Source of the DNA: Bacillota bacterium | GTDB lineage: Bacteria; Bacillota; Dethiobacteria; DTU022; UBA8154 | Reading direction: 5' to 3' | NCBI GenBank assembly: GCA_029778075.1 | Contig: JAKORA010000071.1 | Location: forward strand, 1 to 51,433 | Length of the DNA stretch: 51,433 nucleotides | Part shown: one piece after another, positions 1 to 51,433 of the stretch | Position numbering within the stretch: the stretch's first letter is position 1 | Layout: each line of letters begins with the position of its first letter | Translations under genes and position numbers: made by a program | The notes under the pieces: generated by a model | What the model was told of the DNA's origin: nothing | Databases searched by the model: none | What the model saw: only the letters and a program-made list of their open reading frames with translations

Positions 1-354
1 CAACTGATTTCCCTGTTTAACAGGGAGGATGATGAGCTCATTGCCTTCGGTTCCTATGCCATAAGCGTTTTTATGATTTTCCTGCCCATAGTCGGCTTCC
101 AGATAAGCGCCTCCGGTTACTTCCAGGCGGTTGGGAAGCCAAAGCAGGCCATGTTTTTAAGTTTGTCCCGGCAGGTGCTTATTTTAATTCCGGCACTTTT
201 AATACTGCCCAGGTTTTTTCATTTAAAAGGGGTTTTAATGGCCGGGCCCCTTGCCGATTTAATTTCCTCGATCATAACAGGCATATGGCTGTTTATGGAG
301 TTGAATTATTTAAATCAAAAAAGCAGAAATGTTTGTGCCTTAAGTGAAAGCTGA
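1..354 (+). CDS. MATE-family efflux transporter, C-terminal fragment (5' end lies outside the window)
   Basis: Frame 1 is open from nt 1 to the TGA at 352-354. The hydrophobic tail (GYFQAVGKPKQAMFLSLSRQVLILIPALLILP...GPLADLISSIITGIWL) resembles the last TM helices of MATE/NorM exporters. Confidence 0.55.
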   Translation, partial: QLISLFNREDDELIAFGSYAISVFMIFLPIVGFQISASGYFQAVGKPKQAMFLSLSRQVLILIPALLILPRFFHLKGVLMAGPLADLISSIITGIWLFMELNYLNQKSRNVCALSES

Positions 355-397
355 GAAGAATTTATGTTATAATAAATTCTATAAGTCAAAGTCGGGG

Positions 398-760
398 GTG
401 ATTGTCTTGAAAGACTGTATTTTTTGCAAAATAGCCGGAGGTGAAATACCGGCGGAGGTTGTCTATGAAGACGAGCAGGTCGTAGCCTTTAACGATCTTA
501 ACCCGGTTGCACCCGTTCATATTCTTTTGATACCCAGGTTGCATATCCCCAGTTTTGATGACATTAAGCCGGAGCATAAGGAACTCATGGGGCACCTGGC
601 CTGGGTGGCCGGAGAGCTGGCCCGGCAAAAAAACATTAATGAGGGCGGCTACCGCCTGATTATGAATTGCGGCCGGGATGGAGGGCAGGAGATCTTTCAC
701 CTGCACTTCCACCTTCTTGGCGGGAAACCTTTAGGCTCCAGCCTGCTCGGCCGCGAATGA
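398..760 (+). CDS. HIT (histidine triad) family nucleotide hydrolase
   Basis: Histidine-triad motif HLHFHLLGG near the C-terminus and CIFCKI near the N-terminus. The longest ORF starts at GTG 344 and overlaps the upstream stop. GTG 398 or TTG 407, just after a GGGGG run, is a more plausible start. Confidence 0.85.
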   Translation: MIVLKDCIFCKIAGGEIPAEVVYEDEQVVAFNDLNPVAPVHILLIPRLHIPSFDDIKPEHKELMGHLAWVAGELARQKNINEGGYRLIMNCGRDGGQEIFHLHFHLLGGKPLGSSLLGRE

Positions 761-899
761 TAAGGCGCTCTTGCAACGAGGGGACAGGCTACGGCAGATT
801 TTTTGTTTATTCTGGCAGATAATCTTGCAGGCATACAGGCGTGTGCTTAAGGTAATGCCACTGCTACATCTTTGATTAAACCAGATTTTTGAGCATTCG

Positions 900-928
900 T
901 TGACAGCTAACCGGTCAAAAGGTATAAT
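900..928 (+). promoter_or_regulatory. Consensus sigma-A-type promoter for rpsU
   Basis: TTGACA (900-905), a 17-nt spacer, then TATAAT (923-928), about 65 nt upstream of the rpsU start. Confidence 0.6.
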
Positions 929-992
929 AAGTTGAAAAGTTTTGTGCAGGGCCTTTTTCTTTTTAAGGCTTGGGTTGAGGGGAGGGAAACAT

Positions 993-1178
993 GTGTCGGA
1001 AGTTAAAGTTGGCAAAAACGAAAGCCTGGACAGCGCCCTGAGACGTTTTAAAAAGCAGTGCGCAAGGACAGGTATACTTTCGGAACTCCGCAAAAGAGAG
1101 CATTATGAGAAACCAAGCGTGCGTCGTAAAAAGAAAGCCGAAGCAGCACGCAAAAAACAGAGGAGGTACTACAATTAG
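993..1178 (+). CDS. rpsU: 30S ribosomal protein S21
   Basis: 61-aa basic protein [51 protein letters not shown] 993 is preceded by GAGGGGAGGG. The track ORF from 942 is an upstream extension. Confidence 0.9.
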
Positions 1179-1195
1179 CGCTGGGAGGCGTTTCC

Positions 1196-1639
1196 ATGGA
1201 GCTTTTAGAAAAATTGCTGGAAGACCAGAAACTTGCTATGAAAGCCCGGGAAAAGCTTCGCCTCAATGTGATTCGCGGTTTGCGAAGCGAGATTAAAAAT
1301 GCCGAGATTGCCAGGAAACAGCCTTTAACTGAGGAAGAAGCGCTGTCCGTTCTTCAAAGAGAGCTGAAAAAGAGAAAAGAGGCACTTGCCGATTATGAAA
1401 GGTCCGGCAGGTCGTCACTTTTACAGGAGCTAAAAGAAGAAATGGAGATTATCTCTGCGTATCTTCCCCCTCAACTCTCTGAAGAGGAAATCAAAGAAAT
1501 GGCACAGAAAGCTATAGCCGGGCTGGGAGCTACGTCTAAAAAAGAAATGGGCAAGGTAATGGGTGTTTTGATGCCCCAGGTAAAGGGCAAAGCCGATGGG
1601 GCAATTGTGAGAAAAATTGTCGAGGATTTACTGAAGTAA
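1196..1639 (+). CDS. yqeY: GatB/YqeY domain protein
   Basis: 147 aa. The N-terminus LLEKLLEDQKLAMKAREKLRLNVIRGLRSEIKNAEI is typical of YqeY, and the gene follows rpsU as in Bacillus. Confidence 0.85.
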   Translation: MELLEKLLEDQKLAMKAREKLRLNVIRGLRSEIKNAEIARKQPLTEEEALSVLQRELKKRKEALADYERSGRSSLLQELKEEMEIISAYLPPQLSEEEIKEMAQKAIAGLGATSKKEMGKVMGVLMPQVKGKADGAIVRKIVEDLLK

Positions 1640-1685
1640 AACTTGGCTCTGCCAAGTTTTACTGTTAGAATGGGGGAGAAACCGG

Positions 1686-2999
1686 TTGCTAAGGAAGGTT
1701 TGCTGCTTATTTCTTGTCTTGTTATCCGGCTTAGTATTTTTCTCTACCGCAATGGCCGCTCCGTTAAAAGTTTTTGTTATCCCCCTTCGGGGAGAAATAG
1801 AGCCGGGGTGGCTTATCTTCCTGGAGCGTGCCCTGGAGGAGGCTGCCGCTGAGGGTGCCGCTGCTGTAATCCTGGAGATGGATACTCCCGGGGGGTATAT
1901 CGACACGGCTCAAAAAGCGCGCCGGCTGATGGATAACTTTACCGCTCCTGTTTATGCCTTTGTCAGGCCGCGTGCTCTTTCGGCCGGTGCATACCTGGCC
2001 CTTTCAGCCGACGGCTTTTATATGGCTCCGGGCTCCACCATCGGGGCTGCGGAACCAAGGTTACTGGGCAGTACACGTCCTGTGGATGAAAAGTACCTCT
2101 CTGCCTGGGAGGCCGAGATGAGGGTAGTGGCAGAAAGACAGGGAAAAGATCCGCAACTGGCAGCAGCGATGGTGCGTCAGGAGATCGTCGTTGAAGGTAT
2201 CGACTCATCCGAAGAACTTCTGACTCTCACCGCCAGGGAAGCGGAAAGCCTTGAGTTCAGCGACGGAACTGTATCAACGCTGGAGGAGTTGCTGCAAGCC
2301 CTGGATCTTGCGGAGGCTGAACTGGTAAGGATTTCACCTACGACCTGGGAGCAATTAAGCGGCTGGCTCATTAAACCCACAGTGGCCGCTATCCTGCTTT
2401 CACTGGCCTTTATTTTTCTTATCCTGGAGGTGCTCACGGCAGGTTTTGGCATTGCCGGTCTTTTGAGCATCCTCTGTTTCGGCCTTTATTTCGGGGGACA
2501 TTTTTTCGCCGGTGTAAGCGGCTGGCTTTCCATTTTTCTCTTTCTCGTGGGGATTGTTCTCCTTCTTGTCGAGGCTTTCATCCCCGGTTTCGGTGTTTTC
2601 GGCATAGGGGGGCTTGTCTCTGTGTTAGTGTCTATTGTCCTTGCGGCCGGCACCACTGAACTCGGGGTTAAAATGTTGCTAATCTCTTTATTCGTTTCCG
2701 GCGTTGCAGGCTATCTGTTTTTTAGGTACCTGCACCGCAGGGGTGCCTTGCGCCGGTTTATTCTGTTCGATGCTGCCACCAGGGAGGAAGGTTTCATCTC
2801 CTCCAAAGATCTGCAGCACCTGGTAGGGGAAAAAGGTACCACTGTCACCCCCCTGCGTCCGTCGGGGATTGCGTTAATTAAAGGTTCCCGCTATGATGTC
2901 GTCAGCGAGGGTTCTTTTATTCAACAGGGTGTGGCCGTCGAGGTGATAAAAGTGGAAGGACGGAGGGTGGTAGTTTCGCCCTTGCAGGAAGATAGCTGA
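1686..2999 (+). CDS. NfeD-family membrane-bound ClpP-class serine protease
   Basis: Signal/TM segment, then a ClpP-like domain (VILEMDTPGGYIDTAQ, SAGAYLALSAD), a multi-TM block and a C-terminal OB-like NfeD domain. It sits directly upstream of a flotillin gene. Confidence 0.8.
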   Translation: MLRKVCCLFLVLLSGLVFFSTAMAAPLKVFVIPLRGEIEPGWLIFLERALEEAAAEGAAAVILEMDTPGGYIDTAQKARRLMDNFTAPVYAFVRPRALSAGAYLALSADGFYMAPGSTIGAAEPRLLGSTRPVDEKYLSAWEAEMRVVAERQGKDPQLAAAMVRQEIVVEGIDSSEELLTLTAREAESLEFSDGTVSTLEELLQALDLAEAELVRISPTTWEQLSGWLIKPTVAAILLSLAFIFLILEVLTAGFGIAGLLSILCFGLYFGGHFFAGVSGWLSIFLFLVGIVLLLVEAFIPGFGVFGIGGLVSVLVSIVLAAGTTELGVKMLLISLFVSGVAGYLFFRYLHRRGALRRFILFDAATREEGFISSKDLQHLVGEKGTTVTPLRPSGIALIKGSRYDVVSEGSFIQQGVAVEVIKVEGRRVVVSPLQEDS

Positions 3000-3126
3000 T
3001 GTAAAGCACCAAATTAATCGCACCTGGGAAACAGCAGCGTAAACTTATAATAATTAGCTGTCATCTGCTTGGCTAATTTTCGGACCACTTATTAAAAATA
3101 TTCATTTTTTTAAGCTAAGGAGGTAT

Positions 3127-4128
3127 TTGATTTTGGAAGCATTATTGCCTTTGTTGTTCCTTATTGTCCTTATTGTGATCGTTTTTTCGGTAATACTCAG
3201 CTTTATCCCCCTGCGGCTGTGGATTGCAGCCCTGGCAGCCGGCGTTCGTGTCGGCATTATCACTCTTATCGGGATGCGCCTGCGCCGCGTTGTGCCGGCC
3301 AAAGTGGTGGAGCCCCTGATCAAGGCGACCAAGGCCGGGCTGCAATTGAATGTTAACAAGCTGGAGGGCCATTACCTGGCCGGGGGTAATGTGGACAGGG
3401 TCGTAAATGCCCTGATCGCCGCCCAGCGGGCGAATATCGAGCTGGGCTTCGAGAGAGCCGCAGCTATAGACCTGGCCGGCAGGGATGTCCTGCAGGCCGT
3501 TCAGATGAGCGTTAACCCCAAGGTTATAGAGACTCCCGTAGTTGCCGCTGTGGCCAAGGACGGTATCGAAGTCAAGGCCAAGGCCCGGGTAACGGTAAGA
3601 GCCAATATAGACCGCCTTGTCGGGGGAGCCGGGGAAGAGACGATTATCGCCCGTGTCGGGGAGGGGATCGTTACCACCATCGGCTCATCCAATACGCATA
3701 AAGAGGTTCTGGAGAACCCGGACACCATCTCCCAAACGGTTCTCAATAAAGGCCTTGATGCCGGGACAGCTTTTGAAATTCTCTCTATCGACATCGCCGA
3801 TGTCGATGTGGGCAAAAATATCGGGGCGCAGTTGCAGACAGATCAGGCCGAGGCCGACAAGCGTATTGCCCAGGCCAAAGCGGAAGAGAGGCGTGCCATG
3901 GCCGTGGCCCGGGAGCAGGAGATGAAGGCGGCAGTGCAGGAGATGCGCGCCAAGGTAGTGGAGGCGGAGGCGCAAGTGCCGGAAGCCCTCGCTACAGCCC
4001 TGCGGGAAGGAAAACTCGGCGTATTGGATTATTACAACCTGCAGAATATCCTGGCCGATACGCAGATGCGCGATGCCATCTCCAAAATGGGCAAACCGGA
4101 AGACCGCTCCGGAGACGACAGCAAGTAA
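3127..4128 (+). CDS. floA: Flotillin-like protein FloA (YqfA/UPF0365)
   Basis: [42 protein letters not shown] closely resembles B. subtilis YqfA as I recall it. TTG 3133 has better spacing from AAGGAGG (3117-3123) than TTG 3127. Confidence 0.85.
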
Positions 4129-4264
4129 TTTTTTGTAAAAAATCTTGAAGAGCATTTAACTGCTCTAAAAAAGATGTGGCAGAAACTTTTCTTGATTTTT
4201 TTGCCGGAAAAATAAATCTTTATTATTCGATCTCTAACCATAAATAATGTTTTAACAAAATGAG

Positions 4265-4759
4265 GTGCTTTTCGTGGAGATTCTGATTATCTTTATCATA
4301 ATGATGGTTATCTCTTCTATTCTGAAGTCTCTTCGCGGGACGAATTCAGGGCGTGCTTATACCCCGCCTGTCCAGCGCCCGCAGCGGAGGGAAATACCTT
4401 TTCCTCCCGAATTTTTTGATTTACCGGAGGAGGAGAGGGAGGAGGCAAAAGAGCCGCCGGTGGAGTTGTATTTTCCGGAGCGGGCGGGATACTGGCCTGA
4501 AGTAGAAGCGCCGGTTAAGAAGGCTCCCGTGCAGATGAAAGAAGAGCCTTCCCTTTACCTGGAGAAAAAGTCACCGCGGAAAGCATCCACGCCTCCAAAA
4601 TCCCTAAAAACACTGCCGGGCGGGCCTCGTCCTGCAAGGGAAGAGGAGCGGGATATGGGGAGACATTTACAGGAGCTGTTAAACGGGGAAAAACTGCCCC
4701 TGGCAATTATCGCGGCGGAGATTTTTTCCTCGCCCCGCGCCAGAAGGCCTTTCAGATAA
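4265..4759 (+). CDS. Hypothetical single-pass membrane protein with a Pro/Glu-rich low-complexity region
   Basis: 164-aa ORF (GTG start) with an N-terminal TM helix (ILIIFIIMMVISSIL), a P/E/K-rich middle and a hydrophobic C-terminal patch. It occupies the yqfB slot between floA and yqfC. Confidence 0.4.
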   Translation: MLFVEILIIFIIMMVISSILKSLRGTNSGRAYTPPVQRPQRREIPFPPEFFDLPEEEREEAKEPPVELYFPERAGYWPEVEAPVKKAPVQMKEEPSLYLEKKSPRKASTPPKSLKTLPGGPRPAREEERDMGRHLQELLNGEKLPLAIIAAEIFSSPRARRPFR

Positions 4760-4817
4760 AGAGGGGTACAACACAAATCACTTCAGAGTTCCTTTGCGAC
4801 AGATTTTATAAAACCAT

Positions 4818-4845
4818 GTTGCCTTTTACAGGCAGCTTTTTTTTT
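4818..4845 (+). terminator. Rho-independent terminator candidate
   Basis: GTTGCC / GGCAGC stem (one mismatch) around a TTTTACA loop, followed by a T9 run (4837-4845). Confidence 0.5.
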
Positions 4846-4994
4846 GCATAACCCCGTTTTTGAAGCATAAATTTTAATAATAGGCGCCCACGAAGCTTTT
4901 GCGTAGCTATTAGATTAAAAAGAATGCCCAAGATTTGTTTGCGGGCAGGTGAAGAAAAAAGGGCGGCAACAAAAAGGCGGGGGAGGCGTTTCCT

Positions 4995-5285
4995 TTGAGG
5001 GGCAAGGAGTCCGGGGCTGAGAGAAAGAAGTGGCGTGAAAGCGTGGCCGATTTTTTTGAACTGCCCAAGGAGCTGCTTTTTAATTTACCCCGGACGACGA
5101 TAATCGGCAATGTACAGCTTTACCTGGAAAATTACGGGGGTATTATCGAATATAACGACGAAATCCTGCGTTTAAAGATCCGTGGCGGCGAAATTGTGGT
5201 TAAGGGCAAAAACTTAACTATCAAAAATTTTTTCAGCGAAGAGATATTTGTCGAAGGGCAAATTAACTCTATTGAGTACCGGTAA
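4995..5285 (+). CDS. yqfC: Sporulation protein YqfC
   Basis: ELPKELLFNLPRTTIIGNVQLYLENYGGIIEYNDEILRLK matches the YqfC family pattern. TTG start after GGGGAGG. Confidence 0.85.
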   Translation: MRGKESGAERKKWRESVADFFELPKELLFNLPRTTIIGNVQLYLENYGGIIEYNDEILRLKIRGGEIVVKGKNLTIKNFFSEEIFVEGQINSIEYR

Positions 5286-5299
5286 CCCGGGAGGGAGGT

Positions 5300-6505
5300 G
5301 TGGTTGGAACCTTGGCAATTCTGGACAAGTATACGCTCTGGCCGGGATATCTGCTAATCTCCCTGCAGGGTCCGGGGCTGGCGAGATTACTGAACCTGAC
5401 AGCAAGACAGGGTATTAAATTCTGGGATCTGAACTACAGAGAGAACCTTGTAACAGTAAAGATCAGGCCGCGTGACTTAAAGCGGCTGCGACCCCTTTTG
5501 AAAAAGACGGGTTGCAGAGCTAAAATACAGCGCAAAGCAGGCATACCTTTTATCATGCTACGCGGGAAGCGCAGAAAAGGACTGGTGCTGGGAACGGTAC
5601 TTTTTTGTGTGACCCTTTATTTTTTTTCCCTGTTTATCTGGGATATTAACATTGAGGGCAACAGCGCTGTCAGTACAGAGGAAATCCGCGCTGTTCTGGA
5701 GAACTATGGTATCAGGGAGGGTGTATGTAAAAAAAACCTTGACCTCTCCGAGCTGGAAAGAAAGCTTGTGCTGGATGTCGCTGATCTTAAATGGGTGGGG
5801 GCAAGTATAAAGGGTGTTTTTCTGGATATCCAGGTGGTCGAACGGCTCCGGGAGCCCCCTCCGGAGGAGAGTACCTCCCTGATTGCCTACAAGGATGGGA
5901 TGGTTACAAATATTCTGGTTCTCGCCGGCGAGGCTCTCGTCAAGGTAGGGGACACTGTCCAAAAGGGGCAGGAGCTTATTTCCGGAAAAATAAAGGTGTC
6001 GGAGGAGCGGAACGGGGAACAGGTGGAAAAAACCCTGGAGGTGAAACCGCGGGGAATGGTTGAAGCCCTGGTATGGTACGAGAGCTATGCCGAATCGCCG
6101 TTATACCTGGTGCATAAAAGAAAAACAGGGAATTTTAATCGCCTTTTCTACCTGGTTGTTAAAGATCGCGAATATTATCTCTGGGGGCCGCGCACCTCTC
6201 CTTACCGCAATTATGAGATGGAAAAAATTAAACGGGCTTATGTCTGGAGGAATCTACGCCTGCCTGTCGAATTACATAATATTTGTTACTGGGAATATGA
6301 GGTAGAGGTTGAGGCCGTTTCACCCCAGGAGGCCCTGCAGAAAGCGAGAAGCAAAGCCCTGAAAGAGGTAAATGCCCAGCTTCCCAGGGGGGCGGTCGTT
6401 AAGAAAAGGTATGTAAACGATTTTTATTTTTTTGAACTGGGCAGGGTGGGCTGCCGGGTAATGGTAGAAACACTGGAAGATATCGCCGTGCCCAATTTAT
6501 CATAG
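5300..6505 (+). CDS. yqfD: Stage IV sporulation protein YqfD
   Basis: 401 aa with one central TM segment. It sits directly after yqfC and before phoH, as in Bacillus and Clostridia. Confidence 0.8.
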   Translation: MVGTLAILDKYTLWPGYLLISLQGPGLARLLNLTARQGIKFWDLNYRENLVTVKIRPRDLKRLRPLLKKTGCRAKIQRKAGIPFIMLRGKRRKGLVLGTVLFCVTLYFFSLFIWDINIEGNSAVSTEEIRAVLENYGIREGVCKKNLDLSELERKLVLDVADLKWVGASIKGVFLDIQVVERLREPPPEESTSLIAYKDGMVTNILVLAGEALVKVGDTVQKGQELISGKIKVSEERNGEQVEKTLEVKPRGMVEALVWYESYAESPLYLVHKRKTGNFNRLFYLVVKDREYYLWGPRTSPYRNYEMEKIKRAYVWRNLRLPVELHNICYWEYEVEVEAVSPQEALQKARSKALKEVNAQLPRGAVVKKRYVNDFYFFELGRVGCRVMVETLEDIAVPNLS

Positions 6506-6521
6506 AAGCTGGGAGGGATGT

Positions 6522-7520
6522 TTGTCCTTGACGGAAGAGTACGAGGAATGTAAAGTGTATTTAAGAAACATGGACGAGATGCTGCCTTTACTTGGAAAGT
6601 TCGATGAACATATTTCGCTGGTAGAGGATAGCTTTTCTATAAGGGTTATACCCAGGGGAGACGAGCTTTCCCTGCGGGGACGGAAGGAAGATGTAGAGCA
6701 GGTCTATACTCTTCTGCAGGAGCTTCTTGCTTTAATCAGGGGGGGGCACTATTTGACTACAGCGGAATTTATCTATGCCATGAAATTGGCAAGTGAAGGG
6801 CAGGGAAGAGAAATAAAGAATCTATTTAACGACTTTGTGCTTGTAACCGACCGCGGTAAAAAGATCCGCCCCAAGACTCTGGGTCAAAAAAAATATGTTG
6901 AAGCCCTGCGCCGTTATGAGATAGTCTTCGGTATAGGCCCTGCCGGAACAGGAAAGACTTACCTGGCCATGGCGGCCGCTGTCTCCGCCTTAAAAAACAA
7001 AATTGTCCAGAGGTTGGTTTTAACCAGGCCGGCTGTGGAGGCGGGAGAACATCTGGGCTTTTTGCCGGGGGACCTGCATGACAAGGTTGACCCCTATTTG
7101 CGTCCCCTTTATGACGCTCTCTATGACCTGATGGGCGTGGAAAATTTTTTGAAATACAGGGAGAAGGGTATCATTGAGGTTGCCCCCCTGGCCTATATGA
7201 GAGGGCGGACACTTGATGATTCTTTTATTATTCTGGATGAAGCCCAGAATACGACACCCGAACAGATGAAGATGTTTTTAACCCGTATGGGATTCGGCTC
7301 CAGGGCTGTTATTACCGGGGATATAACCCAGGTTGACCTGCCGCGAGGGAAGTTTTCCGGTTTAATTGAAGTAATGGATATATTAAAAGGTATTGAGGAA
7401 ATTGCTTTCATTCACCTTGGCGAGCAGGACGTGGTCCGGCACAACCTGGTCCAGAAAATTATCAAGGCTTACGATAACTTTGCTCAAGAAAAAAACTGTA
7501 ATAGTGAAGGTGCCACTTAA
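6522..7520 (+). CDS. phoH: PhoH-family ATPase
   Basis: Walker A GPAGTGKTYLAMA, and IILDEAQNTT and ITGDITQVDLP motifs. Confidence 0.9.
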   Translation: MSLTEEYEECKVYLRNMDEMLPLLGKFDEHISLVEDSFSIRVIPRGDELSLRGRKEDVEQVYTLLQELLALIRGGHYLTTAEFIYAMKLASEGQGREIKNLFNDFVLVTDRGKKIRPKTLGQKKYVEALRRYEIVFGIGPAGTGKTYLAMAAAVSALKNKIVQRLVLTRPAVEAGEHLGFLPGDLHDKVDPYLRPLYDALYDLMGVENFLKYREKGIIEVAPLAYMRGRTLDDSFIILDEAQNTTPEQMKMFLTRMGFGSRAVITGDITQVDLPRGKFSGLIEVMDILKGIEEIAFIHLGEQDVVRHNLVQKIIKAYDNFAQEKNCNSEGAT

Positions 7521-9745
7521 TGAGTATTTGGGATCGAGGAAAAAGCTTTTTAAAAGGAGCTTCTTTTCCAGCCAAAATCAAAAGAGGACAGCGACTCTTT
7601 CTGGGGATAGGTTTTTTTATTGCCGTTTATCTGTTGCTATTTTTTTCCATTTTACCCCTGAGAGTCTCTGTAGAGCTTGGTATGCCCAGCCCACAGAGTA
7701 TATTTGCCCATAAAGAGGTCATTGATACTTTTTCCACCAACATCCTGAGAGAAGAGGCCGCTGCCGCTGTTCCGGAGGTTTTTGACCAAATCCCCGATGT
7801 TCTGGAGGAAGGAAAGGCGACTGTTGACCGTTTCTTTAGGGAGGTTGAAAAGATCAAACTCCTGGAAACAGGCGAGGCCGGCAGCGGTTACGAAGCCACA
7901 GGGTCCGGCGAGGCCGGTGAAGACAGCGAAGCCGGCGGAACTGGTGGTGAGAGTGAGCTAACGGAAACGGCACCGGATAAAACGGCTTTATTGAAGGAAG
8001 CTCTGGAGGCCATGGAGGTGACCCTGCCCGAGGGGACAATAGAAGCTCTTCTAGATCAGCGCCAGGAGACTCTCGATGAGCTGCAGAGCAGAGTGGAGGC
8101 GATCTTGGAAGATAGCATCTCCGCCGGGATTAAACCGGAAGGGCTCCAGGCGGCCCGGCGGCAGGTTTTTCAGGAGATTAACCTGATGCCCTTCAGCCCG
8201 GAAATAAAACGGGGAATGGAAAAGCTGCTTACGCCCTTAATTCAGCCAAACATGCTCTATAATGCCGAAGCCACGGAGGCCAACAGGGAAGCAGCCCGGC
8301 AGGCCGTGGAACCGGTAAGGATTTTAAAAAAGTCCCTGATCGTCCAGGAAGGAGAAAAAATTACCGAAAAGCATATTGCTCAACTGGAAGCCCTGGGTCT
8401 GCTGGGGCCGCGTATTCATGTGGGGGGCTATATAGGACTTTTTTTTGTTCTTTTGATTGTCTTTATTATTGTCATATTATATCTCTATCTTTTTAACCGG
8501 CCCATCTATGACAGCTTTACCCACCTTTCCCTGCTGGGGCTGATTATCCTGCTGACAATGGTTTTCGGACTGGCGGCCCGTTTCTTTTCCGGTTTTCTGA
8601 TGCCGGTGGCGATAAGCGGTATTCTGCTGACCGTTCTTTTTGATCCCCGTCTGGCGGTACTCATTAACATTGTGCTGGCGCTGCTTTTGGGCTTTATGGT
8701 TGACGGGGAGTTCAACTTTGTTATTGTATCATTATTAAGCGGCCTGGTGGCTATTTATAGCGTTTCACGGCTGCAGAGACGCTCCGATCTCACCAGGGCC
8801 GGGTTATATGTCGGCGGGGTCAATATCGTCGTGATTATCTCCCTGCTGCTTTTAACCAGCAACTTTCAGCTGGAGTATGAATTCCTCCGTGAATTTAGCA
8901 TTGCTGTCCTGGCAGGACTGGGTAACGGGCTTTTTTCCTCCGTTATGGCTATCGGCCTTTTGCCGTACCTGGAAAGCGCTTTCGGATTAACGACAGCCAT
9001 CACGCTCCTGGAGCTCGCCGACCCGGGACGCCCTCTTTTGCGCAAGCTGCTTATGGAAACTCCGGGAACCTACCACCACAGTATTGTGGTGGGCAACCTG
9101 GCGGAGGCGGCTGCGGAGGCTGTCCGGGCTGATCCTCTCTTGGCGCGTGTGGGTGCCTTCTATCACGATATCGGTAAAACCAGGCGTCCCTACTTTTTCG
9201 TGGAGAACCAGTTTACGGGTGACAACCCTCACAATAAAATTTCTCCCAATCTCAGTGCCCTGATCATCCGCTCCCATGTTAAAGACGGCGTTGAGCTTGC
9301 CAGGGCTGAAAAGCTGCCCCAGCCTATTGTGGAAATTATTCAGCAGCACCACGGGACAAGTTTAATCTCTTTCTTTTACCGGCAGGCTGTAGATAACGGA
9401 AAAGGAATGGAAGTGCCGGAAGAAGAATTTCGCTATGAGGGCCCTTTGCCCCAGACCAGGGAAGCAGCCATTATTTTGCTGGCCGATTCCGTGGAGGCGG
9501 CGGTACGTTCCCTGTCACGCCCGGTGGCGGGAAGGGTTGAAGGAATGGTAAGGCGTATCATCAAGGAGAAGCTTAATGACGGCCAGCTTGACGAGGCGCC
9601 GTTAACCTTGAAGGACCTTGATAAAATAGGCGATACTTTTGTGCATATCTTATCAGGGGTTTTCCACCAGCGCATTGAATATCCGGAAAGGGAACTGCGA
9701 GCAGATCTGGAGAGGGGGAAGAAAAATGCCGGTGATAGTAAATAA
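7520..9745 (+). CDS. 7TM receptor with intracellular HD/HDIG phosphohydrolase domain (YqfF/PgpH type)
   Basis: N-terminal TM helix, extracytoplasmic domain, seven-TM block, then an HD domain (HHSIVVGNLAEAAA...FYHDIGK). The ATG overlaps the phoH stop (TAATG). Confidence 0.85.
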   Translation: MSIWDRGKSFLKGASFPAKIKRGQRLFLGIGFFIAVYLLLFFSILPLRVSVELGMPSPQSIFAHKEVIDTFSTNILREEAAAAVPEVFDQIPDVLEEGKATVDRFFREVEKIKLLETGEAGSGYEATGSGEAGEDSEAGGTGGESELTETAPDKTALLKEALEAMEVTLPEGTIEALLDQRQETLDELQSRVEAILEDSISAGIKPEGLQAARRQVFQEINLMPFSPEIKRGMEKLLTPLIQPNMLYNAEATEANREAARQAVEPVRILKKSLIVQEGEKITEKHIAQLEALGLLGPRIHVGGYIGLFFVLLIVFIIVILYLYLFNRPIYDSFTHLSLLGLIILLTMVFGLAARFFSGFLMPVAISGILLTVLFDPRLAVLINIVLALLLGFMVDGEFNFVIVSLLSGLVAIYSVSRLQRRSDLTRAGLYVGGVNIVVIISLLLLTSNFQLEYEFLREFSIAVLAGLGNGLFSSVMAIGLLPYLESAFGLTTAITLLELADPGRPLLRKLLMETPGTYHHSIVVGNLAEAAAEAVRADPLLARVGAFYHDIGKTRRPYFFVENQFTGDNPHNKISPNLSALIIRSHVKDGVELARAEKLPQPIVEIIQQHHGTSLISFFYRQAVDNGKGMEVPEEEFRYEGPLPQTREAAIILLADSVEAAVRSLSRPVAGRVEGMVRRIIKEKLNDGQLDEAPLTLKDLDKIGDTFVHILSGVFHQRIEYPERELRADLERGKKNAGDSK

Positions 9746-10175
9746 TATCCAGGATAAAATCGAGATTTCCGAAGACATTTTGTCTTTACTGGAGAAGATA
9801 GGGAACTTTGTCCTGCGTCTTGAGGGCCAATCAAAGCAATGTGAGGTCAGCATTAACCTGGTGGACAACACTCACATTCAGGAGCTGAACTTTACTTACC
9901 GGGGCTATGACAAGCCCACCGATGTTCTGTCATTTAACCTGCAGGATAATATCACAGATGAGGAAGAGGACTGCATACTCGGGGATGTAGTCATCTCCGC
10001 TGAAAAAGCGGAAGAGCAGGCTAAAATGTACGGCCAGACCTTAATGCAGGAGGTTGCATTTTTATCGGTACATGGTATACTTCATTTACTGGGATATGAC
10101 CATGAAACAGACGAAGCAGAGAAGGAGATGAATGAAAAACAGGAGATGATCTTAAAACAATTTAAGCTTAAATAG
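9726..10175 (+). CDS. ybeY: rRNA maturation endoribonuclease YbeY
   Basis: HGILHLLGYDH zinc motif. ATG 9726 overlaps the end of the upstream gene. The track ORF from 9639 is an out-of-gene extension. Confidence 0.9.
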   Translation: MPVIVNNIQDKIEISEDILSLLEKIGNFVLRLEGQSKQCEVSINLVDNTHIQELNFTYRGYDKPTDVLSFNLQDNITDEEEDCILGDVVISAEKAEEQAKMYGQTLMQEVAFLSVHGILHLLGYDHETDEAEKEMNEKQEMILKQFKLK

Positions 10176-10244
10176 AGATGTAGATGCCAAAAGCCGAAAC
10201 TGGGATAAGATATTAAAACCAACTGTCAAAAAGCAAGAAAAACT

Positions 10245-10607
10245 ATGAAAAATAAAAAACTGATCAAAAGCGTATATAATGCTTTCCGCGGGATCGTGTA
10301 TGCCGCCCGTAGCGAGAGGAACCTGCCGCTTCACCTTGTAGGCGCTGCAGCAGCTCTTGCCGCGTCTTTCTATTTCAAGGTGGAGAAAGCCGAGCTCCTT
10401 TTTGTTATTACAGCTATTTTCCTGGTGTTTATTACCGAGATGGTCAATACCGCCATAGAGGCGGTTGTGGACCTGAAAACAAAAAAAATTCACCCGCTGG
10501 CACGAGTTGCCAAAAATGTGGCGGCCGGGGCAGTGTTATGTGCCGCATTGTTTGCCCTGGTTGTTGCCTATATTGTTTTCGCGGACAGGCTCAAAAGTCT
10601 CTGGTGA
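10245..10607 (+). CDS. dgkA: Diacylglycerol/undecaprenol kinase family membrane protein
   Basis: 120 aa, three TM segments, EMVNTAIEAVVD motif. Confidence 0.8.
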   Translation: MKNKKLIKSVYNAFRGIVYAARSERNLPLHLVGAAAALAASFYFKVEKAELLFVITAIFLVFITEMVNTAIEAVVDLKTKKIHPLARVAKNVAAGAVLCAALFALVVAYIVFADRLKSLW

Positions 10608-10639
10608 GTTTTATTTATCAAGAGGGGGAATCATTTTAT

Positions 10640-11686
10640 ATGAAACTGGGTTCTAGCCATACTATTGTTGATAACAAAGTGCTGGTCCTGGTTACAATAG
10701 TCATTATTTTAAATACTGTGCTCGCAGGGTTGAATTTTAACATGCTTTACACGCAATTAACGGATAATAAAGAAGAAATTGTGCAGAAGCAGGTTAGGCC
10801 CCAGGATTTGCTGGAATACAACAGGCGTCTTTCACAGGAGTTGGGGGTTAATGACCGCCCCTCCGTAAAAGAGGCGTTGGCCACCTTTAGCTATGAAATA
10901 GACATGGCCAAGGACAGCGATGAAATGGCCCGCTTGATTTTTACACACGGACGCCAGGTCCAGGAAACGATCCTGAGGGAGTGGGACGCTCTTTTAAGGG
11001 AAAAAATCCTGCTCGTAATTAACCAGGATAAAAATCTGCAGAAAGAAACGAAGAAAATACAGTTTACTCTGAGAATTACCCATGCTGACGGGGTAATCGC
11101 CGATCCTCCGGTTCTCCACGAAGATACATTGCAGGAAATACTTGATCTTTATATGGAGGGCGGTATGGCCCAGGAACGAGTTTTCCGTATCGAGGTAGAG
11201 GAGAGCCGTAGCCGGATGCTTGTACCCTATAACCCGCTGGATTACATCCAGGCGCTTAGTGAAGAGCTCGATTCCTTAAGAGTCAGCATGCATGAAATGC
11301 GGGTTGCCGCCGGCCTTGCAGAGATGGCCGGCCCGGGGCTGGTGATCAGGCTTTACGATGCTCCGGATGGTTACACGGCCAGTGATATAATCCATGATTC
11401 CGATGTCCGGGATGTGGTTAACGAACTCTTTGCCGCGGGGGCAAAAGGGGTCGCCGTCGGCGGGCAGCGCCTCATAGCCACCTCTCCTATTCGCTGTGTG
11501 GGTCCTGTTATCAGGGTTAACCAGAAAGAGATCCCCGCCAATCCGGTAGTGATCGAAGCGGTGGGAGACCCTGATGTCCTGGCCAGCGGGCTGGATATTA
11601 TCAAGTTTTCGCTGGAATTTCACCGTAATTTCCGTGTCGAGATTGAAAAGGTAGACAATGTAGTTCTTCCTTATTACAGGAACTGA
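10640..11686 (+). CDS. DUF881-domain protein with a long N-terminal extension
   Basis: ATG 10640 follows AGAGGGGGA. There is an N-terminal TM helix. The C-terminal part (GPGLVIRLYDAPDG...NELFAAGAKGVAVGGQRLIATSPIRCVGPVIRVN) matches the DUF881 pattern. Confidence 0.6.
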   Translation: MKLGSSHTIVDNKVLVLVTIVIILNTVLAGLNFNMLYTQLTDNKEEIVQKQVRPQDLLEYNRRLSQELGVNDRPSVKEALATFSYEIDMAKDSDEMARLIFTHGRQVQETILREWDALLREKILLVINQDKNLQKETKKIQFTLRITHADGVIADPPVLHEDTLQEILDLYMEGGMAQERVFRIEVEESRSRMLVPYNPLDYIQALSEELDSLRVSMHEMRVAAGLAEMAGPGLVIRLYDAPDGYTASDIIHDSDVRDVVNELFAAGAKGVAVGGQRLIATSPIRCVGPVIRVNQKEIPANPVVIEAVGDPDVLASGLDIIKFSLEFHRNFRVEIEKVDNVVLPYYRN

Positions 11687-11700
11687 AAGCAGGGATTTCC

Positions 11701-12078
11701 GTGGACGACGGCAAACTTATCAGCCTGGCCCGGGAAGTGCTTGCCAATGCTTACGCCCCATACTCCGGTTACAGGGTGGGAGCGGCAATTCTCACGGTTG
11801 ACGGGCGGGTATTTCGGGGAGTAAACGTGGAAAACGCTTCTTACGGGTTGACTATCTGTGCCGAAAGAGCAGCACTGTCGGCAGCCGTTGCCGCCGGTTA
11901 CCGCTCTTTTTCCGTAATTGCCGTGGCTGCCGAAGGCGATAAGGAACCCTTGCCTTGCGGAGCCTGCCTGCAGGTTCTCCGGGAGTTTGGCCTGTTAAGG
12001 GTTGTAGTTGCCGGAAAAAAAGAAGAGATCCGCTCCTTTAGCCTGGATGAGCTTTTACCCTATCCTTTCGGGAAATGA
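11701..12078 (+). CDS. cdd: Cytidine deaminase
   Basis: CAERAAL and PCGACLQVLRE zinc-binding motifs, 125 aa. Confidence 0.9.
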   Translation: MDDGKLISLAREVLANAYAPYSGYRVGAAILTVDGRVFRGVNVENASYGLTICAERAALSAAVAAGYRSFSVIAVAAEGDKEPLPCGACLQVLREFGLLRVVVAGKKEEIRSFSLDELLPYPFGK

Positions 12079-12110
12079 TTTTGGCGAAGAGCGAAATAAA
12101 GAGGTTAGCT

Positions 12111-12998
12111 ATGTTCGTGTCAGGATTTGTTTCTATTGTCGGGCGTCCCAACGTGGGGAAATCAACCCTGATTAATTCCCTGCTGGGCCGCAAGCTGCTC
12201 ATTGTCTCCGACAAGCCCCAGACGACGAGAAACCGTATTCAGGCCATCTTTACTACGGAACAGGCCCAGATTATTTTTTTGGATACGCCGGGGATTCATA
12301 AACCCAGGCACAAGCTGGGGGAATATATGGTCAGGGCGGCACTGGAAACTTTAAAAGGAGTGGAGCTGGTCCTCTTCATGGTGGAAGCCACCTCCCCGCC
12401 CGGCCCGGGAGACAGCTATATTGCCGCGTTGCTGCGCAAAATCGAGACTCCCGTTTTTCTGGTTGTGAACAAAACAGACCTGGCCCCGGCAAAATTTGAG
12501 GAGGAGTGGCTCCCCCTGTACCTGCAGCAAGGAGAGTTCAAGAACTATTTTCTTGTTTCCGCTCTGCAGGGGACAAATTTAAACCCGCTTATACAGGCAA
12601 TTATTGAGCTTTTACCGCCCGGCCCCCTTTACTATCCTCCGGAAATGTCGGTGGATCGCCCGGTAGAGTTCCTGGTGGCAGAGTTGATCCGAGAAAAGAT
12701 CTTTTTACAGACCAGGGAAGAGATCCCGCATTCTACAGCGGTAGAAGTGGAAAGCATGGTTCTGCGCGAGGACAGGGATTTACTGGATATCAGGGCGGTA
12801 ATATACGTGGAAAAAGAATCCCAGAAAGGTATTATTATCGGAAAAAACGGCGCCGCCTTAAAACAAATCGGAACAGAAGCGCGCCTGGAGCTGGAGAAGC
12901 TCCTGGGGAACCCGGTGTTCCTGGACTTATGGGTGAAGGTTAAAAAAGACTGGCGCCGCAAAGAAAACAATCTTCGCCAGTTTGGCTACGACCAGTGA
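12111..12998 (+). CDS. era: GTPase Era
   Basis: GRPNVGKSTL (G1), DTPG (G3), NKTD (G4) and a C-terminal KH domain. ATG 12111 follows AAAGAGG. Confidence 0.95.
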   Translation: MFVSGFVSIVGRPNVGKSTLINSLLGRKLLIVSDKPQTTRNRIQAIFTTEQAQIIFLDTPGIHKPRHKLGEYMVRAALETLKGVELVLFMVEATSPPGPGDSYIAALLRKIETPVFLVVNKTDLAPAKFEEEWLPLYLQQGEFKNYFLVSALQGTNLNPLIQAIIELLPPGPLYYPPEMSVDRPVEFLVAELIREKIFLQTREEIPHSTAVEVESMVLREDRDLLDIRAVIYVEKESQKGIIIGKNGAALKQIGTEARLELEKLLGNPVFLDLWVKVKKDWRRKENNLRQFGYDQ

Positions 12999-13009
12999 GG
13001 TGAGGCAGC

Positions 13010-13795
13010 ATGAAGCTGCTAAAGACCAGGGCGCTTGTTTTAGGTTCCCGGCCTCTGGGGGAGAGAGACAGGCTGCTGAGACTCTTTAGCTGGGAAAAAG
13101 GCAAGCTGAGCGCTGTCGCTCCCGGAGCACGCAAGATCAAAAGCAAGCTGGCCGCAGGAGTGGATTACTTTACCTGCGCCTCCTTTTTATTACATGCGGG
13201 AAAATCCCTTTATACGGTGACGCAGCTTGAGATCGAGTGCACCTTTCGCAACATCAGCTTAAATATAGACGACTATACATACGGTATGTATTTCTGTGAA
13301 CTCCTGGATAAACTGGTAGAAGAAGGCGAACCCCACGTCTCTGTATTCAATCTCCTGTTGGACTGCTGGCGCAGCCTTGACGGCCACGGCGCCGACAGGG
13401 AAATTTTAGCCCGGTATTACGAGTTAAGGCTGCTCTCCATGCTCGGTTACCGCCCGCACTTTAAAGATTGCCTTTACTGCGGTGATTCCAGAGGGCCGTT
13501 TTTTTGGAGCGCCGGCTCCGGAGGAGTTTTCTGTGAGAGATGCCGTCCCCAAGAAGGGGCTGTTTTTTTAATTTCCAACGGCACCCATGCCCTGGCCGCC
13601 AGGCTTTTAAATTTATCGTCCACCGCCAAAATTCTTAATTTGCGGGCTACGGAAGCCCAAAAAAAAGAACTGCAGCATTTTACGCGTCATTTTTTAATGC
13701 AGTGGACGGGTACGGGCCCCTTTAAAGGCCTCTCTTTTTTGGAAAAACTTAACACAGGGGAAAAGGATAAAAAAACAGACAATGCATCAGAATAA
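13010..13795 (+). CDS. recO: DNA repair protein RecO
   Basis: N-terminal OB-fold pattern (ALVLGSRPLGERDRLLRLFS) and a zinc-finger CLYCG...CERC. It follows era. Confidence 0.9.
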   Translation: MKLLKTRALVLGSRPLGERDRLLRLFSWEKGKLSAVAPGARKIKSKLAAGVDYFTCASFLLHAGKSLYTVTQLEIECTFRNISLNIDDYTYGMYFCELLDKLVEEGEPHVSVFNLLLDCWRSLDGHGADREILARYYELRLLSMLGYRPHFKDCLYCGDSRGPFFWSAGSGGVFCERCRPQEGAVFLISNGTHALAARLLNLSSTAKILNLRATEAQKKELQHFTRHFLMQWTGTGPFKGLSFLEKLNTGEKDKKTDNASE

Positions 13796-13824
13796 AAATA
13801 GTCTAGTTGAAAGGATCGGTTTAT

Positions 13825-14178
13825 ATGCAAATTACTCTTGAGCAGGTAGAGATCTTAAAAGAAAAAGCAGGTCTGGGTTACAAAGATGCCCTGGAACTCC
13901 TGGAAAAAACGGAGGGAGATCTGCTTAAAGCCCTGGCGTTGCTGGAGGAAGAGGGGAAAATTTCTTTAACGGCCTGCGACCGTGAAGATAAGCTGTGGCG
14001 GAAAATCCTGAAAAAAAGCGGGGAGATGAAGATTAAAGTCAACCGGCCGGGCGGCACGCTGTTCCGTATTCCCCTGGCTCTCGGCGTTATCGGCGCAGTG
14101 GCCTTTCCTCGCCTGGCCTCCTGGAGTATGCTGGCGTTGTTGCTGACACGTTGCTCTCTGGAGATTGAATTTCATTAA
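13825..14178 (+). CDS. Small protein with an N-terminal UBA/EF-Ts-N-like domain (DUF4342-like)
   Basis: ITLEQVEILKEKAGLGYKDALELLEKTEGDLLKALALLEEEGK, then a hydrophobic C-terminus. ATG 13825 is preferred over TTG 13807. Confidence 0.5.
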   Translation: MQITLEQVEILKEKAGLGYKDALELLEKTEGDLLKALALLEEEGKISLTACDREDKLWRKILKKSGEMKIKVNRPGGTLFRIPLALGVIGAVAFPRLASWSMLALLLTRCSLEIEFH

Positions 14179-14199
14179 AGAACCGTTTTCTCTTTTTTC

Positions 14200-14228
14200 T
14201 TGACACCTTTTTAATTTTTTGCTAAATT
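14200..14228 (+). promoter_or_regulatory. Sigma-A-type promoter for the glyQS leader
   Basis: TTGACA (14200-14205), a 17-nt spacer, then TGC-TAAATT (extended -10, with the -10 hexamer at 14223-14228). Confidence 0.55.
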
Positions 14229-14234
14229 TTTATT

Positions 14235-14434
14235 GCAGAGGATCTATCATGCGTTGCTGGAAAAAAGTAACCAGGCAGGAACCCGTTATAGAGAGCCGGG
14301 GTCGGTGGAAGCCCGGCCGGGAAAGCCCGGTGAAAGGCCTTTCCAAAGCTGTGCCCCAACAAAGAGCCCTTTGTGGGAAATAGGGTGGAACCGCGGGAAG
14401 CAAAGCCCGTCCCTAGCGTGTCTGGGGCTTTTTT
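14235..14434 (+). promoter_or_regulatory. T-box riboswitch leader (glycine-specific, glyQS)
   Basis: T-box core AAATAGGGTGGAACCGCGGG at 14378-14397. AGAGAG and GGTGGAA stem-I-type elements lie upstream, with GGC triplets at 14274-14276 and 14336-14338. A GC stem and T-run (14429-14434) follow, just ahead of glyQ. Confidence 0.8.
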
Positions 14435-14482
14435 ATTTAATATTAAAATAGGGTAGATTGACAAATAGAGGAGGGAACGGGA

Positions 14483-15361
14483 GTGTTAACTTTTCAAGAC
14501 CTGATCATCAGGCTGCAGGATTATTGGGCCCGGAACGGGTGCCTGATCTGGCAGCCTTATGATGTGGAGAAAGGTGCGGGGACTATGAATCCGGCTACCT
14601 TTTTACGTTCGCTGGGGCCGGAGCCCTGGAAGGTGGCCTATGTCGAGCCGTCACGCCGTCCGGGAGACGGGCGCTACGGGGAAAACCCCAACCGCCTTTA
14701 CCAGCATCATCAGTACCAGGTTATACTTAAGCCGGCGCCGCCGGATGTACAAGATCTCTACCTGGAGAGCCTCTCCTACCTGGGAATAAACCCGCAGGCA
14801 CACGATATACGTTTTGTGGAAGACGACTGGGAATCGCCTACGTTAGGTGCCTGGGGCCTGGGATGGGAGGTCTGGCTGGATGGTATGGAAATTACCCAGT
14901 TTACGTACTTTCAGCAGGTCGGGGGGATTGATTTGGATGCTGTCCCCGTAGAGCTCACTTATGGCCTGGAGCGCATTGCCATGTTTATACAAAACTGTGA
15001 CAATGTTTTTGACCTGCGATGGACACCGGAGATTACGTACGGTGATGTTTTTCAGAAAGCGGAGCAGGAGCATTCCCGCTACAGTTTTGATGAGGCGGAT
15101 ACGGCTTTGATCCTGGAGTTGTTTTCGTTGTATGAGAAAGAAGCCGGGCGGCTCCTGGAAAAAGGTCTGGTCCTCCCCGCTTATGACTATGTACTGAAAT
15201 GCTCTCATGTTTTCAATATTCTGGAGGCCCGGGGCGCCATTAGCGTTACGGAACGGACCGGGTATATTGCCCGTATTCGTGAGCTTGCCCGCCGGTCCGG
15301 CAAGCGCTACCTGGAGCAGCGGGAAGAAACCGGCTTTCCTTTAATGAAAGGGCAAAAGTAA
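14483..15361 (+). CDS. glyQ: Glycine--tRNA ligase alpha subunit
   Basis: 292 aa with highly conserved GlyQ sequence ([32 protein letters not shown]). Confidence 0.95.
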
Positions 15362-15386
15362 AAAAATAGAAATCGGTGGTGAGCAA

Positions 15387-17510
15387 ATGGCTGTCCGAGA
15401 TTTACTGTTGGAAATAGGCTGTGAGGAGATCCCGGCCCGTTTTATGCCGGATGCGCTGAGACAACTCAAGGAAAAAACAAAGACACTTTTAGCGGAACAT
15501 TACCTTGACCTGGAAGATGTGTTTGTCTTTGCTACCCCTCGCCGCCTGGTCGTGCTGGTAAAAAACCTGGCCGAAAAACAACCGGACCGGGAAGAGAAGA
15601 TCAAAGGTCCTTCCCGGGAGGCGGCTTTTGACAGTGAGGGAAAGCCTACAAAAGCCGCTCTGGGCTTTGCCGCCAAGATCGGTGTCAGGGTGGAAGAGTT
15701 GACTCTGGAGAAGGCTGGCCGGAAGGAGTACCTTGCCGCGGTTCAGAAAATTTCCGGAGAAAAAACAAGCGCAATTTTGTTAAAACTGCTGCCCGGACTT
15801 ATAAAAAGCCTTACTTTTCCTAAAAATATGTTTTGGGAAGAAAGCAAGGTAAGGTTTCCCCGGCCCATACGCTGGCTTCTTTGCCTGTACGGTAACGAGA
15901 TTGTCCCTTTTCAATATGCCGGCCTGACTGCCGGCTGCGAGACCAGGGGGCACAGGTTCCAGGCCTCCGTCTCCGGCCCTATTGCCGTTCGTGACCCTGC
16001 CCACTACTTCGAAAGCCTGGAGAAAGCCGGTGTCGTCCTGGACCAGGAGCAGCGTGCGCAACTGATCAGGGAAAAAATCCAGGCGGCAGCTGCGGGGCAG
16101 GGGTTGCAGGCCTGTATTGATCCCGCTTTGCTGGAAGAGGTCGTTTACCTTGTGGAAGCTCCGGAAGCCATACTCTGCTCCTTTCCCGAGAGCTACCTGC
16201 AGTTGCCCAGGGAAGTGCTGGTAACCACCATGCAGAGTCACCAGCGCTATTTCCCCCTGGAAAACATGGAGGGCCGGCTCTGCCCTCTTTTTATTACCGT
16301 ATCCAATAACGGTGCCGCGCCCCTGGACAACGTACGCAGCGGCAACGAAAAAGTGCTGAAAGCACGTCTGGCCGATGCCGAGTTTTTTTACCGGGAGGAT
16401 CTAAAGACTCCCCTGGCGGACAAAGTAGAAAAGCTCAAAACGATTGTCTTTCAAGAAGAGTTGGGCACTGTCTACGAGAAGACGCTGCGTCTCGTCAGGC
16501 TAAGTGAGTTTTTAGCAGATCAGCTTGGCGCAGATGAAGCGGAGACAGAGATTGCCTTAAGAGCCGCTTATCTCTGCAAGGCTGATCTGGCGACAAACAT
16601 GGTCGGGGAGTTTCCGGAGCTTCAGGGGGTAATGGGCAAAGAATACGCCCTTCAATCCGCCGAAAAAGAAGAGACTGCCGAGGCTGTCTTCGAGCATTAC
16701 CTGCCGCGGTTCGCGGGAGATCGCCTTCCGCGGACAAAGCCGGGGGCAATTGTCGCCCTTGCCGACAGGGCCGATCATCTGGCCGGTTGTTTTGCCGTCG
16801 GCCTTCGACCCACCGGCTCCCAGGATCCTTACGCCCTGCGGAGAAGCTGCCTTGGTTTGCTGCAAATCCTTCTGGAGCACAATTTTCCTCTCTCCTTCAG
16901 CAGGTTGATGGCGAAAGCCCTTGATTTATACCGGGAGCGCGAGAGCCTGCGAGACCTGCCGCTGGCGGAGACGGCAGTAGAGCTCTGCACTTTTGCCTGG
17001 CAGAGGCTGCGCATTTTATTTCAGGAGAGAGGGATGGACTATGACCTTACTGATGCGGTCCTTAGTTCCTCTCTCGATGAGGTGGCCTCCCTCTGGAAAC
17101 GGGTAAAATTTCTGCAAGAAAACCGCAACAGCGAACGCCTGTCCATGGCGGCCGCTGCTTATAACAGGGTCGCCAATCTGGCCCGCCGGGCACAAACCGG
17201 AGTAAAGGTGCGGGAGGAGCTTTTTCGTGAAGAGGGTGAAAGAAAGCTCTTTTCCCGTTTTCAAGCAGCTGTGGCAGAGCTTGAGGCAGCGCTGGCAAGA
17301 GAGGATCTGGAGGAAGCACTTGCAGTGCTGGCAAATTTAAAATCACCGCTGGATGTTTTTTTCGATGAGGTGCTGGTAATGGCAGAGGAGGAGACATTAC
17401 GCTTAAACCGGCTGTCACTCCTGCAAGAAATTAAAGGAGCTTATTTGGGTTTCGCCGATTTTTCCAAAATAATTTTTTCTACTTCTCAGAGCAACCCCGG
17501 TGTAAAATAG
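15387..17510 (+). CDS. glyS: Glycine--tRNA ligase beta subunit
   Basis: 707 aa. LLEIGCEEIPARFMP at the N-terminus. It directly follows glyQ. Confidence 0.95.
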   Translation: MAVRDLLLEIGCEEIPARFMPDALRQLKEKTKTLLAEHYLDLEDVFVFATPRRLVVLVKNLAEKQPDREEKIKGPSREAAFDSEGKPTKAALGFAAKIGVRVEELTLEKAGRKEYLAAVQKISGEKTSAILLKLLPGLIKSLTFPKNMFWEESKVRFPRPIRWLLCLYGNEIVPFQYAGLTAGCETRGHRFQASVSGPIAVRDPAHYFESLEKAGVVLDQEQRAQLIREKIQAAAAGQGLQACIDPALLEEVVYLVEAPEAILCSFPESYLQLPREVLVTTMQSHQRYFPLENMEGRLCPLFITVSNNGAAPLDNVRSGNEKVLKARLADAEFFYREDLKTPLADKVEKLKTIVFQEELGTVYEKTLRLVRLSEFLADQLGADEAETEIALRAAYLCKADLATNMVGEFPELQGVMGKEYALQSAEKEETAEAVFEHYLPRFAGDRLPRTKPGAIVALADRADHLAGCFAVGLRPTGSQDPYALRRSCLGLLQILLEHNFPLSFSRLMAKALDLYRERESLRDLPLAETAVELCTFAWQRLRILFQERGMDYDLTDAVLSSSLDEVASLWKRVKFLQENRNSERLSMAAAAYNRVANLARRAQTGVKVREELFREEGERKLFSRFQAAVAELEAALAREDLEEALAVLANLKSPLDVFFDEVLVMAEEETLRLNRLSLLQEIKGAYLGFADFSKIIFSTSQSNPGVK

Positions 17511-17555
17511 AGGATTTTTAGATTAGTGGTGGAATAAAAATAAAAAAGTTATTTT

Positions 17556-17992
17556 TTGCCTCAAAAGGAGGTATATGGCGGGGAGTTGTCTGCAAAAGAT
17601 AAACCTACTGTGTATATTATCTCTGATTCCATAGGGGAGACGGCAGAGTTTGTGGTAAATGCCGTAGCCAGCCAGTTCAACTCCGGCCAAGTGGAAATAC
17701 GTCGGGAGTCATTTTTGACCGACGCTGAGCACCTCAAGGAGTTTATCAGGGAAGCTGCCGGCAGGAAGAGTATGATAGCCTATATACTGGTCCTGCCCGG
17801 GTTGAGGAGGTTGTTGCGGCGGAAGCAAAAAAATGCGGCCTTCCCATTGTTGATGTATTAGGGCTGATGCTGGAGGCATTTTCCAAAATTGTTTTTGATG
17901 TTTCAAACAAGGCCGTCGATGAAGTGGCCAGTAAAATATTAAACATCATAAAGGAGTCAGAGAGTAATGAAGAGAGTAATAAGCAGTATTAA
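17556..17992 (+). pseudogene. Decayed pyruvate,phosphate dikinase regulatory protein (PDRP/YqfL, DUF299) gene: frameshifted, with an internal deletion
   Basis: Frame 0 encodes TVYIISDSIGETAEFVVNAVASQF...SMIAYILV and then stops at 17861. The frame shifted by -1 continues VEEVVAAEAKKCGLPIVDVLGLMLEAFSKI and runs directly into the family's C-terminal motif VFDVSNKAVDEVASKILNII, ending at 17992. The central P-loop kinase part is absent, leaving about 135 codons in total. Confidence 0.7.
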
Positions 17993-20630
17993 AAAAGTAT
18001 ATATGTTTAATGAAGGAAATGCAGAGATGAAGATGCTGCTGGGGGGCAAAGGTGCCAATCTGGCGGAGATGACCCGCTTGAACCTCCCTGTACCGCCCGG
18101 TTTTACTGTTACAACGGAAGCCTGCAACGACTATTACCGGGAGGGAGAGGCCCTAACTGAAGAGCTCAAAGCGCAGGTGGCCTCTGCTGTTAACGAACTG
18201 GAAAAACAGACGGGGAAAACACTGGGAGGCACAGACAACCCATTGTTGCTCTCGGTCCGCTCGGGCGCTTACTATTCCATGCCCGGTATGATGGATACGA
18301 TTTTAAACCTGGGGCTGAACGACAGCACGGTGGAGGCCCTCTCCCGGAACACGGGGAACAGGGCTTTTGCCCTGGACTGTTACCGCCGTTTGCTGCAGAT
18401 GTACGGCGATGTGGTCCTTAAAATAGAGCATGACAATTTTGAAAAGGCGCTGACTGAGGTGGCGAACTCTTTTAAAGTCCAGGAAAGCCGGCAGCTGCCT
18501 GTTGAGGGTTGGGAAATGGTAATCGAGCGTTATAAGCAGATCATCGAAAAGGAAAACGGCAAGGTTTTCCCCCAGGATCCCCATGAGCAGCTGCTGCAGT
18601 CCATCAAAGCCGTTTTTGCTTCCTGGAATAACCCCCGGGCCATTGTTTATCGCCGTCTTAACGGCATACCCGATGATCTGGGCACCGCCGTAAATGTCCA
18701 ATCCATGGTTTTTGGCAACCTTGGTGACGACAGCGGCTCCGGTGTAGCTTTTACCAGAAACCCCTCTACCGGAGAAAAGCAGCTTTACGGGGAACTCCTG
18801 TTCAACGCCCAGGGAGAAGATGTGGTTGCCGGTATACGCACTCCTTTGCCCATCACTGCATTACAGGAGAAGCTCCCCGAAGTTTATAAACAGTTCAGTT
18901 CGATCTGCTCTACTTTGGAAAAACACTACCGGGATATGCAGGATATAGAGTTTACGGTGGAAAAAGGCCGGCTTTATATCCTGCAGACACGCAATGGCAA
19001 GAGGACGGCCCAGGCCGCCGTTAAAACAGCTGTGGATATGGTTTCAGAAGGGATTTGTACAAAAGAGGAAGCTCTTTTAAAGGTAGACCCCTCCCAGTTG
19101 GTACAGTTGCTGCACCAGCGCATTGACCTTTCAGCAGATTTAACTCCCCTGGCAGAAGGGCTGCCGGCCTCGCCCGGCGCTGCCTGCGGCCGGGTGGTAT
19201 TTGATGCCAATGTAGCTGAAAAAAAGCACCAGGAAGGGGAAAAGGTAATCCTGGTGCGCTCGGAGACCACACCTGATGATATTCACGGTATTGTCGCTGC
19301 GCAGGGTGTTTTGACGAGCCGGGGCGGGATGACCAGCCATGCAGCTGTTGTAGCCAGGGGTATGGGAAAGCCCTGTGTCAGCGGCTGCGAGGCCATTAAA
19401 ATAGATGCCCAGGCCAACCTCTTCCAGGTGGGCGACCGTGTAATTAAAGAAGGAGAGATTATCTCTATCGACGGTACCACCGGCCGCGTTTATTATGGCG
19501 AGGTTCCGCTTATCGCCCCCAAGCTCAGCCAGGAGTTTGAGTTGCTGCTCTCCTGGGCTGACGAGATCCGCGAACTAGGGGTAAGGGCTAATGCGGATAC
19601 GCCGGGAGATGCCCGGAAAGCAAGAGAATTTGGTGCTGAAGGGATCGGCCTCTGCCGGACTGAACACATGTTTTTAAATCCGGAGCGTCTTCCGCTGGTG
19701 CAGGAGATGATCCTGGCAGAAACGCAGGAAGAGAGAGAGGCCGCCCTGGTTAAGCTTCTTCCCCTGCAGCAGGGAGACTTCGAGCAGATCCTGCGGGAAA
19801 TGGAAGGCCTGCCGGTGACGATCCGCCTGCTGGATCCCCCCCTGCATGAGTTTTTGCCCAATTTGGAAGATCTGCTGGTGGAGGTAACCCGTATCAAAGA
19901 GCGGGGAGAAGAGGGAGAAGAGCTGCAGCAAAAAGAGTCCCTGCTAAAAAAAGTGCGCAGCCTAAAGGAATTAAATCCCATGCTCGGCCACCGGGGCTGC
20001 CGCCTGGGTCTTGTCTACCCGGAGATTTACAGGATGCAAGTCCGGGCTATCTGTCTGGCTGTCGTAGCTTTAAAGAAGGAAGGCCTGGAAATTAGACCCG
20101 AAATCATGATACCCCTGGTGGGGCATCCCAATGAGCTGAAAAGCATGCGGGAAATAGTGGAAGATGAAATTGCCGGTGTGGCGGCAGAGACGGGCATGGA
20201 GATGGACTATGCCGTCGGGACAATGATTGAGCTCCCCAGGGCCTGCGTAGCCGCCGGAGAGATAGCAGAGCATGCCGACTTTTTTTCCTTCGGAACAAAC
20301 GATTTGACCCAGACAACTTTTGGTTTCAGCCGTGATGATGCTGAAGGGAAGTTCCTGCCCTTTTATATCCGGGAGAAAATCCTCCCCGCCAACCCCTTCA
20401 TGGTTCTGGACAGGGATGGGGTAGGAAAGCTGATGTCGCTGGCAGTTGCCGCGGGCAGAGAAACAAAACCCGGTTTAAAAATGGGAATTTGCGGAGAACA
20501 TGGAGGTGAGCCGCAGTCTATTGAATTTTGTCACGGTCTGGGAATTAATTATGTGAGCTGCTCTCCTTTCCGGGTGGCGATCGCCCGCCTGGCAGCAGCA
20601 CAGGCTGTTTTGAAAAAGAAAACTAGATAA
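17967..20630 (+). CDS. ppdK: Pyruvate, phosphate dikinase
   Basis: 887 aa. KKVYMFNEGNAEMKMLLGGKGANLAEM at the N-terminus, phospho-His region GGMTSHAAVVARGMGKPCV, and a C-terminal PEP-utilising domain. AAGGAG lies 10 nt upstream of ATG 17967. Confidence 0.95.
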   Translation: MKRVISSIKKVYMFNEGNAEMKMLLGGKGANLAEMTRLNLPVPPGFTVTTEACNDYYREGEALTEELKAQVASAVNELEKQTGKTLGGTDNPLLLSVRSGAYYSMPGMMDTILNLGLNDSTVEALSRNTGNRAFALDCYRRLLQMYGDVVLKIEHDNFEKALTEVANSFKVQESRQLPVEGWEMVIERYKQIIEKENGKVFPQDPHEQLLQSIKAVFASWNNPRAIVYRRLNGIPDDLGTAVNVQSMVFGNLGDDSGSGVAFTRNPSTGEKQLYGELLFNAQGEDVVAGIRTPLPITALQEKLPEVYKQFSSICSTLEKHYRDMQDIEFTVEKGRLYILQTRNGKRTAQAAVKTAVDMVSEGICTKEEALLKVDPSQLVQLLHQRIDLSADLTPLAEGLPASPGAACGRVVFDANVAEKKHQEGEKVILVRSETTPDDIHGIVAAQGVLTSRGGMTSHAAVVARGMGKPCVSGCEAIKIDAQANLFQVGDRVIKEGEIISIDGTTGRVYYGEVPLIAPKLSQEFELLLSWADEIRELGVRANADTPGDARKAREFGAEGIGLCRTEHMFLNPERLPLVQEMILAETQEEREAALVKLLPLQQGDFEQILREMEGLPVTIRLLDPPLHEFLPNLEDLLVEVTRIKERGEEGEELQQKESLLKKVRSLKELNPMLGHRGCRLGLVYPEIYRMQVRAICLAVVALKKEGLEIRPEIMIPLVGHPNELKSMREIVEDEIAGVAAETGMEMDYAVGTMIELPRACVAAGEIAEHADFFSFGTNDLTQTTFGFSRDDAEGKFLPFYIREKILPANPFMVLDRDGVGKLMSLAVAAGRETKPGLKMGICGEHGGEPQSIEFCHGLGINYVSCSPFRVAIARLAAAQAVLKKKTR

Positions 20631-21819
20631 AAATATTTATAAACGCCTGCCACAGGCCGGCAAAGAAATCGCCGATGGCGCGGAAGAAAAGGGAGAAGGC
20701 CCCGGCCCTGTTTACATCAGCGGCGGCCAGCAGGGGCGCCTCGGCAATCACGTCGCCCTCAAGCAGTAGCTGGGCGCTTCCCAGGGCGTCACCCTTGGCG
20801 ACGGGAGCGGGAATATTCTGCGGGAGAACAAAATTTGTTTGCAGCTCTTCCTGGCGGTCGAAGGGTACGGCTGCTTCCAGGTGTTGCCCCAGTTGTAAAT
20901 CGACCGTGCGCTGTTCCCCTCTGGCAACCTTGAGCGTGGTGAGTGTCTCACCGGCGCTGGCTGCCCTGTGCAGGACATAATTACGAAAAGCATAGTTGAG
21001 CATGTTTTCGGTGTCTTTCAATCTTTCCTCCTTGCTGGAAGCTTTCATAACCACGGTAATAAAGCGCAACCCTTTCTGGCTGGCGGTTCCCACCAGGCAG
21101 TATCCTGCCTCGTTGGTGTGTCCTGTTTTTAACCCGTCTGCTCCGCTGTAGCGCCCCAGCAGGGGGTTGAGATTATATTGCTTTATATCGTCATAAGTAA
21201 ATTCTTTTTGCGAGTGCAGTTTCAGGTACTCTGGAAAATTGCTAATCAGGTAACGGGAAAGGACGGCCATGTCTTCAGCGGTGGTATAATGCTGGGAATC
21301 CGGCAGCCCTGAGGAATTTTGGAAAAGGGTATTTTTAAGCCCGAGTTCAGCAGCTTTTTTATTCATCTCCTGAACAAAAAGGGCTTCCGAGCCGTAGAGA
21401 TACTCACTGACGGCCACGCAGGCATCGTTGGCCGAGACAACAGCAATTCCTGTCACCAGTTCGCCAAAGGGCACCTGTTGGCCGACTTCCAGAAACATCT
21501 GTGAGCCTCCTGTTTCCCAGGCTTTCTGGCTGATGGGGACTTTATCTTCCCAGGCGACTCTTCCTTTTTGCAGCGCCTCATAGGCCAGGGCAAGGGTCAT
21601 AATTTTCGTCAGGCTTGCCGGATGCAGGATTTCGCTGCCGTTTTTCGAGTAGATAATCTCTCCCCGTGAAAACTCCATCAATACGGCAGCCTGTGAGCTA
21701 ATATCAGGAATCAATACCTCCTGGGCCCGGGTTGTACCGGTAAAAGCTGCAAAGGAGCTGGAGATTAAAAGGAGCAGCATGGTAAGTATAATCCTTTTTC
21801 TTATCCTGGAACATATCAT
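20623..21819 (-). CDS. D-alanyl-D-alanine carboxypeptidase (PBP5/DacB/DacF family)
   Basis: Signal peptide and the motifs SLTKIMT (SxxK), SANDA (SxN) and KTGHT (KTG). Its 3' end overlaps the ppdK stop by 8 bp, tail to tail. Confidence 0.85.
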   Translation of the reverse strand: MICSRIRKRIILTMLLLLISSSFAAFTGTTRAQEVLIPDISSQAAVLMEFSRGEIIYSKNGSEILHPASLTKIMTLALAYEALQKGRVAWEDKVPISQKAWETGGSQMFLEVGQQVPFGELVTGIAVVSANDACVAVSEYLYGSEALFVQEMNKKAAELGLKNTLFQNSSGLPDSQHYTTAEDMAVLSRYLISNFPEYLKLHSQKEFTYDDIKQYNLNPLLGRYSGADGLKTGHTNEAGYCLVGTASQKGLRFITVVMKASSKEERLKDTENMLNYAFRNYVLHRAASAGETLTTLKVARGEQRTVDLQLGQHLEAAVPFDRQEELQTNFVLPQNIPAPVAKGDALGSAQLLLEGDVIAEAPLLAAADVNRAGAFSLFFRAIGDFFAGLWQAFINIFI

Positions 21820-22054
21820 GGAACAGTCCTCCTTTATCGTAAATGACGTCTTTTTTTCCGGACACTTTTATATTTTCTCATAAACGACGGGGCTAATTCA
21901 AGGGAAAATTAAGGTAGTGGGGTTCTTAATTTCGAGTTCTGCGTAAATTTGTGCCAGCTTTTTGGGTTAATTGCCATAGTTCCAATGTTAGCGAAGTTTA
22001 AAAAGAGATCATCAAAATCCAACGGACGGTTTGTCCGCAATAGGAGGTAAAAGA

Positions 22055-22669
22055 ATGCTGATCATTGGATTAAACGGCAGTCCCCACCGGCAGGGGAATA
22101 CGGCCTTCCTTCTGGAGACGGCTTTAAAGTCTGCCGCGGAAATGGGAGCGGAAACGGAGAGTATTTTTGTACAGGAGATTATGGAGAAAAACAAAAGGCC
22201 GTTTTGTCTGGCCTGCGAGACACCCTGCCGGGGTGTGTGCTATGAGGGGACGGAGATGGAAAAGGTTCTGGACAGGATAGCTCAGGCCGACGGACTGCTA
22301 ATCGCCAGCCCGGTATATTTCGGGACCGTATCCGCCCAGCTTAAAAGCTTCTGGGACAAAACACGCCGTCTGAGACGCGACAGGAAACTTTTAAATACGG
22401 TGGGAGGAGCATTGACATCGGGCGGGGCGCGTTTTGGAGGACAGGAGACGACTCTGCGCACTATTCATACCATGATGCTTATACAGGGCATGATTGTGAT
22501 CGGTGACAGCCATGAAAAAAGCCCGGGCCACCACGGGGTCAATGCCGCCCAGCCTGCTGAGGATGATGCCAATGCCCTGAAAAGGGCGTCTTTAATGGGC
22601 AAAAGGATGGTCCAGGTCTGCGAGGCAACTGCTTCTTTGAGAAAAAAACGCCAGGAGGGTCATAAGTAA
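22055..22669 (+). CDS. NADPH-dependent FMN reductase family / iron-sulfur flavoprotein-like
   Basis: MLIIGLNGSPHRQGNTAFLLE flavodoxin-like N-terminus and a compact Cys cluster CLACETPCRGVC. ATG 22055 follows TAGGAGGT. Confidence 0.7.
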   Translation: MLIIGLNGSPHRQGNTAFLLETALKSAAEMGAETESIFVQEIMEKNKRPFCLACETPCRGVCYEGTEMEKVLDRIAQADGLLIASPVYFGTVSAQLKSFWDKTRRLRRDRKLLNTVGGALTSGGARFGGQETTLRTIHTMMLIQGMIVIGDSHEKSPGHHGVNAAQPAEDDANALKRASLMGKRMVQVCEATASLRKKRQEGHK

Positions 22670-22670
22670 A

Positions 22671-23669
22671 TTGTTTTTTCGCAAAGAACAGGAAGAGTTG
22701 GAGGAGACGCTGCTCTCGCCCTACGCTACGCGGAGCAAAAACAGCCGCGGCAGGGAGCGCTTTGAGGAGCCCTGCGATGTCAGGACCGCCTTTCAGCGGG
22801 ACCGGGACCGTATCGTCCATTCCAAATCATTCCGGCGCCTTAAACATAAAACCCAGGTATTTATTGCCCCGGAAGGAGATCACTACCGTACGCGCCTGAC
22901 CCATACAATCGAGGTTTCCCAGGTGGCGCGCACAGCAGCCAGGGCCTTGCGCTTAAACGAAGACCTTACCGAAGCTATCGCCCTGGGGCACGACCTGGGA
23001 CACACGCCCTTCGGCCATGCCGGCGAGGAAACCCTGAATGAGCTTTTACCCGATGGTTTTAAACACAATGAGCAGAGCCTGAGGGTGGTTGACTACCTGG
23101 AGGGGAACGGGGGGCTTAACCTGACCTGGGAAGTGCGGGACGGCATCCTTCACCATACCGGGCCGGGGATTCCCGCCACCCCGGAAGGACAACTGGTTAG
23201 AATCTGTGACCGTATGGCCTATATCAACCACGATATCGATGATGCCCTGAGGGGCGGAATTATCCGCCCCGAGCAGTTGCCGCCGGAAGAGACGGCTTAC
23301 CTGGGAGCCACCGGCTCGGAACGCTTAAATACAATGATCCGGGATCTCATCAACAACAGCTGGGGCAAGCAGCAGATTGCGGTCAGTAAAGAGCTGGCTG
23401 AGGTGATGGAGAACCTGCGAAAATTCCTGTATGATAATGTATATATCGGCTCGACTGCCAAGCTGGAGGAGCGGAAAACCAAAATTATTATTAAAATGCT
23501 CTACAACTACTGGACGGAAAAGCCGCAGGAACTGCCGCCTGAAGTCCGGGTGCAATCGCTTAAGTACGGCCTGGAGCGCTCCATCTGCGACTATATTGCC
23601 GGAATGACGGATCAGTATATCATAACGGTTTTTCAGGACCTCTTTGTCCCCCAGCCCTGGAAAAGTTAG
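22671..23669 (+). CDS. dGTP triphosphohydrolase-like HD-domain protein
   Basis: FQRDRDRIVHSKSFRRLKHKTQVF, HDLGHTPFGHAGE and DRMAYINHDIDD motifs. Confidence 0.85.
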   Translation: MFFRKEQEELEETLLSPYATRSKNSRGRERFEEPCDVRTAFQRDRDRIVHSKSFRRLKHKTQVFIAPEGDHYRTRLTHTIEVSQVARTAARALRLNEDLTEAIALGHDLGHTPFGHAGEETLNELLPDGFKHNEQSLRVVDYLEGNGGLNLTWEVRDGILHHTGPGIPATPEGQLVRICDRMAYINHDIDDALRGGIIRPEQLPPEETAYLGATGSERLNTMIRDLINNSWGKQQIAVSKELAEVMENLRKFLYDNVYIGSTAKLEERKTKIIIKMLYNYWTEKPQELPPEVRVQSLKYGLERSICDYIAGMTDQYIITVFQDLFVPQPWKS

Positions 23670-23966
23670 GATAAACCGGCCTGAAAAAGAATATAAAATA
23701 ATAATTGGTATATAATAATACTATTATGGATTCTAGCCGGTAGTGTTAAATATTTTTTGCTAAATAGCAGGAATAATTTCAAGGGCTAGCGAATATAATG
23801 ATTAAGTTTATAGTTTTAAAATAAGTTTATAGTCTTAATAACCCTGGACTGCTGGTCATAATTGCATAACCTTGGCTCCTCGTGAGGAGAAGAGAAGGGG
23901 GTTTTTGTGGCGAGGGAATGTCGAATAAACTGTTCAAGTAAAAAAATATTATGAACTTGGACGTAT

Positions 23967-23996
23967 ACCTCGTCTCTTTCCGGGATGAGGTTTTTT
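23967..23996 (+). terminator. Terminator-like hairpin plus U-tract 33 nt upstream of the dnaG start
   Basis: ACCTCGTC (23967-23974) pairs with GATGAGGT (23984-23991, one G-U pair) around a 9-nt loop. A T6 run ends at 23996. Confidence 0.4.
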
Positions 23997-24028
23997 GATA
24001 ATCCTGACGGGATCCGGAGGTCAACAGG

Positions 24029-25855
24029 ATGGCATATATTTCTGATGAGGTCATTGAAGAAATCCGCAGGCATTTCGATCTTGTAGAAGTAGTATCCTTT
24101 TATATTGACCTCAAAAAGGTGGGCAAAAATTTTGTAGGCTTCTGCCCCTTCCATTCTGAAAAAACGCCATCTTTTACCGTGTCCCCGGAGAAGCAGATTT
24201 TTCACTGTTTTGGCTGCCAGACCGGAGGTAACCTTTTCAGCTTTATAATGCAGATGGAGGACTGCAGTTTTCCTGATGCCGTGCGACTGTTGGCACAGAG
24301 AGCGGGGATAACTGTCGAGCCTCCGCCTTCCACCCCCGCTGAAAAGTTGAAGGTACAGGCAAGGGAAAGCCTGCAGGAGATGTACTCTCTGGCGCAAAAA
24401 TACTATCAAGCCCTCTTATGGCGTAGTCCACAGGGCAAAGAGGTGCTGACTTACCTGCAAAGACGGGGCTTAAACAAACAGTCTATCCTGGAGTTTCAAC
24501 TGGGTTATGCAGGTAACAATTGGCAAGGTTTGACAGGCGAGCTTAGAAAAAGAGGTTATGACTTGCAGATTGCTTTAACAGGGGGGCTGCTGGGGAAAAG
24601 TTCGACGGGCAGGTATTATGATTACTTTCGCGAACGCCTGATCTTTCCCATCTGGGATAGCCGCGGTCGTGTAGTCGCTTTCGGTGGCCGTATTTTGGGC
24701 CCTGGGGAGCCTAAGTATCTTAATTCCCCGGAATCGCCGCTGTTTAACAAAAGCCGGACTCTTTACGGCTTTCACCTGGCACTACCGCACATCCGCAGGG
24801 AGAAAAAAGCACTGCTAGTGGAGGGATACATGGATGTAATCCTCCTTCATCAGCACGGGATTAGAGAAGCTGTAGCGCCCTTAGGGACTGCACTTACGGA
24901 AAAACAGTTATCCCTTCTTAGGGGACGCTTGGATAAGATACTCCTGGTTTTTGACGCCGACGAGGGAGGAGAAACGGCTGTGCTGCGAGGGTTGGAGCTT
25001 TTTAAAAACGAAGGATGCCGGGTTGAAGTAGCTCAACTCCCCCCGGGTCTGGACCCGGCTGATTACATAAAAGAGCGCGGCGGAGAGGTGTTTCGCAGCG
25101 AAATTATGGGAAGCGCCAGATCGCTTACGGATTACCGCCTTCACGCCATTAAAAAGGGATTCGACCTGGCCGGGGAAGAGGGGCGTATCGGCTACTGGAA
25201 AGAAGCACGCCGGGTTCTGCTGGAAATCCAGGAAGCGCTGGAACGTGAGGAGTACCTTAAAAAAATAGCAGGAGAAATAGACGTTGCTCTAGAGGTATTA
25301 CGGGGGGATTTGGAGAATATCAAAAAGGGCTCTTTCCCCGAGGAAAGAGCAAAAGGGAAAAAAGTGCAAGCACAGGAAGAACGGAAAAAGTTTTCACTAA
25401 AAGAGTTGGTGGAAAGAGAGCTTTTGTCCTGTGTGCTGCACAATCCCCGCTATCTGGATCAGCTTAAAAAGCTGGAAATCAATGCCGAAAAATTCACAGA
25501 GGAGCCATACCGGGAAATTGCCGCTACTGTTTTTCAACTGGAGCAGCAGGGTAAAGAAATTAGCGCGGCAGCATTAGCCAGTTACTTTTCTGACCCGGAA
25601 ATGCATAAATTGATAGTAAGTATGGCTCTTCCGGATAACGATAAAGAAGACCCCAGAGTGGAAAAAATATTCAGGGACTGCTCTAAGAAGATCAGAGCCC
25701 TGTGCTGGGCTGAGGAAAGAAAGAGGTTGATTAAGTCCTTGCAAAATACAGTCAGCAGAGAAGAACTGAGTGCCAAGCTGCAGCGTATCCGTGATTTAAA
25801 GAAGTGGGAAGAGGAGCTCTATCGCTCCGGAGAAGGAGAGGATTTTGATGTCTAA
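24029..25855 (+). CDS. dnaG: DNA primase
   Basis: Zinc ribbon [25 protein letters not shown], a TOPRIM domain (LVEGYMDVI...VFDADEGG) and a C-terminal helicase-binding domain. Confidence 0.95.
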
Positions 25856-26978
25856 AGAAGTGGAGAAAAAAGTATCTCTTCAGGAAATCCAGCATTCCTT
25901 GTTTGAAAAAGGTAAGAAAAAAGGCAACCTTACCTTTAAGGAAATTATTGATGCGCTGCAGGATTTTAACCTCATTACAGAGGCGATAGATGATTTTTAT
26001 GAGGAACTTTCGCGCCGGGGCATTGAGGTTGTTGACGAATTGTCGGATGTTCCTGATGTGACTGGTGTAGAAGATGTGCCTGATATGGACATCATAGAAG
26101 GGGACACCTTAAAAAACGAGGAGCTGGAAGCACTCGTTCCTGAAGGTGTAAGTATAAATGACCCGGTTCGCATGTACCTGAAAGAGATAGGAAAAATCCC
26201 TCTCCTGAGCCCGGAAGAAGAGATTGAACTGGCACAGAGAATGGAGGATGGCGATGAAGATGCCAAACGGCGCCTGGCAGAAGCCAATCTGCGCCTGGTG
26301 GTCAGCATTGCCAAAAAATACGTAGGCAGAGGCATGCTTTTCCTCGACCTGATCCAGGAGGGCAACCTTGGTCTCATCAAGGCCGTGGAAAAATTTGATT
26401 ACCGCAAAGGCTACAAGTTTAGCACATACGCCACCTGGTGGATAAGGCAGGCCATTACCAGGGCGATTGCCGATCAGGCCCGTACGATCCGCATTCCCGT
26501 GCATATGGTGGAAACGATAAATAAGCTGATCAGGGTCTCCCGGCAGCTTGTCCAGGAACTGGGAAGAGAGCCAACCCCGGAAGAAATCGCCCATGAAATG
26601 GATATCAGCGTGGAAAGAGTGAGAGAGATACTTAAAATAGCACAGGAGCCCGTTTCTCTGGAGACACCCATTGGCGAGGAAGACGACAGCCACCTGGGAG
26701 ATTTCATCGAAGACCAGGAGGTTCAGGCTCCTGCCGATGCCGCCGCCTTCGAGCTGTTAAGGGAACAACTGGAGGACGTTCTGGATACCCTTACCCCCCG
26801 GGAGCAGAGAGTGCTGCGCCTGCGTTTTGGCCTCGACGATGGACGCACCAGGACACTGGAGGAAGTGGGCCAGGTTTTTGGCGTAACCAGGGAGCGTATC
26901 AGGCAAATCGAGGCCAAGGCTCTTCGCAAGCTGAGACATCCCATGCGCAGCAAGCGCCTTAAGGATTATCTGGAATAA
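25848..26978 (+). CDS. sigA: Primary RNA polymerase sigma factor (sigma-70/SigA)
   Basis: Regions 1.1 to 4.2 are present, including [44 protein letters not shown] 25848 lies 9 nt after GGAG and overlaps the dnaG stop. Confidence 0.95.
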
Positions 26979-27088
26979 TCGGCGCCATTTACGGTGTATA
27001 TAAAAATAAAAAAGCCCTTCAGGGCTCCTTTAGAAAGATCGGCCAGACAGTGAACAGCTAAAAATAAAAAAATACAGTCTCTAAAGTC

Positions 27089-27117
27089 TTGACTGTAAAT
27101 ATGATATCCGTTATAAT
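27089..27117 (+). promoter_or_regulatory. Sigma-A-type promoter of the tRNA operon
   Basis: TTGACT (27089-27094), a 17-nt spacer, then TATAAT (27112-27117), about 22 nt before the first tRNA. Confidence 0.65.
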
Positions 27118-27139
27118 TAGTATTGCCCGTGTGGGACGT

Positions 27140-27214
27140 TCCTCAGTAGCTCAACGGTAGAGCAACCGGCTGTTAACCGGTAGGTTGCAGGTTCGAATCC
27201 TGCCTGGGGAGCCA
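27140..27214 (+). tRNA. tRNA-Asn (anticodon GUU), CCA encoded
   Basis: Acceptor TCCTCAG / CTGGGGA, anticodon arm ACCGG-CTGTTAA-CCGGT, T-loop GGTTCGAATCC, 3' GCCA. Confidence 0.9.
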
Positions 27215-27222
27215 TTTTATCT

Positions 27223-27298
27223 GGGCCCATAGCTCAATTGGCAGAGCTACCGGCTCATAACCGGTTGGTTCTAGGTTCGAGTCCTAGTGGGCCCACCA
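27223..27298 (+). tRNA. tRNA with CAU anticodon (elongator Met type; an Ile2-lysidine identity cannot be excluded), CCA encoded
   Basis: Acceptor GGGCCCA / TGGGCCC, anticodon arm ACCGG-CTCATAA-CCGGT, T-loop GGTTCGAGTCC. G1-C72 argues against an initiator tRNA. Confidence 0.85.
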
Positions 27299-27313
27299 TT
27301 TATGTCTTTTTTC

Positions 27314-27389
27314 GGCCCCTTCGTCTAATCGGTGAGGACACCAGCCTTTCAAGCTGGCAACAGGGGTTCAAATCCCCTAGGGGTCACCA
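27314..27389 (+). tRNA. tRNA-Glu (anticodon UUC), CCA encoded
   Basis: Acceptor GGCCCCT / AGGGGTC, anticodon arm CCAGC-CTTTCAA-GCTGG, T-loop GGTTCAAATCC. Confidence 0.9.
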
Positions 27390-27390
27390 G

Positions 27391-27465
27391 GGGCGAATAG
27401 CTCAGTGGGAGAGCACCTGCCTTACAAGCAGGGGGTCCGGCGTTCAAATCGCCGTTCGCCCACCA
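27391..27465 (+). tRNA. tRNA-Val (anticodon UAC), CCA encoded
   Basis: Acceptor GGGCGAA / TTCGCCC, anticodon arm CCTGC-CTTACAA-GCAGG, T-loop CGTTCAAATCG. It starts 1 nt after tRNA-Glu. Confidence 0.9.
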
Positions 27466-27480
27466 CGATAAAACATAAAA

Positions 27481-27506
27481 CCGAGATCCGTGAGATCTCG
27501 GTTTTT
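27481..27506 (+). terminator. Rho-independent terminator of the tRNA operon
   Basis: CCGAGATC (27481-27488) pairs perfectly with GATCTCGG (27494-27501) around the loop CGTGA. T5 follows and AAAA precedes. Confidence 0.75.
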
Positions 27507-27850
27507 CTATATACCCCTAAAGTCCCCACACAGTTCCTATTAAAGCAGATCATCCGTGTAAGTTCTACCGGTTTTCTTTTGTATTGAATCTTGCCGGCTC
27601 AAACTGGTTTTAGCTTGTTAGGAGTCTGGCGAGATTCTTTTTTTAACGGCTCTTATTTCCCGGGCAAGCGCAAGATTCGAGCAAAACAACCAATAATTTC
27701 AAAGGCCACTTGCACTCGCAATGTACATTTATTGCAGCATGGCGATAACCTTTGAGTTATCGTATTATAAAGAAACTGGGGATTGAAATTATAAGAACAA
27801 AATTTATAATTGAAGTGTAATTACAAATTCTTTAAACTTGGAGGATTGTC

Positions 27851-29239
27851 ATGCAGGACGTACGCACATTTATTAAAGACGTAGAAAGAGAAACACCAAA
27901 AGAACTTATTCGCTTCCGTGAAGAAGTGGACCCATATTATGAAATAACGGCAATTGTCAGAAAATTTGACCTTGCCGGGCACCAGCCTCTGATTATTTTT
28001 GAAAATGTAAAAGGCCATGAATACCCTGTAGTGTGTAACCTGGAGGCGGGAATCCCCAGGCTGGCCCTGGCCATGAAAGTGTCACCCGACCAAGTTTACG
28101 ACAGATACCGGGAAATAGAAGACGGTGTTTTAAGCGGAAAGATCAACTATCCTCCCCGGGAGATAGCGCCGGAGGATAGCCCTGTCAAAGAAGTCATCAT
28201 CCCACGTTCCGAAGTTGATCTGTATAAGTTCCCCGTGGTAACCCATCACGTGGGAGAGGCCCCTTACATTACCCGCGCTGTTGGAGTAGTCAGAGATCCT
28301 GTGGAGGGCTATCTTCATGCCGGCTGTTATCGCCTGATGGTCAAGAGCAAGGACCATCTGGTTACGCATATTACCCCCGGCAAGCACCTGTGGTATATCT
28401 ATAAAAAAGCGGAAGAGATGGGAAAGCCGCTGCCTATTGCTTTCTTCCTGGGGAGTCATCCCCTCTGGAGCCTTGGAGGCCAGTCGCACATTGCCCATCC
28501 ACCCACGGAGTACGATGTTATCGGCGGCCTTCTGGGCGAGCCCCTGGAAGTGGTCCGTTGCGAGAACAGCGACCTTTTAGTGCCGGCCCGGGCAGAGATG
28601 ATTATTGAAGGTGAGCTTCGCCCCCCAACGCTGGAGCAGGAAGGGCCCTGGAGAGATTTCACGCGCTACTCACAGGTAGGCCAGCGCCACCCAGTCTTTA
28701 TAACCGGTATCACGCACCGCCGGGACATGATTTTTCATGATGCAGGGTGCTGGGTACGCGGCGGGCTTATTTACAACCGCATCCCCCAGCAGGCTCATGT
28801 CTTGAGAAACCTTAAAAAGGATGTGCCCAGCGTTAAGGATTTCCGCTTTGTCTTTAACCAGTCGGCCATCTTTGGCGTTATCAGCATGAAAAAAAGGCAC
28901 ATAGGGGAACCCAAACTGGCAATTTTATCGGCCTTTGCCAGCGAACTGTACCTGAAATATGTTATTGTTGTGGACGATGATATCGACCTGGATAATGAAG
29001 CGGATATTTTTTGGAGCCTGGCCACCCGGGTCCAGGCCGAACGCGATTTCTTAATCATTCCCGGTTCCCTGGGAACCGATCTGGATATCTCTGCCCTCGA
29101 AGAAGCCGTTGTTACCAAGGTGGGCATTGATGCTACGGCCAAGCCGTTCCGTGATCAACTGCCGCCGGAGGGCGAGGTATCCGCTGAACATCTGGAGAAA
29201 GTTGATATAGCAAAGTACCTCGCCCAGCTGAATGGTTAA
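27851..29239 (+). CDS. UbiD-family (prFMN-dependent) decarboxylase
   Basis: 462 aa. N-terminus DVRTFIKDVERETPKELIRFREEVDPYYEITAIVRKF...PLIIFENVKGHEYPVVCNL follows the UbiD-family pattern. ATG follows TTGGAGGA. Confidence 0.8.
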   Translation: MQDVRTFIKDVERETPKELIRFREEVDPYYEITAIVRKFDLAGHQPLIIFENVKGHEYPVVCNLEAGIPRLALAMKVSPDQVYDRYREIEDGVLSGKINYPPREIAPEDSPVKEVIIPRSEVDLYKFPVVTHHVGEAPYITRAVGVVRDPVEGYLHAGCYRLMVKSKDHLVTHITPGKHLWYIYKKAEEMGKPLPIAFFLGSHPLWSLGGQSHIAHPPTEYDVIGGLLGEPLEVVRCENSDLLVPARAEMIIEGELRPPTLEQEGPWRDFTRYSQVGQRHPVFITGITHRRDMIFHDAGCWVRGGLIYNRIPQQAHVLRNLKKDVPSVKDFRFVFNQSAIFGVISMKKRHIGEPKLAILSAFASELYLKYVIVVDDDIDLDNEADIFWSLATRVQAERDFLIIPGSLGTDLDISALEEAVVTKVGIDATAKPFRDQLPPEGEVSAEHLEKVDIAKYLAQLNG

Positions 29240-29320
29240 AAGGGAAACGGGAGGCGAGAAAAACAAAGAGGGAGCAACAGGGAGCGGAACCAAAAATATG
29301 TGGGGGTGGCAAAATTAAGC

Positions 29321-30466
29321 ATGAAACCATTCTCATTCAGCGTCAAAGGTGAAGTTAATTTTGGAGCCGGCAGCTTGAACGAGCTTCCCGCCAAAATTAG
29401 CGCCAGAAACCTCAAAAAGGTCCTGCTTGTTTCGGATCCATATTTAGAAAAAATAGGTCTGGTCAAGAAGGCAGGAGATCTATTAGCCGAAAAAGAAATC
29501 GCATACATTACTTTTACAGAGGTTGAAGCCAACCCGTCTGCGGAAACAGTGGCCAGGGGCGCGAGCATATTCGTGGAAAACAACGTTGACGGCATCGTTT
29601 GTCTGGGAGGCGGCAGTCCAATAGATGTCGCCAAGGCCGTTGCAGTAGTGGGGACCAATGGTGGAAAAATTGAAGATTATGCAGGATTCAACAGGGTTGG
29701 AAAGCCGGTGGCTCCTATTATTGCTGTTCCTACCACTGCCGGTACCGGCAGCGAAGTGACCTCTGTGGCCGTAATTAAAAACAGCGATAACTTTAAAATG
29801 CCGATAGGCAGTGATAAAATCCTGCCGGAATGCGTTCTTCTGGATCCTCTGTTAATAACAACGCTGCCGTCTTCTGTCGCCGCTGCTACGGGGATGGATG
29901 CTTTAACTCATGCCGTAGAAGCGTATCTGTCTCTGGAGGCCACACCCTTTTCAGACATTATCGCTGAAAAAGCAATATCGTTGATTGGCGCAAATATTCG
30001 ACTGTTTGTTGCCAACAGGACGAACCTGGAGGCCGCATCGGCCATGCTGCTCGGCAGCACATTTGCCGGCATGGCTTTTGCGCTGTCCAGGCTGGGCAAC
30101 GTTCATGCTTTATCTCATCCCCTGAGCGGACATTTTGGTGTTCCTCACGGTGTTGCCAATGCACTGCTTTTCCCGGTGGTTCTGGAGTTTAATGCTCTGG
30201 CCGATAGCGGTAAATATGAAAAGATCTACAGGCTTATTACCGGAGAAAAAGCTTGTCCTGGAAATTTCCAACCGAAAATGCTGGTTGATGAGATAAGGCG
30301 GCTTAATGCAGAGATCGGATTGCCGCAGAAGCTCTCTGCATTGGGTATTACGGAGGGCTCTTTGTCCCTACTGGTTCCGGATGCGATGAAGAGCAATTTA
30401 CTATTATATAACCCACGGCAAACTACACAGAAAGATGTGGAGCAACTTTACCTTAATGCCATGTAG
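29321..30466 (+). CDS. Iron-containing (group III) alcohol dehydrogenase
   Basis: GGGSPIDVAKAVA, AVPTTAGTGSEVT and the His-rich metal site (HAVEAYLS, HALSHPLSGHFGVPHG). The start is ATG 29321 or GTG 29300. Confidence 0.85.
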   Translation: MKPFSFSVKGEVNFGAGSLNELPAKISARNLKKVLLVSDPYLEKIGLVKKAGDLLAEKEIAYITFTEVEANPSAETVARGASIFVENNVDGIVCLGGGSPIDVAKAVAVVGTNGGKIEDYAGFNRVGKPVAPIIAVPTTAGTGSEVTSVAVIKNSDNFKMPIGSDKILPECVLLDPLLITTLPSSVAAATGMDALTHAVEAYLSLEATPFSDIIAEKAISLIGANIRLFVANRTNLEAASAMLLGSTFAGMAFALSRLGNVHALSHPLSGHFGVPHGVANALLFPVVLEFNALADSGKYEKIYRLITGEKACPGNFQPKMLVDEIRRLNAEIGLPQKLSALGITEGSLSLLVPDAMKSNLLLYNPRQTTQKDVEQLYLNAM

Positions 30467-30667
30467 ACGGCACCTGGTGATGTGGTAAACTATCTTGCAC
30501 ATATTTGTCGGACAAGCCTCGCAATATAATATTATGGAAAGAAGGTGAAAAGTAATTTATAGCTACCGGTGTGACAGTAAGTATTGTTGAATATGAGGGG
30601 AAGAATAAACAAAGCTTAGAAAAGGGAGATTTTAAGACAAAATTTTCTTTGGAGAGGAAGGATAGCG

Positions 30668-31735
30668 ATGAAAAGTAAGTTTTTATGTCTGGCTGTATGC
30701 TTAATCCTGATCATGGTTTCGCTGGCAGGTTGCAGCAAAGCACCGGCAACGCCGGAAGGTCAGTCGGAGGGCCAGGCGGAAACTCAGCCGGAAGGACAGC
30801 CGGAAGAGACCTTTGTCATGAGAATCGCCGCCAATTTGCCCAAAGGCAGTTACGAAGTCGATATTCATGAGGAGTTCAAAAGGTGCCTGGAGGAAAAAAC
30901 AGGTTCCAGAATAAAGGTTGAAATTTACCCTGCCGGCCAGTTGGGAGCGCCCCCGGCAGTAATCGAAGGGATCCAATCGGGAACGATACAGTCTTATCTG
31001 GCCCCCATAGCATTTTTAAGCGGAGTGGCGCCCGGGACGCAGATTCTGGACCTCCCCGGTTTTTTTGAGACTACCGAGCAGGCTTATGACATCTTAAATA
31101 ACACGGACGCAGCAAAGACACTCGACGAAGATATGGCTAAAAGAGGTTTTACTCCCCTGGGTTACCTGGTAATGGACTATCGTTCTATTATTGCCCCCTT
31201 CCCTGTGGAGAGTTTGAACGATCTTAAAGGAAAGAGATTCAGGGTGATGACCACACCTCCCCAACAGCTCGAATTTGAAGCTTTTGGAGGCAGCGGCGTC
31301 CCCGTTGACCCCGGTGAAACTTATACCGCCCTTCAGCAGGGAATGGTGGACGGTGTCTGCAGCGGCGTCCATTTCTTCTACTCTATGAAACTTCATGAAG
31401 TTGGAAAGTACTACAGCAATACAAGACATGCGGCCTTTGTGAGCCCCTTAATTGTGAGCACTTCCTGGTTGGACAGCCTGCCCGATGACCTGCGGGAAGC
31501 TGTGGTTGACACAGCCAAGGAAGTCATGCCCTGGGGTTACGAACTAACGAAGGAGTATGAAGGAAGAGCGCTGAACGCGATGATCGATGAAGGCTTAATC
31601 GTAGTTGAGGCGTCTCCCGAGTTTCTCGAAGAAATATGGGAAGCAAGCAAGGTGGTACACGATAAAATTCTTGCAGACAACCCTGAATGGGAGCAGCTGT
31701 ACAACGACATTAAAGCGGAAATAGAGAAACGCTAA
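30668..31735 (+). CDS. dctP: TRAP transporter substrate-binding lipoprotein (DctP family)
   Basis: Lipobox LAGCS, a Glu/Gln/Pro-rich linker, then a DctP-like fold. TRAP Q and M genes follow. Confidence 0.8.
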   Translation: MKSKFLCLAVCLILIMVSLAGCSKAPATPEGQSEGQAETQPEGQPEETFVMRIAANLPKGSYEVDIHEEFKRCLEEKTGSRIKVEIYPAGQLGAPPAVIEGIQSGTIQSYLAPIAFLSGVAPGTQILDLPGFFETTEQAYDILNNTDAAKTLDEDMAKRGFTPLGYLVMDYRSIIAPFPVESLNDLKGKRFRVMTTPPQQLEFEAFGGSGVPVDPGETYTALQQGMVDGVCSGVHFFYSMKLHEVGKYYSNTRHAAFVSPLIVSTSWLDSLPDDLREAVVDTAKEVMPWGYELTKEYEGRALNAMIDEGLIVVEASPEFLEEIWEASKVVHDKILADNPEWEQLYNDIKAEIEKR

Positions 31736-31838
31736 GCGGTAGTAAGGAACGCAAGCACTTACTGCTGGCTCAAAAAATGTTACGGATAAAAACAAAGCTT
31801 GCAAACAAACTCGTGCCGCGGCCTTGAGCGCTCAGCTC

Positions 31839-31880
31839 CCGGGTCAACCGCCACCGCAAGGTCGGTGGCGGTTGACCCGG
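31839..31880 (+). other. Perfect 18-bp GC-rich stem-loop between dctP and dctQ
   Basis: CCGGGTCAACCGCCACCG (31839-31856) is the exact reverse complement of CGGTGGCGGTTGACCCGG (31863-31880), with loop CAAGGT. No T-run follows. Confidence 0.7.
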
Positions 31881-31914
31881 TTATTCCCGGCCGGGAGGAA
31901 AGGGGGTAAAAAGA

Positions 31915-32421
31915 ATGAGGATTTTTAAGTTTCTTCTTCCCTTTGCCAGATTGTCGTATAGCATCTCCATCGCCTGCCTGTGTTTGTATACAACTCTTGC
32001 CTTTATTAATGTTATCGCACGTTACTTTTTTTTGAAACCATATCCCTGGACCGAAGAGATTACCACCCTGCTTTTTGTACTGGGAGTTTTTCTAAACCAG
32101 GTAATTTTAGAGATCTTTGACAGGCAACTAAGCGTTTCCTTTATCATGTCCAGGATTAAAAACGAAACTGCACTAAAGATCATCTATATTTTAAAACGAG
32201 TATTAGTAATCGGGATGTGGCTTTTATTGATAAAGGAAGCGGTTCCGGTGATCCAACGGAACTACCTTTTTGAAACCGCGTCTGTGATCTTAAGAATTCC
32301 GATGTGGCCGTTATATACAATTGTCACAGTAGTGATGGCAAGCGTTGTCTTGATTAACCTGGAAAAAATTCTAGTGCAGCTGCTTCCCCCAAAAGATCAC
32401 GCCGGCAATATTTCCGTTTAA
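31915..32421 (+). CDS. dctQ: TRAP transporter small permease (DctQ family)
   Basis: 168 aa, four TM helices, located between the SBP and large-permease genes. Confidence 0.8.
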   Translation: MRIFKFLLPFARLSYSISIACLCLYTTLAFINVIARYFFLKPYPWTEEITTLLFVLGVFLNQVILEIFDRQLSVSFIMSRIKNETALKIIYILKRVLVIGMWLLLIKEAVPVIQRNYLFETASVILRIPMWPLYTIVTVVMASVVLINLEKILVQLLPPKDHAGNISV

Positions 32422-32462
32422 GGGGGTAGAATATCGAAAAAAGCGATTGGAGGTTTTAGCCT

Positions 32463-33728
32463 GTGGAAGAAATCATTTTTCTGCTCATTATTCCCATCGC
32501 AATCATGCTTATTCTTTTAATGCTGGATTTCCCCATTTATCTTGCCATTCTGGGCCCCACGATTTACCTGCAAGTTTTTGTCAATGATATAACGCTCCAG
32601 AAAACATTCGTAACAATGGTTATGGGTATAATGAAACCGAGTATTCTGGCCGTTCCGTTTTTTGTTGTTGCCGGCAACCTGATCAGTGCAAGCGGCATTG
32701 GCGAACGGCTGATAAACTTTATCATGCCCAAGCTTAGAGCTATCAGGGGAGGGGTACCGCTTTCAAGTATTCTGGCCAATGCCTTCTTTGGGGCAATTTC
32801 GGGATCAGCCCCGGCAGCCGTAGCCACTATCGGGAAGCTTACCTTTAAACCCCTGGTAAAATATTCAGGAGAACAAATGGCGCTGGGTGTTACTACCTCC
32901 TCCGGCTGCATCGCCACCATTATCCCACCGAGCATCTCGCTGATCTTTTTCGGCATCGCCACGGAAACATCTATAGGTCAGCTATTTATGGCCGGCTTTA
33001 TTCCCGGTTTGGTAATGGTTGCCATCGTTGGCGCATATGTAATTGTCGCGACCAAATCCAGGCCTGTTTACGACGAGCAAATAACAAAAGAAGGCTTTCT
33101 GAAGATATTGCCTGTTTTACTTATGCCGGTAGTTGTGCTGGGTGGTATTTACGGCGGCTTCTTTACACCGGTGGAAGCCGGAGCAGTTTCCGCAGCCTAT
33201 GCTTTGGTTGCTGCGATCTTTTACCGCGAACTGACCTGGGATAAATTAAAGTTCTGCCTTAGAGAAAGCACGGACACAGTCGGCCGGCTTTTCATCCTGG
33301 TAGCCTGCAGCCTTGCTTTTGCCGAAGCTTTAACCTTATCGGGTATTACTGCACTTATTAATGACTTAATTGGCGGCTTGCCTGTAATTATCTTTTTGAT
33401 ACTATTGAATATAGTTTTGCTTGTTGCCGGGTTTTTCTTTGAGCCGGGCTCCATTGTCCTGATTCTTGCGCCCATCTTTTTCCCTGTTGCTGTGAACATG
33501 GGTATCCATCCCCTGCACCTGGGGATAATTTTTGCGGTTAATGTTGCCATCGGGATGTTTACGCCTCCCTTTGGCCTTAATATTTTTGTTGTGCAGGGAG
33601 TCCTGGAGCAGCCTTTTGAGAAGATCTCGCGTGCCGTAGTGCCATTTATAGTCGTATATCTTGTCTGTCTGATGATCATTACTTTTGTTCCTACTGTTTC
33701 CTTGTGGCTCCCCAGCATACTCAGGTAG
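32463..33728 (+). CDS. dctM: TRAP transporter large permease (DctM family)
   Basis: 421 aa polytopic membrane protein with DctM-like segments (ANAFFGAISGSAPAAVATIG, PPFGLNIFVV). Confidence 0.9.
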   Translation: MEEIIFLLIIPIAIMLILLMLDFPIYLAILGPTIYLQVFVNDITLQKTFVTMVMGIMKPSILAVPFFVVAGNLISASGIGERLINFIMPKLRAIRGGVPLSSILANAFFGAISGSAPAAVATIGKLTFKPLVKYSGEQMALGVTTSSGCIATIIPPSISLIFFGIATETSIGQLFMAGFIPGLVMVAIVGAYVIVATKSRPVYDEQITKEGFLKILPVLLMPVVVLGGIYGGFFTPVEAGAVSAAYALVAAIFYRELTWDKLKFCLRESTDTVGRLFILVACSLAFAEALTLSGITALINDLIGGLPVIIFLILLNIVLLVAGFFFEPGSIVLILAPIFFPVAVNMGIHPLHLGIIFAVNVAIGMFTPPFGLNIFVVQGVLEQPFEKISRAVVPFIVVYLVCLMIITFVPTVSLWLPSILR

Positions 33729-33759
33729 CGGCTTTTAAGATGATGATCGGGGTCATTTG

Positions 33760-34686
33760 TTAAATTATGGTAACAAAGGGGAAGCGTTCGGGAATTTCCG
33801 CCTGAAGAAAATCTATAAACCGTTTTACAGCAGTGCTAAGATGCGCTCCTTTTCGAAAAAGCAGATAAACATCCATGGTAGGCAGTTTTATATTATCGCC
33901 AAAGGAGAGCTCAACAATATATCCTCTTTCCAACGCTTTTTGCGCGGCGCTCTGTAGGAGCAGGCTAATCCCGCCGCCCTCTTCGACAATTTTTAAGACA
34001 ATTTCGGGTTCTTCCACTTGGGCGACGATCCGTAAATTGTGAAAACCGATGGCCGCAAAACCGTTAAATACAAAACGGTTATAGTCCGATCCCGACAGGC
34101 CGCTCAGTAACCCGTATTTATCCAGGTCTTCTTTTTGGACAAATTTTTGGGAAGCGACAGGGTGGTCCGGGCTACAAACCATTATTAAGGGCTCGCGATA
34201 AAAAGGTCGAAATTCAATTTGTGGGTTATCGGTAAATAACGATAATCCAAAATCTGCTTCCCCGTTCAGGACAAGGTTTTGAATTCGAGCGCTATTACCC
34301 GTCCGCAGGACAAAGCTAATCTCCGGATATTTTTTTCTAAAAGCCGCCAGCATGGAGGGAATGATAAATTTGCCAACGCTAAAGGCGAGCTTAATTTGTC
34401 CCAGTTTTCCGCTGCGCAACTCTGTGGCCGCTTTGTGGAGTTCTTCATTTTTGGCCAGAATTTCCAGGGCATAAGCATAGACAACCCGCCCGGCGTCCGT
34501 CAATTGGAGCTTACGTCCATAGGGCCTCTCGAATAATTCCACTTCCAAATCACGTTCAAGACGGTGTATATGCGCGCTGACGGCCGGTTGGGAAATATTT
34601 AGCTGCTGTGCTGCGGCGCGAAAAGTTCCGGCCTCTATGGCCACTTTTAAGACATACAATCCCATTTGTGACAGGTGTTTAAGCAT
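33760..34686 (-). CDS. LysR-family transcriptional regulator
   Basis: N-terminal wHTH (FRAAAQQLNISQPAVSAHIHRLERDLEVELFER) plus a substrate-binding domain. It is divergent from the rhodanese gene and convergent with dctM. Confidence 0.9.
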   Translation of the reverse strand: MLKHLSQMGLYVLKVAIEAGTFRAAAQQLNISQPAVSAHIHRLERDLEVELFERPYGRKLQLTDAGRVVYAYALEILAKNEELHKAATELRSGKLGQIKLAFSVGKFIIPSMLAAFRKKYPEISFVLRTGNSARIQNLVLNGEADFGLSLFTDNPQIEFRPFYREPLIMVCSPDHPVASQKFVQKEDLDKYGLLSGLSGSDYNRFVFNGFAAIGFHNLRIVAQVEEPEIVLKIVEEGGGISLLLQSAAQKALERGYIVELSFGDNIKLPTMDVYLLFRKGAHLSTAVKRFIDFLQAEIPERFPFVTII

Positions 34687-34816
34687 TTCCCTTAAATCTC
34701 CGCAAGTAACTTTAAGATCTTTAAGATTATTATAGTATAAACTACACCGGTATCATTATTATAACATAAAGTATCTCTAGCTAGCTATAGACTGTGTTTC
34801 ACCAGTTGTATTTAAT

Positions 34817-34847
34817 AATTGCGACATATATAAAGATTTGCGCAATT
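34817..34847. promoter_or_regulatory. Inverted repeat in the LysR/rhodanese divergent intergenic region (candidate operator)
   Basis: AATTGCG (34817-34823) and CGCAATT (34841-34847) are separated by 17 AT-rich nt. Confidence 0.3.
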
Positions 34848-34927
34848 CACCAAATTATTATATAATAGTTAAAAAAAAGAAAGGCGGTGAAGATATGTAA
34901 AACTTATTTTAAAGGAAGGTTAGCGGT

Positions 34928-36262
34928 ATGTATTCCAAACTAAGTATCAGTGAGGAGGTAGCTGGCTTGAGAGTAAAAGCAAGGGCTTTTGTGGTTGTGT
35001 TAGCCGCTTTGTTATTGGTTTTCCCCGCGGCAGCCGCCGCCTCTGTAAGTGTTTCTATCGATGGTGAGGTATACGAGTTCGACCCGGCTCCGGTAATGGT
35101 TGAGGAACGCACTCTTGTTCCTATGAGAGCGCTGTTTGAAGCGCTTGGGGCCATAGTAGAGTGGGAGCCGGAAACGCGGACTGCACTAGGCAGCCGTGAC
35201 GGCATTGTGGTCCGTATTCCCATAGACAGCACCACCGCTACTGTAAACGGAGTAGAAAAGAGCTTGGATGTCCCGGCGCAGATTATCGACGGCCGCACTT
35301 TTATCCCGATGCGTTTTGTTGGTGAAGCATTTGGTGACAGGGTGCAGTGGGAGGGGGCGACCCAAACAGTGATGGTAAACCGTAGCACAGAACGTAAGAT
35401 TGCCCCACTCGTTTCCACGGAGTGGTTGGAGAATAACCTTAACCTGGACAAGCTTGTAATTCTTGATCTCAGAAGCCCGGAAGACTACGGCAAGGGGCAT
35501 ATTCCGGGAGCGGTAAATAAAATTACCGATTCATTTTTTGTCATGACAGACGATCTGATAATGGAGCTGCCTGAAGAGTCCGCATTATTAGAGACAATCG
35601 GCTCCTGTGGGATAACAGGAGACTCACTGGTTGTGCTGGTCGGCACGCTGGGGACACTCATCGATCCCCCGGTTCCCGCACCCTACGGCACCGCCCAGGT
35701 AACCAGGGTGGCTGATACACTGATCTATGCAGGAGTTAAAAATGTTGCCATACTGGACGGCGGGTATCCCAAGTGGATAGAAGAAAACAGGCCTGTAACA
35801 ACGGAAGCTCCAGAGGTGAGCGCCGTAACGTACCAGGGGTCGGTAAACAAGGGAATGTTTGTCTCCACAGAATATGTTAAGGAGAAAATCGGGGAAGCTA
35901 TTATTATCGATGCCAGAGACGCCGAGGTTTATTCTGGCGAGATCATTGAGCCATTTGCCGATAAAGCGGGACATATCCCCACTGCGAAATCCTTGCCCGC
36001 TCCCTGGATTTGGAATGACGACAGTACTCTAACTTATAAATCTATCGAGAAACTGAAACAAATGGCCTCTGAAGTAATCGGCGAAAACAAGGATAGCGAG
36101 ATTATTATATATTGCGGCGTGGGAGGCTATGCCAGCTCCTGGTGGTATGTGCTGACACAGATGCTGGGCTATGAAAATGTAAAATTTTATGACGGCTCGG
36201 CCCAGCAGTGGGTGCTAACCAATGATATGGAACTGGACGACACTGCCGGTTTAGAGGAGTAA
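34928..36262 (+). CDS. Secreted protein: copper-amine-oxidase-N-like stalk domain fused to tandem rhodanese (sulfurtransferase) domains
   Basis: Signal sequence. The block VSIDGEVYEFDPAPVMVEERTLVPMRALFEALGAIVEWE...TVNGVEKSLDVPAQIIDGRTFIPMRFVGEAFG is Cu_amine_oxidN1-like. Two rhodanese modules follow, the second with an active-site loop YCGVGGYAS. Confidence 0.7.
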   Translation: MYSKLSISEEVAGLRVKARAFVVVLAALLLVFPAAAAASVSVSIDGEVYEFDPAPVMVEERTLVPMRALFEALGAIVEWEPETRTALGSRDGIVVRIPIDSTTATVNGVEKSLDVPAQIIDGRTFIPMRFVGEAFGDRVQWEGATQTVMVNRSTERKIAPLVSTEWLENNLNLDKLVILDLRSPEDYGKGHIPGAVNKITDSFFVMTDDLIMELPEESALLETIGSCGITGDSLVVLVGTLGTLIDPPVPAPYGTAQVTRVADTLIYAGVKNVAILDGGYPKWIEENRPVTTEAPEVSAVTYQGSVNKGMFVSTEYVKEKIGEAIIIDARDAEVYSGEIIEPFADKAGHIPTAKSLPAPWIWNDDSTLTYKSIEKLKQMASEVIGENKDSEIIIYCGVGGYASSWWYVLTQMLGYENVKFYDGSAQQWVLTNDMELDDTAGLEE

Positions 36263-36439
36263 AGCGGAGAGGAGCAGGGTAAAAAATAAACAGTGAAAGC
36301 TGGCTATACATGTGTCAAGATGGTAGAACCAGAGCGTTCTGCCATCTTTGTTAAGGGGTACATTTGTTCAAAAAAAACAAATTACGAGAAAATTTAAATG
36401 CCTTTGCCGTAAAAAATGTGGGAAAGAAGGGTGAACATT

Positions 36440-37822
36440 ATGTCGGATGCCAAGGCGTTGCAGCAAGAGAGAAAACAGTTGTTTGAAGATCTATACAGTG
36501 GCAAAATACCCAAAAGGGTGCCCATTATGGCTAATCTGCCCATTGAATTTTGCATACAGTACGCCGGGCTCCCCCTGGCTGAAACCCAGTGGACCCTGGA
36601 GGGTATGGAAGAGGTCCTGGAAAAAGCTTCGCAGATGACCAGCTCGGACTACTATCCCTTTGGTTCCATGAGATTTCCTGCTCATCTTCAGATCCTGGGT
36701 TCCCGGAGCTATATTATGGGATCGAACGGTTTCATACAACACCCTGAAGTAACCGGCATGGAAGTGGATGAATATGACGAATTTATCAAAAATCCTTACG
36801 ACTGCATGTTGGAAAAAATTCTGCCCAGACTTTATCCGGAACTTGACACCGACCCGGTAACCCGCTCTTTGGTTTTTGCTAAAGCGTTTAAAGCTTATTC
36901 CGATTATTTGGAAGCCTATGCCCGGTTGGATGCTAAAATAATCGAGAAATACGGTTTTTATACGGCGCCCAAAGGATCTACGAGTGTCGTAACGGCCCCA
37001 TTTGACTTCGTAGCAGATTTTTTGCGGGGATTCAAGGGGATATCCATGGATGTGCGGAGATGCCCGGAGAAAATTATGGCAGCCTGTGAAGCCGTGCTGC
37101 CGTTACAGATAAAAAAAGGACTGCCGGAAAAACCTTCCAGATTTGGCCAGACCTTTATCCCTCTCCATATGGGTTCATATTTAAGAACCAGCGATTTTGA
37201 AAAACTTTACTGGCCGACGTTTTCCAAAATGGTCCATGCCTTCGCCCAGGCCGGTCAACCGTGCCGCATATTCTGTGAGCATGACTGGATGCGCTACCTC
37301 GATTATCTGTACGACCTTCCGGAAAATACTAGATTATATTTTGAATTTGGCGATCCCAAACTTGTAAAAGAAAAGCTGGGTAAAAAACACATTATCTCCG
37401 GTTTTTATCCGCTTACTTACCTGAAAACAGCGACCAAGCAGCAGTGCATTGATAAGGCCAAAGAACTTCTGGATATCCTGGCTCCCGGCGGGAAATACAT
37501 CTTCGAGTTCGACAAAAGCCCTGTGTCGCTGGATAGTATCAACGTGGAAAATTACGCGACAGTGCTCCGTTATGTCGCTGAAAATGCCCGCTACCCCAAT
37601 GCCGGGGAACCCGCGGAGGCAGAAAACAGGCCGGCACAACCGGCTTCACCCCATGCTTCATCCGAGGGGGCGCTGCCTGAATTCAAATCCCGGTATTATA
37701 AGTCGTGGAAGGAATACAGGGAAGAGCATCCCGCCCTTGATCCCGTATTGGAGCCGATAATGGCGCCCAAACTGCAAAGCTATGAAGAACTTCTGTTCAA
37801 AATGATCTCCAGGCTGATGTAG
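36440..37822 (+). CDS. Uroporphyrinogen-decarboxylase (URO-D)/MtaA-like family protein with a C-terminal extension (tentative)
   Basis: 460 aa. The overall pattern (KIPKRVPIMANLPIEFCIQYAG..., FIPLHMGSYLR, IFCEHDW) recalls URO-D-like methyltransferase folds. The assignment is by eye only. Confidence 0.4.
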   Translation: MSDAKALQQERKQLFEDLYSGKIPKRVPIMANLPIEFCIQYAGLPLAETQWTLEGMEEVLEKASQMTSSDYYPFGSMRFPAHLQILGSRSYIMGSNGFIQHPEVTGMEVDEYDEFIKNPYDCMLEKILPRLYPELDTDPVTRSLVFAKAFKAYSDYLEAYARLDAKIIEKYGFYTAPKGSTSVVTAPFDFVADFLRGFKGISMDVRRCPEKIMAACEAVLPLQIKKGLPEKPSRFGQTFIPLHMGSYLRTSDFEKLYWPTFSKMVHAFAQAGQPCRIFCEHDWMRYLDYLYDLPENTRLYFEFGDPKLVKEKLGKKHIISGFYPLTYLKTATKQQCIDKAKELLDILAPGGKYIFEFDKSPVSLDSINVENYATVLRYVAENARYPNAGEPAEAENRPAQPASPHASSEGALPEFKSRYYKSWKEYREEHPALDPVLEPIMAPKLQSYEELLFKMISRLM

Positions 37823-38054
37823 CGGCAGCACAAACTGTGAGAACATCTCTTTAGCCGTCTGGCTCTCAGTTTCCAGCGCAAAAGAGTCCAGGCTTGCATG
37901 CGGACCCGGCACTGCTACCTGAAACATATCACAGTCCGTATACAGGTAGGGTGACGCCATCTTTTCAAAAGAGGAAAATTGTAACAGAACAGGAAATTAT
38001 GAAGGAATTCGGAATTATTTGGCGAAAAATATACAATAAGACCTAACAAAAGGG

Positions 38055-39014
38055 TTGTGCAATGTGTTTGAAAACTTCCGGCTGGCACGCTACCGGATAA
38101 CTATTACAGCAGGAAAAGATGGCTTATCGCTACCTCCCTACAAAGGATCCACCTTTCGCGGCGGGTTTGGGGGAGTGTTCAGGCGTATTGTCTGTTCAAT
38201 GAGGCAGGCTGAGTGTGGGGATTGTCTGCTGCGAGAACAGTGCCCCTATGCCTACATTTTCGAAACCTCCCCCCCGCCGGACACGCAGGCCTTGAGTAAA
38301 TACGAAAGCATCCCCCGCCCGTTTGTTATAGAACCCCCTCTGGAAACGAAAACAGAATACTTGCCCGGAGAAAGCCTGTTTTTCCATCTTATTCTTGTCG
38401 GACGCGCCATACAGTACCTCCCCTACTTTATTGTTGTTTTTCGGGAAATGGGTGAAGCGGGCCTCGGCAAGAAGCGGCGCTCTTTCAATCTCGAAGATGT
38501 TGCGGCTATAGGGCTGGATGAAAGCCAATCCATTTATTCTGCTCAAACAAATACGGTTCAAAACCTGGATTTGGCCTTTTTAGGCTCTCAGCTCATTAAA
38601 AAATTTCCTGCTGCAGCCCGCAGGGCGGAGGTTACCTTTGAAACACCGGTACGCTTAAAGGATGAGGGTAAAATTGTCAGGCGTCCGGATTTCCATGTTT
38701 TCTTCCGCCAGGCCATGCGCCGCCTCTCCTCACTATCCTATTTTCATCACGGAGAAACGCTGCAGGCCGATTATGCAGGGTTGTCAGAACGTGCCCGGAG
38801 TATTTCGCTGATAAAAAACGCTACCTCCTGGCATGATTGGGAGCGCTACTCCCGCCGCCAGGGGCAGCGCATGAACATGGGCGGATTGGTGGGCACGGTG
38901 GTCTATGAGGGAAAGCTCGACGAGTTTCTGCCCTGGCTGATCCTGGGAGAACAGGTCCATGTGGGAAAGAATACAGTTTTCGGCCTGGGTAAATACCGGA
39001 TGTCAGTTCGCTGA
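38055..39014 (+). CDS. cas6: CRISPR pre-crRNA endoribonuclease Cas6 (RAMP)
   Basis: LPPYKGSTFRGGFGGVF N-terminal RAMP motif, Cys cluster CSMRQAECGDCLLREQCPY, and a C-terminal glycine-rich loop HVGKNTVFGLGKY. The start may be GTG 38064. Confidence 0.8.
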   Translation: MCNVFENFRLARYRITITAGKDGLSLPPYKGSTFRGGFGGVFRRIVCSMRQAECGDCLLREQCPYAYIFETSPPPDTQALSKYESIPRPFVIEPPLETKTEYLPGESLFFHLILVGRAIQYLPYFIVVFREMGEAGLGKKRRSFNLEDVAAIGLDESQSIYSAQTNTVQNLDLAFLGSQLIKKFPAAARRAEVTFETPVRLKDEGKIVRRPDFHVFFRQAMRRLSSLSYFHHGETLQADYAGLSERARSISLIKNATSWHDWERYSRRQGQRMNMGGLVGTVVYEGKLDEFLPWLILGEQVHVGKNTVFGLGKYRMSVR

Positions 39015-39034
39015 CAGAAATTGTCGGACATTTT

Positions 39035-40051
39035 TTGCATATCATTGTTTTATTGTGTTATATTTTTTTTAACAAAAGTTTGGTGATCCTTTTGAACAAA
39101 ACGGAGCGTATCATCAAGGTGATTCTTGCTTTATCGCAAAATCCCGCCGCTTCTGCGACTGAGCTTGCCGGCCAACTACAGGTTTCAGAACGCTCTATAT
39201 ACCGCTACCTGAAAGATATCAAGCATCTTGGCTTTCCATTACACAATTTTAAAGACCCGGAAGCTGGTTTGCGTAGGCATTACCTGACGCCTCTAACCTT
39301 TACTGCCTCAGAAGCGTTGGCGATTATCGCTGCTGGACAGTCCTTGCTTTCTCAGGAGGGGCTTCCCATCTGTGAAGACCTGGAAACTGCTCTGCTTAAA
39401 GTAAAAGCGGCAATTTGCTCAAACGAAGAAAAGCGAGCTTTTTACCGCTTGGAACCTCGATTTACTTACCTGGGTGAAAAAATACGCGATTATACACCCT
39501 GGCAGGTACTTATTCAGCAGCTAATTGAATGTATCTACCACTGCCGCTCTATTACAGTTGTCTACGATTCTTTTTCCAGCGATGAAATAACAGAAAGGAA
39601 AATCGATCCATACGATCTTTACTGGAACAAGGGCAACCTTTATTTGGCAGCCTACTGCCATAAACATAATGACATACGCAGCTTCCGCATTGACCGCTTT
39701 AAATCCCTGAAAAATGTTGGAGAACGCTTCAACCGGGACCCCAAATTTGATTTGTCCGAATTCCTTGGTCCAAGCTGGCAGGTCTACCGGGGAAACGAAG
39801 AGGTGTGCAAAGTAAAAATACTAGTTTATCCTCCGGCGGCACGCCTTTTTCGCGAAACACGCTACCATGAAACACAGGAACTGGAGGAGTTGGAAGGCGG
39901 TAGGCTTTACTGCACCTTAACAGTATACGATTCTCCCGAATTTCGGAGCTGGCTCCTCGGCTGGGGAAGCCAGGTGGAAGTTTTGGAACCGGCGAAACTG
40001 CGTGATGGGATAAAGGAAGAGCTGGTGAAAAGCGTGCAGTTGTATAAGTAG
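39035..40051 (+). CDS. HTH-WYL-WCX transcriptional regulator (CRISPR-associated WYL protein)
   Basis: HTH (ATELAGQLQVSERSIYRYLKDI), a WYL domain (IDPYDLYWNKGNLYLAAYCHKHNDIRSFRIDRF) and a WCX-like tail (GWGSQVEVLEP). The true start is probably GTG 39083 or TTG 39092. Confidence 0.75.
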   Translation: MHIIVLLCYIFFNKSLVILLNKTERIIKVILALSQNPAASATELAGQLQVSERSIYRYLKDIKHLGFPLHNFKDPEAGLRRHYLTPLTFTASEALAIIAAGQSLLSQEGLPICEDLETALLKVKAAICSNEEKRAFYRLEPRFTYLGEKIRDYTPWQVLIQQLIECIYHCRSITVVYDSFSSDEITERKIDPYDLYWNKGNLYLAAYCHKHNDIRSFRIDRFKSLKNVGERFNRDPKFDLSEFLGPSWQVYRGNEEVCKVKILVYPPAARLFRETRYHETQELEELEGGRLYCTLTVYDSPEFRSWLLGWGSQVEVLEPAKLRDGIKEELVKSVQLYK

Positions 40052-40203
40052 GCAGAAATAATTATCCATTATTGGACATAACTTGTTAGGCGAAGAACTG
40101 TGGCAGCTTAATTTAAAAATGATTAATAGAAAAACCATCGTGCTTGAGCATATCATAGTAGCGTTGCGCGGCACGTGGAAGACTCTATTCAAGGAAACAG
40201 GGG

Positions 40204-42825
40204 GTGTTAGAGATGGTAAAAAGTGTCATTTTGCAACGAGCGATAGAGTGGATGCTCAAACGTAATTGGAAAAGGCTAGTGGCTAAGCGGAAATATTTTA
40301 ACCAAAGTTTATTTGAACATGTACTTGTGGAATTAGATGCGACTCTCCAGCTATTGCCATTGCTGAGGCTGCCCTGCCATTTAAACCTTACTCTAGAGGA
40401 AGAAGAAATAATTGTGACGGCAGTTATCGCCCATGACGTAGGCAAAGAAAGACCTGAATGGCAGGAGTACATATTGGGCCGAAGGCCTTTCCTTTCAGAC
40501 ATAGATCCTGAACTTACAAGGAAAGTAATACCAGAACTTTGTGCTGCCCTTGGTTTTTCTGATGTTGGTAGAAAAGCAATTGCAGTTATAGAAAATTGTG
40601 TTAATTTGCATATGAGCGGGGAGCGCACCGACGCCAATGTCGTATCGGCAGCTCTGCGCGGGACAGACAGGTGGTATACTCTGGCCAACTTGGTTTTTCA
40701 TATTGACAATATTTGTTCTGCTAGAGGTGTCTTTGAAGCAAAAATTGCTCTAGAAAGAAGCTTGTTAGGTAAGCACTTGAAAACAGCTTACCACCAAATA
40801 AACATCCGCGGTGTGTCTTCAACCGTCTTGCACCGGGCAGCCCTGGAAGCTTTCCAGGGAGCGGGCTGGATTCCCCTGCTCCATTTTAGTGACGCCACGC
40901 TTTACGTCGGGTCGGCTGCTGAACCAATAAAAGCCCCTTTTATCGACCAAATTGAAAATAAATTGGCCTTGATTTTAGATGAAATAGTGAGTTCTGAAGT
41001 AGTGCCCCTGGTAATAGGAAGCGAGATGCAGGACTTTTTGCCAAAGCCTGAACTTTTTGATTATCGCGAGCTCGAAGCCTATCTCTGGGAGGCGAGCAAA
41101 AGAGCCAACCCTTTGAATTTTAAAAAGAAAAAACCTGAATACAAAGCCGATGTTGTAAAAAAGTACCTGGATCTTTGTAACATTTCCTTTGACTCTTTTG
41201 ATTCTTCTAGCATTGATTTATACACCGAGCGCATTGGCATAGCCCGCCGGGAGATGGCTGTTTTGCGGTTTTTCAAGTACGCCATGAGCTCGGATTTAAT
41301 CGGAAAAGATGGCGTAAGTATTGCAAAGCAAGAATATGAAAATATTTTTGGCCAGGGAGCATGGGAAGAGCTTACGAGCATGTCCACATATATGCCGGCA
41401 CCGGATATGAAAAGGGTAGATCGTTTTTGGGCGTTGCCGGGGTGCCAATTTGGCATTAATGTCAGTACTATAGAAGAGCTTGCAAGTGAGGAGCGCGTAA
41501 AATTGCTAATTGAACTTTTATCCCAAATCGCTGTTAAAGTTTATTCAGCCATATCAAGTCCACCTACACGGGCTACCCTTGCACGTGAGATGGCGGCGGG
41601 ATTTATGCAGGATTTAATAAGTCCTGCTGACGATTTTAAGCCGCTGGAAATAGCCAAACATCAAATGGAATTTTATGCCATCTCTAAACCTTTTACCGGT
41701 AAGCAGACCAGGAAAGCACGCTATTTATGCCCCATATGTAATACCTCCTTTGAGACAGGAATTAAAGCAAGTGCAGACTTTATTGATAAGCCTGAGGCCC
41801 ACACTAACAGGGGTGTAGCCCACGGAGCCTTTGGTTATGTTACTATTTGTTACACCTGTTATTATGAGAGAATTTTGCGCCAGGTTCTTTTAGGCGAACG
41901 GGCAAAGGAGCTCATTGTTATTTTCCCGCGTATGAACATCGGGGCTGAAACCGGAGAACTATTGGTGGAGAAAGCACGTTCATTTTTCCAACGGGCTTAC
42001 GCTCTTATGGTTGCCGATGAAGGTGAACCAGACCTTCATTTGAGCATGGCGCTTACTCATTTTATCTTCGAACAAATTTTGAAACAGGACTTTTCCCACC
42101 TTGACCCGGCCCAGCTTGCCGAGCTGCTTACCTATCGTTCAAGCAAAGAGAACAGGAGAAGAAATCTGCAAAAATTGTCGAAAGCATTGCAAGAGGCTTA
42201 TGGGGAAGATTTAGAGGAGGCTAATATCGCTTGGGGGACAACCTTTTCTTTATGGGACGAAGCTGTTGAAGCAGTATATGCCAATAAGGTTAACGATGAT
42301 GAGGCACGTAGAATTCGTGCTGAAGTTTACCAATTGCATCCCCGAATGAAGCTTGTATGCCAAACACCGCATATGGCTTTGCTGCCGCTTAGTTACACTA
42401 TTAGGCTTAATGAAGATTCAGAAGCCAATGCTGCCTTACGTCGGACTTTTATAGCGATTTTTATGGGTCTGGGGCTAGATGCGTCGGTTGCCATTGTTTC
42501 TAGTAGCGATGAAATTGACTTCCAGGGAGGTGAAGGTGTTGCTTTCGTTCCGCCGGTGGCTTCTATTCGCCAGCTTATTGGCTCTAACTGGGTGCAGCTT
42601 GACGAAGCGGAACGCTGGCTGAAAAGCATTGGCATAGCAAGTATCTTAGCGGATAGCGGAAGCTATTCTAAAAGAGCAGGCTTGTTAGAGGTTTTGTTGG
42701 CTCCAACTCCCGGGCATGTTCTCCGCCGTATTGAACTAAAGAAGAATGAGGAAAAGAAGCCTTTGAGGTACCAGGATATTGTTTATTTGCGTATTTTGGC
42801 TGAAGTAACAACCCCATCTATGTAA
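40204..42825 (+). CDS. cas10d: Type I-D large subunit Cas10d with an N-terminal HD nuclease domain
   Basis: HD-domain motifs: H39 in the sequence FEHV, H77-D78 (VIAHDVGKE, nt 40432-40437), NLHMSG and VFHIDN. Cys4 finger CPIC...CYTC (nt 41728-41859). No GGDD cyclase motif was seen. It is followed by Cas7/Cas5 genes and an HD-less Cas3. ATG 40213 is an alternative start. Confidence 0.7.
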   Translation: MLEMVKSVILQRAIEWMLKRNWKRLVAKRKYFNQSLFEHVLVELDATLQLLPLLRLPCHLNLTLEEEEIIVTAVIAHDVGKERPEWQEYILGRRPFLSDIDPELTRKVIPELCAALGFSDVGRKAIAVIENCVNLHMSGERTDANVVSAALRGTDRWYTLANLVFHIDNICSARGVFEAKIALERSLLGKHLKTAYHQINIRGVSSTVLHRAALEAFQGAGWIPLLHFSDATLYVGSAAEPIKAPFIDQIENKLALILDEIVSSEVVPLVIGSEMQDFLPKPELFDYRELEAYLWEASKRANPLNFKKKKPEYKADVVKKYLDLCNISFDSFDSSSIDLYTERIGIARREMAVLRFFKYAMSSDLIGKDGVSIAKQEYENIFGQGAWEELTSMSTYMPAPDMKRVDRFWALPGCQFGINVSTIEELASEERVKLLIELLSQIAVKVYSAISSPPTRATLAREMAAGFMQDLISPADDFKPLEIAKHQMEFYAISKPFTGKQTRKARYLCPICNTSFETGIKASADFIDKPEAHTNRGVAHGAFGYVTICYTCYYERILRQVLLGERAKELIVIFPRMNIGAETGELLVEKARSFFQRAYALMVADEGEPDLHLSMALTHFIFEQILKQDFSHLDPAQLAELLTYRSSKENRRRNLQKLSKALQEAYGEDLEEANIAWGTTFSLWDEAVEAVYANKVNDDEARRIRAEVYQLHPRMKLVCQTPHMALLPLSYTIRLNEDSEANAALRRTFIAIFMGLGLDASVAIVSSSDEIDFQGGEGVAFVPPVASIRQLIGSNWVQLDEAERWLKSIGIASILADSGSYSKRAGLLEVLLAPTPGHVLRRIELKKNEEKKPLRYQDIVYLRILAEVTTPSM

Positions 42826-42887
42826 TATTTAATATTTTTCTATTTTAATATGTCTCCTGCAAAGAAGGTAAAGGAGGTTTATTCTTA

Positions 42888-43532
42888 GTGCGTACTCCGA
42901 TTTTTGTCCGAATCAAGCGATTTGATCTGGAGAGTGTTAGCTCAGATATTGAGTCTGTACGCCGTTGTTTTGATTCTTATTTAGATAGCTACCCGGTAAA
43001 ATCTTCTCGTTCCAAACACAGCCTTATGGGCCCTGTGGGTAAAATACTGCAGGAAGTTAAAAGTGGCAAGTGGGATGCCGATTCCCTTGCTGGATATGCT
43101 TTAAATATCCATCTTACAAATCCTAAAGCAAAAGGTTTTATTTCCCAGGAAGCTAGAAACTCTTTAACGGAAGGAATTAATAGGCTCTTAACCCTTTTAA
43201 AAAGTTCGCCAGTTACCGTACATGATAAAATACTGGATCGAATTGATTACGGACTATATTTTATGCGGCGAGCTAAAGTAATGGAGGCTTTTGAAAAGCT
43301 TCGTCAGGAATTTGCTGTTTTTTTGCGCCATAAATATGGAACATCAGAAAAACTGACTGAAGTCTGGGGTGAAAAATCGGCAGACTATGGTCCTGATTTT
43401 AGTAGAGTGCCATATCCGGGAAGGACACTATTTGAAAAAGCTAAAGGTCAGAAGAAAGCTGACATAAGCGAATTTGCACAGCAAGCCAAACTTAAAGGTT
43501 ACGAACTTATTGACGAGGAGGAGGAAATCTAA
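42888..43532 (+). CDS. Unassigned 214-aa protein inside the effector operon (candidate stand-alone small subunit, Cas11d-like)
   Basis: GTG 42888 lies 10 nt after AAGGAGG. The protein looks helical and charged, with an acidic tail LIDEEEEI. Its stop overlaps the csc2 ATG (TAATG), and the GAGGAGGAGG in its last codons serves as the csc2 Shine-Dalgarno. I recognise no family motif. Confidence 0.35.
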   Translation: MRTPIFVRIKRFDLESVSSDIESVRRCFDSYLDSYPVKSSRSKHSLMGPVGKILQEVKSGKWDADSLAGYALNIHLTNPKAKGFISQEARNSLTEGINRLLTLLKSSPVTVHDKILDRIDYGLYFMRRAKVMEAFEKLRQEFAVFLRHKYGTSEKLTEVWGEKSADYGPDFSRVPYPGRTLFEKAKGQKKADISEFAQQAKLKGYELIDEEEEI

Positions 43533-44479
43533 TGAGTGCCAAAGATGCTTTTGCGAGAATTCAAACCTATTTGCTTGAGAAACCGCGGCCGCTTATTGGT
43601 GCGGAAACGATTCAACTTGTTTTAATGCGAGAGATATTAGATTACACAATTCTCCGCACGGAAGAAACGCGGGAGTTAAAGACCCTCCACACTCCTTTCT
43701 CCATGACCAAGAACGACCAAACTGTACGCCGCGTCGCCTTTCTGGCTACGAAACAGAAAGCCGCTGAGTCTCGGGAATTAGAACATCTGCTTAGGACAGC
43801 GCGTAAAGTAGCAGGGTTGCCAGAACAGGAATGTTATTTAAAGGATAATTTGTGCATGAGTTGCCCTCGTTGTGGTCTTTATGGGGCAACGAGTACTCTT
43901 GCCGGGCAGCAAGAGCGGGCGAATATCAAGCACCGTATTGAATATTCTACAGCTTTTTCGCTTCTCTCTTTTGAAGACGTGGCTACTGCTGCTACCTTTA
44001 ATGCTATTAATGACCGCAACCAGATAACTGGACAAGCTTTGGGCCAGCGTTTTGCTGTGCAACCGGCTACATTATTTCCGTCAATAGTTACTTTAAAGAG
44101 TGTTACTAAACTAGAATTAATCATGGTCGTTAAAACCCTTTTATCATGCAAGAGCTACGGGGCAGAAAGCCGTATTGGAGGTGATGTGCGGAACAGCATC
44201 TGGGGGATTGTTGCTGGTTGGGAAGAAGTGATTACATCTTTAGAGCTTACTTTAGAATTGGCTGATAAATTGGATAACCTGAATTCAAATATAATTAAAG
44301 AGATCCTTGAGGAAAAGTACAAGCTAATGACTGGTAACCCGCAGCATGTGACTGTGCTTGAGCCGGAAGAGGTCGAGGGGCTGATCCAAGCGTGCGCGAA
44401 TATAGATCTGGATAAAGCGTTTTTGGAAAAAGCTTATCAAGATGTTGCAGATTACCGGAATGAACAACTAGCACGCTAA
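43532..44479 (+). CDS. csc2: Type I-D Cas7 backbone subunit (Csc2/Cas7d)
   Basis: 315 aa in the position after the large subunit. RAMP-like pattern with a Cys cluster CYLKDNLCMSCPRCGLYG. The call relies mainly on operon context. Confidence 0.65.
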   Translation: MSAKDAFARIQTYLLEKPRPLIGAETIQLVLMREILDYTILRTEETRELKTLHTPFSMTKNDQTVRRVAFLATKQKAAESRELEHLLRTARKVAGLPEQECYLKDNLCMSCPRCGLYGATSTLAGQQERANIKHRIEYSTAFSLLSFEDVATAATFNAINDRNQITGQALGQRFAVQPATLFPSIVTLKSVTKLELIMVVKTLLSCKSYGAESRIGGDVRNSIWGIVAGWEEVITSLELTLELADKLDNLNSNIIKEILEEKYKLMTGNPQHVTVLEPEEVEGLIQACANIDLDKAFLEKAYQDVADYRNEQLAR

Positions 44480-44504
44480 AAATTTGGGATATAAGGGGAT
44501 TATA

Positions 44505-45233
44505 ATGAGCAGCGCTATTTCTTTAAAGGAAAAAGGTATTCGGGTATTTAACTGCCGCCTCTATAATCATGACTATTTATGGTTTTCCTCGTATGAGATT
44601 AGCAAGATTTCGTCAACAATTCCAGTACTCCATAATTATGCTCTTACCTATTCTTTTGGTGATTATTCTTATGGCGTTTTTAAAGGTTCTGTCCCTCGTT
44701 ACAAAGAAGACCTGGCTCGTATACCTCTTTATGCTACTCCTGCTCTGGCAAATTATTGGAGTCGAACTCGCATTACTTATAATGCTGTTAACAGCCACTC
44801 TTTACGCACGGATGATGCGCCTCGTGGAATCAATTCACCTGACCTGGGCTGGCGAAATTATCTCGACCCGGTTTATCCAGGTGGGGGGCATAATGCCCAG
44901 CAAACAGGTTTCATCTGTTACCTGTTTACTTTTGACGGCAGAATTCCAAAAGGAGTAACGCGTTTGGGTAAAAAAGGTACAGCTATGCGAGTATGTTGGC
45001 AGGAAATAGAGAATCCCGTAGCAGTATTTCAGAAAGAACCAATACAGCCAACCCACCCTATAAACCCTCTTGATATTTCTGGCGAGATTGTTTTTTATGA
45101 ACCGGTGAGCATTCCACCGCATATGTTGTTCAAAACTGCCGAGATTAAAAATGACTGGTTTATTTTTGCAGGACCGCATCGCATCCATATTCCTAATCAA
45201 GTAATAAATAGAGGTTGTAAAAAGGATGGATAG
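44505..45233 (+). CDS. csc1: Type I-D Cas5 subunit (Csc1/Cas5d)
   Basis: 242 aa from ATG 44505 (6 nt after AAGGGG). N-terminal segment YLWFSSYEISKISSTIPVLHNYALTYSFG. It lies between Cas7 and Cas3, and its stop overlaps the cas3 ATG. Confidence 0.65.
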   Translation: MSSAISLKEKGIRVFNCRLYNHDYLWFSSYEISKISSTIPVLHNYALTYSFGDYSYGVFKGSVPRYKEDLARIPLYATPALANYWSRTRITYNAVNSHSLRTDDAPRGINSPDLGWRNYLDPVYPGGGHNAQQTGFICYLFTFDGRIPKGVTRLGKKGTAMRVCWQEIENPVAVFQKEPIQPTHPINPLDISGEIVFYEPVSIPPHMLFKTAEIKNDWFIFAGPHRIHIPNQVINRGCKKDG

Positions 45234-47268
45234 CCTAAAAGTACGGCCTTTAGTGCTGCCTTTAATAAAGCATCCCTCTACAAAACAAATGCTTTATCCA
45301 CACCAGGCGGCAATGCTTGAAAACTGGAATAAATATAATACATTTACGCTTGTCACAAAAACGGGAACGGGCAAGACTATGGGGGCAGTATTGCCTGTAC
45401 TTTTAAACAGGCAACGGGCAATTTGTGTGTATCCTACTAATGAGCTTATTCGTGACCAGGTCAAAAACATCGCTAGTATTGCTGAAAGAGAAGGGCTTAA
45501 GGCTTGTATTTTGACCCTTGAGACTACCGTCGAAGAGTATTCAAAAGCAGACGTTATTTTGACGCATATTGATGCTTTTACCCTGGAAGCTTGGTGTAAG
45601 CAAAAACATTGGCGTGAAAAATGGAGAGCATTAAAAGAACTGTTAGAAGCCGATAAACCTAAGATTATTTTCACTAACCCAGACATTCTTTTTTTGATCT
45701 TTGCTTTGCGCTATCATGCTGAGCCATTTGCTGCATTGTCTGGCTATAACGTTTTAATTGTCGATGAATTTCATCTATATACAGGGGTTGAATTAGCCCA
45801 TGCTTTATTCATGCTCCATCTAGGCTACAGCTTGGGCTTTTTTGAGAAAATCGTTCTTTTATCAGCCACACCTTCACCTGAAGTTTACGAATATTTGCAG
45901 GTGTTGCTCAACGATCCCTTTTGTGTAGATTCAACAACAGGCAAAACGGGTGGTTCTGATTTTCTCGGCGAAGAGCGCGTTGCTGTCCACGAAGTAGAAT
46001 TAATTCCTTTCTTGGCTGGGCAGGATATAGTAGAAACAGCTGTGGTTATAGTCAAAAAACTGTCAGAAGAAATTATTAAAGTCTGGAAGCAAAATACAGG
46101 AGTTGGCTACATCCCTGCTGTAATTGTCCTCAATTCTGTGGTTGACGCTATCCGCTTAGAAGACCGGCTGGCAGAGGAAGGTTTTAAGCGCAAGGAAATG
46201 GCCATCATAAGGGGCCTTTCAGCACGAGAAGTGCGCAACACATCAGGGAAAAAAATCGCCATAGGGACTTCTGCTATTGAGGTGGGGATAGATTTTCAAT
46301 GCGATTACCTTATTTTTGAAGCGAGTGAGGCTGCTTCTTTCATGCAGCGCTTTGGGCGGGTGGGGCGGCATAAACCAGGTGTTGCCTATGTACTTTGTCC
46401 ACCAAACGTTCTCTACGGAATAGAAACTTTGAAAGAAAAAGGGATTGAATTAGATCGCGCTGTTTTAGAGGAAAAGGCATATAACTGGTTTCCTTCTTTT
46501 GAAACAAGAGCATGGTTTGTAAGGACACTTATGGGTTTGCTTTCGGCCTTTACCCTTGGTGAAAACTTAATAAAGTGCGTTCGCGAAGATTTCAAAGCTA
46601 CTCCAGCACTGATAACAGAAGTGGAATCACAAATGGAGAATCAATATACTTCATATGGTCAAAAAATTGGTTGCAAGGATAGTATACTTAACAGCGCGCT
46701 CTATAAACTGCGGAAAGCACGTCAAGGCAACGCTAGGCTTGAATGGTTAAGGGTATATCGAGACCTCAACACTTTTCGTACTTCCCTTCCCAGCGAGTGG
46801 ATACTTGATTTTGCTGAATTAGAACGCCGAGGTGGTGATTGGGAAAAAGCTAAGTATACTGCAGATTTGGCGACTTTGCTTCGGCGTGCTGAGGGTTTGC
46901 GTTTTAACTCCAAAATTCGTCACCCGACTGGTAATAAAGGAATGCTCACTGTCAAAGGTTATGGTCGATATAAAAAAGTATGGATTATACCAGAATTTAG
47001 AGATGAACAAATTGGATTTTTACACTGTACTAAAGACTTTCCTAATATGCTTTTTATTCAAGAGGGCCATAAAACTTCAGTTTCTCATATAATGTCGTTG
47101 CGCAATCATGTTTTTGTAGTTGTACCAAAAAGTATATTGCATCAGCTTGACTGGCGTTTACCTGTGTTTGACTGCGGGAAGCATCTTATCGGCTTTGATG
47201 GAGTCGCCCTAATCTTAATAGAACTTTATAACTTAACATCTCAAACAAGTTATTTAAGTAGCATTTAA
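45226..47268 (+). CDS. cas3: Cas3' SF2 helicase without an HD domain
   Basis: Walker A KTGTGKT (45358-45378), DEFH box (45763-45774), LSATPS, and the motif VI-like FMQRFGRVGRH. No HD motifs are present in the 680 aa. Confidence 0.85.
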   Translation: MDSLKVRPLVLPLIKHPSTKQMLYPHQAAMLENWNKYNTFTLVTKTGTGKTMGAVLPVLLNRQRAICVYPTNELIRDQVKNIASIAEREGLKACILTLETTVEEYSKADVILTHIDAFTLEAWCKQKHWREKWRALKELLEADKPKIIFTNPDILFLIFALRYHAEPFAALSGYNVLIVDEFHLYTGVELAHALFMLHLGYSLGFFEKIVLLSATPSPEVYEYLQVLLNDPFCVDSTTGKTGGSDFLGEERVAVHEVELIPFLAGQDIVETAVVIVKKLSEEIIKVWKQNTGVGYIPAVIVLNSVVDAIRLEDRLAEEGFKRKEMAIIRGLSAREVRNTSGKKIAIGTSAIEVGIDFQCDYLIFEASEAASFMQRFGRVGRHKPGVAYVLCPPNVLYGIETLKEKGIELDRAVLEEKAYNWFPSFETRAWFVRTLMGLLSAFTLGENLIKCVREDFKATPALITEVESQMENQYTSYGQKIGCKDSILNSALYKLRKARQGNARLEWLRVYRDLNTFRTSLPSEWILDFAELERRGGDWEKAKYTADLATLLRRAEGLRFNSKIRHPTGNKGMLTVKGYGRYKKVWIIPEFRDEQIGFLHCTKDFPNMLFIQEGHKTSVSHIMSLRNHVFVVVPKSILHQLDWRLPVFDCGKHLIGFDGVALILIELYNLTSQTSYLSSI

Positions 47269-48029
47269 TAGCAAATTGTTTTACAAACAGTCTGGAAATT
47301 ATCCTAAGCACACAACCATGCAATAAAGTGACCGGTATTAGAAATATCTGAAATGATTATAGATATAATATCTCTTTAGCCCTAAATAATTTAAAGAAAC
47401 GCATATGTTATGTTAAAACTTTATTAAGAATAGAGTGCGTTGGGAAATAAAAAGTATACTGATGAGTTCAACATGGAAGAAATTAATAGTGAAACGGGTA
47501 ATATCTATAAAAAATCAAAAGGGGGTTGATTACAACATCAAAAGGACCTACACCGAAAGAAAACAAGGCTGTGCAAATTTTCGGTAAGAGTGTTGTGCTT
47601 TTGTCGGCCACGTCTTATTGCTACTGAAATAGAAAAGGTAGGTGTTGCCCTATAGTAGGAGAGTAAATTGGAGGCATTAGTTCAATAACGTAGACATTTT
47701 AAATTCTACCAGTGGCGAAGACTGCTTTTGCTTTTGTAACTTATTCTGCTGGAAAGAAATATATTCTTCGGAATATAAACCTGAATATCTGTTCTGCCAA
47801 CAAAATGTTTTTTCCATGTAATGATTACTCTGCTATTATACATCTTGGCTTCCTTTAAAAATATTGAATCTCCTACAAAAAACATACTGGTTTGGGGCGA
47901 TATTTGAGGAGCCAGGTTGTTAACGGAATGATAAAAATATTTAAGAAACATTTAATATTTTTAAAATATTGCCGATAAAATGTAAAAACCCCTCATTTTT
48001 GAGGAAGATTCTTTCCAGGAGAGTTTTTT

Positions 48030-49037
48030 ATGAACCTCGTCATTAACAACTATGGCTCCTTTATCGGCAAAAAGAGTGAACGGTTGGTCGTTAAGGAAAA
48101 CGGCAAGGTGGTCCATGAAGTGCCTTTTTTTGACCTTTCCCAGGTTACGGTAACAACGGCCGGTGCTTCGCTATCCAGCGATGCTATAAAAATGTGCATG
48201 GAATACGGGATACAGATTAATTTTCTTTCCAGCTCCGGTCAGCCTTATGCCAAAATCAGTTCACCGCAGTTGACGGCTACGGTGCAAACCAGGCGGGAAC
48301 AATTGATGGCATACCTGGACCAAAGAGGTGTTGCGCTGGCAAAAGCTTTTGTTTACGGAAAAATTAAAAACCAGGTTAATACTCTAAAATATTTTTCCAA
48401 GCACCGCAAGGAAGCCCAAAGGGAAACTTACGAAAAAATTATGGCGGCCGTAAAAAAGATGGAAAATATCTGCAAAGAGCTGGACAGTCTTAACGGAGAG
48501 AAAATTGATGAGTTAAGAGGACAGTTTCTTTCTATCGAGGGAAGGGCTTCCGCTGTATACTGGGATCTTGTAGCGCTAATCCTTGAGGGAAAGGTGGATT
48601 TCCCGGGAAGGGAGCATCGTGGAGCGGAAGATCCCTTTAATTCCTTGCTTAACTATGGGTACGGCATCCTTTACTCTCAGGTGTGGAGTGCAGTTATCCT
48701 GGCCGGTCTTGAGCCGTTTGCCGGATTTATGCATGTAGACCGGCCGGGTAAACCATCTCTTGTCCTTGATCTGATCGAGGAGTTTCGCCAGCCAGTCGTG
48801 GACAGGACGGTTATTGCTATTTTCAGCAAGGGCGCTAAAATACAGCTGGAGGAAGGTAAGCTCTCCGCAGAGACTCGCAAAGATTTTGCGGAAAGGATCC
48901 TGGAGAGGCTGGAGGCAACTGACAATTACGAAGGGAAAAAATTTAGGCTCTCAACTATCATCCAACGGCAGGCTAGAAGCATTGCCTCCTTTGTCCGCGG
49001 AGAAGGAAAGTACCGCCCTTTTGTGGGGGGATGGTAG
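48030..49037 (+). CDS. cas1: CRISPR integrase Cas1
   Basis: 335 aa with FLSIEGRASAVYW, FNSLLNYGYGILYS and GFMHVDRPGKPSLVLDLIEEFR (conserved E/H/D-E residues). Confidence 0.9.
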   Translation: MNLVINNYGSFIGKKSERLVVKENGKVVHEVPFFDLSQVTVTTAGASLSSDAIKMCMEYGIQINFLSSSGQPYAKISSPQLTATVQTRREQLMAYLDQRGVALAKAFVYGKIKNQVNTLKYFSKHRKEAQRETYEKIMAAVKKMENICKELDSLNGEKIDELRGQFLSIEGRASAVYWDLVALILEGKVDFPGREHRGAEDPFNSLLNYGYGILYSQVWSAVILAGLEPFAGFMHVDRPGKPSLVLDLIEEFRQPVVDRTVIAIFSKGAKIQLEEGKLSAETRKDFAERILERLEATDNYEGKKFRLSTIIQRQARSIASFVRGEGKYRPFVGGW

Positions 49038-49294
49038 TGCAGACACTGGTTATTTATGATATTCCAGATGATAAGATTAGAAACAAAATTAGTGAGGCCT
49101 GCAAGGATTATGGTCTTACCCGCATCCAGTACAGCGCTTTCCTGGGCGACATTAACCACAACAGGCGTGATGAACTTCGTCAGCGACTGCGGCGCACCCT
49201 TGGGAAAAAAGAGGGGAATATCCAGATCTATCCCCTGTGCGATAAAGATATCAAGTTAAAGTGTGAAATTGTTAACACTGGAGAAAAAAAATGA
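49031..49294 (+). CDS. cas2: Cas2
   Basis: 87 aa. LVIYDIPDDKIRNKISEACKDYGLTRIQYSAF ferredoxin-like pattern. It overlaps the cas1 stop and the cas4 start. Confidence 0.85.
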   Translation: MVVQTLVIYDIPDDKIRNKISEACKDYGLTRIQYSAFLGDINHNRRDELRQRLRRTLGKKEGNIQIYPLCDKDIKLKCEIVNTGEKK

Positions 49295-49869
49295 TCCCGT
49301 TGCGTGTTTCGGATTTAAAACAATATATTTACTGCCCGCGCATTCTTTATTTTTACTATGTTTTGCCGGTACCCCGCAGGATAACGCGGAAAATGGAATA
49401 CGGTAAATTGGAGCATGTCGAAATACAGCAACTGGAGAAAAGACGAGGGTTGAAGCCCTATGGCGTGCTTGATGGTGAGAGGTCCTTTCATGTTTGGCTT
49501 GAATCTTCACGCTTGGGTTTACAAGGTGTTCTTGATATGATGATTACTTCTACGACCGGTGAGATTTATCCGGTAGAGTTCAAACACAGTATCAGCAAAA
49601 AAGGTTTGCACCAAAAATACCAGCTGGCTGCTTATGCCATGCTGCTGGAGGATATGTTCCGGAAGCCTGTACGGTATGGATTTCTTTACCTGATTCCTGT
49701 TAAGACCATTATCCCGCTCGAAATTACTTGTAGCATGCGTGAACATATCAAAAAAGTCCTCAGCGCTATTAGAAATCTTATTTCAGGTGAGAGAATTCCG
49801 GGTTATGTTCGTTCAAAACACCGCTGCTGTGACTGTGAGTTTCATAATTACTGTGCAGACCTGAGGTGA
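49291..49869 (+). CDS. cas4: Cas4 (RecB-like exonuclease with a 4-Cys cluster)
   Basis: YIYCPRILYF N-terminal Cys, the LDMM...VEFKHS nuclease motif (D...ExK), QLAAYAML, and the C-terminal CCDCEFHNYC. Confidence 0.85.
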   Translation: MIPLRVSDLKQYIYCPRILYFYYVLPVPRRITRKMEYGKLEHVEIQQLEKRRGLKPYGVLDGERSFHVWLESSRLGLQGVLDMMITSTTGEIYPVEFKHSISKKGLHQKYQLAAYAMLLEDMFRKPVRYGFLYLIPVKTIIPLEITCSMREHIKKVLSAIRNLISGERIPGYVRSKHRCCDCEFHNYCADLR

Positions 49870-49873
49870 AGTT

Positions 49874-50785
49874 ATGTATTTTTTAAATGAAGACGAAAGA
49901 AAAAAGCTGCTTAAAGGTTTTCTTCCCAAGTCCCGTGAACAAGCTGTGGCGGAGGAGTTGCGCGGCTGGAACTGGCACCAACCACCTTTAGAGCCTGTTT
50001 ATGAGGTTAGCCTGCCTTTATATCAGGTGGCCGGTAAGTACTGTTCCAGCGGCAGGGATGTCTATTTAAACAGGGTGGAGAAACGAAAAAGTGAAGCCAA
50101 CGATGCCATGCAGCTTGGTTCATTGTTCCACGAATTTATTGTTTATATATTAGTCCGTACAAAAAAGTTGATTTATCAATATGAGTTAAATACAGAATTG
50201 GTCTTCCAGGAATTGAAAAAAGTGCTGCCCGAGTTTTTAGAACGTAAGGCGTTTTTTCAGGAGAAAATTCCCGGTTTAAAGGATAAAATCGAACAACTCT
50301 ACAATTATGAATATTACCGGATTACATCGCGTATTCAGGAGATCCTTTCCAGACAGCCTTACATTGGGGAAGATTCTCTGGTTGCGCAGGTTGTTCCCCT
50401 TGTGCTGGAACAAAAGTTGGACGGATCCCTTCTTGGATTAAGCTCAAATTTAAGCTCAGACGCCTTTGTTTTTTCTGAACCGATGATTATAGATTTGAAA
50501 TTTGGGGCCCCTCAGAATTTTCATCGTTTAACCACAACCGGTTATGCCCTGGTAATGGAGTCTATTTATGAGTACCCTGTTAATATCGGGTGCATTGTTT
50601 ACGGGCAATTTAAAAATGGACGACTTTATATCCAGAAAGATTTTCATATCATCAACGATGAACTTCGTCAGTGGTTTATTGAAGAAAGAGATGAAAAAAT
50701 GAGGATAGTCTACGACGAGATAGATCCGGGGATAGCAGATAACTGCTACGAAACCTGCCCTTTTTATACTTTTTGCCATCGTTAA
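49874..50785 (+). CDS. Second Cas4-like nuclease (Csa1/Cas4'-like)
   Basis: 303 aa. MIIDLKFG (DxK), TTGYALVME, one N-proximal Cys (KYCSSG) and the C-terminal CYETCPFYTFC. It directly follows cas4. Confidence 0.55.
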   Translation: MYFLNEDERKKLLKGFLPKSREQAVAEELRGWNWHQPPLEPVYEVSLPLYQVAGKYCSSGRDVYLNRVEKRKSEANDAMQLGSLFHEFIVYILVRTKKLIYQYELNTELVFQELKKVLPEFLERKAFFQEKIPGLKDKIEQLYNYEYYRITSRIQEILSRQPYIGEDSLVAQVVPLVLEQKLDGSLLGLSSNLSSDAFVFSEPMIIDLKFGAPQNFHRLTTTGYALVMESIYEYPVNIGCIVYGQFKNGRLYIQKDFHIINDELRQWFIEERDEKMRIVYDEIDPGIADNCYETCPFYTFCHR

Positions 50786-50959
50786 ATTTATGATATTATG
50801 GTTATAAAGCACAAATACAAGAGGGGGGATTAAAATTTTCGCAGATATCCTATCTTTTCGTGCAAAAAAATTATCTTCGAGAATTTATAAAAATGCTGTC
50901 AAAAGTTATAATGGCAGAACCCCCATTCTGTGCAGAGTTAGTCTAAGACGTTGAAGTCG
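50786..50959 (+). promoter_or_regulatory. CRISPR leader with a candidate promoter
   Basis: AT-rich 174 bp between the last cas gene and repeat 1. TTTATA (50884-50889), a 17-nt spacer, then TATAAT (50907-50912), about 48 nt upstream of repeat 1. Confidence 0.5.
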
Positions 50960-51433
50960 GTATCATCACTAATCCCGTAAAATAGGGGACTGAAAGAGTA
51001 AGCGTTTACCGGATGTTGGTCCACGATGACGCGTATCATCACTAATCCCGTAAAATAGGGGACTGAAAGAACTTTCAGAGCATGGCTGGCTGCGGGAATG
51101 CCAGCGGTATCATCACTAATCCCGTAAAATAGGGGACTGAAAGATCGGGGCGCAAATATGAATGGGCCATCGAGCCGGATTGTATCATCACTAATCCCGT
51201 AAAATAGGGGACTGAAAGAATAACCCACCGGACTGTTCCAGCATGGACGGAAAAGTATCATCACTAATCCCGTAAAATAGGGGACTGAAAGGAAACTGCA
51301 CGCCGCCATTCCCGGAAGATGAAGCAAGTATCATCACTAATCCCGTAAAATAGGGGACTGAAAGAAATAATTCTTTACACCATTGTCTACACCATGACTA
51401 GTATCATCACTAATCCCGTCAAATAGGGGACTG
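50960..51433 (+). CRISPR. CRISPR array with 37-nt repeat GTATCATCACTAATCCCGTAAAATAGGGGACTGAAAG; 7 repeats visible (the last is cut by the window end) and 6 spacers of 36-38 nt
   Basis: Repeats start at 50960, 51033, 51107, 51182, 51255, 51328 and 51401. The first six are identical, and the seventh has A>C at 51420. Spacers are unique: 50997-51032, 51070-51106, 51144-51181, 51219-51254, 51292-51327 and 51365-51400. Confidence 0.97.

Follow-up and report, generated by a model that had tools for sequence, protein, structure and literature searches.

A predicted type I-D CRISPR-Cas locus with a stand-alone cas11d gene and an apparently exchanged effector cassette

Relation to described type I-D systems

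The I-D Cascade of Synechocystis sp. PCC 6803 (PDB codes 7SBA and 7SBB; bioRxiv 10.1101/2020.04.18.045682; PMC9123187) comprises an HD-bearing Cas10d with a dead palm, Cas7d (Csc2), Cas5d (Csc1), an HD-less Cas3′, and Cas6, and its Cas11d originates from an internal start within cas10d. In the textbook order of I-D genes, cas3′ comes first, cas6 follows cas5d, and the adaptation genes form a cas4–cas1–cas2 block without Csa1. The Synechocystis repeat has the same 37-nt architecture as the one described below and ends in ACTGAAAC, and sll7009 is presumably a WYL-type regulator associated with the Synechocystis I-D system. The archaeal I-D system of Sulfolobus islandicus LAL14/1 (PDB codes 6THH and 6YES; PMC7689449, PMC7544194) shows "distinct gene rearrangements" and is without cas2 (PMC10212523). 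A split cas11d is described for the I-D system of Haloarcula sp. Atlit-47R, a single archaeal example that is treated there as an exception (PMC10212523, Supplementary Figure 1).

The window analyzed here is a stretch of 51,433 nucleotides from a Bacillota bacterium (contig JAKORA010000071.1). All genes and motifs listed in an earlier note on this DNA were found, with every open reading frame on the + strand at the coordinates given below. Its assignment to subtype I-D was fully upheld by profile HMMs and by fold comparison, and on these predictions the region is an intact, real type I-D CRISPR-Cas locus that is probably active. The components of the Synechocystis Cascade all have counterparts in the window, whereas Cas11d is encoded by a separate 214-amino acid gene and the gene order differs from that of the textbook. 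The Cas10d of the window shares ∼13% identity with Synechocystis Cas10d and about 9% with the archaeal S. islandicus Cas10d in structural alignments. Set beside the Haloarcula system by description, the split cas11d was found here in 28 loci, all in bacterial genome assemblies and spread over at least eight phyla. By its predicted proteins, the locus belongs to a non-cyanobacterial Cas10d subfamily that possesses its own cas11d gene between cas10d and cas7d.

Gene content and predicted function

The first gene, cas6 (38055–39014), encodes a crRNA endoribonuclease of 319 amino acids (PADLOC Cas6 PDLC01477, 6.4e-114; Pfam PF10040, 4e-22). It is followed by a gene (39035–40051) for a 338-amino acid HTH-WYL-WCX transcription regulator (Pfam WYL 1.6e-18, WCX 7e-18, HTH_11 7e-8; PADLOC CRISPR-associated WYL 6e-40), and 19 of the 33 related loci likewise have a WYL gene ahead of cas10d. 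The large subunit Cas10d (873 amino acids; 40204–42825) matches PADLOC PDLC01192 with 1106 bits over its full length (residues 8–868 on profile positions 4–846/847). It features an N-terminal Cas3″-type HD nuclease domain and a Cys4 finger (CPIC from 41728, CYTC from 41848). The HD motif (H77–D78) is encoded by CATGAC at 40432–40437, and residues H39, H77, D78, H136, and D168 are invariant among 18 homologues. A motif scan of Cas10d found no GGDD/GGDE-like motif. When the AF2 model of Cas10d (pLDDT 84.8) was searched against the PDB, the best four matches were 7SBA_I (E 2e-15, TM 0.55), 7SBB_I, 6THH_C, and 6YES_A, all of which are Cas10d, and no Cas8 structure was among the best 50 matches listed. 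A Cas8 identity of the 873-residue protein, raised in the earlier note as the alternative, finds no support in this profile score and these folds.

The 214-amino acid gene (42888–43532), left there as unknown, is identified as Cas11d by PADLOC PDLC01194 (2.3e-78, 261 bits, full length). Its AF2 model is all-helical (pLDDT 86), and the C-terminal tail is acidic. The best, though weak, fold matches of this model are the S. islandicus Cas10d chains 6YES_A and 6YES_B (probability 0.98–0.99; E only 0.05–0.1). In 28/28 related loci whose contig continues, cas11d directly follows cas10d; the split state is represented by 138 representative protein clusters, and P0157 is a natural Cas10d–Cas11d fusion protein. 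The named PADLOC profile, the position of the gene, the helical model, the P0157 fusion, and the weak fold match (E 0.05) together mark the protein as the predicted small subunit Cas11d.

The backbone subunit Cas7d/Csc2 (315 amino acids; 43532–44479) was recognized by Pfam PF18320 Csc2 (2e-42) and TIGR03157 (112.5 bits, cut-off 38), and Cas5d/Csc1 (249 amino acids; 44484–45233) by TIGR03159 (61.9 bits, cut-off 41.4) and PADLOC Cas5d (1.8e-19). The SF2 helicase Cas3′ (680 amino acids; 45226–47268) matches TIGR03158, the model for I-D Cas3′, with 153.4 bits (cut-off 69.1). Its Pfam domains are DEAD and Cas3-like_C_2, with the motifs GTGKT at residue 47 and DEFH at residue 180, and profile searches gave no match to an HD domain. 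The proposed pairing of an HD-bearing large subunit with an HD-less Cas3′ is thus borne out.

The adaptation genes follow after a gap of 761 bp. They encode Cas1 (335 amino acids; 48030–49037; TIGR00287, 290 bits), Cas2 (87 amino acids; 49031–49294; TIGR01573, 61.8 bits; Pfam 1.6e-20), Cas4 (192 amino acids; 49291–49869; TIGR00372, 115.9 bits, cut-off 65), and the Cas4′ paralogue Csa1 (303 amino acids; 49874–50785; Pfam PF06023 Csa1, 1e-83; PADLOC Cas4a/Csa1, 5e-66), all of which, like Csc2, Csc1, and I-D Cas3′, scored above curated cut-offs. Among the PADLOC subtype models, Cas1b fits Cas1 best (332 bits; Cas1d 199 bits), and Cas1 stays under the cut-off of cas1_CYANO (178 versus 385 bits). 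The Cas4 and Csa1 pair confirms the two Cas4 paralogues noted earlier as a resemblance to the type I-A adaptation module; the PADLOC Cas4a model is derived from TIGR01896. However, the pair joins an I-D effector in the window, and in the congeneric genome G004 it also joins types III-C and III-A; Cas8a, Csa5, or other I-A effector genes were not found in the locus. A csa1 gene after cas4 is also present in loci L006, L009, L010, and L031 and in G004.

An AT-rich leader (50786–50959, + strand) precedes the CRISPR array (50960–51433, + strand). It contains a sigma-70-like match, TTTATA-17-TATAAT, at 50884–50912 that ends 48 nt before repeat 1; because the scan as a whole was not above chance, we regard this promoter as a candidate. 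The array consists of six complete repeats and a seventh cut at the contig end, with spacers of 36–38 nt. The 37-nt repeat GTATCATCACTAATCCCGTAAAATAGGGGACTGAAAG is of the I-D type and ends in ACTGAAAG. The 37-nt architecture and a ACTGAAAG/C end recur in the arrays of related loci and G004, the end being found in 14 of 15 loci with a detected array. The assembly holds no further copies of the repeat, and the spacers gave no match to phage records.

By analogy with characterized I-D systems, transcription would be under control of the WYL protein, and Cas6 would cleave the 37-nt repeats to leave an 8-nt 5′ handle, ACUGAAAG. Cas5d, several Cas7d, Cas10d, and several Cas11d would then assemble into Cascade on the crRNA. 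A PAM-dependent R-loop would form first, the HD-less helicase Cas3′ would be recruited afterward, and the Cas3″-type HD domain at the Cas10d N terminus would degrade the DNA. New spacers would be acquired by Cas1–Cas2 together with Cas4 and Csa1.

Mosaic history of the locus

The I-D locus of the congener G004 (contig C18) occupies the same chromosomal site, which lies downstream of a tRNA cluster. Both loci share the order cas6–WYL–cas10d–cas11d–cas7d–cas5d–cas3′ … cas1–cas2–cas4–csa1–array and a near-identical repeat. Nucleotide identity is 84–91% in the tRNA-side flank, 78% across cas6–WYL (Cas6: 79% amino acid, 78% nucleotide identity; WYL regulator: 80% amino acid identity), and 75% from cas1 through the array start (Cas1: 87% amino acid identity). 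In contrast, the effector cassette of G004 stems from another deep clade, with amino acid identities of only 35% for Cas10d, 39% for Cas11d, 60% for Cas7d, 47% for Cas5d, and 37% for Cas3′. The window cassette is 60–65% identical to cassettes of other Bacillota and Chloroflexota. The separate phylogenies of effector and adaptation genes conflict, in agreement with the mosaic suspected from the gene order: between conserved flanks, the block from cas10d to cas3′ differs in origin. AU tests of the a priori hypothesis that the window and its one informative congener are sisters rejected it for Cas10d (p = 1.4e-5) and Cas7d (p = 1.4e-4).

As judged from these comparisons, the locus is a true mosaic, apparently shaped by in situ effector shuffling and deletion at a fixed chromosomal site, which is an already known process. 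The parts cas6–WYL and cas1–cas2–cas4–csa1–array are shared with G004 and flank a five-gene effector cassette (about 40.05–47.5 kb) that was probably exchanged for a distantly related one of the same subfamily, most likely by homologous recombination within the conserved flanks.

Divergence in place would also yield the identical gene order of the window and G004. Effector genes evolve fast, and under such a reading they would have diverged faster than their surroundings (e.g. under anti-CRISPR pressure), with everything inherited vertically from the genus ancestor. The 60% identity retained by Cas7d and a cassette without flanking recombination-site repeats or mobile-element genes fit this reading, which we nevertheless consider quite unlikely. 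Cas10d and Cas7d find their best identities elsewhere (65% and 81%, in other Bacillota and Chloroflexota) and not in the congener, the trees place the two cassettes in different deep clades, and no residual nucleotide similarity to G004 is left over 7 kb, whereas both flanks retain 75–80%. Moreover, the GC content falls within the cassette (0.426 for the effector block versus 0.485 for cas6–WYL).

The source genome is a metagenome-assembled genome (MAG; 87% complete, 7.3% contamination, 409 contigs), and the mosaic could exist only in the assembly if flanks of one strain or species had been joined to a cas10d–cas3′ block of another. The independent ENA contig L050, which matches window positions 39948–47504 with 97.5% identity, breaks off precisely at the borders of the cassette, as is seen in assembly graphs where a junction varies between strains. 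However, L050 has cas10d joined to the terminal 104 bp of the WYL gene and runs 236 bp past the cas3′ stop, although its overlap with the conserved left flank is only about 46–100 bp and it ends 13 bp before the relic described below. Because G004, L010, and L009 share the order and the flank genes, a cassette of this family is the expected state at this position; operon spacing and gene overlaps also look natural. Such a chimera is very unlikely, and even with mixed strains both variants would still occupy one site.

A second difference to G004 lies between cas3′ and cas1, where G004 has about 15 kb with an MNT–HEPN pair (Pfam NTP_transf_2 and HEPN) and modules that type as III-C and III-A. 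The window retains only the 761-bp gap (GC 0.32 overall), which contains an MNT relic, the remains of an antitoxin-type nucleotidyltransferase gene (47517–47691, + strand). In G004, an intact MNT gene (121 amino acids) comes directly after cas3′; the relic matches this gene at both its 5′ and its 3′ end (∼80% nucleotide identity), with about 211 bp missing from the gene interior, and tblastn recovered the MNT N terminus in the gap (15/24 identical, E 2e-6). By its sequence, the relic appears to be a deletion scar. The MNT–HEPN, III-C, and III-A modules would accordingly have been present and then deleted in the window; the relic is the one observation that favors loss of the type III block in the window over its gain in G004. 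The remaining AT-rich DNA upstream of cas1 (47692–48029) showed no nucleotide match to G004, no Rfam match, and no open reading frame with a family match. It likely carries the promoter of the adaptation operon, a role we infer; the consensus scan was not above chance. Taken jointly, an intact I-D system of the Cas11d branch whose effector cassette was swapped in place and whose type III block was deleted is the explanation that we hold with good confidence.

Gene order across the I-D branch

The layout, which the earlier note had called non-canonical, is unusual only when compared with the cyanobacterial textbook order. The related loci number 33 and span at least eight phyla, and the string cas10d–cas11d–cas7d–cas5d–cas3′ is complete in 24 of them. 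All 11 genes recur in the identical order in L010, a locus of a Bacillota MAG; L009 matches this order except that WYL is missing, and G004 has it with the extra modules inserted. The gene order of the window is therefore normal for a widespread non-cyanobacterial I-D branch and not novel. That the layout might already be catalogued proved largely true: since the window proteins match PADLOC PDLC01192 (Cas10d, "CAS-I-D; effector_LS") and PDLC01194 (Cas11d, "CAS-I-D; effector_SS") end to end, a subfamily with a free-standing small subunit is already listed as I-D, although these are profile entries only. We found no paper that describes this branch, how widely it occurs, or its biochemistry.

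That the system is instead type III-like or a new class 1 subtype, in which a Cas10 with a separate Cas11 merely recruited a helicase, is extremely unlikely: the separate cas11 gene, a Csc2 resembling type III Cas7, a large subunit without a Pfam match and with only 24 bits to the NCBIfam Csc3 equivalog (TIGR03174, cut-off 60), and the type III modules that often adjoin cassettes of this kind stand against a large subunit whose best sequence and fold matches are Cas10d only, the missing GGDD, Csc2, Csc1, and Cas3′ scores beyond I-D cut-offs, the finding of neither CARF nor other ancillary effector genes among the scanned locus genes, and an I-D-type repeat. Fused Cas10d–Cas11d relatives occur in the same family, and Cas3-HD models give a weak match to the HD region of the window Cas10d and a clearer one to its fused homologue P0157.

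Gene content and subtype

The window is one entire contig of a metagenome-assembled genome (MAG) of 409 contigs (87% complete, 7.3% contamination). Its CRISPR-Cas genes form an unbroken run on the + strand from 38055 to 51433, just where the earlier note had placed them, and searches with PADLOC, NCBIfam, and Pfam profiles put a name to every gene. The run opens with cas6 (PADLOC, 6e-114; Pfam, 4e-22) and a gene for an HTH-WYL-WCX regulator, followed by cas10d (873 aa; PADLOC PDLC01192, 1106 bits, end to end), a predicted cas11d (214 aa; PADLOC PDLC01194, 2.3e-78, end to end), csc2/cas7d (TIGR03157, 112.5 bits against a cut-off of 38; Pfam Csc2, 2e-42), csc1/cas5d (TIGR03159, 61.9 bits against 41.4), and the I-D-specific cas3′ helicase gene (TIGR03158, 153.4 bits against 69.1). 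After a 761-bp gap downstream of cas3′ come cas1, cas2, cas4, and csa1. The last of these, an I-A-type adaptation accessory that had been recognized as Csa1-like from the sequence alone, is Csa1/Cas4′ according to Pfam (PF06023, 1e-83; 281.5 bits against a gathering score of 27), with residues 10–302 aligned to positions 8–290 of the 292-position profile.

Subtype I-D systems are known for crRNA-guided, Cas3′-dependent degradation of double-stranded DNA with a GTN-type PAM. Their distinguishing components are all found in the window by profiles, fold, and motifs: the backbone subunits Csc2 and Csc1, a separate HD-less Cas3′, and a Cas10-like large subunit that has an N-terminal Cas3″-type HD nuclease and an inactivated cyclase palm. 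A motif scan of the whole 873-aa large subunit finds no G[GS]D[DE]. Cas3′ possesses helicase domains alone in Pfam and features both GTGKT and DEFH; because motif I (GTGKT) lies at residue 47, there is no space for an N-terminal HD domain. The motif positions given in the earlier note are exact (H77-D78 at 40432–40437, CPIC starting at 41728, CYTC at 41848, GTGKT and DEFH in Cas3′), and its assignment to I-D stands. The locus is a genuine and complete I-D locus. With every ORF intact and the catalytic motifs conserved, the system is likely active. Another contig of the same genome holds a further Cas1 gene (C248:1727–2569; Pfam, 316 bits), which points to a probable second CRISPR-Cas locus in this genome.

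A Cas8 identity of the large subunit, which the earlier note had raised as an alternative, is excluded. A profile of 18 homologues finds one match only among the PDB sequences, Synechocystis Cas10d (7SBA_I, E = 1.3e-4). The AlphaFold2 (AF2) model (pLDDT 84.8, pTM 0.80) has Cas10d chains as its four best PDB fold matches (7SBA_I, E = 2e-15 and TM 0.55; 7SBB_I; 6THH_C; 6YES_A), and the HD residues H39, H77, D78, H136, and D168 are invariant across the family. No Cas8 model is found among the PADLOC, NCBIfam, and Pfam matches, and no Cas8 among the 50 fold matches listed.

In contrast to canonical cyanobacterial-type I-D proteins, which reach the respective NCBIfam cut-offs, the Cas10d of the window scores 24.3 bits with the Csc3 model TIGR03174 (cut-off 60), and its Cas1 scores 178.1 bits with the cas1_CYANO model TIGR04093 (cut-off 385). 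A Pfam search of Cas10d returns zero matches. It is for these reasons, the low Csc3 score and the missing Pfam match, that named database homologues of Cas10d are mostly annotated as “hypothetical protein.” NCBI and Pfam models thus miss this Cas10d, and Pfam also misses Cas5d; with such labels, loci of this kind are readily assigned to a wrong type or taken for incomplete ones. Typing with PADLOC-style profiles is clean.

The separate cas11d gene and the gene order of the branch

The earlier note had listed the 214-aa gene as unknown. It was right to count it as an extra effector gene, but the gene is no longer without a name: judged from the full-length PADLOC match and the structural model, its predicted product is a stand-alone Cas11d. 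A homologue follows cas10d in all 28 related loci that extend past cas10d, and its start codon often overlaps the stop codon of the preceding cas10d. AF2 predicts an all-helical protein (pLDDT 86). The best PDB fold matches of the model are the Cas10d chains 6YES_A/B of S. islandicus, with a probability of 0.98–0.99, E-values of only 0.05–0.1, and no matched region of the chain reported. A sequence search against the PDB gives chance-level matches only, and hhalign of the Cas11d profile with the Cas10d profile yields a probability of 1.3% and no significant internal duplication. Among 1.84 billion representative proteins, a search with the family profile retrieves 138 clusters, of which 105 have E ≤ 1e-10. 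They include P0157, a library protein of 1119 aa from the same subfamily that is a natural Cas10d–Cas11d fusion, with Cas10d at residues 13–898 and Cas11d at 911–1113 (907–1115 in the match of the Cas11d profile). The predicted Cas11d of the window fits the Cas11 family of small, all-helical effector-operon proteins that are homologous to the C-terminal module of the large subunit and of which several copies make the minor filament of Cascade.

The family varies in length. The C terminus of a second library protein, P0218 (889 aa), matches the Cas11d profile and is shorter than in P0157, and stand-alone versions of about 145–150 aa without the C-terminal third also exist. An acidic, E/D-rich C-terminal tail (e.g. 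DEEEEI; 43500–43529 in the window) is conserved in the Cas11d alignment A2 and possibly serves as a DNA mimic or as a contact for Cas3′ or Cas10d.

In canonical cyanobacterial-type I-D systems, Cas11d is made by internal translation inside cas10d without a separate cas11 gene, and this mode has been called “widely conserved” across I-D groups (PMC10212523; 10.1101/2020.04.18.045682). In contrast, the window possesses a separate, conserved cas11d after cas10d. This split state is clearly much commoner than the published account implies, and it is already encoded in the I-D profile set of PADLOC. The branch with a separate cas11d is far wider than the single exception of the 2023 review (PMC10212523), and, as a naturally occurring counterpart, it allows one to ask why cas11d is fused and internally translated in other I-D systems.

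We scanned one genome per species for related loci, which were annotated using the proteins of the window. The resulting 33 loci come from Bacillota, Chloroflexota, Poribacteria, Thermodesulfobacteriota, Fischerbacteria, Armatimonadota, Thermodesulfovibrionales, and Binatia. The order cas10d-cas11d-cas7d-cas5d-cas3′ is found in 24 of the 33; of the others, seven are cut by contig ends and two (L007 and L012) are rearranged. Upstream of this effector cassette, cas6 is present in 13 loci and a WYL gene in 19. A locus from a Bacillota MAG (L010) has an order identical to that of the window (cas6-WYL-cas10d-cas11d-cas7d-cas5d-cas3′-gap-cas1-cas2-cas4-csa1-array), L009 differs by the absence of the WYL gene, and L017 by that of csa1. 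Csa1 itself recurs in L006, L009, L010, and L031. The gene order of the window is therefore the norm for this I-D branch, and the layout that the earlier note had described as non-canonical departs only from the textbook locus of cyanobacteria. I-D groups are known to differ in where cas3′, cas6, and the regulator lie (2023 review, PMC10212523). The window is an ordinary member of a profile-catalogued, little-described I-D branch with a stand-alone cas11d.

History of the effector cassette and of the 761-bp gap

The apparent mosaicism proposed from the sequence alone holds up: the Cas10d and Cas1 trees disagree, and the cassette differs strongly from that of a congeneric genome with which its flanks are shared. 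In the Cas10d tree of the related loci, the window groups with L001–L004 (100% SH-aLRT), whereas its Cas1 groups with L009, L025, and L031, apart from the Cas1 of L004. AU tests reject the congruent alternatives (p = 5e-8 and 3e-6) and are supportive only, as the groups were picked post hoc from the trees.

A search of 40 relatives finds a homologue only in G004, a congeneric genome of a sister species, which carries its locus at the same site on contig C18. The tRNA-side flank is 84–91% identical at the nucleotide level, cas6-WYL 78% (79–80% at the amino acid level), and the segment from cas1 to the array start 75% (Cas1, 87% amino acid identity). Between these conserved segments there is no nucleotide similarity, and the effector proteins share 35% (Cas10d), 39% (Cas11d), 60% (Cas7d), 47% (Cas5d), and 37% (Cas3′) identity. 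Under vertical descent, the window and G004 should be sisters, but an a priori AU test rejects this sisterhood for Cas10d (p = 1.4e-5) and Cas7d (p = 1.4e-4). Cas10d and Cas7d of G004 are nearest to a Poribacteria/Chloroflexota clade, without strong support.

The likeliest reading of these sequence comparisons is that the cassette was exchanged as a block by homologous recombination in the conserved flanks. It fits the drop in GC content (cassette, 0.426; cas6-WYL, 0.485; backbone, 0.50) and L050, an independent ENA metagenome contig of 7555 bp that matches window positions 39948–47504 at 97.5% and ends at both cassette borders, as may be expected at a branch point of the assembly graph between strain variants. 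The two borders share no meaningful direct or inverted k-mers (≥10 nt), which gives no indication of site-specific recombination; from this lack of flanking repeats we infer the homologous route. The window and G004 provide a clean, coordinate-level example of in situ effector-module exchange, and the 2025 CRISPR classification names such exchange or loss of effector modules as a general trend.

The surroundings of the locus also differ between the two genomes. The 10.6 kb between the tRNA cluster and cas6 in the window (27474–38054) has no counterpart in G004, in which the homologous tRNA-side flank ends only about 1 kb before cas6. The earlier note assigned metabolic and transport genes to this segment, of which only the last two ORFs were scanned here. 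The site downstream of the tRNAs looks like an insertion hotspot. Further cas6 homologues (35–38% identical) are found in G004 (C67:2411–3352) and in another congeneric genome, G003 (C97:5051–5995), which also has Cas1 fragments at contig ends that are 87–88% identical to the Cas1 of the window.

The sequence of the 761-bp gap is best read as the scar of a deletion from what was once a compound locus, in which I-D and type III effectors had a single cas6, adaptation module, and array in common. Downstream of cas3′, G004 carries an intact pair of MNT (121 aa) and HEPN (132 aa) genes, a III-C module (cmr1, cmr6, cas10c, cmr4, cmr5, cmr3), and a III-A module (csm1/cas10, csm2, csm3, csm4, and a 452-aa gene). 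The cas1-cas2-cas4-csa1 genes and an array with 40 repeats or more lie beyond these modules. Two segments of the window (47517–47618 and 47629–47691) match the 5′ and 3′ ends, respectively, of the G004 MNT gene at about 80% identity, and about 211 bp of that gene are missing between them. The window lacks HEPN as well as the III-C and III-A modules, together about 15 kb, and has 338 bp of AT-rich DNA without a match in their place. A search of the assembly of the window (87% complete) for the III-C Cas10 of G004 finds no homologue, so that the type III module has not simply moved to another assembled contig. The broken MNT gene suggests loss in the window rather than gain in G004. The comparison of the window with G004 also illustrates the probable loss of type III modules from a site at which effectors had their adaptation genes and array in common. 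The small ORFs of the gap, including an 81-aa ORF on the minus strand (47706–47951), have no family match.

The I-D cassette closest to that of the window, in L001, sits immediately downstream of a complete III-B module (cmr1-6) with a CARF-PD-(D/E)xK protein and Csx15 (L001:1984–9800), so that I-D/III adjacency recurs in the branch. Within the fetched flanks of L001, cas6, WYL, and cas1 were not found.

Array, predicted mechanism, and wider reading

The array starts at 50960 and consists of six full copies of a 37-nt repeat ending ACTGAAAG, a seventh copy cut by the contig end, and spacers of 36–38 nt. The repeat of G004 is nearly the same, and the arrays of related loci have 37-nt repeats ending ACTGAAAG or ACTGAAAC. 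As in subtype I-D, Cas6 is found with a 37-nt repeat that gives a predicted 8-nt handle, ACUGAAA(G/C). A comparison with 50,697 phage records finds no protospacer, and hence no PAM can be derived. Scans for promoter and terminator consensus sequences give counts at or below shuffled expectation, and we infer no more than a candidate promoter in the leader. An Rfam scan of 37800–51433 has no match at E ≤ 0.1.

By homology with the Synechocystis and Sulfolobus I-D systems (PMC9123187, PMC7544194, PMC10212523), Cas6 would process the repeats, and Cascade would assemble on the crRNA from Cas5d, Cas7d, Cas10d, and free Cas11d. R-loop formation would then recruit Cas3′, and the HD domain of Cas10d would cut the DNA. 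Transcription may be controlled by the WYL protein, and new spacers would be acquired by Cas1–Cas2 with Cas4 and Csa1. The picture of how type I-D works is unchanged by these findings.

A wider joint reading is tentative, and we hold it to be rather unlikely as a whole. It would make the branch a broad I-D lineage (Bacillota, Chloroflexota, Poribacteria, Desulfobacterota, Armatimonadota, Fischerbacteria, and others), all but absent from the literature, with a free-standing, translationally coupled cas11d, the fused state in rare relatives (P0157), and swappable five-gene cassettes. If true, it would contradict the published statement that internal translation of Cas11d is conserved in all I-D groups, and the lineage could represent a pre-fusion intermediate between type III, with its separate cas11, and canonical I-D. 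The conserved ACUGAAAG handle and Cas6 suggest that the five-gene cassettes may act as interchangeable plug-in units, which may be swapped in situ and have one array in common with type III modules.

Several related loci contain broken genes. The whole I-D locus of L033, from an uncultured Chloroflexia MAG, is broken into many short ORFs (10000–21200) and is either decayed or part of an assembly rich in frameshift errors. The split cas1 of L010 (17764–18814) and the cas3′ of L050, split into two ORFs (5277–7312; coverage 2.8), are possibly frameshifts or low-coverage errors.

What the first reader, a model, noticed from the sequence alone, without database searches (positions are those of the whole stretch)
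42888..43532. Unassigned 214-aa gene wedged between cas10d and csc2: a possible free-standing Cas11d small subunit
As far as I recall, canonical type I-D operons go directly from cas10d to csc2. Published work on type I-D reported that the small subunit (Cas11d) is made from an internal translation start inside the 3' part of cas10d. Here the large-subunit ORF is only 873 aa, which from memory is shorter than the ~1000 aa or more of cyanobacterial and archaeal Cas10d. It is followed, after a 62-bp spacer with its own AAGGAGG, by a separate 214-aa ORF that looks helical and charged. That ORF is translationally coupled to csc2: its stop and the csc2 start share TAATG, and its terminal Glu codons (GAGGAGGAGG) form the csc2 Shine-Dalgarno. 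The simplest reading is that the nested small-subunit gene has become an independent cistron. Alternatively it is a novel accessory subunit. I could not recognise any family motif.
Basis: partly seen in the sequence, partly recalled or inferred. Interest (0 to 1): 0.7.

Follow-up and report, generated by a model that had tools for sequence, protein, structure and literature searches.

The report
Free-standing Cas11d small subunit gene

Summary
ORF 42888..43532 (+, GTG, 214 aa) has AAGGAGG 10 nt upstream. It lies 62 nt after the 873-aa large-subunit ORF, and its stop overlaps the csc2 start (TAATG).

- The protein matches PADLOC-DB model PDLC01194, 'Cas11d; CAS-I-D; effector_SS', end to end (E 2e-78). 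The 873-aa protein matches PDLC01192, 'Cas10d; effector_LS', end to end (1106 bits).
- The large-subunit profile is homologous to canonical Cas10d (hhalign 98.8%, E 7e-17; Foldseek finds only Cas10d structures). In extended and global alignment it ends at Synechocystis residues 827-845, where Cas11d starts (M830).
- The basic, all-helical core of the 214-aa family aligns colinearly with the Cas11d region (P 4e-5; 32 control windows give P of 0.002 or worse).
- One lineage carries a natural fusion of the large subunit and this protein (1119 aa), with GGAG and ATG at the junction.
- All 22 loci from reference genomes of at least 8 phyla keep the order large subunit, small protein, csc2.

Pfam and NCBIfam do not recognise the family, and the sources that name these proteins, NCBI records among them, call them 'hypothetical protein'. 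Type I-D papers state that internal Cas11d translation is conserved. The split variant is therefore curated but under-described. Whether it is ancestral or a secondary fission is open.

The parts
38055..39014 (+). cas6 (crRNA-processing endoribonuclease)
   Evidence: Pfam PF10040 CRISPR_Cas6, E 4e-22
39035..40051 (+). HTH-WYL-WCX transcriptional regulator of the locus
   Evidence: Pfam WYL 1.6e-18, WCX 7e-18, HTH_11 7e-8. The same gene sits at this position in L001.
40204..42825 (+). cas10d-like large subunit, 873 aa: HD nuclease, cyclase/RRM, zinc finger, palm/RRM and a short helical thumb, with no Cas11 domain
   Evidence: PADLOC PDLC01192 Cas10d, 1106 bits, end to end. hhalign against canonical Cas10d gives 98.8%, E 7e-17. 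Foldseek hits 7sba_I at E 1.8e-15 and otherwise only Cas10d entries. Invariant H77 and D78, and C509/C512/C549/C552. Five helices follow the last strand. Extended and global alignments end at Synechocystis Cas10d residues 827-845.
42871..42877 (+). Shine-Dalgarno sequence AAGGAGG of cas11d
   Evidence: Read from the sequence; 10 nt before the GTG at 42888.
42888..43532 (+). cas11d, free-standing small subunit, 214 aa: basic helical core (about aa 1-140) plus an acidic C-terminal extension (about aa 141-214)
   Evidence: PADLOC PDLC01194 Cas11d, E 2.3e-78, end to end. Family of 127 representatives. AF2 pLDDT 85, all helical. hhalign of the core against the Cas11d region gives P 3.9e-5. The core has pI 9.75.
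43515..43534 (+). Translational coupling site: GAGGAGGAGG (terminal Glu codons, which double as the csc2 Shine-Dalgarno sequence) and the TAATG stop/start overlap
   Evidence: Read from the sequence.
43532..44479 (+). csc2 / cas7d (backbone subunit)
   Evidence: Pfam PF18320 Csc2, 2e-42; TIGR03157, 2e-32.
44484..45233 (+). csc1 / cas5d
   Evidence: TIGR03159 cas_Csc1, 5.5e-17; PADLOC Cas5d, 1.8e-19.
45226..47268 (+). cas3' helicase, type I-D kind, with no HD domain
   Evidence: TIGR03158 cas3_cyano, 8e-45; DEAD and Cas3-like_C_2.
48030..50785 (+). Adaptation module: cas1 (48030-49037), cas2 (49031-49294), cas4 (49291-49869), csa1 (49874-50785)
   Evidence: Pfam and NCBIfam hits for cas1, cas4 and csa1. 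cas2 is assigned from its position and size only, plus the Cas2 Pfam hit on the gene at the same position in L001; it was not scanned itself.
50960..51433 (+). CRISPR array: 7 copies of the 37-nt repeat GTATCATCACTAATCCCGTAAAATAGGGGACTGAAAG. It runs off the end of the window.
   Evidence: The repeat shares ACTAATCCCG...GGGACTGAAA with the Synechocystis I-D repeat quoted in PMC9123187.

Best explanation
The ORF encodes Cas11d, the small subunit of a divergent type I-D Cascade, as a separate cistron.

In this clade the large subunit stops after the thumb domain. The Cas11 module, which canonical cas10d genes carry at their 3' end and also express from an internal start, is a gene of its own between cas10d and csc2.

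Shown:
- family membership;
- conserved gene order;
- homology of the large subunit to Cas10d, and where that alignment ends;
- the existence of a fused form;
- the Shine-Dalgarno sequence and the stop/start overlap with csc2.

Inferred from work on Synechocystis I-D and other class 1 complexes:
- The basic helical core stabilises the R-loop by holding the displaced strand, which allows dsDNA binding.
- The strand is then nicked by the HD domain of Cas10d and unwound by Cas3'.
- A dedicated Shine-Dalgarno sequence and coupling to csc2 let the cell make more small subunit than large subunit, which internal initiation achieves in canonical loci.

The role of the roughly 70-aa acidic C-terminal extension is unknown. 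The 145-150-aa relatives lack it.
For: - PADLOC PDLC01194 'Cas11d; CAS-I-D; effector_SS' matches residues 1-212 to model positions 1-202 of 202, E 2.3e-78.
- The rest of the locus is type I-D: Csc2, Csc1, cas3_cyano and an I-D-like repeat.
- The large subunit is a Cas10d homologue. It ends at Synechocystis residues 827-845, against a Cas11d start at M830.
- The core of the family aligns colinearly with Cas11d (18-138 to 2-145) at P 3.9e-5. The best of 32 control windows gave P 0.002, and the reversed profile gave 0.32.
- The two best Foldseek PDB hits of the model are Cas10d (6yes_A and 6yes_B, prob 0.94 and 0.91), and 7sba_I aligns over 147 columns.
- Fusion protein P0394 (1119 aa) is large subunit (9-893, E 2e-70) plus this domain (915-1113, E 5.6e-16). 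It occurs on 5 contigs, is followed directly by csc2, and has GGAG 11 nt before an in-frame ATG (M907) at the junction.
- Gene order is conserved in 22 reference-genome loci, in L001 and for the 145-aa short form.
- The core has pI 9.75.
Against: - No Pfam or NCBIfam small-subunit family (Cse2, Csm2, Cmr5, Csa5) matches.
- The curated Cas11d HMM does not hit the Cas11d region of canonical Cas10d proteins, so the link to canonical Cas11d rests on weak profile and structure signals.
- The Foldseek hits are weak (E 0.13 or more, TM 0.30-0.37). The tool does not report which part of Cas10d was aligned, and the separate Cas11d chains of 7SBA were not among the top 50 hits.
- The Foldseek alignment of the large subunit to 7sba_I spans 932 columns, so a small residual Cas11-like element in the large subunit is not rigorously excluded.
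- At 214 aa the protein is larger than typical Cas11.
- There is no experimental evidence for assembly.
Confidence: 0.88

Rival explanations
1. The protein is a clade-specific accessory subunit that is not homologous to Cas11. It could, for example, be an adaptor that recruits Cas3' or regulates the HD nuclease. On this reading it merely occupies the slot after cas10d, and the 'Cas11d' profile name reflects position rather than ancestry.
For: - The link to canonical Cas11d is weak: hhalign probability 70%, and Foldseek E 0.13 or more.
- The curated HMM does not hit canonical Cas11d regions.
- The protein carries a 70-aa extension with a motif seen in GH42 and GH14 enzymes.
- It is larger than typical Cas11.
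Against: - The large subunit ends exactly where Cas11d would begin, and no other small-subunit candidate exists in the locus.
- The 145-150-aa relatives are of Cas11 size and sit at the same position.
- The fused form reproduces the canonical Cas10d-Cas11d architecture, including a junction Shine-Dalgarno sequence and ATG.
- The core is basic and helical.
Confidence: 0.08
2. The large subunit keeps its own Cas11-like C-terminal domain, and the 214-aa protein is an additional paralogous small subunit. The locus would then have a full Cas10d plus an extra cas11, rather than a split.
For: The Foldseek alignment of the large-subunit model to 7sba_I has 932 columns for an 899-residue target. The large subunit ends in five helices.
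Against: - Only about 90 helical residues (5 helices) follow the last strand. That is the size of the 96-residue thumb of S. islandicus Cas10d, not thumb plus Cas11 (224 residues, 10 helices; PMC7689449).
- Extended and global hhalign alignments end at residues 827-845 of 975.
- In the fusion protein the small-protein domain is appended after a complete large subunit.
Confidence: 0.03
3. The ORF is an inserted mobile-element or anti-defence gene, or a chance ORF.
For: Pfam and NCBIfam have no family for it, and its homologues are annotated 'hypothetical protein'.
Against: - It is conserved at the same position in every locus examined, across at least 8 phyla and in archaeal MAGs.
- It is translationally coupled to its neighbours.
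- There is no viral structural match (best E 0.4).
- It matches a curated Cas profile.
Confidence: 0.01

Closest known systems
Cas11d of canonical type I-D (Synechocystis sp. PCC 6803: residues 830-975 of Cas10d, made by internal translation; structure 7SBA)
   Same: - Both follow the thumb domain of a Cas10d with an HD nuclease and precede csc2.
- Both have a basic all-helical core of about 140 residues.
- There is a colinear, weak profile match (P 4e-5).
- The rest of the effector is the same: Csc2, Csc1 and Cas3'.
- The CRISPR repeats are related.
   Different: - Here it is a separate cistron with its own Shine-Dalgarno sequence (62-nt spacer), not an in-frame internal start. The large subunit therefore carries no covalently attached Cas11 domain.
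- It has about 70 extra C-terminal residues with an acidic tail.
- Sequence similarity is too low for HMM-to-sequence detection.
PADLOC-DB v2.0.0 model PDLC01194 'Cas11d; CAS-I-D; effector_SS', with its partner PDLC01192 'Cas10d; effector_LS'
   Same: Both match end to end at high score: 261 bits for the small protein and 1106 bits for the large subunit. The short form P0390 and the fusion P0394 also match.
   Different: Nothing substantive; this ORF is a member. From my own knowledge, the description strings look like those of the Koonin/Makarova Cas profile tables. I could not trace the primary source in the held literature.
Type III arrangement: Cas10 (HD, two palm/RRM domains, zinc finger, thumb/D4) plus a separate Cas11 (Csm2 or Cmr5)
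   Same: The large subunit ends with a short helical thumb, and the small subunit is a separate gene beside it. The backbone is Cas7 (Csc2), which resembles type III Cas7.
   Different: - The locus has a Cas3' helicase and a type I-like HD domain.
- The large subunit matches only Cas10d structures, not Csm1 or Cmr2.
- There is no Pfam match to Csm2 or Cmr5.
Separately encoded Cas11 of types I-E (Cse2) and I-A (Csa5)
   Same: A free-standing small-subunit gene inside a type I effector operon.
   Different: No detectable sequence similarity. The large-subunit family is different (Cas8 rather than Cas10d).

Membership tests
Cas11 small subunit (class 1 effector complexes) | A small protein that is mostly alpha-helical | tested here: met
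   AF2 model with pLDDT 85 and 8 helices, no strands. Relatives of 145-150 aa cover the core, residues 1-140.
Cas11 small subunit (class 1 effector complexes) | Encoded inside the effector module, next to the large subunit and Cas7 | tested here: met
   The order large subunit, this ORF, csc2 holds in the window and in all 22 reference-genome loci, as well as in L001, L009 and L010.
Cas11 small subunit (class 1 effector complexes) | Positively charged surface for nucleic-acid binding | tested here: inconclusive
   The core (aa 1-140) has pI 9.75, with 24 K+R against 16 D+E. Surface electrostatics were not computed.
Cas11 small subunit (class 1 effector complexes) | Several copies form the minor filament and are needed for target DNA binding | not testable with these tools
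   This needs complex purification, structure determination or EMSA.
Cas11 small subunit (class 1 effector complexes) | Match to Pfam or NCBIfam small-subunit models (Cse2, Csm2, Cmr5, Csa5) | tested here: not met
   No such hit for the ORF or for any of 93 family members. Cas11 families are known to be mutually undetectable by sequence (my own knowledge).
Cas11d (type I-D small subunit) | Match to a curated Cas11d profile | tested here: met
   PADLOC PDLC01194, E 2.3e-78, model positions 1-202 of 202.
Cas11d (type I-D small subunit) | Homology to the C-terminal Cas11 domain of canonical Cas10d | tested here: inconclusive
   hhalign gives P 3.9e-5 and probability 70%, colinear over the whole of Cas11d, against P of 0.002 or worse for controls. 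The top Foldseek hits are Cas10d, but at E 0.13 or more and with the aligned region unknown. HMM-to-sequence search gives no hit.
Cas11d (type I-D small subunit) | Produced by internal in-frame translation within cas10d | tested here: not met
   Here it is a separate ORF in a different frame, 62 nt after the cas10d stop. This is the feature that distinguishes the variant. A fused relative with GGAG and ATG at the junction does exist.
Type I-D CRISPR-Cas | Cas10d large subunit with an N-terminal HD (Cas3'') domain and a zinc finger | tested here: met
   It falls below the NCBIfam TIGR03174 cut-off (24 bits against 60).
Type I-D CRISPR-Cas | Csc2 (Cas7d), Csc1 (Cas5d) and a Cas3' helicase without an HD domain | tested here: met
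   PF18320, TIGR03157, TIGR03159 and TIGR03158, all above their cut-offs.

The most novel reading that the evidence does not exclude
This clade preserves the ancestral, type III-like state of type I-D, before cas11 fused to cas10d, rather than being a secondary fission. Its Cas11d has also gained a roughly 70-aa C-terminal module, a helix-hairpin resembling a GH42/GH14 motif followed by an acidic tail. That module would add a function canonical Cas11d lacks, such as docking Cas3', contacting the large subunit (which carries a similar motif at aa 654-687), or acting as a DNA-mimicking autoinhibitory tail.
Probability: 0.2. Interest if true: 0.5.

Novelty: already known. Interest (0 to 1): 0.3.

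Why it matters
1. Annotation. In the protein database, every source name given for these proteins is 'hypothetical protein', NCBI records among them. NCBIfam and Pfam miss both. Loci of this clade therefore look like incomplete type I-D systems.

2. Literature. The type I-D papers I could read state that internal translation of Cas11d is conserved across all Cas10d lineages and that cas11d fused to cas10 (PMC10212523; bioRxiv 10.1101/2020.04.18.045682). A widespread clade with a separate cas11d, plus one fused relative, bears directly on whether fusion happened once, several times, or was reversed.

3. Application. Type I-D genome-editing work has to deal with internal initiation in eukaryotic hosts. 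A natural system with cas11d as its own gene needs no such re-engineering.

Tried and rejected
- Pfam and NCBIfam scans of the ORF gave only sub-threshold noise (FAM192A, GH42, FIMAH).
- phmmer against PDB sequences gave only a weak match to phosphosulfolactate synthase (E 0.003) over residues 130-209. I regard this as the same helix-hairpin motif and not as homology.
- A single-sequence search of the large subunit against PDB found nothing. Profiles were needed.
- An hmmsearch of the broad family profile against PDB returned GH42 and GH14 enzymes for the C-terminal extension only, and no Cas protein.
- Scanning the Cas11d region of five canonical Cas10d proteins against PADLOC gave no PDLC01194 hit.
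- A short-forms-only profile against Cas11d was weaker (P 0.004) than the full family profile.
- The search for related loci with the diverse alignment A4 failed for lack of a conserved stretch. A1 was used instead.
- Foldseek against viral structures found nothing (best E 0.4).
- The Rubrobacter plasmid 149-aa ORF before cas7d was checked as a possible second split. It has no PADLOC hit, and its large subunit is labelled Cas8b, so it was not pursued.
- The 2015 classification paper (PMC5426118) is not held. The 2025 classification paper does not discuss this variant in its main text.
- The argument from large-subunit length was rejected as non-diagnostic.

Full report
**Observation**

- AAGGAGG lies at 42871-42877, 10 nt before the GTG.
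- The upstream 873-aa ORF (40204..42825) ends 62 nt earlier.
- The stop TAA (43530-43532) shares its last base with the ATG of the next gene.
- GAGGAGGAGG (43515-43524) encodes the terminal Glu run and is placed as a Shine-Dalgarno sequence for that gene.

The locus, (cas2 by position and size only), reads in order:
- cas6 (38055-39014)
- an HTH-WYL-WCX regulator (39035-40051)
- the 873-aa protein
- the 214-aa protein
- csc2/cas7d (43532-44479)
- csc1/cas5d (44484-45233)
- a type I-D Cas3' helicase (45226-47268)
- cas1, cas2, cas4 and csa1 (48030-50785)
- a CRISPR array from 50960 to the window end

The 37-nt repeat GTATCATCACTAATCCCGTAAAATAGGGGACTGAAAG shares ACTAATCCCG...GGGACTGAAA with the Synechocystis I-D repeat quoted in PMC9123187.

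**Is it a real gene?**

Yes.
- A search of 5.8 billion proteins found 181 clusters of 210-217 aa proteins. Where a source names them, the name is 'hypothetical protein' in all but one case. They come from Bacillota, Chloroflexota, Desulfobacterales, Thermodesulfovibrionales and methanogen-related archaeal MAGs.
- An alignment of 49 of them has 62% mean column identity and 22 invariant residues.
- An exhaustive HMMER profile search of 1.84 billion representatives found 127 members.
- AlphaFold2 gives a confident all-helical model: pLDDT 85, pTM 0.77, 8 helices.

**What is the 873-aa protein?**

Pfam finds nothing, and NCBIfam TIGR03174 (Cas10d) scores only 24 bits against a cut-off of 60. Other evidence is clear.
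- The profile of its family (A2, 40 sequences) matches a profile of canonical Cas10d (A3, 25 sequences including Synechocystis, Chlorohelix, Halorussus, Chondrinema and C. botulinum) with probability 98.8% and E 7e-17, over residues 30-586 against 71-608.
- Its AF2 model (pLDDT 88, pTM 0.85) has significant Foldseek hits only to Cas10d structures: 7sba_I (E 1.8e-15, TM 0.53), 7sbb_I and 6thh_C.
- The HD residues (H77, D78 and others) and four zinc-finger cysteines are invariant.

**Does it lack the Cas11 domain?**

S. islandicus Cas10d has a 96-residue thumb followed by a 128-residue Cas11 domain, ten helices in all (PMC7689449). In Synechocystis, Cas11d starts at M830 of 975 (bioRxiv 10.1101/2020.04.18.045682).
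- In the window protein only five helices (786-869) follow the last beta-strand.
- When the hhalign alignment is extended (mact 0.01 or 0) or made global, residues 1-873 align to Synechocystis 12-845 or 1-827. The C-terminal slice alone ends at about 831. The protein therefore stops where Cas11d begins.
- Its C-terminal 287 or 104 residues show no similarity to the Cas11d region (P 0.05 and 0.52).

The C-terminal third of these alignments is low-confidence, and Foldseek's 932-column alignment to 7sba_I cannot be inspected. I treat this point as strong but not absolute.

**Is the 214-aa protein Cas11d?**

The clearest single result is that PADLOC-DB v2.0.0 holds a model PDLC01194, named 'Cas11d; CAS-I-D; effector_SS'. 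It matches the ORF over model positions 1-202 of 202 with E 2.3e-78. Its companion PDLC01192, 'Cas10d; effector_LS', matches the 873-aa protein end to end at 1106 bits. The family has thus already been curated as the I-D small subunit.

Independent support:
1. The core of a 93-sequence family profile (aa 1-140) aligns with the Cas11d region of the canonical profile at P 3.9e-5 (probability 70%). With relaxed alignment it is colinear over 18-138 against 2-145. By contrast, 32 control windows along Cas10d and the large subunit give P of 0.002 or worse, and the reversed profile gives 0.32.
2. The best two of 350,542 PDB chains for the model are Cas10d (6yes_A and 6yes_B, prob 0.94 and 0.91), and 7sba_I aligns over 147 columns. 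The E-values are weak (0.13 or more), and the aligned region is not reported.
3. One representative, P0394 (1119 aa), is a natural fusion. Residues 9-893 align with the window's large subunit 10-858 (E 2e-70), and residues 915-1113 match the small-protein profile (E 5.6e-16). It occurs on five contigs from different projects and is followed directly by csc2. It has GGAG 11 nt before an in-frame ATG (M907) at the junction, which mirrors canonical cas10d/cas11d.
4. About two dozen representatives are only 145-150 aa long and cover residues 1-140, the usual Cas11 size. They sit in the same slot between a large subunit of 825-845 aa and csc2.
5. The core is basic (pI 9.75) and the extension is acidic (pI 5.15).

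**Survey**

Of 22 loci from GTDB species representatives, 21 show large subunit, small protein, csc2; in the remaining one (L023) the held DNA ends inside the small-protein gene, before csc2 could be seen. In L034 the small-protein gene was seen only by tblastn. They come from Bacillota (including the isolate Pelotomaculum propionicicum MGP), Chloroflexota, Desulfobacterales, Fischerbacteria, Binatia, Acidobacteriota, Gaiellales and Nitrospira.
- In most, the large-subunit stop and the small-protein start overlap by about 4 nt.
- The window and its closest relatives (L013-L016, 67-69% identity) have a 32-65-nt spacer.
- Two loci have large subunits broken by frameshifts.
- The canonical loci I fetched go straight from cas10d to cas7d.

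**Rivals**

- An unrelated accessory protein is unlikely. The large subunit ends at the Cas11 boundary, there is no other small-subunit candidate, and both the fused and the short forms exist.
- An inserted anti-defence or mobile gene is excluded by the conserved synteny, and there is no viral structural match.
- 'Full Cas10d plus an extra paralogue' is disfavoured by the domain count and.

**Comparison with what is known, and novelty**

Functionally and by membership this is Cas11d. The one defining feature of canonical Cas11d that it does not share is production by internal translation.

The type I-D papers I could read say that internal translation is conserved in all Cas10d lineages and that cas11d fused to cas10. 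The 2025 classification paper does not mention this variant in its main text. However, curated profiles for exactly this large subunit and small subunit exist in a 2023 database. I therefore rate the finding as already known, though under-described and not recognised by Pfam or NCBIfam.

Two questions remain open: whether the split is ancestral (type III-like) or a reversal, and what the 70-aa C-terminal extension does.

**Scores**

Interest is 0.3. It matters for annotation, for the fusion and fission history of large and small subunits, and possibly for heterologous use of type I-D. A specialist with the Cas profile sets would not be surprised.

Noticed in passing
window 43290-43487 (aa ~135-200 of the 214-aa protein): The C-terminal extension matches a helix-hairpin segment of GH42 beta-galactosidases and GH14 beta-amylases (motif F..WL..KYG....L...WG). 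23 of 93 family members hit Pfam PF02449 (best E 5e-6). The family profile hits PDB entry 9ta3_A at E 7e-5. The 145-150-aa relatives lack this extension. Its meaning is unknown; it may be convergent.
   Followed up: partly
window 42163-42264 (aa 654-687 of the large subunit): A similar YG....L...WG motif occurs in a helical insertion of the palm region of the large subunit. hhalign of the small-protein extension (138-174) against this segment gives P 1.3e-4.
   Followed up: no
L011 528-3887 and L012 360-3719: A natural 1119-aa fusion of the large subunit and Cas11d, identical on contigs from ENA and JGI samples. It has GGAG 11 nt before an in-frame ATG (M907) at the junction and is followed directly by csc2, csc1, cas3' and cas6.
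   Followed up: yes
L009 4025-6932 and L010 243-3210: A sister clade with a 145-aa Cas11d-like protein that overlaps the end of a large subunit of 825-845 aa by 8 nt. It is followed by csc2, csc1, cas3' and a Csa3-type regulator.
   Followed up: partly
window 47269-48029: A 760-nt gap between cas3' and cas1 with no ORF longer than 81 aa on either strand. In the Bacillota relative L001, the corresponding gap holds a reverse-strand Uma2-family gene.
   Followed up: no
window 49291-50785: The adaptation module carries both cas4 and a csa1 (type I-A-like Cas4-family) gene. The canonical type I-D loci fetched here have only cas4.
   Followed up: no
window 50960-51433: The CRISPR array starts about 220 nt earlier than Tandem Repeats Finder reported (51182). 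Seven repeats are visible, and the array runs off the window end.
   Followed up: yes
L007 3379-5839 (Rubrobacter radiotolerans plasmid 1): A hybrid locus: a large subunit labelled Cas8b in PADLOC, then an overlapping 149-aa ORF with no family, then cas7d, a CARF protein and cas6. This may be another separately encoded small subunit.
   Followed up: partly
L004 4051-6959 (Clostridium botulinum plasmid): In this canonical type I-D locus the HD domain is a separate 188-aa gene upstream of a 765-aa cas10d. The split is at the opposite end of the large subunit.
   Followed up: no
L033 3420-6145 and L034 3328-5941: The large-subunit genes are broken into 7-9 frame-shifted pieces in two long-contig MAGs. 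This could be decay, or indel errors in the assemblies.
   Followed up: no
window 27140-27465: A cluster of four tRNA genes (Asn-GTT, Met-CAT, Glu-TTC, Val-TAC). It explains the 84-nt 'tandem repeat' reported at 27147-27301.
   Followed up: yes
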